From an uncultured archaeon (lineage in GTDB: Archaea; Iainarchaeota; Iainarchaeia; Iainarchaeales; CSSED10-239): a stretch of DNA of 32,000 bases. Of this stretch, positions 1 to 32,000 are shown piece after piece; within the stretch, counting starts at the first letter, position 1; each line of letters opens with the position of its first letter. Made by a program: the position numbers and the translations under genes. A model generated the notes under the pieces. It worked only from the letters and a program-made list of their open reading frames with translations, had not been told where the DNA came from and did no database searches. The stretch covers positions 1 through 32,000 of the forward strand of contig CAZCAP010000002.1 in the NCBI GenBank assembly GCA_964496765.1, given 5' to 3'.

Positions 1-73
1 TCAAAGCAACTGCAACCACGATAATCAATATAGTTGCAATAAGTGCGGAAACACCATTTTTATTTAATTTCAT
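1..73 (-). CDS. Archaeal type IV pilin-like protein, N-terminal fragment (gene runs off the window start)
   Basis: The reverse-strand ATG at 73..71 reads MKLNKNGVSALIATILIIVVAVAL. That is a basic n-region, then Gly, then an uninterrupted hydrophobic helix, which is the class III (prepilin-type) signal pattern. It closely parallels the N-terminus of the adjacent gene 102..572. Confidence 0.6.
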   Translation of the reverse strand, partial: MKLNKNGVSALIATILIIVVAVAL

Positions 74-101
74 ATATTCACCATTTTAGTTTTTAATTTG
101 T

Positions 102-572
102 TTATGTACACTTTGTTGTATATGTCATTTTATCAGGACAACTGGTTACGTGGACTTGAACCTTTTTTAGTGGTGTAACCAAGTCAGTAAAATCATCAGG
201 ATTAGAATAAACTGTATTATTAACCGCCATTGCATTACCTGTGAAATTAGGTTCAAAAGTTGAACTTGCAATAGTATTATTATTATCAATGACTGTCATA
301 ACTATATTATTATCGATTTGAACAGTAGACTTATCATACAATATAAAATTCAAACCATCAGTTGAATCATAGGTACACCCATAATCAATATAGATATCAA
401 CTGCACTACAGTCAATCCATTTATTTGTAGTATCAGATAAGCTTGCGGTTGTTTCTTTTGCATTCTGGCTAGACCAGGAATACAATATACCAGCAAGTGA
501 AAGTGATACAGCAACTAAAAGTATAGTTGCAATAAGTGGTGATAAACCTTTTTTCTTAATTAATAACTTCAT
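102..572 (-). CDS. Archaeal type IV pilin-like protein (class III signal peptide)
   Basis: The N-terminus MKLLIKKKG|LSPLIATILLVAVSLSLAGILYSW is a typical PibD/FlaK-type prepilin signal, as seen in the archaeal pilin/archaellin N-terminal domain. The globular part has 4 Cys. The gene lies directly downstream of two T2SS-F domain genes. Confidence 0.75.
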   Translation of the reverse strand: MKLLIKKKGLSPLIATILLVAVSLSLAGILYSWSSQNAKETTASLSDTTNKWIDCSAVDIYIDYGCTYDSTDGLNFILYDKSTVQIDNNIVMTVIDNNNTIASSTFEPNFTGNAMAVNNTVYSNPDDFTDLVTPLKKVQVHVTSCPDKMTYTTKCT

Positions 573-646
573 ATTAAATTCCTTCTTTATAATTATATAT
601 CATAGATACATATATAAATATATCTTTATTACTTTTCAAACAATGG

Positions 647-1507
647 TTATGGAATAAATAACAAAGAAACAACAACATAAATTGGAACGGACACAGAAAT
701 TAATATTACAGTGTGCTTTATTCCAGCAATTGAATTTCCTTCAGATATTTTACCAATAACTGGTCCTGCAAATATGCCTTGAATAATGATTAAATATAAA
801 AAATATCTATTAAAGTTAACATCAGATAAGGATTCTGTTTCTTTAACCGTTGAGCTTCCAGTCATTGACATTGAATTTGAACTCAACATAGGTAAAAATA
901 TAATTTGAATAATTAAAATAATGGCAATGAACACAAAAAACATAAAATAACTTGAAAAAACAGTTGAAAATGTTTTTGATCTTCTTTCATCAATCATATC
1001 ATTAACTGTTCTTACATATGTGGAAACTGATGCAAAAACTTTAATAATATTACCCCCAACTTTTGTAGTTTCAGAAATAATTTGTGCAACCTGTAAAAAC
1101 AATGGACTATCTATTTTACCAAAAACTTCTGTTAGTGCAACATCGAATGGAACCCCAATCTTCACCTGGGCTGCAAGTCTCTTTAGTGGTTCATTTAATG
1201 CACCATAGTCATGTTCTGTTGTTATCTCTATGGCAGTAACAATATTCATACCACCCTGAAGAAGATCTTTTAGGTCGTCAAGAAAAATAAATAAATTTCT
1301 TTCTAGAGAAGTCATTTTTGCAGCATGTATTCTTGCTGCAAGCCCAACTGCAAGCAATATAGGAAATATTGCAAAAATAACAAACTTAGTATTAAATAAA
1401 GCAACCAGGAGGATTATACTACCAATCCCACCTCTAACACAATACTTTAGAAAAAATTCTTGCTTAGGTGTTAGGTCTATTTGCAATAAACTTTTGTAAT
1501 CAAACAT
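647..1507 (-). CDS. Type IV pilus/Tad-like platform membrane protein, single T2SS-F (GspF/TadC/FlaJ) domain
   Basis: 286 aa. A helical cytoplasmic segment (LFIFLDDLKDLLQGGMNIVTAIE...GVPFDVAL...ETTKVGGNI) flanked by TM helices matches the T2SSF domain pattern. The gene is 12 nt downstream of a paralogous gene and next to the pilins. Confidence 0.7.
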   Translation of the reverse strand: MFDYKSLLQIDLTPKQEFFLKYCVRGGIGSIILLVALFNTKFVIFAIFPILLAVGLAARIHAAKMTSLERNLFIFLDDLKDLLQGGMNIVTAIEITTEHDYGALNEPLKRLAAQVKIGVPFDVALTEVFGKIDSPLFLQVAQIISETTKVGGNIIKVFASVSTYVRTVNDMIDERRSKTFSTVFSSYFMFFVFIAIILIIQIIFLPMLSSNSMSMTGSSTVKETESLSDVNFNRYFLYLIIIQGIFAGPVIGKISEGNSIAGIKHTVILISVSVPIYVVVSLLFIP

Positions 1508-1519
1508 ATACTATTCACT

Positions 1520-2401
1520 CTATCCAACTAAATTTATTATTATTATGAAAATTATATTAATTAATGGTACTACAAAGAACACACCAAGAACCACAAGCAG
1601 GGATATGCTCAATCCACCAATTCCCCCGCTTCCAACCATTCCAAGAAGCATAATTCCAGAAAAAATAAATAATGGCCCCGCAATTACAACTGTTGAATAA
1701 ATATCTCCAAATGCATCTGCTTTTTTATTTTGGTTATCTAGCATTAATTTAAACTCAAACCTTGCATGATCAGCTTTCTTTTTCATAAACTCTGACAATG
1801 AACCACCAGATTCCACATTTGATTTTAAATCAAGTAAAAATTTCTTGAGCTCGAATGAAGGAGTTTTCTTTGCAACCAAATCAATTGCTTCTAAAAGAGA
1901 GATACCTAAATTATCAATATAATAAATTATTTTTGAAAACTCAGCACTAAGATATTCATTCTTTCCTCTAATTATTGTGGTTGAAAAAATGGCTTCCGGC
2001 GGGGCTCCTGATTCAGCAACACTAGACATTCCAAGTATTACTAGAGGCAGATTGATTTTTATACTTGTTATTTTTGATCCTACAATCATATAGGGATTAA
2101 ATAGAGCATATGCAGAAAATCCAACAAGTGCAATTATTGCTATAATAAGCACTGTTCCAAATGAAACTGATGTTGGAAAAGCAAAGGTTAATAGGCTTCC
2201 AAAAAATAAAATTAATATGAATGCCATTACTGCATAAAAAAACCATCTTGAAAAATAAGAATCCATATCTTCTGCAATATCTGCCTGTTCTAGCTTGGTA
2301 TCAAATTCTGGAAAGTTAATGTTTCTAGTGATAGGTAGAAAAAGTTCATACATCTTTTTTTCTAGAGGTGATGGTATTGATTTTTTTAATAGTCTGTCCA
2401 T
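1520..2401 (-). CDS. Type IV pilus/Tad-like platform membrane protein, single T2SS-F (TadB/FlaJ-like) domain
   Basis: 293 aa. It shows the FlaJ/TadB-like pattern (SVAESGAPPEAIF...GISLLEAIDLVAKKTPSFELKKFL...VESGGSLSEFM) with flanking TM helices. It is co-oriented with 647..1507. Confidence 0.7.
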   Translation of the reverse strand: MDRLLKKSIPSPLEKKMYELFLPITRNINFPEFDTKLEQADIAEDMDSYFSRWFFYAVMAFILILFFGSLLTFAFPTSVSFGTVLIIAIIALVGFSAYALFNPYMIVGSKITSIKINLPLVILGMSSVAESGAPPEAIFSTTIIRGKNEYLSAEFSKIIYYIDNLGISLLEAIDLVAKKTPSFELKKFLLDLKSNVESGGSLSEFMKKKADHARFEFKLMLDNQNKKADAFGDIYSTVVIAGPLFIFSGIMLLGMVGSGGIGGLSISLLVVLGVFFVVPLINIIFIIIINLVG

Positions 2402-2481
2402 TATATAATCTTACTCTATAAAATATATTATATTCAATATATAAGTTAACTATTTTATTTTTATATCTTTCTATATATACA

Positions 2482-3585
2482 TTACACAGTAAATTCAACA
2501 ATATCTTTATTTTTTAAGATATAATTTTTAGAAACAGTCATTCCAGGAAACTTAGTGGAACCCCAAACCCTTGCATACTTCAGATCCCTAGCAAATGTTT
2601 TGTGTATTGATTTTGCGGCATCAAGAACTGTTGCTCCCTGGTCAAGAACCAGTGGTTCAGTGGTGTCTGCTTTTCTTCCTGGTTTTTTTGTATAAATTAT
2701 GTTTTTATTAACTAGTCTAAATATGTCTTCAGTTATTTCTAACTTTTGGGATAGATCAAAGGTGTGTATGTTCCTGTAGGTAAATGATTTTATTGCTTTT
2801 GTAAATGGCATTGAAACAGCAATTGTCTTAACAAAGCAAGCTCTTGGATTAATTAATCTTACTAGATCATCCAAGCTTGTTTTTTCATTTAAAATAATGT
2901 TATGGGATCTAAATCCTGCATTTTTTAAAAAATTAGTTGCTTGTTCCTTTGGAATTTGAAGATTTTGCTCGTTAACAAATGAAACTCCTAGATATTCACT
3001 TCTAATTATTTCAATTTTTGGTTTATCATGAGTAATAAAAACATCCTTTCTCTCAAGCTTTGTAATTAGAATATCAAGTTCATCCCTTGAACCATCTTTA
3101 ATTATAAGAATAATTGCATCTGCAACCCTCATCATTGAATAAACCTGTGTTGAAAGTTCTTGATTTTCTAAAAATGAAGGAACCTCTATTAATTGAATTA
3201 TTGCACCACCAAAATTTAATACACCAACCTCTGGTCTTTTTGTAGTATAGGGATAGGGCGCAATAACAGGTTTCGCATTTGTAAGATTGGTAAGAAATGT
3301 GCTTTTTCCAGAATTTGGAAGTCCAACAATAACAACCTGACCAGCTCCTTCTTTCTTAATATTTATTGCATTACCTGATTTCTTAGCAGCTGCTGCTTGC
3401 TTTTCCATTTTTGATTTCAAAGCAGACAATTTTCTTGAAAGTTCTTTTCTTAAATTTTCTGCACCCTTATGGCTAGGAGCTTTAGACATCATGTCCTGAA
3501 GAGCAATAATTTTTTCATCATCACTTCTTGCATCATCATATCTTTTTTCTGCAATAGCATACTCAAAAGAAACATTTGTAGGCAT
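2482..3585 (-). CDS. DRG/Rbg1-type OBG-family GTPase with C-terminal TGS domain
   Basis: G1 motif GLPNSGKST. An N-terminal helical region is followed by the GTPase core and a C-terminal TGS-like end (GATVLDAAKSIHKTFARDLKYARVWG...DIVEF). The length of 367 aa is typical of archaeal DRG. Confidence 0.8.
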   Translation of the reverse strand: MPTNVSFEYAIAEKRYDDARSDDEKIIALQDMMSKAPSHKGAENLRKELSRKLSALKSKMEKQAAAAKKSGNAINIKKEGAGQVVIVGLPNSGKSTFLTNLTNAKPVIAPYPYTTKRPEVGVLNFGGAIIQLIEVPSFLENQELSTQVYSMMRVADAIILIIKDGSRDELDILITKLERKDVFITHDKPKIEIIRSEYLGVSFVNEQNLQIPKEQATNFLKNAGFRSHNIILNEKTSLDDLVRLINPRACFVKTIAVSMPFTKAIKSFTYRNIHTFDLSQKLEITEDIFRLVNKNIIYTKKPGRKADTTEPLVLDQGATVLDAAKSIHKTFARDLKYARVWGSTKFPGMTVSKNYILKNKDIVEFTV

Positions 3586-3601
3586 AGCTTTTTTTCTCAG
3601 T

Positions 3602-4210
3602 TTATTTATTAGTTATCTTTAATATTATTAGTTTCTCAAAGAATATATTCCTTTCCCTGAGTATACTATAGTGTAAATTGTTTTTTATAATTTGCTTAAA
3701 TATGTAATGAGGGTTGTTAAATGATGAAATTAGTAAATAACACACTCCATTCTTTGATAAATGTTCTTTTAAACCTTTTAAAAATTTTAAAATTACCCCT
3801 CTTCCAAAAGCTCCACCATCTGTTGCTAATTTTTCAATTTCTTCTTCTTTAGGAATTCCCTGGGAAGGAACATAGGGTGGATTGAATATAATTAAATCAA
3901 ATTTCCTTTTAATATTATTGAAAAGATTTGATTTTATTATTTTCATTTTATCTAATTTATATTTTATTTTTAAATCATTAAAATAATTAATTACTATTGG
4001 ATTAATATCAGTAACAACTAATTCATTTACTTGTTTGTAAATTCCAAGAGATATGTATCCTGAGCCAGCACCCATTTCTAGAGCACAATCAATAGATTTT
4101 TGTTTTAAATCTGTTTCCAGGGTTTCAAGTAAAAGATATGTGTCTTCTGCAGGAGGATAAATTTCCGGAGGAAGAGATAAACAATACTCTTTAAAATTCA
4201 TTTTTATCAT
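3602..4210 (-). CDS. HemK2/Mtq2-like N5-glutamine (release factor) methyltransferase
   Basis: Motifs IYPPAEDTYLLLETL, SAM-binding LEMGAGSGYIS and catalytic NPPYVP. I moved the start to the internal Met (MIKMNFKEY, ATG at 4210). The longer ORF-track start at 4264 would overlap the divergent tatD start and adds a low-complexity extension. Confidence 0.7.
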   Translation of the reverse strand: MIKMNFKEYCLSLPPEIYPPAEDTYLLLETLETDLKQKSIDCALEMGAGSGYISLGIYKQVNELVVTDINPIVINYFNDLKIKYKLDKMKIIKSNLFNNIKRKFDLIIFNPPYVPSQGIPKEEEIEKLATDGGAFGRGVILKFLKGLKEHLSKNGVCYLLISSFNNPHYIFKQIIKNNLHYSILRERNIFFEKLIILKITNK

Positions 4211-4219
4211 AATATATAT

Positions 4220-4969
4220 ATGATTAATAAAGATTATAATGCTTATCTTGATGTCCATTGCCACTATGATGAATTAAAAGTAGATTATCTAAGAGAAACA
4301 TTAACTAAAAATAATATCCATGCAATTAGTGCATCAGTTGATATTGAGAGCTATAGAAGACTGGAAAAATTAAGAACTGAAAAAATAAATAACATTAATT
4401 TCGCATATGGGATTTATCCTGATGAGGTTATTAAAAAATCAATTACCACACTTCTTGATGAACTAAAAGAAATTAATTTCGAAAATGCAATTGCCATTGG
4501 GGAGATTGGACTAGATTATAAGGTTACAAAAGATATTCAATTAAGAGACAATCAAAAAATACTTTTTGCAAAACAACTGGAGATTGCAGAAAAGCTTGAT
4601 AAACCAATTATTGTACACACAAGGTATGCAACAAAAGCAACTCTTGATTTTCTAAAAGATTATAACAGACTAACAGTTATTCTTCATTGGTTCTCTGGTA
4701 ATCCAAATGAAATTAAAGAAGCACTAGATAGAGGGTATTATCTTACTCAAAGATATGCAAGCCCAAAAATAGAAAACTTAAAAGAAAAATTGTGCCAAAT
4801 ATTTATTGAAACAGATTATCCAGTTTACAAAGATGGGAAACCAATTGAAATCACAGGAATAATTGATTCCTATGATTCTTTTTGTAAGGAATATAATCTC
4901 TCACTGGAGAATATAAAAGAACGAATGATAAAAAATTTTGAAAAGGTATTTAATAGGATTGATGAATAA
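4220..4969 (+). CDS. tatD: TatD-family metal-dependent hydrolase/DNase
   Basis: N-terminal DVHCH metal-binding motif, EIGLDY and HTR/HWFSG motifs, and a TIM-barrel-sized 249 aa. Confidence 0.75.
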   Translation: MINKDYNAYLDVHCHYDELKVDYLRETLTKNNIHAISASVDIESYRRLEKLRTEKINNINFAYGIYPDEVIKKSITTLLDELKEINFENAIAIGEIGLDYKVTKDIQLRDNQKILFAKQLEIAEKLDKPIIVHTRYATKATLDFLKDYNRLTVILHWFSGNPNEIKEALDRGYYLTQRYASPKIENLKEKLCQIFIETDYPVYKDGKPIEITGIIDSYDSFCKEYNLSLENIKERMIKNFEKVFNRIDE

Positions 4970-5002
4970 GTATATAACAAGTTAAATTGAATGTGAAATA
5001 TT

Positions 5003-5665
5003 ATGGCAGAAGAAGTTGTTTTTGAGGATTTCCAACCAAAGGAAATTAAATTTAAAAAATATTTAGAATTAAGAGATATAACCATAGCTTGGCTTGCCAT
5101 ATCTATTTGCTTTGCACTAGTTCTTGGTGGATTTAATGTGATTGCAGGAATTAAAATAAAATTTTTATTTGCCTGGGCAAAACTTCCACTATATTTGATC
5201 ATTTCATTAATAGTTACAGGAACATCCTTTATTTTACATGAATTAGCACACAAATATTCAGCAATATACATTGGTGCAAAAGCTAAATTTGTAATGTGGA
5301 GAAATTCATTAATACTTTCTGTTGCTTTTTCTGCAATTGTTGGATTTGTTTTTGTTGCTCCAGGTGCAGTTTATATTTATGGGAAAAGGTTAACCATTAA
5401 AGAAGATGGATTAACATCACTTGCTGGCCCAGCAATAAATATTATTATGGGATTTATATTTATTATTATATTTATTTTACTTGGCTCACCACAAACTGGA
5501 CTTGCATCACTAATAATTAGCTACGGAATTTTTATTAATTTCTGGATTGCATTATTCAATCTTCTTCCAATAGGTCCATTGGATGGAAGAAAAATATTCA
5601 CCTGGAATCCAGCAATCTGGGTAATTGCAACTGCAATTCCAGTATTGTTTTTATTTATATTCTAG
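5003..5665 (+). CDS. Site-2 protease family (M50) intramembrane metalloprotease
   Basis: HELAHK zinc motif within a TM helix, plus the distal NLLPIGPLDG motif. The protein is polytopic. Confidence 0.8.
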   Translation: MAEEVVFEDFQPKEIKFKKYLELRDITIAWLAISICFALVLGGFNVIAGIKIKFLFAWAKLPLYLIISLIVTGTSFILHELAHKYSAIYIGAKAKFVMWRNSLILSVAFSAIVGFVFVAPGAVYIYGKRLTIKEDGLTSLAGPAINIIMGFIFIIIFILLGSPQTGLASLIISYGIFINFWIALFNLLPIGPLDGRKIFTWNPAIWVIATAIPVLFLFIF

Positions 5666-5675
5666 TGCAAGATAT

Positions 5676-7844
5676 TTATTGAATATATCTTGCAATAGTT
5701 CTATCTTCTTTAAATGAATCATAAATAGAATCTGTATTATTTTCTTTCAGATTTTTTCTCATTTTTTCAAAAATCTGGGTTATGTGCTTTTCCTTTAGCT
5801 TTGTATCTTTGTAATCTGATTCCTTGATTGCAAGAAGAACTGAATCAGTAATTAATAATTGAAGATCAGCACCAGTAAATCCATTTGTTTTTTTAACAAG
5901 AGTATCCACATTAATTTTATCATGTGGTGTCTTCTTTAAAAGAACATCAATTATCTCTTTTCTGTCTACATCACTAGGAACTCTGAACTCAATTATTTTA
6001 TCTATTCTTCCTGAACGAAGGAATGACTTATCAATTAGATCAGGGCGATTACTTGCAGCAACAAACACGATGTCTTTTCCTGAAATGTTATCGAGCTCAG
6101 ATAATAATTGATCAAGAACTTTTGTTTGATTTGTGTTTCCATCCTTATCTCTTGTAATGGAATCAATCTCATCAAAGAAAAGAATACAGGGTGAGACGTC
6201 CTTTGCTTTCTTAAATATGTTTCTAATTGTTTTTTCACTTTCTCCAAGATATTTATCAAGAACCTCGGGGCCCTTAACATAAATAAAATTCACTTTAAAC
6301 TCCTTAGCGCTTGCTTTAACAAACATGGTTTTTCCAGTACCAGGAAGCCCATAGAGTAATATTTTGGTTTGTGGTTTAATGTTCATTTTTTCAAGAAGCT
6401 CTTTCTTCTTGAGATTAAGATTAATAACATCTCTCATAATTTCTTTCTCATTCTTCAAAGCACCAATTGATGAATAATCTATATCTGGAATTTCGACAAA
6501 TACCTCACGAAGACCAGATGGTTGTATTAGTTTTAATGCACCCATGAAATCATTTTTTGTAATACATAATTTTTCTAGGATAGCCAAAGGAATCCCTTCA
6601 TTTTTTTTCTTTTTATCAAACAAATCCAAGTCCTTAACAGCTCTTTTGATTGAAATAATTGCAGCTTCCTTTACTAAATGCGCAAGATCTGCACCCACAA
6701 AACCATGTGTTATTTTTGAAATTTCTTTTAGAGACACGTTTTTATCCATTGGAACATTTCTAGTGTGTATTCGCAAGATATCTAATCTGCCTTCCTCATC
6801 AGGAACTGAAATATTTATTTCCCTATCGAATCTTCCTGGTCTTCTTAGAGCTGGATCAATGTCTGAGCTTCTGTTTGTTGCACCAATAATAATTACATCC
6901 CCACGATTACTCATTCCATCCATTGATGCAAGGAGTTGGGCAACAACTCTTTTTTCAACCTCATTAACTAGATTTTCTCTTTTTGGTGCAATTGCATCAA
7001 TCTCATCAATAAATATAATTGCTGGAGTCTTGCTTTGTGCTTTCTTAAATATCTGTCTTAGGCGTTCCTCTGCTTCTCCAACATATTTTGCCATAATTTG
7101 AGGCGCATCAAATGCAATAAAGTTTGCTTTCAACTCATTTGATAGTGCTTTTGCTAAAAGTGTTTTTCCAGTTCCTGGAGGTCCATAAAGTAGAATTCCC
7201 TTTGGAGGAGTAACATTTAATTTATTAAATAATTCAGGATACTTGAATGGAAGTTCAACCATTTCCTTTACTGCATCCATTTGTTTTCTTAAACCACCAA
7301 CATCCTCATAGCCAATAAATGTTTCTGCTTTTAATTGGGTTATTGGCTTTTTACTAACTACAAAATTAGTTGCATCAGATAAGATTACACAACCTGCAGG
7401 CTTAGTTTCTTTAATATAATAAAGATAACTTGTTCCAAACACATTTATCATAACAGTGTTACCTTCTAGGAAGGGTCTTCCAAGAAAGCTTCTTTTAATA
7501 ATTAGATCATAGTTATCTGATAACAGATTTACTTCCTTTAGGGGCACCATAACAATTTCTTGGGCAATTTGAGGATTAATCTTTTTAATTGTAACTATAT
7601 CTCCTATTGTAACTCCTGCATTCTGTCTTGTGTATTGATCCATTCTAATTGTATTTTCATCCAGTGGATTATTTTTCTCAGGCCATACTTGAGCAACAGT
7701 TTTCTTTTCACCCATTATCTCAATAACGTCTCCAGAGATGATTTCAAGCTTTTGCTTAAGAATAACAGATAAGGTAATTATTCCTTTCCCAATATAATCT
7801 CCAAGAGCTTCCTGGACTTTAAGTTTGATTTCTGTTTCTTGCAT
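5676..7844 (-). CDS. cdc48: CDC48/VCP/p97-type AAA+ ATPase (two AAA domains)
   Basis: N-terminal CDC48_N-like beta-barrel region. D1 has Walker A GPPGTGKT and Walker B IIFIDEIDA. D2 has Walker A GLPGTGKT and Walker B ILFFDEIDS. 722 aa. Confidence 0.9.
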   Translation of the reverse strand: MQETEIKLKVQEALGDYIGKGIITLSVILKQKLEIISGDVIEIMGEKKTVAQVWPEKNNPLDENTIRMDQYTRQNAGVTIGDIVTIKKINPQIAQEIVMVPLKEVNLLSDNYDLIIKRSFLGRPFLEGNTVMINVFGTSYLYYIKETKPAGCVILSDATNFVVSKKPITQLKAETFIGYEDVGGLRKQMDAVKEMVELPFKYPELFNKLNVTPPKGILLYGPPGTGKTLLAKALSNELKANFIAFDAPQIMAKYVGEAEERLRQIFKKAQSKTPAIIFIDEIDAIAPKRENLVNEVEKRVVAQLLASMDGMSNRGDVIIIGATNRSSDIDPALRRPGRFDREINISVPDEEGRLDILRIHTRNVPMDKNVSLKEISKITHGFVGADLAHLVKEAAIISIKRAVKDLDLFDKKKKNEGIPLAILEKLCITKNDFMGALKLIQPSGLREVFVEIPDIDYSSIGALKNEKEIMRDVINLNLKKKELLEKMNIKPQTKILLYGLPGTGKTMFVKASAKEFKVNFIYVKGPEVLDKYLGESEKTIRNIFKKAKDVSPCILFFDEIDSITRDKDGNTNQTKVLDQLLSELDNISGKDIVFVAASNRPDLIDKSFLRSGRIDKIIEFRVPSDVDRKEIIDVLLKKTPHDKINVDTLVKKTNGFTGADLQLLITDSVLLAIKESDYKDTKLKEKHITQIFEKMRKNLKENNTDSIYDSFKEDRTIARYIQ

Positions 7845-7861
7845 AACTAATCATTTCTATT

Positions 7862-8668
7862 TTATTCAATTAATTTACAATCTCCTGGTGGGAGCATTGC
7901 ATCTATTTCTTCGGTGGTCACAGTTATTCCTTTTTTTTCTAATTTTTTCTTTAATTCAGCTACAACTGTTGATTTTCTTTCTTCTCCAGGAATTAACTTA
8001 AAACAAAGTTTATGTTTACTTTTGATCACATCAAATGGCCCAGAAACCACACCTAGCTTTTCATCAAAACCCAATCCACAGGTTAGGTCTAGTTTTCTAA
8101 AGTATTCTCTTTTCCCTCTAATCACAAATGCTCCAGAACCAACAGATTCTCCTGTGTTTGCTGTTTTTGAAACCTGATCAGGGGTTGTTGAATATACATC
8201 AACAGAAAATATTTTTGATTTCCAAGCTGAAGAAAACATTCCAGCAAAGGTTGCTGCTTCTCTTCTATCCCCCTCTTCAATATCTTCTTTCTTAGGATTT
8301 TTAATGATCACGTGCGGAGCTCCATGGATATCAGCATGAAAATAAACATCCTCATCTTCCATGTGCTTTTTAATTAATAGTTCATTATTTCTTGAATCTC
8401 GTCCAGCAAGCACAAGATGATTATTGGTTGTAAAGAACCATCTGAATTTATGGTACCACAGATTTGCTACTGATTTATCTTTCTTTTTTTCAAAAATGGT
8501 TTTTTCCTTTTTTGTTTTTATTTCATTTTCCTTTTCTATTAATTTTTTTTCTGTAACTTTAAGTGCATTTTCTAAACGAGAGAGTTTACCCTTATATTTA
8601 TTTCTTTCATTATATTTATTTTCTGCATTACGTCCAGCACCCAGCAGATAATTTATTTCAACGTCCAT
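7862..8668 (-). CDS. NFACT-R (DUF814) domain protein, short Rqc2/RqcH/FbpA-related form lacking NFACT-N
   Basis: A coiled-coil N-terminus is followed by WYHKFRWFFTTNNHLVLAGRDSRNNELLIKKHM...DVYFHADIHGAPHVIIKN, the NFACT-R signature. At 268 aa it is shorter than the full-length archaeal homologues, which I recall (not verified) as roughly 600 aa or more. It lies 17 nt upstream of cdc48 on the same strand. Confidence 0.7.
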   Translation of the reverse strand: MDVEINYLLGAGRNAENKYNERNKYKGKLSRLENALKVTEKKLIEKENEIKTKKEKTIFEKKKDKSVANLWYHKFRWFFTTNNHLVLAGRDSRNNELLIKKHMEDEDVYFHADIHGAPHVIIKNPKKEDIEEGDRREAATFAGMFSSAWKSKIFSVDVYSTTPDQVSKTANTGESVGSGAFVIRGKREYFRKLDLTCGLGFDEKLGVVSGPFDVIKSKHKLCFKLIPGEERKSTVVAELKKKLEKKGITVTTEEIDAMLPPGDCKLIE

Positions 8669-8690
8669 ATTATCATCACAAATTTAATTT

Positions 8691-9236
8691 TTATTTATCC
8701 TCAATACCCTGTTCCTCTGCTAAAAGATCAATGATTGCATCAATCTCATTGGTTTTTTTATGATAGGGATTTGATAAATAAAACACAGAACTTTTTTTAA
8801 CAAAATCATAGTAGTTGGGAATTGTGTGAGCATACTTATTTTTAATATTATTATAATAATCTTCTATATTCTTTGATAAAAAACCAATTGCAAAGTTTGT
8901 ATTATTTTCAGAAATCACTTCTGATGCAATCAACACATTTTTATCCCTGCTAATAACTCCTAATAATTTTTTATAGGCTTCCTTATTGGACACATCCAAT
9001 TGGAGGTAGGACTTTGCAGGAAGATTATAACCAACTAGTTGAGGATCAAGTAGTGGTCTATAGCCTGTAATGAATTTTTCTTCTTCAAAAAAATCAATGG
9101 ATGATTTTATGGTTGCACGATGAAAGCCAGTAACCTTTTTTATTCTCCTGATATTTGGAAGAATACATCCATTTTTTCTCATTGCAGTTAATATCTTTAT
9201 CCTTATTGGATCTGTTATTTTTTTAACAATAGCCAT
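8691..9236 (-). CDS. Winged-helix transcriptional regulator, Lrp/AsnC-like
   Basis: N-terminal HTH-like segment (IRIKILTAMRKNG...IKKVTGFHRATIKSSIDFFEEEKFITGYRPLLDPQLVGY), followed by an effector-like domain. This resembles the Lrp/AsnC HTH to RAM transition. Confidence 0.5.
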   Translation of the reverse strand: MAIVKKITDPIRIKILTAMRKNGCILPNIRRIKKVTGFHRATIKSSIDFFEEEKFITGYRPLLDPQLVGYNLPAKSYLQLDVSNKEAYKKLLGVISRDKNVLIASEVISENNTNFAIGFLSKNIEDYYNNIKNKYAHTIPNYYDFVKKSSVFYLSNPYHKKTNEIDAIIDLLAEEQGIEDK

Positions 9237-9409
9237 ATTTAATGCACCAATATAAATAGTAGAAAGAAACTAATATAAATAGTTAGATTGTACTAAAAGG
9301 AACACTTATTACCTATTTTTTAAAATAACTATATTTAAAATAGTTTCTAGTAATATATTTAATATATAAGTCTATTTTTATATAATATAAAATAAATAAT
9401 TGATAAAAT

Positions 9410-9613
9410 ATGGAAAAATTAACAAAATATGAAGTAACAAGATTACTTTCTGCAAGAGCTGAACAGATATCATCTGGTGCTCCTCCACTTGTTAGAACCA
9501 AGAAGGATGACACACCCTATGAGCTTGCAATAATAGAATTTGATAAAAAAAGAATACCACTTGCTGTGATTAGAACAACAAATGGAATACAGGAAATTAT
9601 AAGTGTGAATTAA
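9410..9613 (+). CDS. rpoK: DNA-directed RNA polymerase subunit K (Rpo6)
   Basis: LTKYEVTRLLSARAEQISSGAPPLV...IAIIEFDKKRIPLAVIR matches the conserved RpoK/Rpb6 core. 67 aa. Confidence 0.85.
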   Translation: MEKLTKYEVTRLLSARAEQISSGAPPLVRTKKDDTPYELAIIEFDKKRIPLAVIRTTNGIQEIISVN

Positions 9614-9614
9614 T

Positions 9615-9896
9615 ATGGGAAAAGCAATGTCAAATGCCATAAAGGCAAAAGCAAAAATAATAATAACTGAGTTTAAAGATAAGCTTAGTATTGAGTTTAA
9701 GAAGAACAAGGACTTTTTAAAAAGCATGAATCTTCCATTATCTAAGTTAACAATCAACCTAATGGCAGGATACATTACAAGAAACTTCAAGAAAGAAAAG
9801 AAAGCTTCTGAAGAGCTTAATAATCTTGGAGCAAAAAGTAGAGATGCTAATAAAATACCTATGAAAGAAGCAAAAGACACACAAATACATGGTTAA
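9615..9896 (+). CDS. rps17e: 30S ribosomal protein eS17 (S17e)
   Basis: N-terminal MGKA..., a basic helical protein with a conserved AGYITR segment (INLMAGYITRNFKK) as in archaeal S17e. It starts 2 nt after rpoK. Confidence 0.6.
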   Translation: MGKAMSNAIKAKAKIIITEFKDKLSIEFKKNKDFLKSMNLPLSKLTINLMAGYITRNFKKEKKASEELNNLGAKSRDANKIPMKEAKDTQIHG

Positions 9897-9932
9897 TTGC
9901 AATTCTTTCCTTTTTTTAATTTTTTTTATAAA

Positions 9933-10964
9933 TTAATATTCTAATTTATATCTTAGAATACCAATAATACCACCAAAGGACTTTAGTGTTTCTGTGGTTT
10001 GGTGCTCATTATCCACTATATGTACTTTAGTTTTAATTTTTTCTGCATTCTTAATTAGTGCTTGTATTTTATCAAGATTGTCTTTCCATAGTTTTTCGGA
10101 TATTAGAAGATATTCAATTGCTCCTGTATTTATTGTTTCTTCAATTTTTTTTAGCCCATAGATTGCTTTACCATTGTCCTTGCCAAGATATTCTTTAAAA
10201 GTGTCCAACATTTCTTGCTCTTTATAAATAATTGAGTTTTCAAAAAATTTACTAACTTCTTTTTTTGAGAAGAGCTCACTAATTGATGCTCTAGAAGTGT
10301 TTGATAATTGAATTTCAAGAGGTTTAATTTTATTATTTTTGTTTTTAATAAATCCAGAGAGCATAACCTTAACATGCCCAGGCCCAGCAATAATCACTTG
10401 ATATTCAGTTTCTTTAATTAATTCAAATATTTTTTCAAAGAAAGAAGAATAATCAAAACTATCGGAATACCTCTTACCATGCTTACCTGAAGGGATGGTT
10501 GCAATATCTTTAATCCCTATATCTGAAAGAATAAAAACATCTGCTTTTTCATCATCAATTGCTATTAGAAATATTTTATTGGTTATTGTTTTACTAGATT
10601 TAATTAAATCAATTTCATGATCAAATAGGTTTTGCTTTAATAGAGTATACTTGGATCCAAGAGAGATCTCTAGAGTATGGTGATCACCTATTGGCGCAAC
10701 ATCCTGGGGTTTAGAATCAATAATCCTGCCAGTGAATCTTAGTGAATCAATTGTTGAAGAATAATCGAACTTTTCAATCTTGATTGAAACAAAGATAGGT
10801 ATTCTTTTCGAATCTCCTGTTTCATCAATCTTTGATCTCCTAAAAGAAGTACCTTTAATTATGTCACCTATCTCAACAATACTTTTTAGTATCCAGAGAT
10901 CTTCAATGGTTTGAAGAGTGAACACTATTTCTTTTTCTTTTTTATTCAGGTGGATTACATTCAT
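9933..10964 (-). CDS. pelA: Pelota/Dom34 ribosome-rescue factor
   Basis: 343 aa. The N-terminal Sm-like region (TIEDLWILKSIVEIGDIIKGTSFRR) and the eRF1-like central and C-terminal domains (ETINTGAIEYLLISE) are present. Confidence 0.85.
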   Translation of the reverse strand: MNVIHLNKKEKEIVFTLQTIEDLWILKSIVEIGDIIKGTSFRRSKIDETGDSKRIPIFVSIKIEKFDYSSTIDSLRFTGRIIDSKPQDVAPIGDHHTLEISLGSKYTLLKQNLFDHEIDLIKSSKTITNKIFLIAIDDEKADVFILSDIGIKDIATIPSGKHGKRYSDSFDYSSFFEKIFELIKETEYQVIIAGPGHVKVMLSGFIKNKNNKIKPLEIQLSNTSRASISELFSKKEVSKFFENSIIYKEQEMLDTFKEYLGKDNGKAIYGLKKIEETINTGAIEYLLISEKLWKDNLDKIQALIKNAEKIKTKVHIVDNEHQTTETLKSFGGIIGILRYKLEY

Positions 10965-10982
10965 GTTCTTTCATCTTTATTT

Positions 10983-12524
10983 TTATTTAATTAATGGTTT
11001 TGACATATAATCTGGTATTTTTATATCTAATATTTTCAAAACAGTTGGACCAACCGAAGCAATGGATGCATTCTTTAGTGCCCTAATCTCATATTTGTTT
11101 TTAGAAACCACAACGAATGGAACTTTGCTTAGGCTATGGGATGTGGAAATACCACCATTTGAATATATCATTTCATCACAGTTTCCATGATCAGCAACAA
11201 GTAAAAGAACGGTGTCCCTGAAGTTTATTTCTTTAATAATTCTTCCAACACATCTATCTATGATTTCAACACTCTTGATTGCAGCAGGAATATCCCCTGT
11301 GTGCCCAACCATATCTCCATTAGCAAAGTTTACTAAAATAAATTTATAGTCTGCTTTCAATTTAGGAAGAAGCTTGTTTGTTATTTTTTCTGCGGACATT
11401 TCAGGAGCCTGATCAAATGTTTTGACTTTTGGAGATGGAACTAGTATCCTGTCCTCTCCCTCATTAGGATATTCTTGTCCAAGATTAAAGAAATAGGTAA
11501 CATGTGCAAACTTCTCAGTTTCTGCAACCCTTAATTGTTTGAATTTCTTTTTGGAAAGAATCTTACCTATTCCTGGCTTTGGTTTTATTGGTGGAAATAT
11601 AATATTTATTTTGTTAGATAAAGCAGAATCATATTCTGTTAATGAATAGAAATTTACTTTAAGATTCTTCTTGGTTTTAAATTTATTAAATTTATTATTC
11701 ACAAACACATTTAGGAACTCTCTTGCCCTATCACTCCTGAAATTAAAAAATAGGATTGTATCTTTATTCTTTATTATTCCATCCTTTAGTAGAAGCGTAG
11801 GTTCAAAGAATTCATCAGTAATTCTTTTTTTATAACTTTTTTTAATAAATGAAATTGCATCATCATTTTTATTACCTATCCCATAAACTAGTAGGTCATA
11901 AACTTTTTTTTGCCTACCCCAATGATTATCTCTATCCATACCAAAATATCTACCAGATAGGGAGGCAATGTGCACGTTTTGCATTAATCCCAGAGATTCA
12001 ATTGTATGTTGAAGTTTATGAGTATAATTGATTATGCTTTTTGGAGGAACATCACGTCCATCAGCAAATAAATGTAGGTATACGTTTTTTATTTTTTTTT
12101 GTGCAACAATCTTGAGAATTGCAAACAAATGGTTTTGATGGGAATGAACGCCTCCATCAGATAATAAGCCAATCAAATGAAGCGCGTTTTCTCTCTTAAC
12201 TTTGTTCATTGCAGACAAAATAATCTTATTTTTAAAAAATAATTTCTTACCAATTGCTTTATTTATTCTAACAATATCAGATTCTAAGACGCATCCTGCC
12301 CCAAAAGTTGAATGACCAACTTCGGATGAACCTAATTGTTTTGGTGGAAGACCAACATATTCTTCACTTGCTCCAAGTAGGGTGTTTGGATAATTTTTAA
12401 ATAGTTTATTTAAAATGGGTTTTTTAGCTCTTGAGAAAGCATTACCTTCATAATCCTTATTTATTCCACAGCCATCTAAAACAACAAGTACAACTTTATT
12501 TATTTTTTCCATCTTCCTTATCAC
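10983..12524 (-). CDS. gpmI: 2,3-bisphosphoglycerate-independent phosphoglycerate mutase (GpmI type)
   Basis: Motifs VLDGCG, SSEVGHSTFGAG, GLLSDGGVHSH, FADGRDVPP and ADHGNCDEM. 513 aa. The true start may be the internal Met (MEKINK, at 12512). The gene overlaps the 3' end of priL. Confidence 0.85.
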   Translation of the reverse strand: MIRKMEKINKVVLVVLDGCGINKDYEGNAFSRAKKPILNKLFKNYPNTLLGASEEYVGLPPKQLGSSEVGHSTFGAGCVLESDIVRINKAIGKKLFFKNKIILSAMNKVKRENALHLIGLLSDGGVHSHQNHLFAILKIVAQKKIKNVYLHLFADGRDVPPKSIINYTHKLQHTIESLGLMQNVHIASLSGRYFGMDRDNHWGRQKKVYDLLVYGIGNKNDDAISFIKKSYKKRITDEFFEPTLLLKDGIIKNKDTILFFNFRSDRAREFLNVFVNNKFNKFKTKKNLKVNFYSLTEYDSALSNKINIIFPPIKPKPGIGKILSKKKFKQLRVAETEKFAHVTYFFNLGQEYPNEGEDRILVPSPKVKTFDQAPEMSAEKITNKLLPKLKADYKFILVNFANGDMVGHTGDIPAAIKSVEIIDRCVGRIIKEINFRDTVLLLVADHGNCDEMIYSNGGISTSHSLSKVPFVVVSKNKYEIRALKNASIASVGPTVLKILDIKIPDYMSKPLIK

Positions 12525-13503
12525 CTTTCTTAATCTTATTAAACAATTGGAATGGATGTTTCACATTACACTCAGCAACGCAAATTCCATTTCCTTTAAT
12601 TGTATCACAGTTAGGTACAGAATATTTCTTTTCCATAAGTGCTTTAATTTGATATGATGCAATTCTTTCATCAAAATTAGGTAGATGTTTATAAATTGTA
12701 AGAATTTCATCATAGCTGTATCCTATATTTGCTAAGAAAACAGCAAGAGAAAAGTTTTCAATATGTGTTAATTTTTCTCCGGACATTATTTTATTGTACA
12801 TACTTACAAAGCATGGAGGAAAATTCTTATAATCAACCTTATTAATTGTTTTAATATTATAGGCATTTTCCTTAATTATTTTTTCTTTAATATATTTACC
12901 ATACTCTCTAAAGACCTTAGGAAGCTCTTTTTTTTCAATATTTATATTATTTAATATTCTTTTTTTCAAAATTACAGATAAAAGATTAATAAGTTCTTCT
13001 TTTTCAAAATAAATTATTCCTGCTTTTAGATTAATATATTGTAATTTATATTCATCTCCAAGTTCATATTTTAAATAATTTATTAAATCAATAGTGTATT
13101 TTCCTTCCTGTTCACTATAGTTTATGTCAGGAGATAGATCAAGAAGCAATTCTTCTAGTTCGGAATCATCTCTTGAGTTATTTAAATAATATCTGAATTG
13201 CTTTTGATAATAGACCGCAAATTGCTGGTATAGTGGATTGTAATCAACAATAGACAGGAGAAGACGAGAAATGGGATAGATGGTTACAAAAATATCTGCA
13301 AGTTTAATATCATTTTCAGATAGATACATTTTCCATTGTTTCTCTCTGTCTTGGACAGAAAGATTAATTGTATTTATTAGGAACATAGTTGCTTTTTTGA
13401 TTAGATTTTCATCAATAGCTAATAGGTCAATGTCTTTTGATTTTAAATAATCTCTGGCTCTACTTGAAAAAGGATATTTAATTAAATAATTATATGCAAG
13501 CAT
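12496..13503 (-). CDS. priL: DNA primase large (regulatory) subunit PriL
   Basis: FPPCF...LTHIENFSLAVFLANIGYS motif, plus the C-terminal Cys set (PNCDTIKGNGICVAECNV) expected for the Fe-S domain. Confidence 0.8.
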   Translation of the reverse strand: MLAYNYLIKYPFSSRARDYLKSKDIDLLAIDENLIKKATMFLINTINLSVQDREKQWKMYLSENDIKLADIFVTIYPISRLLLSIVDYNPLYQQFAVYYQKQFRYYLNNSRDDSELEELLLDLSPDINYSEQEGKYTIDLINYLKYELGDEYKLQYINLKAGIIYFEKEELINLLSVILKKRILNNINIEKKELPKVFREYGKYIKEKIIKENAYNIKTINKVDYKNFPPCFVSMYNKIMSGEKLTHIENFSLAVFLANIGYSYDEILTIYKHLPNFDERIASYQIKALMEKKYSVPNCDTIKGNGICVAECNVKHPFQLFNKIKKGDKEDGKNK

Positions 13504-13542
13504 AACTAAAATATATATGTGAAAGTTATTAAATTAGTTTGT

Positions 13543-14406
13543 TTATAGGAAATAGGCAGCTTCTATTAGTGCACCAATTGCAAGCAACAATAACGCTAAC
13601 ATAAACATGTGTAAAAAATCTAATAGGGCAACCCATTTGAAGTCAGTAGTAAACAACCCTCTAAATAAATCTCTTGCAAGTATTGCTCCAGTAACGCTTA
13701 CAATAAAGTAGGCAAGAATTTCTGGAAGCCCATGCGGCAGGTAACTAAAGAAATTCAAAATCAGGTTTCCTATTCCAGTAAAAATTGAAATTATTCCCCC
13801 TGACAAACCAACAAAGGAAATGGATATATCTTGAACAATAATAGCTGCTAGAATGGATGAATTCCATGCGATTAAAAATAAACCACCTGCTCCATAGAAG
13901 AAGGACAAAAGCGTTGCTGAGAGAATTACCAAAAGATTATTAATTAAAACCAAGAAGAAAACTTGTTTAAACCTAGAATAATGTAATGAGGTTCCAATAA
14001 GATTACCAGTAGAAATTGAATTTTGTATGTTTGCTACTCCTTGAATCTCCCCAAGCTGCACAGAAAACACATTTATGCTTGTTGCCTGAGGAAGAACTAA
14101 CCCTGCAGCAACATAGGTTGCAAAAATACCTAAAAAGAACCATAAAAGAAGATATATAGTTTTTTTATGTCTTTTAAAAAAGGGTTTATCAAAATTAAGT
14201 AAATAGGAATCACGAGAATAGAGTTTATTGAAAAGAGGGACAGCTCCTATAGTAATAAATGCAAGAACTGCAATGCTTGTGTTGGTTTTGGGGAATAAAA
14301 AGGTAGCAAACAAAATAGAAATTGCTGTAAGTATAACTGCATCAATAAACATCAAGCTAGGAGTTCGCCTTAGCTTATCTGGATTTATCAATAATTCTAG
14401 TACCAT
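13543..14406 (-). CDS. SpoIIM-like (DUF95) integral membrane protein
   Basis: Polytopic membrane protein with an LPHGLPEILAYFIVSVTGAILA segment resembling the conserved HG.xE motif of the stage II sporulation protein M family. Confidence 0.5.
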   Translation of the reverse strand: MVLELLINPDKLRRTPSLMFIDAVILTAISILFATFLFPKTNTSIAVLAFITIGAVPLFNKLYSRDSYLLNFDKPFFKRHKKTIYLLLWFFLGIFATYVAAGLVLPQATSINVFSVQLGEIQGVANIQNSISTGNLIGTSLHYSRFKQVFFLVLINNLLVILSATLLSFFYGAGGLFLIAWNSSILAAIIVQDISISFVGLSGGIISIFTGIGNLILNFFSYLPHGLPEILAYFIVSVTGAILARDLFRGLFTTDFKWVALLDFLHMFMLALLLLAIGALIEAAYFL

Positions 14407-14505
14407 TTTATCAAGTATTTATGTAATGTAATATTATATAAACATTTCTTATATATTATTATATATAAACTAACGCTAATTTTAATAAAACCAAAATAGA
14501 ATGAA

Positions 14506-14955
14506 GTGATTTCCTTGAAAGATGAACATGAAGAAAAAAAAATATTACAAAAAATATTTAGTAAAATAAAATCAAAAGAATGTATTGATATTGAAGATAT
14601 TGTTTATGGTAAAGTAGTTTCAGTTACTGATAAGATGGCATTCATTGATGTTGATTCAGTTGACGGGGGAAAAGCGCTTTGCCCATCAAACACAGGAATT
14701 TTATTTGTTAGCTCAATTGAAAACGGGTACCTTGAAAAAGCAAGTGATTTAATTAAGAAAGGAGACTACCTCAAAGCAAGAGTTACAGACACCACCAAAT
14801 TTGGAATCAAACTAACTACAGCGGATAGAAACATGGGTGTTATTAGAGCTGTATGCACTTCCTGTAAGGAACCTCTTAAACTTAATCTTGCATCCCAGGA
14901 ACTTAAATGTTTAAAATGTAAGTCTATTCAGACAAGAAAAATTGCAAAGATGTGA
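14506..14955 (+). CDS. csl4: Exosome complex RNA-binding subunit Csl4 (S1 domain + zinc ribbon)
   Basis: S1-like core (DIVYGKVVSVTDKMAFIDV...KKGDYLKARVTD) followed by a CxxC...CxxC ribbon (CTSCKEPL...CLKCKSIQTRKIA). It is adjacent to rpoL, as I recall is common in archaea. The start at 14506 is GTG, so the start is uncertain. Confidence 0.7.
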   Translation: MISLKDEHEEKKILQKIFSKIKSKECIDIEDIVYGKVVSVTDKMAFIDVDSVDGGKALCPSNTGILFVSSIENGYLEKASDLIKKGDYLKARVTDTTKFGIKLTTADRNMGVIRAVCTSCKEPLKLNLASQELKCLKCKSIQTRKIAKM

Positions 14956-14962
14956 ATAAAAT

Positions 14963-15256
14963 ATGGATATAGAATTTATTAAAAAGAATAAAGATGAAAT
15001 TGAAATTAAAGTAAAAAATGAAGATACTGCTTTTTTTGATTTAATAGTAAGTATTGCAAGCTCTAAAAGAGAAGTTGATTTTGTTTCTTTAAAAAGAGCA
15101 GACAATCTTATTGAAGAATTTACTTTCTATCTTAAAACAAAGGGAGAACCAGCAAAAGAAATGCTTCTTTCCTGCATAGAGGAAGCAGAAGAAAACTTTG
15201 GAACATTGGTTACCTACCTTGAGAAAAGTTTACCAGATAAAAAGAATAAAGAATAA
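14963..15256 (+). CDS. rpoL: DNA-directed RNA polymerase subunit L (Rpo11)
   Basis: 97 aa. The pattern IEFIKKNKDEIEIKVKNEDTAFFDLI...VDFVSLKR...FYLKTKGEPAKEML is typical of archaeal RpoL/Rpb11. It follows csl4. Confidence 0.65.
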   Translation: MDIEFIKKNKDEIEIKVKNEDTAFFDLIVSIASSKREVDFVSLKRADNLIEEFTFYLKTKGEPAKEMLLSCIEEAEENFGTLVTYLEKSLPDKKNKE

Positions 15257-15268
15257 ACCACATGAATT

Positions 15269-16021
15269 ATGGGTAAGAAAAACAAAATTCAAGAAAAACC
15301 AACTAAGCAAAAAAATTGGTATTCATTTCTTGATTACATAGATCCATTTACCTACCTCGACATGCTTCTTTATAATACTCTTGGAGAACCAAAGAGTATG
15401 GGAAAGAAAGTTCTATTTTGGATAATCTATATTGCATTTGCTTTCCTTCTCGCATACATACTTTATACTCTTTTAGGAATTATTTTTGGATCAACCATGC
15501 CTCTAGCAACAGTAGTTTCTGGATCAATGGAACCAACCTTTCAAAGAGGGGATGTTGTTGTATTAGGGGGCACAAAGTACATAAACGCAGAAACAGTAAT
15601 CATTAATGAAAACATTGCTCAAAAGGATCTATCCTGGTTTAGTGAAATGACCTATAAAACAAATGAATATGGGCTTGATGAAGTAAGTACAATAACAATA
15701 GATAATCAAACAATTAAATTTGATGATATTATTAAAAATAATAATTCTGTTGTAGTGTACACATCAAACATTCAGGGCATACCAATAATTCATCGTGTTG
15801 TTGCAATCATAGATGCAAAGGATGGAATATTCATAATTACAAAGGGAGATAATAGTAAAACAAATAGATATATTGATCAAGATTGTGAGGTGTCTCCATT
15901 AACAGGATATGCAACCAAAGGATGTCTAAATCTCTACCCAGTAAAGATAGATAGTTTACTTGGAAAGAAAATTGGATTAATCCCATATATTGGATATGCA
16001 AAACTATTTTTATTTGGATAA
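15269..16021 (+). CDS. Signal peptidase I, archaeal/ER Sec11 type (S26B)
   Basis: N-terminal TM anchor, catalytic Ser box VVSGSMEPTFQRGDVVVL, His box IIHRVV, and GDN box TKGDNS. Confidence 0.8.
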   Translation: MGKKNKIQEKPTKQKNWYSFLDYIDPFTYLDMLLYNTLGEPKSMGKKVLFWIIYIAFAFLLAYILYTLLGIIFGSTMPLATVVSGSMEPTFQRGDVVVLGGTKYINAETVIINENIAQKDLSWFSEMTYKTNEYGLDEVSTITIDNQTIKFDDIIKNNNSVVVYTSNIQGIPIIHRVVAIIDAKDGIFIITKGDNSKTNRYIDQDCEVSPLTGYATKGCLNLYPVKIDSLLGKKIGLIPYIGYAKLFLFG

Positions 16022-16024
16022 ATT

Positions 16025-16861
16025 ATGGGAAATGATAATTTTAATAAACTAACAGAAAAGGAACAAATTGATTATCTAATTAGAAAACAAAAGCTTCACA
16101 TCATATTTAATGACTATGGGCAAGCCCCTAAGATTATAGAAGAACTTAAACTCATGAGTAAAACACCTTCTGATTTTTATTTAGCAGTTAAATTATATAA
16201 TTATTTGCCAAACAACATGTATTATACAGAAAAATTAGAATCTGTAAAAGCAAATCTAAGATTAAGAAAGCAATTAAAGTTACCTCAAATTCATAAAGAT
16301 TATATTGTTCGATTTACAAAGCCAGTTTTTAATAATGAGGGATTAGCAACCAACATACATGTAGAGGCAGGGATGCAAATTGAAATAATTAAAAAAGAAA
16401 CTTATCCAACAAGAATAATCACTTTCAATGCATTTTTTACTAATGAAAAAAAACAAAGAATCCTAAGAATAAACAATCTACAGGGAACGAGAAATTCAAT
16501 CACAGAATTAAATGAATTAACTCATAAAATAGGGGAAAACTGGAGAATAAGAATAGTAAAAGATCTAAATCAAATATGTGTTGCAAAAGAAATTAGATTA
16601 ATAGGAGAGCTTCCTAAATTTTATGTGAGTGGTAAGAAAGATACAGAGTATCTAAGAATTTTGAGACAATACATTCAAACATATCTTAAAGCAGGACTAA
16701 AGCCAGAAAATATAGATATAACAAAAATAAAAGAACACAAAGTTAAAACGAAAATTGAAAAAATAATAATTAATAAAGAAAAAAATAAAGTAATTCATGA
16801 AAAAAGAGATGCAAAAAATAAAAATAAACCAAAAATACCTAGACCACTAAGAAAACTTTAA
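16025..16861 (+). CDS. Hypothetical protein with a very basic Lys-rich C-terminal tail
   Basis: Long ORF with genome-typical codon bias, and 3 nt separate it from the upstream gene. I recognise no motif. Its stop shares a TTAA tetranucleotide with the convergent cdc6 stop. Confidence 0.5.
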   Translation: MGNDNFNKLTEKEQIDYLIRKQKLHIIFNDYGQAPKIIEELKLMSKTPSDFYLAVKLYNYLPNNMYYTEKLESVKANLRLRKQLKLPQIHKDYIVRFTKPVFNNEGLATNIHVEAGMQIEIIKKETYPTRIITFNAFFTNEKKQRILRINNLQGTRNSITELNELTHKIGENWRIRIVKDLNQICVAKEIRLIGELPKFYVSGKKDTEYLRILRQYIQTYLKAGLKPENIDITKIKEHKVKTKIEKIIINKEKNKVIHEKRDAKNKNKPKIPRPLRKL

Positions 16862-18069
16862 ACACTAAATTCTTCGTATAATAATTCATTTATTGATTTT
16901 GGATCAACACCCAATCTAATTAAAGTTGTGCTTCCTCTCATTCCTTTTCCTGATTCTGTAGTTGAAATGAAACCATAGGTTTCAAGTTCATTAATGTATT
17001 CTCTAAACCAACGCATGGAAACAGGCTTTTCTCCAAACTTTTTTGTAAGTAGCGTGTATTTTTCATATATTTCTCCAGAATATAATACATTTTCTTCTAG
17101 TGAACCATCTATCTTTAATATGCCTTTTGGTTTTTCTGATTTTTCAGAAATTGCAAGAAGAACTAATTGTAATTGAACTGGGAGGGTTAACACCATGCTT
17201 TTCATAATTTCTTGCTCAACCTTTTCCTTTGCTAAATAAACTTCCTTATCAGTAACCTCTTTCTTTTGATGTAAATCCGCAAGCTCTCCAGCTCTCAATA
17301 GGAGCATGACAGCTGTTCTTGCATCCCCTGATTCTTTTGCTGCAATTGCTGCAGCAATAGCTATAGCTGAATCTGTAACAACCTTGGGTCTAAATGCTAA
17401 ACTAATTCTTTGATTTAATATTTCTTTTAATTCCTCTGCATTGTAGGGTGGATAAACTGCTTCCTGTTCACAGAGTGTACTTTTTGTTCTTTGATCTAAT
17501 CTTGATTTAAAGAAAAGATTATTTGAGATTCCTATGATGGAAACACTTCCAAGATCAAGTTCATCATTTGCTCTTGTTAGGGTATACACAAGATCATCAA
17601 TCTCCTTATCTTTGATTTTATCTATTTCATCTAAAATAACTACGAAATTCATTTTAGTATCTTTAATGTAGGATATGAATTTATCATAAATGAAAGATCT
17701 TGAATATCCAATGAAATTTTTATCAGAATAAAATAGCTGAACACAATAAAAAAGAACAGCGTATTTAGTTTGATAATTTCTACAATTTAAGTAAATTGAT
17801 TGAAAAGGTAAATTATTTTCCTTTGAAACATCCACTAATTGATCAACAACGTGCCTTACAACTGTTGTTTTTCCTGTTCCAACTTTACCATAAATAAAAA
17901 CATTGTGTGGTTTTTCTTTTTTCAAAGCAGGAGATAACCAGATAGAAAGAGTTTTAATTTGCTTATCCCTAAAAGGTAATTTTTCTGGTGCATAATGTGG
18001 AGAAATTTTGTTTTTGTCAATAAAAACAGATTCCTGGTTTAGAAACCCATAAAATATATTCTCAGACAT
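16858..18069 (-). CDS. cdc6: Orc1/Cdc6 replication initiator (AAA+ plus C-terminal winged helix)
   Basis: N-terminal PFRDKQIKTL, Walker A GKVGTGKTT, Walker B VVILDEIDK, sensor region GDARTAVMLL, and a C-terminal wH-like domain. 403 aa. Confidence 0.9.
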   Translation of the reverse strand: MSENIFYGFLNQESVFIDKNKISPHYAPEKLPFRDKQIKTLSIWLSPALKKEKPHNVFIYGKVGTGKTTVVRHVVDQLVDVSKENNLPFQSIYLNCRNYQTKYAVLFYCVQLFYSDKNFIGYSRSFIYDKFISYIKDTKMNFVVILDEIDKIKDKEIDDLVYTLTRANDELDLGSVSIIGISNNLFFKSRLDQRTKSTLCEQEAVYPPYNAEELKEILNQRISLAFRPKVVTDSAIAIAAAIAAKESGDARTAVMLLLRAGELADLHQKKEVTDKEVYLAKEKVEQEIMKSMVLTLPVQLQLVLLAISEKSEKPKGILKIDGSLEENVLYSGEIYEKYTLLTKKFGEKPVSMRWFREYINELETYGFISTTESGKGMRGSTTLIRLGVDPKSINELLYEEFSV

Positions 18070-18137
18070 TCTTATTTACACCCTTAATTAGATATAATAT
18101 ATAGGATTCAAATACTTTTTATATGTTTGTTCTCTCA

Positions 18138-18150
18138 TATCCAGTGGATA
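18138..18150. promoter_or_regulatory. Perfect dyad TATCCA-G-TGGATA between the divergent cdc6 and small-gene promoters (ORB-like or operator candidate)
   Basis: A 6-bp inverted repeat with a 1-nt spacer, seen directly in the sequence. It sits about 70 nt upstream of the cdc6 ATG. From memory, its CCAGTGGA core resembles the dyad core of archaeal ORB/mini-ORB elements. Confidence 0.3.
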
Positions 18151-18160
18151 GTAGATAATT

Positions 18161-18232
18161 TAACAAAGTTTATAAATTAAACCTATAAATATATATTTAT
18201 TAAAATTACAAATTAAAGGAGATTGAAAAAAT
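18161..18232 (+). promoter_or_regulatory. Conserved promoter/5'UTR module of the Cys-rich small-protein family (copy 1a)
   Basis: AAAGTTTATAAAT (TATA-like, 64 nt before the ATG), then ATATATTTATTAAA, ATTACAAA, GGAG and TGAAAAAATATG. The same blocks in the same order occur upstream of 20550 and 25791. Confidence 0.6.
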
Positions 18233-18514
18233 ATGGATAAAAAAATAATGCCAATCCTTTTTTTAATAGTGGGATTAATAATAGGGCTTGTGGTTGGATG
18301 GTTAATATTTAATGGAGCATCAAGCACAGGAGACGCAAAAGCAATCACAAATAATTCAATTAATTTAGGAGATGCTGCTGGAGCAAGTTGTACACCAGTT
18401 CCACACACATGTTCAGGAACTGTTGGTATTTGTACAACAAATACATGTGTTACTAATGATGGAAAATCATATTTTGATTGTTCTCATTGTAACTTTGAAA
18501 CATCCACTAATTGA
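18233..18514 (+). CDS. Small Cys-rich protein with conserved hydrophobic leader (family member 1a; C-terminus altered by the duplication junction)
   Basis: Leader MDKKIMPILFLIVGLIIGLVVGWLIFNGASSTGDAK, then a 6-Cys core (SCTPVPHTCSGTVGICTTNTCVTNDGKSYFDCSHC). The last 7 residues (NFETSTN) read across the junction into antisense cdc6 sequence. Confidence 0.65.
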   Translation: MDKKIMPILFLIVGLIIGLVVGWLIFNGASSTGDAKAITNNSINLGDAAGASCTPVPHTCSGTVGICTTNTCVTNDGKSYFDCSHCNFETSTN

Positions 18515-18741
18515 TCAACAACGTGCCTTACAACTGTTGTTTTTCCTGTTCCAACTTTACCATAAATAAAAACATTGTGTGGTTTTTCTTTTTTCAAAGC
18601 AGGAGATAACCAGATAGAAAGAGTTTTAATTTGCTTATCCCTAAAAGGTAATTTTTCTGGTGCATAATGTGGAGAAATTTTGTTTTTGTCAATAAAAACA
18701 GATTCCTGGTTTAGAAACCCATAAAATATATTCTCAGACAT
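18484..18741 (-). pseudogene. Truncated Orc1/Cdc6 N-terminal fragment created by the tandem duplication
   Basis: 85-aa ORF. It is identical to cdc6 residues 1-82, including Walker A GKVGTGKTT, then has 3 junction-derived residues and a stop. It keeps a duplicated copy of the cdc6 upstream region. Confidence 0.8.
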
Positions 18742-18809
18742 TCTTATTTACACCCTTAATTAGATATAATATATAGGATTCAAATACTTTTTATATGTTT
18801 GTTCTCTCA

Positions 18810-18822
18810 TATCCAGTGGATA
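18810..18822. promoter_or_regulatory. Second copy of the TATCCA-G-TGGATA dyad (inside duplication copy 2)
   Basis: Identical sequence 672 nt downstream of the first copy. Confidence 0.3.
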
Positions 18823-18832
18823 GTAGATAATT

Positions 18833-18904
18833 TAACAAAGTTTATAAATTAAACCTATAAATATATATTTATTAAAATTACAAATTAAAGGAGATTGAAA
18901 AAAT
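18833..18904 (+). promoter_or_regulatory. Conserved promoter/5'UTR module of the family (copy 1b)
   Basis: Identical to 18161..18232 and lies within duplication copy 2. Confidence 0.6.
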
Positions 18905-19183
18905 ATGGATAAAAAAATAATGCCAATCCTTTTTTTAATAGTGGGATTAATAATAGGGCTTGTGGTTGGATGGTTAATATTTAATGGAGCATCAAGCACA
19001 GGAGACGCAAAAGCAATCACAAATAATTCAATTAATTTAGGAGATGCTGCTGGAGCAAGTTGTACACCAGTTCCACACACATGTTCAGGAACTGTTGGTA
19101 TTTGTACAACAAATACATGTGTTACTAATGATGGAAAATCATATTTTGATTGTTCTCATTGTAAATTTGCAAGCCAAAGTTAG
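18905..19183 (+). CDS. Small Cys-rich protein with conserved hydrophobic leader (family member 1b; presumed native C-terminus)
   Basis: 92 aa. Identical to 1a through ...DCSHC, then ends KFASQS. It has 6 Cys. A 9-bp inverted repeat (19184..19192 and 19212..19220) follows the stop. Confidence 0.7.
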   Translation: MDKKIMPILFLIVGLIIGLVVGWLIFNGASSTGDAKAITNNSINLGDAAGASCTPVPHTCSGTVGICTTNTCVTNDGKSYFDCSHCKFASQS

Positions 19184-19201
19184 TGAATATACAAAAATAA
19201 A

Positions 19202-20383
19202 TTATGAAAAAGTATATTCAAATATTTCTGTTTTTTTTATTGTTTCTTTTATTAGATTATCTCCTTTTGGATTTATATCTTGCTCAAAATTAAGGATATC
19301 ATCATACCAACCTTTTGTTACTGGGTGATCAGAGTTCATAAAAGAACAACAATCAGGGTAGGGAATTATGGATGATTCATAGGTTCCTATTTTTTTTGCA
19401 AGTTCAATTATTTCATCTTTATTCATTCCTATTAGAGGAGAAAGAATGGGTAGATAACTTGCTTTGTAAATGCAATTTATATTATCAAGAGTCTGAGATG
19501 CTACTTGACCTAATGAATCGCCAGTAACAATACCTTTTGCTCTTTCAGTTACTGCAATTTTGTTCATTATCTTAAGCATATACCTTCTGTAAACTATCAT
19601 ACGATGGGTTGATGGAATATTTGCAATTATTTCTTTTTGAATATCTGAAAAAGGAACTATATATAATTTGGATTTACCTTGGAACTTGGTTAATTGATTA
19701 ACAAGTAACTTTATTTTGTTTTTTACTTCTTCTTTAACAAGTGAATTATTGTATATGTGTACAAAAACAACCTCACATCCTCTTTTCATCATTAGATATC
19801 CAGCAACTGGTGAATCTAGTCCACCTGATAAAGAACATATAACTTTAGAAGTGGATCCAACAGGAAGACCACCAATTCCAGTAACTTTATTTATATAAAT
19901 TATTGTTTCTTTATCCCCTACTTCAATATACACACTTATTTCTGGAGTGTGCACATCTACCTTTTTATTTAAGGTTACAAGAATATATTCTCCTAGTTGT
20001 TCATTAATTTCTTTAGAATTCATAGGAAATTTCTTGTTAGATCTTCTTGCAACAACCTTAAAAGTAGTAAAATTAGTTAGCTTTAGGAGTTCAATGGTTT
20101 TTTCTTTAATGTCTATAAAATCATTCTTTGCTTTTCTTGAGAAAGAAAAGTATGCTATTCCTGGTATTCTTAATAATATTTCTTTTATTTTATTTTCATC
20201 TTTTTCTTGAACAAAAGAAAGGTCGATTAGGATTGAACCGTATCTCTTAGTTATTCCTCCTTTTAGAATAGATAACATATTAGTTATATTAGATACAAGC
20301 TTGTCTTCGAATAGATATCTATTATTACCTTTAATTGCTATTTCGTTATAATGAACTATTATAAAATCATACATTTTAATCAC
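19202..20383 (-). CDS. thiI: tRNA 4-thiouridine synthase ThiI (THUMP + PP-loop ATPase, no rhodanese domain)
   Basis: N-terminal ferredoxin-like/THUMP region, PP-loop SLSGGLDSPVA, and C-terminal PDCCSF. The length of 393 aa matches the short archaeal/Bacillus form. Confidence 0.85.
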   Translation of the reverse strand: MIKMYDFIIVHYNEIAIKGNNRYLFEDKLVSNITNMLSILKGGITKRYGSILIDLSFVQEKDENKIKEILLRIPGIAYFSFSRKAKNDFIDIKEKTIELLKLTNFTTFKVVARRSNKKFPMNSKEINEQLGEYILVTLNKKVDVHTPEISVYIEVGDKETIIYINKVTGIGGLPVGSTSKVICSLSGGLDSPVAGYLMMKRGCEVVFVHIYNNSLVKEEVKNKIKLLVNQLTKFQGKSKLYIVPFSDIQKEIIANIPSTHRMIVYRRYMLKIMNKIAVTERAKGIVTGDSLGQVASQTLDNINCIYKASYLPILSPLIGMNKDEIIELAKKIGTYESSIIPYPDCCSFMNSDHPVTKGWYDDILNFEQDINPKGDNLIKETIKKTEIFEYTFS

Positions 20384-20465
20384 ATAAAATTAATTTAAGA
20401 TAATATATATAATTACGACTTCAAACTATTTAAATTATAATGGATATAGAGATACAAATTGAGAC

Positions 20466-20549
20466 GTTAATTCCACAAGGTTTATAAATGATTATTATTA
20501 GTATATATTTATTAAATTTAAATTACAAACTAATGGAGTATGAAAAAAT
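20466..20549 (+). promoter_or_regulatory. Conserved promoter/5'UTR module of the family (copy 2)
   Basis: GTTAATTCCACAAGGTTTATAAATGATTATTATTAGTATATATTTATTAAATTTAAATTACAAACTAATGGAGTATGAAAAAAT. It is nearly colinear with 25710..25790. The TATA-like box is 69 nt before the ATG, and GGAG lies upstream of the ATG. Confidence 0.6.
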
Positions 20550-20786
20550 ATGAATAAAAATACGATGGGAATCCTTCTTCTAATAGTTGGATTAATAATA
20601 GGACTTGTTGTTGGGTGGTTAATATTTAATGGAGCTACCAGCACAGGAGATGCAAAAGGAATATTGAAAGGAACATCAACAGCAAATGGGTACTGTGAAG
20701 GTGGAGAAGAGTGTACAGGGCTATCAATGGCTCTATGTAATTCACAACCAGAGTGCTATTGGATCCCTGATTCAACAACCAGGTAG
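20550..20786 (+). CDS. Small Cys-rich protein with conserved hydrophobic leader (family member 2)
   Basis: Leader MNKNTMGILLLIVGLIIGLVVGWLIFNGATSTGDAK, then an unrelated 42-aa core with 4 Cys (YCEGGEECTGLSMALCNSQPECYW). Confidence 0.7.
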   Translation: MNKNTMGILLLIVGLIIGLVVGWLIFNGATSTGDAKGILKGTSTANGYCEGGEECTGLSMALCNSQPECYWIPDSTTR

Positions 20787-20801
20787 GTAAATAACTAACC
20801 T

Positions 20802-20828
20802 AAAGAGGGCATCATCCTCTTTTTCTTT
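20802..20828 (+). terminator. Hairpin plus T-run downstream of family member 2
   Basis: AAAGAGG (20802-20808) pairs with CCTCTTT (20816-20822) around a 7-nt loop, followed by TTCTTT. It starts 16 nt after the stop codon. Confidence 0.45.
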
Positions 20829-21046
20829 GATTTTACACCCAAATTACGAAAATACTATTTCTTTCGAGAATAGAAGCGAATACTTTAAATATCATTTCAT
20901 ATATAATATTAGCAGAAAACCAAGAAAATCTGGTTTTTTATTAGAAAAGGAATACAAATTTCTTTTTATATATTTTGGTATATAATTTATATACTAATTT
21001 ATAATATTTTAAAAAAATAGGAACTAAAACTTTGAGGTGAGCTAGC

Positions 21047-21391
21047 ATGGCGTTTTTAGATAAAATGTTTAATAAAAAAGAAGATGTAGATATCGAAGAT
21101 GTTCTAAACAACATGGATGTCGAAGTAATTGAAGAAGATGTTGACTTCTATGTTAAGCCAATAATCTTACAAGCAAACACAGATATTGAAGCAACAATTA
21201 AAGAATTAAAAAATAGAAACCTAGTTCTTTTAGATATAGAAAATATCTCAAAGAGAAACGCACAAAGAGCTAAACAATTTGTTGGACAATTAAAAATGTT
21301 TGTTGCTGATAATGGTGGAGATATGGCAATGATCTCAAAAACCAAATTATTACTTGTTCCTTCAAAAGTAAAAATTATTAAAAAGGTTTAA
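21047..21391 (+). CDS. sepF: Cell division protein SepF (DUF552)
   Basis: 114 aa. The N-terminal amphipathic MAFLDKMFNKK resembles a membrane-targeting helix. The core is PIILQANTDIEATIKELKNRNLVLLDIENIS...AQRAKQFVGQL...GGDMAMISKTKLLLVP. A GAGGTGA Shine-Dalgarno-like sequence lies upstream. Confidence 0.8.
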   Translation: MAFLDKMFNKKEDVDIEDVLNNMDVEVIEEDVDFYVKPIILQANTDIEATIKELKNRNLVLLDIENISKRNAQRAKQFVGQLKMFVADNGGDMAMISKTKLLLVPSKVKIIKKV

Positions 21392-21410
21392 ATTAAAAAA
21401 GTAATCTAAA

Positions 21411-22145
21411 ATGGAAATAGATAAAAAACGTTTTCCCATAAATATCAAAGAATCTAAGTACGCAGTAAAAATCTTTCAGGATGCCCTTAAAAAAAGAGGG
21501 CACGATCATGAAATAAAAAAGGAAGACGTTTATCTCACCATAACACCCTATTGGGTCGCATTCTATGACATCGGATATACTACTGAAAAATATACTCATG
21601 CTTCTGGACAGATTACATTAAATGCAGTTACAAATAATATTAATGATTATATAATCAAACTATTTGATATTGAAAAACCAGCTATTTTTAAGAACGTTAA
21701 TATTCAAAAGGCAGAAAACAATAAAGTATTTCTAAAGGAACCAATCATCAACGAAGAAGAAGCTAGAAAAACAATTACTAAAGAGCTTGTACAAAGATTT
21801 AATGTTGAAGAAAAAAATGTGTCTCTTTCTGGGGTTGAAGAAATTTATGTACCCTATTGGAAGCTCAAGACAAAGGAACATAATAAACTTAAATTTGATG
21901 CTATTGATGGAAGTGTAAACAATTTCAAAACCATTAACGAAAAAGAAGCAACATACACTGATATGTATAAGGAAATGGTTAATGATTTAAAATCTTCAAA
22001 AAAAATATCAGGATATATTGGAAACATATTAAAAGCAATTGGAAGAGGAATTACAATTATGCTACGTGAAGCATGGGCTCATTTCAAATTACTTATTATA
22101 ATTATAGGCATTGCATTAATTATTTATTTTTTATTCTTTTGGTAA
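21411..22145 (+). CDS. Hypothetical tail-anchored protein with two PYW-containing modules
   Basis: 244 aa. It has an internal repeat-like pair (LTITPYWVAFYD and EIYVPYWKLKTK) and a single C-terminal TM helix (LLIIIIGIALIIYFLFFW). It starts 19 nt after sepF. Confidence 0.5.
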   Translation: MEIDKKRFPINIKESKYAVKIFQDALKKRGHDHEIKKEDVYLTITPYWVAFYDIGYTTEKYTHASGQITLNAVTNNINDYIIKLFDIEKPAIFKNVNIQKAENNKVFLKEPIINEEEARKTITKELVQRFNVEEKNVSLSGVEEIYVPYWKLKTKEHNKLKFDAIDGSVNNFKTINEKEATYTDMYKEMVNDLKSSKKISGYIGNILKAIGRGITIMLREAWAHFKLLIIIIGIALIIYFLFFW

Positions 22146-23063
22146 AATTGCTCGTATTTCTGAGATTGTTTTTGCTTTAGAAATCCTATCTCTTAGTACA
22201 CTACTTTTAGGTGTTCCTTTTATGAATGGGATTATTGAAACTTTAAACTTAGGGAAGGAGGTAGGATACTTTTCCCAAAGGTTTACATATTCATGTAAGG
22301 CCTTTAGTTTATCTTCTCTAGTTATCTCTTCTTTGTTCCCATTGATCAAATCAAATATTCCTGGATTACCAAGTGCTCCTCGTGCAACCATGACTCCATC
22401 AAAATCAAGATAATCTTTATAGTTATCTTCAGTAACATCCCCATTATAGATAATTGGAATTGGAGATATTTTTTTAATTCTTCTAACCTCATCCGACTTT
22501 GGTGGAATTGCATAGCTACATTTTGCACATCTTGCATGAATTGCAAGCGCATCTATTCCAGTTTTAAAAAATTCATTTGAAATAAAATCAATTTCATTCT
22601 TTGTGAATCCAAGTCTTGTTTTAATGGTTACTGGTTTGGTGGTGGTTTCACAAATTTCTTTAATTATTGGAGTTACTTTTGTTACATCCTTTAGAAGACC
22701 AGAACCACTACTTCCAGAAATTATTCTTTGGGACGGGCATCCAAAATTCAAATCAATAATATCAAAGTGTTTGTGCTTATCTATTATTGATATTGCTTCT
22801 AGGGTTGTTTTCTTATTAGTAAAATCTCCAACTAATTGACATGAGGTGGGAGAATCTTCTGCTGTGGACCTTAATATTTCTTCATCAAATAACTCATCTC
22901 TAGAAAGATTAACTAAATGATTTGTATGAATCATTTCAGTATAGCAGAGCCCACAATTGTGCGCTCTTGCGAGTTCTCTATAGGGAAGTGTCGAAAACTC
23001 AAGGATTGGAGCAAGAATCCCCTGGTTCCTAATAGGAACCTTTCCTATCTTAAATTTAATCAT
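22131..23063 (-). CDS. dus: tRNA-dihydrouridine synthase (Dus family)
   Basis: IDLNFGCPSQRI catalytic-Cys motif, TIM-barrel flavoenzyme pattern (VTIKTRLG, ALAIHAR), 310 aa. Confidence 0.8.
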   Translation of the reverse strand: MIKFKIGKVPIRNQGILAPILEFSTLPYRELARAHNCGLCYTEMIHTNHLVNLSRDELFDEEILRSTAEDSPTSCQLVGDFTNKKTTLEAISIIDKHKHFDIIDLNFGCPSQRIISGSSGSGLLKDVTKVTPIIKEICETTTKPVTIKTRLGFTKNEIDFISNEFFKTGIDALAIHARCAKCSYAIPPKSDEVRRIKKISPIPIIYNGDVTEDNYKDYLDFDGVMVARGALGNPGIFDLINGNKEEITREDKLKALHEYVNLWEKYPTSFPKFKVSIIPFIKGTPKSSVLRDRISKAKTISEIRAILPKE

Positions 23064-23243
23064 ATATAATTAAGGTTAATAACTATTTAAAAACAAATAA
23101 TAAAGTTAGATGACTGGTAATAATAAGGAGCAGGCCTAATAAAAAGAAAATGCTTATAAAAAGATTTGCTCCTAATATATATACTAATTATAAAATTAGA
23201 TAAAACTACATAAATATAAAAACTAAACAAAAGCGTGAAACTT

Positions 23244-24554
23244 ATGAAATGGAGTAAAGAAACTGTAATATCTATAATAATCGTAATATTATTCGTTGGA
23301 TCAATATTTGGAATGGCAATTGGAAGTGGAAGTAGATCAGACATAGGAAATAATAATGATACGAACATAACACCTTCTAATCCTGATGAAAACCTACCCA
23401 CTGAATTCTTTAGTGCCTATGTGGACTCCAATGTTCTTGAAATCTATCCTCAATTCGTTGTTGTGAGCAACACAAACATCTATGATCAAACAACATTAGA
23501 CACCAAACTAAAACAAATTAGTGGTATTAAAAAAAATACAATTAGTTTCAATAAGGGAGAAGATCAAAATATAACTACAATGATTAAAATAGTTATTGAT
23601 GCAGATAAGAGAGATCAAATTATAGAGGATCTTCAAAAAACAGATTATTTATTAAATCCACAAATTTATGTGAGTGCATTGCTTACAATGCCAAAAGAAA
23701 AAGTAACATTATCTGGAGACAATAATACTACTAGAGAATATGAGTTTACTGAAAGTCAGATTGATGGAGTAGTAGGAATAAATACAGAAAGGGGAGATGA
23801 GCTGAATGCTCAAATTCAAATTGTATTTCAAGGAAACACTCCAGTTAGATTCCTCGCAATTGAGTATCAAAACACTTCTGCAAACCCACAAATGATGGCA
23901 ACCACAAAGATAATTCCAATTAAGGAATGGGAACCAGCAATTAGAGTTTATGCAACCTCTTCAATCACAAAAGAATTTGATGTTAATGAAATTAAAGATG
24001 TTATTGGAGATGAAAACCAAGTAATTGGAAGAAGTGTTGAGGGTTCTCTCACCATAAACCTAGAAAACAATTTAGATACAAATAATATTAATGATTACCT
24101 AACAGGAATCAAAGACGAAAATGAAACTGTAATCAAAGATCTTACAATTGATGAAAATCAAGCAAGTGTTGAATTTGAAATGAATCTAAAAACAGAAAAA
24201 TATGATTCAATCAAGAACCAGCTACTTGAATTTGGAATAGATTCCTCAAAAATCAATAGCGAACCAAACAATATATACAGAATTGAATACAGTGTAGGTG
24301 ATCTTAATCTAGATTTAATTAATAATAAACTTGTAGCTAGTGGACTAGCACTTAAGTATTCAGAAAAAAATGCAATCTTTGATGTGTCAACAATTGAATA
24401 TCAAGGAAAAGTACTAACCTCAGATTCAAACACATCAAATGCTTGGTTACTATATCCTGATGATTTAAGTAAAACAGAAGTAGATTTGATAATTCAAGGA
24501 TATTATACCAGAAACAATCTTTGGTTTATAGAATTAAAAGAAAATAGAGAATAA
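23244..24554 (+). CDS. Hypothetical N-terminally anchored extracellular protein
   Basis: I prefer the ATG at 23244 (MKWSKETVISIIIVILFVGSIFGMAIG) to the ORF-track GTG at 23235. It has one N-terminal TM or signal helix, then about 400 aa that are Asn/Thr/Glu-rich with no motif I recognise. Confidence 0.5.
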   Translation: MKWSKETVISIIIVILFVGSIFGMAIGSGSRSDIGNNNDTNITPSNPDENLPTEFFSAYVDSNVLEIYPQFVVVSNTNIYDQTTLDTKLKQISGIKKNTISFNKGEDQNITTMIKIVIDADKRDQIIEDLQKTDYLLNPQIYVSALLTMPKEKVTLSGDNNTTREYEFTESQIDGVVGINTERGDELNAQIQIVFQGNTPVRFLAIEYQNTSANPQMMATTKIIPIKEWEPAIRVYATSSITKEFDVNEIKDVIGDENQVIGRSVEGSLTINLENNLDTNNINDYLTGIKDENETVIKDLTIDENQASVEFEMNLKTEKYDSIKNQLLEFGIDSSKINSEPNNIYRIEYSVGDLNLDLINNKLVASGLALKYSEKNAIFDVSTIEYQGKVLTSDSNTSNAWLLYPDDLSKTEVDLIIQGYYTRNNLWFIELKENRE

Positions 24555-24571
24555 ATAATTTATTCTCTTAC

Positions 24572-24910
24572 TTATTTTTTATTTGCAAGCTCAATTGCTT
24601 CTGCAATATCTCCACTAGTCTCAAGAAGTAGTTCCTTTGCTTTATCTTTGGATATTTTTGAGGTTTCAGAAACCATAACAACATCTTCTTCAGGAATTTC
24701 TTTCTCTCCTTCAGAAATATCTCCGGCTATTTGAAAGCTTCTATTCCCCTGCATGTTAATCTCAGTAACTGATGGATTAGTAATTATTATGTTTCCGTTA
24801 TCAGTTTCAATAACTACTCTTTTTGCATCAATTTCCTTGTTCTCAATACCCATTTGCTTCATCATAGCATTTATCTTTCTAGGATCTAGTCCATTCATTC
24901 CTGGAATCAT
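24572..24910 (-). CDS. nac: Nascent polypeptide-associated complex protein (archaeal NAC, NAC + UBA domains)
   Basis: MIPGMNGLDPRKINAMMKQMGI... is the NAC domain, and the C-terminal UBA-like end reads AKELLLETSGDIAEAIELA. 112 aa. Confidence 0.85.
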   Translation of the reverse strand: MIPGMNGLDPRKINAMMKQMGIENKEIDAKRVVIETDNGNIIITNPSVTEINMQGNRSFQIAGDISEGEKEIPEEDVVMVSETSKISKDKAKELLLETSGDIAEAIELANKK

Positions 24911-25056
24911 AGTTATTTCTCCTTTAAATATTATGTTACTATAAATAATATGTGTGGAAAGTAATAAAAAGGATTTAGACTACATAAAATAAAGATTTAT
25001 AACCTTTAGTATACATTATATTTTTAATTAAAAGAATAAGTTAAGTAAGATTAAAC

Positions 25057-25683
25057 ATGCAAAATGGACTTCCAAGTAACTACGAATCAATTGAAAAACA
25101 ACTAAATATTAAGATTCCTGAAACAGATAAAGAATATTTAAATGCTTTTTTAAAGAAAAAATCATTTCACATAGTTAATAGAAAGATTATTTATCCAAAA
25201 ATAGAGGATGTTAAGTATATTGTTGAAAAACTTAGTTCTGAGGTTAGGGAACTAAAATCAACAAGCGATTTTTGGAAAAAAGAAAAAAACACAGCTGAAA
25301 AGTATCACAGGCTATTACCAATTAACATGGTTCTAAAGAAGAACTATTGGAGACATAATGTTAAAAAACTAATTAATAAGAAATACAAGCAGGACATAAT
25401 TGATGCTAAGCTAAATGATAGAATCCTATTGGACCCAGAATACAAGAATCTTTTTGAAACCTTCCTTGTTGATCCAGACTATAGAAAAAAGCTAAAGGAC
25501 ACAGTAAACAATTCAATCATATACAAGAACAACAAGATTGGAGACTATAGCATAAGAAAGCAGGAGTTTAAGAAAACAAGTGCTGAGCTTAAGGTCAAGC
25601 AGGTAGAAGAACAAATTAAAGATGCGACCCATAGGCTAAAGATATACGAAAAAGTATATGAATATCTAAAGAGATACGGTTAA
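25057..25683 (+). CDS. Hypothetical Lys-rich, probably helical protein
   Basis: 208-aa ORF with genome-typical composition and a TATA-like box upstream. I recognise no motif. Confidence 0.45.
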   Translation: MQNGLPSNYESIEKQLNIKIPETDKEYLNAFLKKKSFHIVNRKIIYPKIEDVKYIVEKLSSEVRELKSTSDFWKKEKNTAEKYHRLLPINMVLKKNYWRHNVKKLINKKYKQDIIDAKLNDRILLDPEYKNLFETFLVDPDYRKKLKDTVNNSIIYKNNKIGDYSIRKQEFKKTSAELKVKQVEEQIKDATHRLKIYEKVYEYLKRYG

Positions 25684-25709
25684 ATAAATATCAAATTAAG
25701 GGGGGGCCA

Positions 25710-25790
25710 GTTAATTTTGCAAGGTTTATAAATGATTATTACTGTATATATTTATTAAATTTAAATTAAAAAACTTAAGGAGATAAAATT
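25710..25790 (+). promoter_or_regulatory. Conserved promoter/5'UTR module of the family (copy 3)
   Basis: GTTAATTTTGCAAGGTTTATAAATGATTATTACTGTATATATTTATTAAATTTAAATTAAAAAACTTAAGGAGATAAAATT. It matches copy 2 at most positions. The TATA-like box is 66 nt before the ATG. Confidence 0.6.
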
Positions 25791-26237
25791 ATGGATAAGA
25801 AATCAATGCCAATCCTTCTTCTAATAGTCGGATTGATTATAGGAATCATTGTTGGATGGTTAATATTTAATGGAGCATCTAGCACAGGAGAAGCAAAAGG
25901 TGTATTAAAGAATGATTTACTACCTCCTAATGTTGTTGAAAAACAAGCAGATGGTAGTACACTCGTAAATTTAAATTATAAGGAAACGAATTCAACAACA
26001 GGAGTAACAACTTGTAAAAAAATATCTCAATTAATTGCACCATCAGAAGGTGAAGCTGATAGTATAGTTTATAATATAACATGTACAGGATCATGCACCG
26101 GCGATATGTGTAACATTTCTGGATGCACTCCAGCAGATGGAGGACAATGTACTGGATGTTTCTGTAGTGGAGATGCTTGTAGTGCATGTACTTGTTCACG
26201 ATCAGTCTCTGGAGCTACTTGGCCACCAGCAAGTTAA
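25791..26237 (+). CDS. Cys-rich protein with conserved hydrophobic leader (family member 3, longest core)
   Basis: Leader MDKKSMPILLLIVGLIIGIIVGWLIFNGASSTGEAK, then a 112-aa core. Ten of its 11 Cys fall in residues 98-135 (CTGSCTGDMCNISGCTPADGGQCTGCFCSGDACSACTC). Tandem stop codons TAATAA. Confidence 0.7.
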   Translation: MDKKSMPILLLIVGLIIGIIVGWLIFNGASSTGEAKGVLKNDLLPPNVVEKQADGSTLVNLNYKETNSTTGVTTCKKISQLIAPSEGEADSIVYNITCTGSCTGDMCNISGCTPADGGQCTGCFCSGDACSACTCSRSVSGATWPPAS

Positions 26238-26255
26238 TAATGACAATATTAATAA

Positions 26256-26292
26256 GTAGATATTAAAAATATCTGCTTCTATTTTTTCTTTT
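26256..26292 (+). terminator. Hairpin plus T-rich tract downstream of family member 3
   Basis: GTAGATATT (26256-26264) pairs with AATATCTGC (26268-26276); this gives 9 bp with one G-U pair and a 3-nt loop. It is followed by TTCTATTTTTTCTTTT. Confidence 0.45.
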
Positions 26293-26407
26293 AAATATAA
26301 TTAATATCTTATTTAAATCTCAAGATTTCTTTTTTTCAAGTTTTAAAAATATTTATATTATCTTCTGTTTCTAATATATTATATAGATGATGGACTAGAT
26401 ATAATAT

Positions 26408-28789
26408 ATGATACCAGATAAATGGACTAAGGATCTTGAAAAAGAAATAATTAATGATTTTATTGATAAAAGGATATTCGATTTCTCAATCTCTGAAGAT
26501 AAACCAGTCTATAGTATAGACACTCCTCCTCCATATCTTAATAGACCAGTTCATATTGGTCAAGCAACAACCTATGCAATCATGGACATGATTGCAAGAT
26601 ATAAAAGAATGAAAGGTTTTAAGATTATCTTCCCACTTGGATTGGATAGGAATGGATTACCAATTGAAATGGAAGCAGAAAAAAAATTTAAAGTTTCAGT
26701 TTTAACAACTCCAAGAGAAGAATACCTAAACAAATGCAAAGAACTATTGCAAGAATATTCTGGAGAAACCCAAAAAAGCTTTAGAGAAATAGGAATCTCA
26801 TTTAGTTCATGGGATAACTATGAAATGATTGGAGGAGTTTATGAAACTGATTCTCCAAGATACAGACAATTAACTCAAAAAACATTTATTGATCTTTATA
26901 AAAGAGGATTAATATATGAAGATGAAAAAATAGCTAACTATTGTCCTGGATGCTCAACAACAATAGCTGATTCAGAAATAGATTACAAAGAGATTGAATC
27001 TTTATTTAACACTGTTTTGTTTACAGTTAAGGAAACAGGAGAAAAAATACCAATTGCAACCACAAGACCAGAACTTATTTGTTCAATTGGAATGGTTATA
27101 TTTAATCCAGAGGATGAAAGATGGAAAAAGCTAGAAGGAAAGACAGCAGTAACTCCATTGTTCAATATTGAGGTTCCTATTAAAGCACATCCACAAGCAA
27201 AAATGGATAAGGGAACTGGATTAGTTATGATGTGCTCTGCTGGAGACTACTCAGACATTAGATTTTTCAGAGAACAAAATATTAAACCAATCATATCCAT
27301 TGATATTTCTGGAAAAATGAATAAGAACGCTGATGAGTTTGAAGGCCTCTATGTTAAAAAAGCAAGAGAAGCAATTATTGAAAGATTATTAAAAGATGAA
27401 TTAATAACTGAGCAAAAGAAGATACAACATGAGGTTCCAATCTGTGAAAGATCAAAGCATGAGGTTGAATTTATTGCTCAAAGAGAATTTTATTTAAAAC
27501 AACTAGATTATATTGAAGACATTAGAAAAATATCAAATGAAATTAATTTTACAAACCCACTAAGCAAGAAAATACTCGAGGATTGGTTAAATACAATCTC
27601 AACTGATTGGCCAATCTCAAGAAGAAGATTCTATGCAACAGAGGTTCCTCTCTGGTATTGTAAGAAATGCAATGAAATCATTCTTGGAGACGATACTAAA
27701 TATCAAAGACCATGGTGTGAAGATCCAACAACCAAGGCATGCCCTAAATGCGGAGGAACAGAATTTATTGGAGAAAAAAGAGTTCTGGATACCTGGTTTG
27801 ATTCATCAAACTCAGCTCTCTATATTCAAGGATATGGAACTCCATTCTTTGATGAGCATCCAATCTGTTCACTAAGACCACAGGGAAAGGAAATAGTTAG
27901 GACCTGGTTGTATTATACGTTACTTAAGGGATATTTGATTAATAAAAAACCAATGTTTGAAAACGTTTATGTTCATCAGCACATTCTTGATGGAAATGGA
28001 TATAAGATGTCTAAATCCAAAGGAAACATAATCAACCCTCAGGACGCAACAGGAAAATATGGAGCAGAAAGCTTTAGGCTTTGGGCTGTATCAGAAGGAA
28101 ATCTTGATCAAAAGGATTTTAAGTGCTCACTTGATAAAATATCAACTGAACAAAAGACTCTGAACAAGTTATGGAACATAGCTAAATTTATTTCTCAATT
28201 TAAGAAGATTCCAGAAACTCAATCAAAATACACAGAAACAGATAAATGGATATTAAATGAAATAAATCAATTAACTAAAGAGGTTGAAGAAGGTTATGAA
28301 AAATATGATTTCCATGGTCCAATCATAAAAATAAAACATTTCATTTGGGATACCTTTTCAAGTCATTATCTTGAGCTTGTAAAAACAAGATGCTATAACC
28401 CAGAGAGTGAATTCACGAAGGAAGAACAGAATGGAGCAATAGAAGCACTTAATCAAGTTTTAGTTAAGCTTCTTTACCTAATGTATCCAATAACCCCATT
28501 CATTAGTAAAAGAATACTTGAAGAAAACTATAATATAAACATTTATACAGAAACATTTCCCAAAATTGAAGAATTCAAATCAAAAATCAAAACAGAGGAT
28601 ATTGAAAAAATTAATAATGCAATCTGGAAAGCAAAGAAGGATGCATCAATTTCCCTAAAAGAAAAGATAAATAAAGTAATGCTATCAAATATATATAAAG
28701 ATATTGAGATGGATTTAATTAAAACACACAACATTTTAAACATAGAATACACAGAAGATAAGGAGATAGAGGTTGTTGTAAATGCATAA
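26408..28789 (+). CDS. valS: Valyl-tRNA synthetase (class Ia aaRS)
   Basis: DTPPPYLNRPVHIGQ (degenerate HIGH), GLDRNGLPIE, DWPISRRR, a Zn-ribbon insertion (WYCKKC...CPKCGG) followed by VLDTWFDSS, and KMSKSKGN. The 793-aa length fits compact archaeal ValRS better than IleRS or LeuRS. Confidence 0.7.
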   Translation: MIPDKWTKDLEKEIINDFIDKRIFDFSISEDKPVYSIDTPPPYLNRPVHIGQATTYAIMDMIARYKRMKGFKIIFPLGLDRNGLPIEMEAEKKFKVSVLTTPREEYLNKCKELLQEYSGETQKSFREIGISFSSWDNYEMIGGVYETDSPRYRQLTQKTFIDLYKRGLIYEDEKIANYCPGCSTTIADSEIDYKEIESLFNTVLFTVKETGEKIPIATTRPELICSIGMVIFNPEDERWKKLEGKTAVTPLFNIEVPIKAHPQAKMDKGTGLVMMCSAGDYSDIRFFREQNIKPIISIDISGKMNKNADEFEGLYVKKAREAIIERLLKDELITEQKKIQHEVPICERSKHEVEFIAQREFYLKQLDYIEDIRKISNEINFTNPLSKKILEDWLNTISTDWPISRRRFYATEVPLWYCKKCNEIILGDDTKYQRPWCEDPTTKACPKCGGTEFIGEKRVLDTWFDSSNSALYIQGYGTPFFDEHPICSLRPQGKEIVRTWLYYTLLKGYLINKKPMFENVYVHQHILDGNGYKMSKSKGNIINPQDATGKYGAESFRLWAVSEGNLDQKDFKCSLDKISTEQKTLNKLWNIAKFISQFKKIPETQSKYTETDKWILNEINQLTKEVEEGYEKYDFHGPIIKIKHFIWDTFSSHYLELVKTRCYNPESEFTKEEQNGAIEALNQVLVKLLYLMYPITPFISKRILEENYNINIYTETFPKIEEFKSKIKTEDIEKINNAIWKAKKDASISLKEKINKVMLSNIYKDIEMDLIKTHNILNIEYTEDKEIEVVVNA

Positions 28790-29282
28790 AGAAAGAAAAA
28801 CCACCTTTTTAGGGGATATGATTTTCATAGTTATTCTTGTTGTTGCTATTTACTTTGCAATGACCCTCCTATCTGGAAATCAAATAACAAAAATGAGTAA
28901 AATTAATGATTCCTTTGATGTAACCCAGGACAATCTAATTCCTGAAAATCAAAGTGCATATATTGCTGATTTGGCTCTGCTTAGTGATGCCACACACACA
29001 AAACCAATCATAGATTACATTAATTTGAATAAAGATTCAATTAAAATAAATAGATTAGTAAATTATAATCTAATAAGCAATGAAAGATGCATTTCGAAAA
29101 CATTATATTTAGAAATCAATTCCTTTGTTCAAAAGCAGGACGCTCTTCAGGATACTTTTGAGAAACTAAACTCCCAAAAGTTAAATAAAATATATTGGAA
29201 TCAATATACTGATAATCTAACAACAAGAAATGAATATAGAAACCTAAGAACTGAATCCATGAAGCTTGAGATTTGTAACTAA
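28782..29282 (+). CDS. Hypothetical N-terminally anchored protein
   Basis: Its ATG overlaps the valS stop (ATGCATAA, 8-nt overlap). It has one TM helix (MIFIVILVVAIYFAMTLL) and no motif I recognise. Confidence 0.45.
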   Translation: MHKERKTTFLGDMIFIVILVVAIYFAMTLLSGNQITKMSKINDSFDVTQDNLIPENQSAYIADLALLSDATHTKPIIDYINLNKDSIKINRLVNYNLISNERCISKTLYLEINSFVQKQDALQDTFEKLNSQKLNKIYWNQYTDNLTTRNEYRNLRTESMKLEICN

Positions 29283-29295
29283 TTTTTGAGAATAT

Positions 29296-29883
29296 ATGTT
29301 TAATGAAATTGCGAATGGAGCAGAAGCAAAAATACTTGTTCATAAATTGTTTGGCAAAGAAGTAATAACTAAGCAAAGAATATCTAAAGACTATAGAAAC
29401 AAACTATTGGATACAAGAATAATTAAGCAAAGAACCAAGAGTGAGGCTCTTCTTTTAAAGAAAGTAAAGGAGATTGGGTTATACTCTCCAAGCTTGTACT
29501 ATGTAGGAAGAGATAAGATAGTCATGGAATACCTAGCCAATACAAATGAACATCATAGGCATCTGGACGAAATTGGAAAGAACATAGCAACACTTCATAA
29601 TAATAATATCATTCATGGGGATCTTAATCTAATTAACATAATTACAACTAAAAATAAAAAAGCAAAAACAAAGATATATTTTATTGATTTTGGACTAGGA
29701 TCCATATCAAATAAGATTGAAGACAAGGCAACTGATCTTCTAGTTCTCAAGAAAACCCTATTATCTCTTAAAAAAACAGAAAATCTATGGAAAGGAATGC
29801 TTTTTGGCTATGAAAAAGAAACAAAAAACAAAGAAATAATAAATAAAATAAAAGAAATAGAAGCAAGAGGGAGATATCTATAA
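29296..29883 (+). CDS. bud32: KEOPS complex kinase/ATPase Bud32 (Kae1-associated)
   Basis: GAEAKI...KQR..KDYRNKLLDTRIIKQRTKSEALLL, catalytic IHGDLNLINII, and IDFGLG. 195 aa, typical of the minimal RIO-like Bud32. Confidence 0.8.
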   Translation: MFNEIANGAEAKILVHKLFGKEVITKQRISKDYRNKLLDTRIIKQRTKSEALLLKKVKEIGLYSPSLYYVGRDKIVMEYLANTNEHHRHLDEIGKNIATLHNNNIIHGDLNLINIITTKNKKAKTKIYFIDFGLGSISNKIEDKATDLLVLKKTLLSLKKTENLWKGMLFGYEKETKNKEIINKIKEIEARGRYL

Positions 29884-30023
29884 ACTAGTTAAAAAACCCA
29901 AAAGATAATATATAAAAAGAAATCGACACATTAAATATATATTAATATCATCTTTTTATAGATTATATATTATATTAAAGGCTATAAATCAATATGAATG
30001 GAAATAAAAGAGTATGATTAAAT

Positions 30024-30446
30024 ATGGAAGAAACAAATAAAGAAAGAACAGAACATAGAACTGATAAGTTCGACAAGAAAGAAATTTATGATAAAATTAT
30101 TGAACTTACAAAAAAGGGAGAACCAAAAGCAAAGATTGGTCTAGCACTTAAAAAAATGAAGGTTCGCTCAATTAAGAAAGTTACAGGAAAAAGATTATCA
30201 AAGGTACAGGATGAACTAAAACTCACATCAAAAAACGAAATACCTGATGATTTAATGGCATTAATCAAGAAAGCAGTTAAGCTAATTAAACACAAAGATT
30301 CAAATAAAAAAGATATGACCTCCAAAAGAGGATATCAATTAACTGTTTCTAAAATAAATAGATTAAGAAATTATTATATAAGACAAGGTAAACTACCAAA
30401 AGGATGGATTTATTCTGATGATAGTGCAAAACTACTTGTAAAGTAA
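30024..30446 (+). CDS. rps15: 30S ribosomal protein uS15 (S15P/S13e)
   Basis: KGEPKAKIGLALK...IPDDLMALIKKAVKLIKHKDSNKKDMTSKRGYQLTVSKINRLRNYY...LPKGW matches the S13e/S15 pattern. Confidence 0.8.
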   Translation: MEETNKERTEHRTDKFDKKEIYDKIIELTKKGEPKAKIGLALKKMKVRSIKKVTGKRLSKVQDELKLTSKNEIPDDLMALIKKAVKLIKHKDSNKKDMTSKRGYQLTVSKINRLRNYYIRQGKLPKGWIYSDDSAKLLVK

Positions 30447-30460
30447 AGGGTTGATAATAA

Positions 30461-31033
30461 ATGGTTGAAAAAAAAAGAACAGTAGATAATTGGAAAAAGA
30501 AAAAATGGTTTGTAATAACTGCAGACCCAATTTTTGATGGTAAAGAAATAGCAAAAACAGTTGCTATTGAAAACAAAAGCCTAACTGGAAGAACAATTAA
30601 GAAAACACTTGATTCCCTAACAGGAAACATCAGGGATTCTGCCTATGTTATTACTTTCAAGGTTGATAAGATCACTGGTGGGAAAGCAGAAACAAGCATA
30701 GCTAACATGGAAACTAAACCAGGCCATCTAAAAAGAATGATTAGAAGAATGAAATCAAAAATTGAAGATATTATTTATATCACAACAAAAGATGGACATA
30801 AACTTAAACTAAAACTTCTTTTCATAACAGGTGCAAAGTATAGTACTCAAACAAGAACTGAAGCTAGAAACCAAATGAGAACAATATTCATGGAAGAACT
30901 TAAAGATAAAGGCCTGAAAGAAGTTTGGAGCGAAATTATTTTCCAAAAAATATCTGAAAAATGCAAGAAAAAACTTGCAAAACTTGGATTTGTAAACAAA
31001 ATAATTATCTCCAAGGCAAAGTTGGTTGAGTGA
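30461..31033 (+). CDS. rps3ae: 30S ribosomal protein eS1 (S3Ae)
   Basis: WKKKKWFVITADPIFDGKEIAKTVA...LTGRTIKKTLDSLTG is the characteristic S3Ae N-terminal region. 190 aa. Confidence 0.8.
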   Translation: MVEKKRTVDNWKKKKWFVITADPIFDGKEIAKTVAIENKSLTGRTIKKTLDSLTGNIRDSAYVITFKVDKITGGKAETSIANMETKPGHLKRMIRRMKSKIEDIIYITTKDGHKLKLKLLFITGAKYSTQTRTEARNQMRTIFMEELKDKGLKEVWSEIIFQKISEKCKKKLAKLGFVNKIIISKAKLVE

Positions 31034-31054
31034 GGGTCTAAAACCTGATAAAAA

Positions 31055-31768
31055 ATGATCTCAACAATTTTACTTTATTTTCTTATTTTTATTTTTTTAG
31101 GATTATTACTTAACTTTATAGGTAAGTATGATCTTATTACAATCTCAGTGGTATATGTAGTCGCTAGTTTGTTCATGTACTTTGTGGACATATATGCGGT
31201 TGTATATCTTGTGCTATTCTTTGGAATATCAGAAAGCGTAACTTCACTATTTAATAAGAAGCACGCACAAAGAACCTATAAAAATCTACTTGGAAACTGC
31301 CTTGCAAGCATCATATTCCTTATAGCTGGAGCAATAACAGAGTATTTTTCACCAGGTTCATTCATTTATTTTGGGGTTGGAGCCCTAGCTGGAATATCAG
31401 CAGCCTTTTCAGATACCCTATCTTCAGAGATTGGTTATCTTTCAAGCAAAAAGCCAAGAATGATAACCACATTTAGAAAGGTTGAAAAAGGGATTGATGG
31501 TGGAATTACTTTTCTTGGAACAGCAGCAGCAGCTCTTGGAGCACTAATTACTGCTATGTTCTTCTGGTTTGTTAACACAATAGGAGTAAACCTTGTATAT
31601 ACAACTAAGATAATTATTGTTGTTGCTGTTTGTGGACTAGTTGGGTCATTGATTGATAGTATAATTGGGGGACTCTTTGAGACAAAGGGATATCTTAATA
31701 ATTCCCAAACTAATTTTCTTGCAACTTTTATAACTGGACTAATTGCTCTTCTTATAATGACTATTTAA
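31055..31768 (+). CDS. DUF92/TMEM19-family integral membrane protein
   Basis: Polytopic, 237 aa. The segments GISAAFSDTLSSEIG and GGITFLGTAAAALGA are reminiscent of DUF92 family conserved regions. Confidence 0.5.
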   Translation: MISTILLYFLIFIFLGLLLNFIGKYDLITISVVYVVASLFMYFVDIYAVVYLVLFFGISESVTSLFNKKHAQRTYKNLLGNCLASIIFLIAGAITEYFSPGSFIYFGVGALAGISAAFSDTLSSEIGYLSSKKPRMITTFRKVEKGIDGGITFLGTAAAALGALITAMFFWFVNTIGVNLVYTTKIIIVVAVCGLVGSLIDSIIGGLFETKGYLNNSQTNFLATFITGLIALLIMTI

Positions 31769-31809
31769 AACATCTTTTTTTATAATGTATAGCACACAAT
31801 CATTTGACT

Positions 31810-32000
31810 ATGGAAACAAGACTTGAAAAAATTAAGTTTGTTATTTGGTTTGTTGTTCTTTATTCAGTTCTTCTCACCATTGGACTTAAATTAATTGGGA
31901 AGATGCTCATTAAAATCGATGTGTGGATAATTGAAAGGGTTCTTGGGAACATAATAAACTACAACTCATTTGTATTTGTACCAGAATGTAGTGGGGTTGT
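31810..32000 (+). CDS. Possible exosortase/archaeosortase-family protein, N-terminal fragment (runs off the window end)
   Basis: The ATG at 31810 reads METRLEKIKFVIWFVVLYSVLLTIGLKLIG...NYNSFVFVPECSGV. That is a TM helix followed by a PECSG motif, which resembles the conserved catalytic-Cys motif (xCSG) of exosortase/archaeosortase. Only 63 codons are visible. Confidence 0.35.
   Translation, partial: METRLEKIKFVIWFVVLYSVLLTIGLKLIGKMLIKIDVWIIERVLGNIINYNSFVFVPECSGV

Follow-up and report, generated by a model that had tools for sequence, protein, structure and literature searches.

Within the window (the whole 32-kb stretch of DNA that we analysed), four open reading frames on the + strand, starting at 18233, 18905, 20550, and 25791, encode small proteins that begin almost identically. 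A reading made from the sequence alone had noticed this leader, and its claim that the first 36 residues are nearly identical is borne out by pairwise identities of 83-100% among the four reading frames. A tblastn search of the window with the leader picked out precisely these loci, with E values of 1e-16 to 5e-21, and the next-best match had E = 0.46. After the leader, the distinct members continue into cores of 56, 42, and 112 amino acids with 6, 4, and 11 cysteines, as originally counted. These cores are 14-16% identical to each other and hence unalignable, again as stated earlier. The annotations of the adjoining genes confirm that the neighbours are unrelated housekeeping genes.

The reading frames themselves stand, but they are not four independent members. 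A 672-bp tandem duplication is exact: each base is the same as the base 672 further on, over 672 consecutive bases. The first 85 codons of orc1/cdc6 were copied along with it, and the tail of member 1 is chimeric, with its last 7 residues (NFETSTN) being read from antisense orc1 at the duplication junction. A single copy, without the duplication, is found in L011, a sibling assembly with 99.96% identity, and in two others (L012 and L013). Because the duplication is exact and is missing from the 99.96%-identical sibling, the window contains three distinct members rather than four. Loci 1 and 2 do not count as independent of each other, and the duplication is private to this contig. The exact 93-residue product of member 1 had no match in a collection of 15 billion proteins; a version of member 1 that is called from Met6 (P0025; 88 amino acids, with the NFETSTN tail) is found on one contig only (longest listed, 106,864 bp). 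Member 2 has orthologous cores in P0002, in P0007, and in the member at L025.

Table. Features of the window that relate to the family.
Feature	Position	Strand	Details
Sec11-type signal peptidase I homologue	15269-16021	+	phmmer vs PDB: 7p2q SEC11C, E = 3.9e-11; 7p2p SEC11A, E = 9e-11
Duplication unit 1	17821-18492	no strand	5' 249 nt of orc1, orc1/member intergenic region, most of member 1
Promoter/5' UTR, member 1	18154-18232	+	TATA TTTATAAAT at 18169-18177; GGAG Shine-Dalgarno ends 11 nt before ATG; from alignment and repeat families
Member 1	18233-18514	+	93 aa; duplicate copy of member 2; from ORF listing
orc1 fragment ORF	18484-18741	-	85 codons; carried by second duplication unit
Duplication unit 2	18493-19164	no strand	orc1-fragment ORF and most of member 2
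Promoter/5' UTR, member 2	18826-18904	+	TATA at 18841-18849; from alignment and repeat families
Member 2	18905-19183	+	92 aa; 35-36-aa leader, 6-Cys core ("m2 type")
3' hairpin and T-run, member 2	19185-19238	+	GAATATAC...GTATATTC; overlaps convergent thiI 3' end; read from sequence
Promoter/5' UTR, member 3	20466-20549	+	GTTAATT, BRE-like CAAGG, TATA at 20481-20489, conserved ATATATTTATTA block, GGAG at 20535-20538
Member 3	20550-20786	+	78 aa; 4-Cys core; identical to P0001
Terminator-like hairpin and T-run, member 3	20802-20832	+	from sequence
Promoter/5' UTR, member 4	25710-25790	+	TATA at 25725-25733; GGAG at 25779-25782
Member 4	25791-26237	+	148 aa; leader, beta-rich N-domain, 11-Cys tail; orthologue P0008
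Hairpin and T-run, member 4	26258-26292	+	AGATAT-TAAAA-ATATCT; from sequence

The leader begins with a short Lys-rich N-terminus, continues as a hydrophobic helix of some 20 residues, and closes with a polar stretch, TG[N/D/E]A. In the leader alignment, G14, L24, F26, G33, and A35 are invariant and G18, G22, W23, and K36 are nearly so; within the helix, glycines at i, i+4, and i+8 are followed by Trp-Leu-x-Phe. The hydrophobic core covers about 19-22 residues, from position 7 or 8 to F26, and is preceded by K or R; in some members the uncharged run is as long as 27 residues. (A hydrophobic region of 19-22 residues and a c-region of about 9 are long for a cleaved signal, and a type II signal-anchor fits these lengths equally.) The conserved block is closed by G-x-[A/G] in 26 of 26 members and the sequence is variable beyond it (K, TK, VK, or Y). 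No class III, lipobox, or Tat motif was found by a motif scan of 27 members. The shared module matches no entry in Pfam, NCBIfam, PHROGs, PADLOC, or PDB, in keeping with the earlier remark that no characterised family could be recognised; NCBIfam gave no significant model, and its sole listing was FlaK, below threshold (E = 0.19). With its Lys-rich start, its hydrophobic region, and its invariant G-x-A, the leader looks like a Sec signal, and the G-x-A at TG[NDE]A would fit a signal-peptidase I site (PMC6098224 describes the tripartite archaeal signal and the logic of signal peptidase I). The Sec11-type peptidase that had been proposed at 15269 does match SEC11C (PDB 7p2q, E = 4e-11) and also has a weak match to Peptidase_S26. 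It is a candidate for the enzyme that removes the leader, although its tie to the family is inferred.

The similarity among members extends into the DNA before the gene. The conserved unit begins roughly 85 nt before the start codon, takes in the BRE/TATA, 5' UTR, and GGAG, and continues through 35-36 codons, and the window alignment confirms that all members have this upstream module in common. Among the distinct members, these ~85 nt are 65-78% identical, as compared to 34-47% farther upstream. A 22-nt BRE/TATA block, CAAGGTTTATAAATGATTATTA, occurs exactly twice, at members 3 and 4, with 0.01 occurrences expected by chance. The 5' UTRs of the window members are short and AU-rich. The end of every window member is marked by a hairpin and/or T-run, as described before, and the position of the member 4 hairpin is conserved after P0008 in L007. 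Taken together, the BRE/TATA, GGAG, and hairpin/T-run elements predict that each window gene is its own transcription unit. Elsewhere, the member at L025 has no promoter module and lies 25 nt behind the upstream gene, and one site in L018 (site B) retains a decayed promoter remnant.

Cysteine makes up 8.7% of the cores, as compared to 1.1% of the housekeeping proteins in the window. Of 26 members, 20 have an even number of cysteines (binomial P = 0.005, but the members are not independent). This parity is not universal, as member 4 has 11 cysteines and a subfamily of 153-157 amino acids in L020 has 9 or 11. Two members have a cysteine within the c-region of the leader, and their core count is even only if that cysteine is left out. 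N-glycosylation sequons are not enriched (29 observed vs 36.6 expected). AlphaFold models of two cores were of low confidence (pLDDT of 49-50).

The sequence-only reading described the cores as unrelated and hypervariable. This holds within the window, but they do not vary freely: the core of member 2 has recognizable orthologues elsewhere (54% identity), and so does that of member 4 (47%). It is better to say that there are several distinct core types, each of which is conserved across genomes but fast-evolving and is shuffled among sites. Within a conserved block of housekeeping genes, we identified four intergenic hot spots (orc1|thiI, thiI|sepF, 208aa|valS, and kinase|S15), and in close relatives a hot spot may be empty, may hold a different core type, or may hold a tandem array. 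One core type may also occupy different hot spots in different genomes: the m2 type is found at site A in the window, at site C in L025 and L027, and at site D in L006. Cores of the m4 type are at site C in both the window and L007, and a core that appears by eye to be m4-like is at site A in L026.

The cores accumulate amino-acid changes about 10 times faster than the flanking genes do. Between L025 and L027, dN was 0.217 for the core and 0.016 for valyl-tRNA synthetase (ValRS). Between the window and L018, identity is 60-96% for the neighbouring proteins (76-96% with one exception), 64% for the leader, and 33% for the core. On average, dN/dS is below 1 (0.19-0.66), so relaxed constraint could be the cause of the fast evolution. 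The leaders follow another pattern, in that their similarity tracks the genome and not the core: leaders of window paralogues are 77-86% identical, while leaders of core-orthologues or same-site genes from other genomes are 56-69% identical. L020_D4 and L020_C2 have leaders that are 89% identical and cores that are 16% identical. Leaders that resemble each other more inside one genome than across orthologues suggest gene conversion, or else recombination where leader and core meet.

The family extends well beyond the window. A HMMER search of 1.84 billion proteins with a leader profile gave 23 hits, about 17 of which have the full leader and a Cys-rich core, and HMM scans of fetched loci added more members; the profile search and locus mining together gave our comparison set of 27 sequences. 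Such a search had been suggested from the sequence, and since it found members well beyond the assembly duplication, the family does not reduce to duplicated copies. One contig (L020/L024) has 8 members within 30 kb. All 27 of the compared sequences are from a narrow clade of lake-metagenome archaea, and no member was found in the viral contigs of IMG/VR. The nearest named relatives of the ValRS are from Ca. Diapherotrites (64-67% identity). The ValRS neighbours are DPANN archaea; they support a source organism that is a DPANN archaeon related to Ca. Diapherotrites and back the earlier guess of a reduced archaeon.

We think it probable that these genes form a lineage-specific multigene family of small exported Cys-rich proteins in a DPANN archaeon, and the sequences support a polymorphic repertoire of such proteins. 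With its positive N-terminus and very hydrophobic helix, the nascent chain would be taken via SRP to SecYEG and inserted N-in/C-out. The Sec11-type signal peptidase would then, somewhat more probably than otherwise, cut after the invariant G-x-A, and a small disulfide-bonded domain would be released or exposed outside the cell. The repertoire would be under diversifying pressure from an external partner, whether host cell, competitor, or virus. Differing sets in close relatives are what one would expect of a toolkit, at the cell surface or secreted, that changes fast.

The leader might instead be a permanent type II anchor, with an uncleaved helix that tethers the Cys-rich domain and a GxxxGxxxG zipper that oligomerises members with different cores. 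A stretch of 19-22 hydrophobic residues is enough to span the membrane, the AlphaFold models place residues 3-28 in one unbroken helix, and the (near) invariance of G14, G18, G22, and W23 would be unusual for a disposable signal and suggests a retained helix. Bacterial N-terminal anchors have the same helix pattern (the weak hits P0017 and P0020-P0022, and weak LapA_dom matches). However, the block ends in the invariant G-x-A, which puts small residues at -3 and -1 and for which an anchor has no need, and the extra cysteine in two members is just upstream of this G-x-A and has to be set aside for the core count to be even. We consider an uncleaved anchor possible but rather unlikely. It seems unlikely to us that the members are antimicrobial peptides secreted against competitors, as Sec-dependent, Cys-rich archaeocins similar to halocin C8 or to class II bacteriocins. 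The products are indeed small, probably exported, Cys-rich, and strain-variable, but the neighbours are housekeeping genes and no member is linked to a gene for immunity or for a transporter, the leader is not of the double-glycine kind, and several members are 130-212 amino acids long with non-Cys domains.

Type IV pilin-like subunits (cf. Haloferax PilA1-6), with the PilC/T2SSF-type proteins of 647-2401 as their assembly machinery, would account for the same architecture, in which a conserved hydrophobic helix follows a short charged N-terminus and precedes a small, variable, Cys-containing C-terminal domain, and for the two T2SSF-family genes in the window. Yet the class III motif, in which a charged residue and then G or A directly precede the helix, is in 0 of 27 members; the pre-helix residue is Pro in about a third of the members and is otherwise K, N, H, or R. 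Furthermore, the absence of Pfam or NCBIfam matches extends to the archaeal pilin N-terminal domains, a prepilin peptidase was not detected among the scanned ORFs of the window, and pilins lack a conserved G-x-A site downstream of the helix, all of which makes pilins very unlikely. The sequence-only reading had offered two layouts, and of these the polymorphic secreted or surface effector is favoured by the Sec-type leader, the Sec11 homologue, and the Cys-rich, mostly even cores, while the RiPP or bacteriocin layout is not. Conserved leaders, variable cores rich in Cys, Ser, Thr, and Gly, and dispersed genes would suit RiPPs (lanthipeptide- or prochlorosin-like) or other enzyme-modified precursors whose leader is read by a maturase from some other part of the genome. 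But this leader is a transmembrane helix, positively charged at its N-terminus, rather than a soluble recognition peptide; no radical SAM, LanB/C/M, or YcaO protein was found among the scanned ORFs of at least 90 amino acids in the 32-kb window, just as reported from the sequence, or called beside members in related loci; several cores have 100-175 amino acids with beta-rich domains and are too large for typical RiPP cores; and even cysteine counts suit disulfides better than lanthionines. The RiPP reading is thus not supported, and we rate it as highly improbable. Finally, spurious ORFs or assembly-made repeats might be mistaken for a gene family, and it is true that the exact tandem duplication of loci 1 and 2 is in this contig only and that many public contigs break at the shared module. 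For the family as a whole, this is refuted, with hardly any probability left to it: members recur with conserved reading frames in independent assemblies from JGI, ENA, Logan, and NCBI, there are synonymous changes in 6-7 of 28-31 leader codons that are identical at the amino acid level, and orthologues have dN/dS below 1.

The exported-protein family that we propose can be compared to several known systems. In the conotoxins and other animal toxin superfamilies, the signal sequence is conserved and the mature Cys-rich region diverges quickly while keeping its Cys framework. Those systems are eukaryotic and have pro-regions and venom glands, whereas this family has many unrelated cores instead of one framework and a conserved promoter as well. 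The prochlorosin (ProcA) precursors are encoded by many dispersed genes with a near-identical leader and hypervariable cores rich in Cys, Ser, and Thr, but their leader is soluble, Nif11-like, ends in GG, and needs ProcM, whereas here it is a membrane helix with no maturase locally. The Vsp, Vlp, and Vsa proteins of Mycoplasma belong to reduced-genome organisms that depend on other cells, and their gene content varies among strains; as in our family, a highly conserved 5' non-coding region and signal peptide are fused to divergent surface regions. These are lipobox lipoproteins whose genes usually lie in clusters and undergo switching through invertases or promoter repeats, whereas the archaeal genes have no lipobox, are dispersed between housekeeping genes, and are all on one strand; no recombinase turned up in the ORFs that were scanned. 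The YSIRK and KxYKxGKxW signal peptides of Gram-positive bacteria also place a conserved sequence on otherwise unrelated exported proteins, but the motifs and the organisms differ from ours, and this family has no significant NCBIfam model.

Two further systems are archaeal. The six pilins PilA1-6 of H. volcanii have a completely conserved H domain in common, and they resemble our family in being archaeal paralogues whose C-terminal domains diverge behind a shared, fully conserved hydrophobic N-terminal domain (PMC6098224). They have a class III signal that is cut upstream of the helix by PibD, whereas in our family this motif is absent from 27 of 27 members and a signal-peptidase-I-like site lies downstream instead. 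Archaeal Sec class I signals, together with Sec11, share the positive n-region, the H domain, and the small residues at -3 and -1, here G-x-A (PMC6098224), and the Sec11 homologue is 2 kb away. The H domain of our family is unusually long for such signals and has an invariant Gly-zipper. Also, ordinary signal peptides show no sequence conservation between unrelated proteins, whereas the members of this family have 35 residues and about 85 nt of upstream DNA in common.

The four small open reading frames that the sequence-only reading had named are all present in the window (m1 to m4, in order of position), and a tblastn search with the 36-residue leader found the leader at these four places only (E = 1e-16 to 5e-21; the runner-up in the window had E = 0.46). 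The leader is the first 35-36 residues and is common to all members of the family, and the core is the variable, cysteine-rich remainder. The earlier figures for the cores were right: they are 56, 42, and 112 amino acids long, contain 6, 4, and 11 cysteines, and are just 14-16% identical to each other. The four loci represent only three distinct members, however, as loci 1 and 2 are an exact duplication.

The similarity between members begins about 85 nt 5' of the ATG and runs through codon 36 (DNA alignment A1). This module includes, in order, GTTAATT, a BRE-like CAAGG, TTTATAAAT as the TATA box, a conserved block (ATATATTTATTA) which by prediction should be the transcription start region, a 5' UTR that is AU-rich and about 40 nt long, and GGAG. 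Among the three distinct members, pairwise identity is 65-78% in the 85 nt upstream of the ATG and 83-86% in the leader DNA, as compared to 34-47% further upstream and 43-52% past codon 36. Within the window, the 22-nt BRE/TATA block occurs at m3 and m4 only (0.01 occurrences are expected by chance). Each window member has its own copy of the common promoter. Some public gene calls start at Met6 instead of Met1 (P0025, P0027, and P0029 are the 88-, 87-, and 73-aa versions of the ORFs at 18233, 18905, and 20550), but the family-wide conservation of M-[DN]-K-K and the position of the GGAG support Met1 as the probable start.

Features of the window and of related loci (L-numbers, from other assemblies) that are discussed in the text
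Feature	Coordinates	Strand	Remarks
T2SSF (PilC/ArlJ-like) gene pair	647-2401		
M50 (site-2 protease) intramembrane peptidase	5003-5665		
Sec11-type signal peptidase	15269-16021		PDB 7p2q, E = 4e-11
672-bp tandem duplication	17821-18492 = 18493-19164		identical at 672/672 positions
TCCAGTGGA	18140-18148; 18812-18820		
m1	18233-18514	+	duplicate of m2
Truncated orc1 ORF	18484-18741	-	85 codons; product of the duplication
m2	18905-19183	+	
m3	20550-20786	+	
Conserved noncoding region	20880-21046		upstream of sepF
Small hairpin and T-run	~20919-20940		within the region above
m4	25791-26237	+	
Conserved block TTTTCAAGTTTTAAAAATATTTATATTATCTTCTGTTTCTAATATATTATA	26333-26384		upstream of valS
Promoter remnant	L018:11540-11610		empty thiI|sepF site
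Member that lacks the module's promoter	L025:9820-10120		208aa|valS site; 976-kb contig
Members with similar C-termini	L020:50-340, 4852-5325, 5386-5682, 9384-9845, 9906-10379		also P0002 and P0003

The 672-bp unit covers 85 codons from the start of orc1/cdc6, the intergenic DNA, and the greater part of the small gene. At the duplication junction, the small gene's 3' end is fused to the interior of orc1, with about 4 nt of microhomology (TTTG), and because of the duplication, m1 ends with seven antisense-orc1 residues. An independently assembled contig (L011; 106,123 bp) matches the window at 99.96% identity on either side of the duplication and has one copy of the unit, as do L012 and L013, so the duplication is private to the window contig. 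It could be a true strain variant or a chimeric artefact. We also noticed TCCAGTGGA within the 163 nt that separate orc1/cdc6 from the first family member. It resembles the core of archaeal origin-recognition boxes, which suggests that a replication origin might adjoin the sites where members are found. This is only a lead, because the motif's 11 matches in the window (at up to one mismatch) were equalled in 3 of 100 shuffles.

The window has a GC content of about 30% and encodes Orc1/Cdc6, PriL, NAC, SepF, S3Ae, S15, RpoL, Cdc48, a Sec11 homologue, and two T2SSF-family proteins. The nearest named relatives of its ValRS are from MAGs labelled Ca. Diapherotrites (64-67% identity), followed by Aenigmatarchaeota, Woesearchaeota, and Nanoarchaeota (54-56% identity). 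That the organism is a DPANN archaeon is well supported.

The search with a leader profile that the sequence-only reading had proposed revealed more members beyond the window. Run exhaustively with HMMER against 1.84 billion cluster representatives, the profile gave 23 matches, of which about 17 have a complete leader followed by cysteine-rich sequence. We identified further members by scanning every fetched contig or locus with the leader HMM and by using one degenerate DNA pattern on JGI metagenomes, for a comparison set of 27 sequences in all. All of the members trace to a small number of metagenome samples, and the housekeeping DNA of their genomes is about 80% identical to that of the window. 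Other searches found less. A word-index protein search had no matches with a 3-sequence leader alignment and 12 with a 19-sequence full-length alignment; a strict back-translated pattern (GWLIFNGA[ST][ST]TG) was too specific and matched nothing in GTDB genomes or JGI metagenomes; and a related-locus search of GTDB genomes with a 6-sequence leader alignment returned just two bacterial transmembrane look-alikes and no species representative that carries the family. Viral contigs had no matches with either leader spacing. In two relatives (ValRS 80% and 70% identical), synteny is lost near valS, and there is no member there. Scans of the window members against Pfam, NCBIfam, PHROGs, and PADLOC gave weak, transmembrane-like matches below the cut-offs, Rfam had nothing in the window, and a literature search turned up no archaeal family of this kind.

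Many public short-read contigs (L002, L003, L005, L006, L014, L016, and L017) start or stop inside a member's leader or 70-175 nt upstream of the member, as would be expected if assembly graphs are split by the ~190-nt repeated module. Copy numbers in MAGs are therefore probably too low. Between the broken short-read assemblies and the Met6 gene calls, the family is easily overlooked.

The members occupy four intergenic gaps in a block that is otherwise collinear, and what each gap holds differs from genome to genome.

Occupancy of the four intergenic hot spots in the window and in related loci (P-numbers are member proteins from outside the window)
Site	Flanking genes	Occupancy
A	orc1|thiI	window, m2-type; L018 and L019, P0006 (a different 6-Cys core); L028, empty (90-nt gap); L033, P0018 and P0005 in tandem; L026, m4-like core (by eye)
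B	thiI|sepF	window, m3; L018, empty with a decayed promoter remnant; L017 and L024, P0009-type (12 Cys); L016 and L028, two tandem members
C	208aa|valS	window and L007, m4-type; L018, empty; L025 and L027, m2-type; L020, two tandem 153/157-aa members
D	kinase|S15	window, L018, L025, and L027, empty; L006, m2-type; L014, P0003; L020, four tandem members

When m2-type genes from sites A, C, and D are compared, their homology sets in with the promoter module and ends at the stop codon. They have no common 3' end that would mark cassette ends or target-site duplications, flanking direct repeats are absent when filled and empty sites are compared, and we found neither a recombinase nor a reverse transcriptase among the window ORFs that we scanned. 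Nor do the members look like targets of a diversity-generating retroelement, which would need a nearby reverse transcriptase and a template repeat: the scanned window ORFs include no such enzyme, and there are no long repeats apart from the leader module and the 672-bp duplication. At its empty thiI|sepF site, L018 has a degenerate promoter module (TTAATTGTACTGGGTTTATTAATTATTCAT) without an ORF, which has the look of a scar left by the loss of a member. The L025 member has lost the promoter module and kept the GGAG; as it lies 25 nt behind the upstream gene, it is probably co-transcribed with that gene.

Two further segments also stand out for their conservation. About 165 nt of noncoding DNA upstream of sepF is over 90% conserved in five genomes, against a background DNA identity to the window of about 77-85%. 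This region includes a small hairpin with a T-run and a second TATA-like block, has no Rfam match, and might encode a small RNA or act as a complex control region for sepF; one public record has a 53-aa antisense ORF there. Also, a block of about 50 nt upstream of valS is 100% identical in L018 and nearly so in L007, in genomes that are about 80% identical overall.

The members also evolve quickly. Between the window and L018, the neighbouring proteins are 60-96% identical (all except one are 76-96% identical), as compared to 64% for the site-A leader and 33% for its core. Between L025 and L027, the member core has dN = 0.217 (dN/dS = 0.19), as compared to dN = 0.016 (dN/dS = 0.04) for ValRS. 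Between m4 and P0008, dN is 0.316 for the leader, 0.254 for the N-terminal domain of the core, and 0.587 for the cysteine tail (dN/dS = 0.60, 0.39, and 0.66, respectively), and ValRS has dN = 0.059 (dN/dS = 0.06) between the window and L007. These dN values imply that amino acid change is roughly tenfold faster in the members than in the flanking genes. The gene-wide mean dN/dS of the members is not above 1. Furthermore, the likeness of leaders follows the genome and not the core: leaders of paralogues within the window are 77-86% identical, while leaders of orthologous cores or of genes at the same site in different genomes are 56-69% identical. For example, L020_D4 and L020_C2 have leaders that are 89% identical and cores that are 16% identical. 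Because the window leaders have synonymous differences at 6-7 of the 28-31 codons that encode identical amino acids, this homogenisation is occasional rather than continuous.

Cys makes up 8.7% of the core residues, Gly 10.8%, Thr 10.9%, and Asn 9.6%; for comparison, the corresponding values in the window's housekeeping proteins are 1.1%, 4.9%, 5.7%, and 5.4%. The number of cysteines is even in 20 of 26 members (binomial P = 0.005, which is indicative only, as the members are not independent); the exceptions are m4, with 11, and one subfamily of 153-157 amino acids, with 9 or 11. The m2 core has orthologues in P0002, P0007, and the L025 member, with six of six cysteines aligned, and the m4 core has an orthologue in P0008, in which the β-rich N-terminal domain is well conserved and the cysteines are conserved. 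Five members from L020 form a subfamily with a common 60-residue domain that lacks cysteine, followed by a variable cysteine tail. Judging by these patterns, the cores are not random sequence. Searching three cores against PDB sequences with phmmer gave nothing at E < 0.1, N-glycosylation sequons are not enriched, and AlphaFold predictions (m4 with P0008, and m2 with P0002 and P0007) had pLDDT of 49 and 50, with the helix alone being confident. Separately, seven members from outside the window end similarly (ASLD twice, AALD, AAID, NPLD, LGID, and ATID), which hints at a second, C-terminal motif for processing or sorting; no window member has it.

In an alignment of 18 leaders, G14, L24, F26, G33, and A35 are invariant and M1, G18, G22, W23, and K36 are nearly so. 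The n-region is lysine-rich, with a K or R within the first 3-9 residues in all 27 members, and is followed by a hydrophobic core of 19-22 residues with glycines at i, i+4, and i+8; the predicted structure is a helix over residues 3-28. The leader ends in a polar stretch, TG[N/D/E/Q][A/G], and divergence sets in directly after its G-x-[A/G] (26 of 26 members), with K, TK, VK, or Y. Sec signals are tripartite, with small residues at -3 and -1 (PMC6098224), and the leader resembles that design in all three parts, including the small residues; the window also encodes a Sec11-type peptidase. Two members have a cysteine just upstream of the G-x-A site, and their core cysteines are even in number only if it is excluded, which hints weakly that this boundary is real. 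We think that the leader is probably cleaved at G-x-A, with some reservation. The helix could instead be retained as a permanent membrane anchor: its length suffices to span the membrane, the H domain is above the typical length and so leaves room for a signal-anchor, the c-region of about 9 residues is long, which counts against cleavage, and the invariant glycine zipper resembles that of a retained, interacting helix. We consider such an anchor less likely than cleavage. Neither a lipobox with Cys at +1 nor a twin-arginine (Tat) motif is present in any of the 27 members. Nor do any of the 27 have the class III motif, [KRDE][GA] right before the helix (a FlaFind-like pattern); the preceding residue is P, K, N, H, or R. 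This matters because an archaeal family of type IV pilins, PilA1-6 of Haloferax, does combine a fully conserved hydrophobic domain with variable C-termini (PMC6098224). In Pfam and NCBIfam, archaeal pilin N-terminal domain models included, no family passed its cut-off and the matches were weak and transmembrane-like, and we consider pilin-like subunits improbable. The T2SSF pair and the M50 peptidase are candidates for assembling the proteins or degrading the leader, although we saw no tie between them and the family.

A constant leader and a variable core would also fit RiPP precursors of the lanthipeptide or prochlorosin type, but these need a soluble leader that is recognised by a maturase and often ends in GG or GA, whereas the leader here is a transmembrane helix. 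LanB/C/M, radical SAM/SPASM, and YcaO proteins were not found in the 32-kb window, nor were they called beside members in the related loci, so a RiPP has a low probability. Class II bacteriocins (archaeocins) are similarly improbable, as the neighbours are orc1, thiI, sepF, valS, the kinase, and S15, without linked immunity or export genes, and the leader is not of the double-glycine type. The best-supported reading is that the family is a lineage-specific repertoire of small, predicted Sec-exported, and probably disulfide-bonded proteins. These exported proteins would diversify by cassette turnover together with fast evolution of the cores. The pattern of variation and the DPANN lifestyle point to a possible role at the interface with hosts, competitors, or viruses. 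More speculatively, and we doubt that all of it will hold, the ~190-nt module might be a portable adaptor for expression and export that doubles as a homology anchor for swapping core cassettes among the hot spots beside orc1. The result would be an extracellular repertoire that differs by strain, is reshuffled rapidly, and determines the hosts or viruses with which the archaeon can engage. It would be an archaeal counterpart of the surface-antigen families of mycoplasmas without a dedicated recombinase.

To our knowledge, host recognition and attachment by DPANN archaea are poorly understood, with few proposals for what determines their specificity. The family is a concrete candidate set: its members are small, probably exported, cysteine-rich, variable among strains, and apparently under a strong shared promoter, and the leader is a simple sequence handle for finding more of them. 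It also exemplifies cassette-like turnover at fixed intergenic sites without visible mobile-element machinery. What is distinctive is the combination of a conserved promoter, a glycine-zipper signal, many unrelated cysteine-rich cores, and hot-spot turnover, with mobile-element genes not detected. The design principle is known from conotoxin superfamilies, prochlorosins, and the surface lipoproteins of mycoplasmas, and the family provides a clear prokaryotic case of a conserved signal with a divergent cysteine-rich core, a pattern that is best known from animal toxins.
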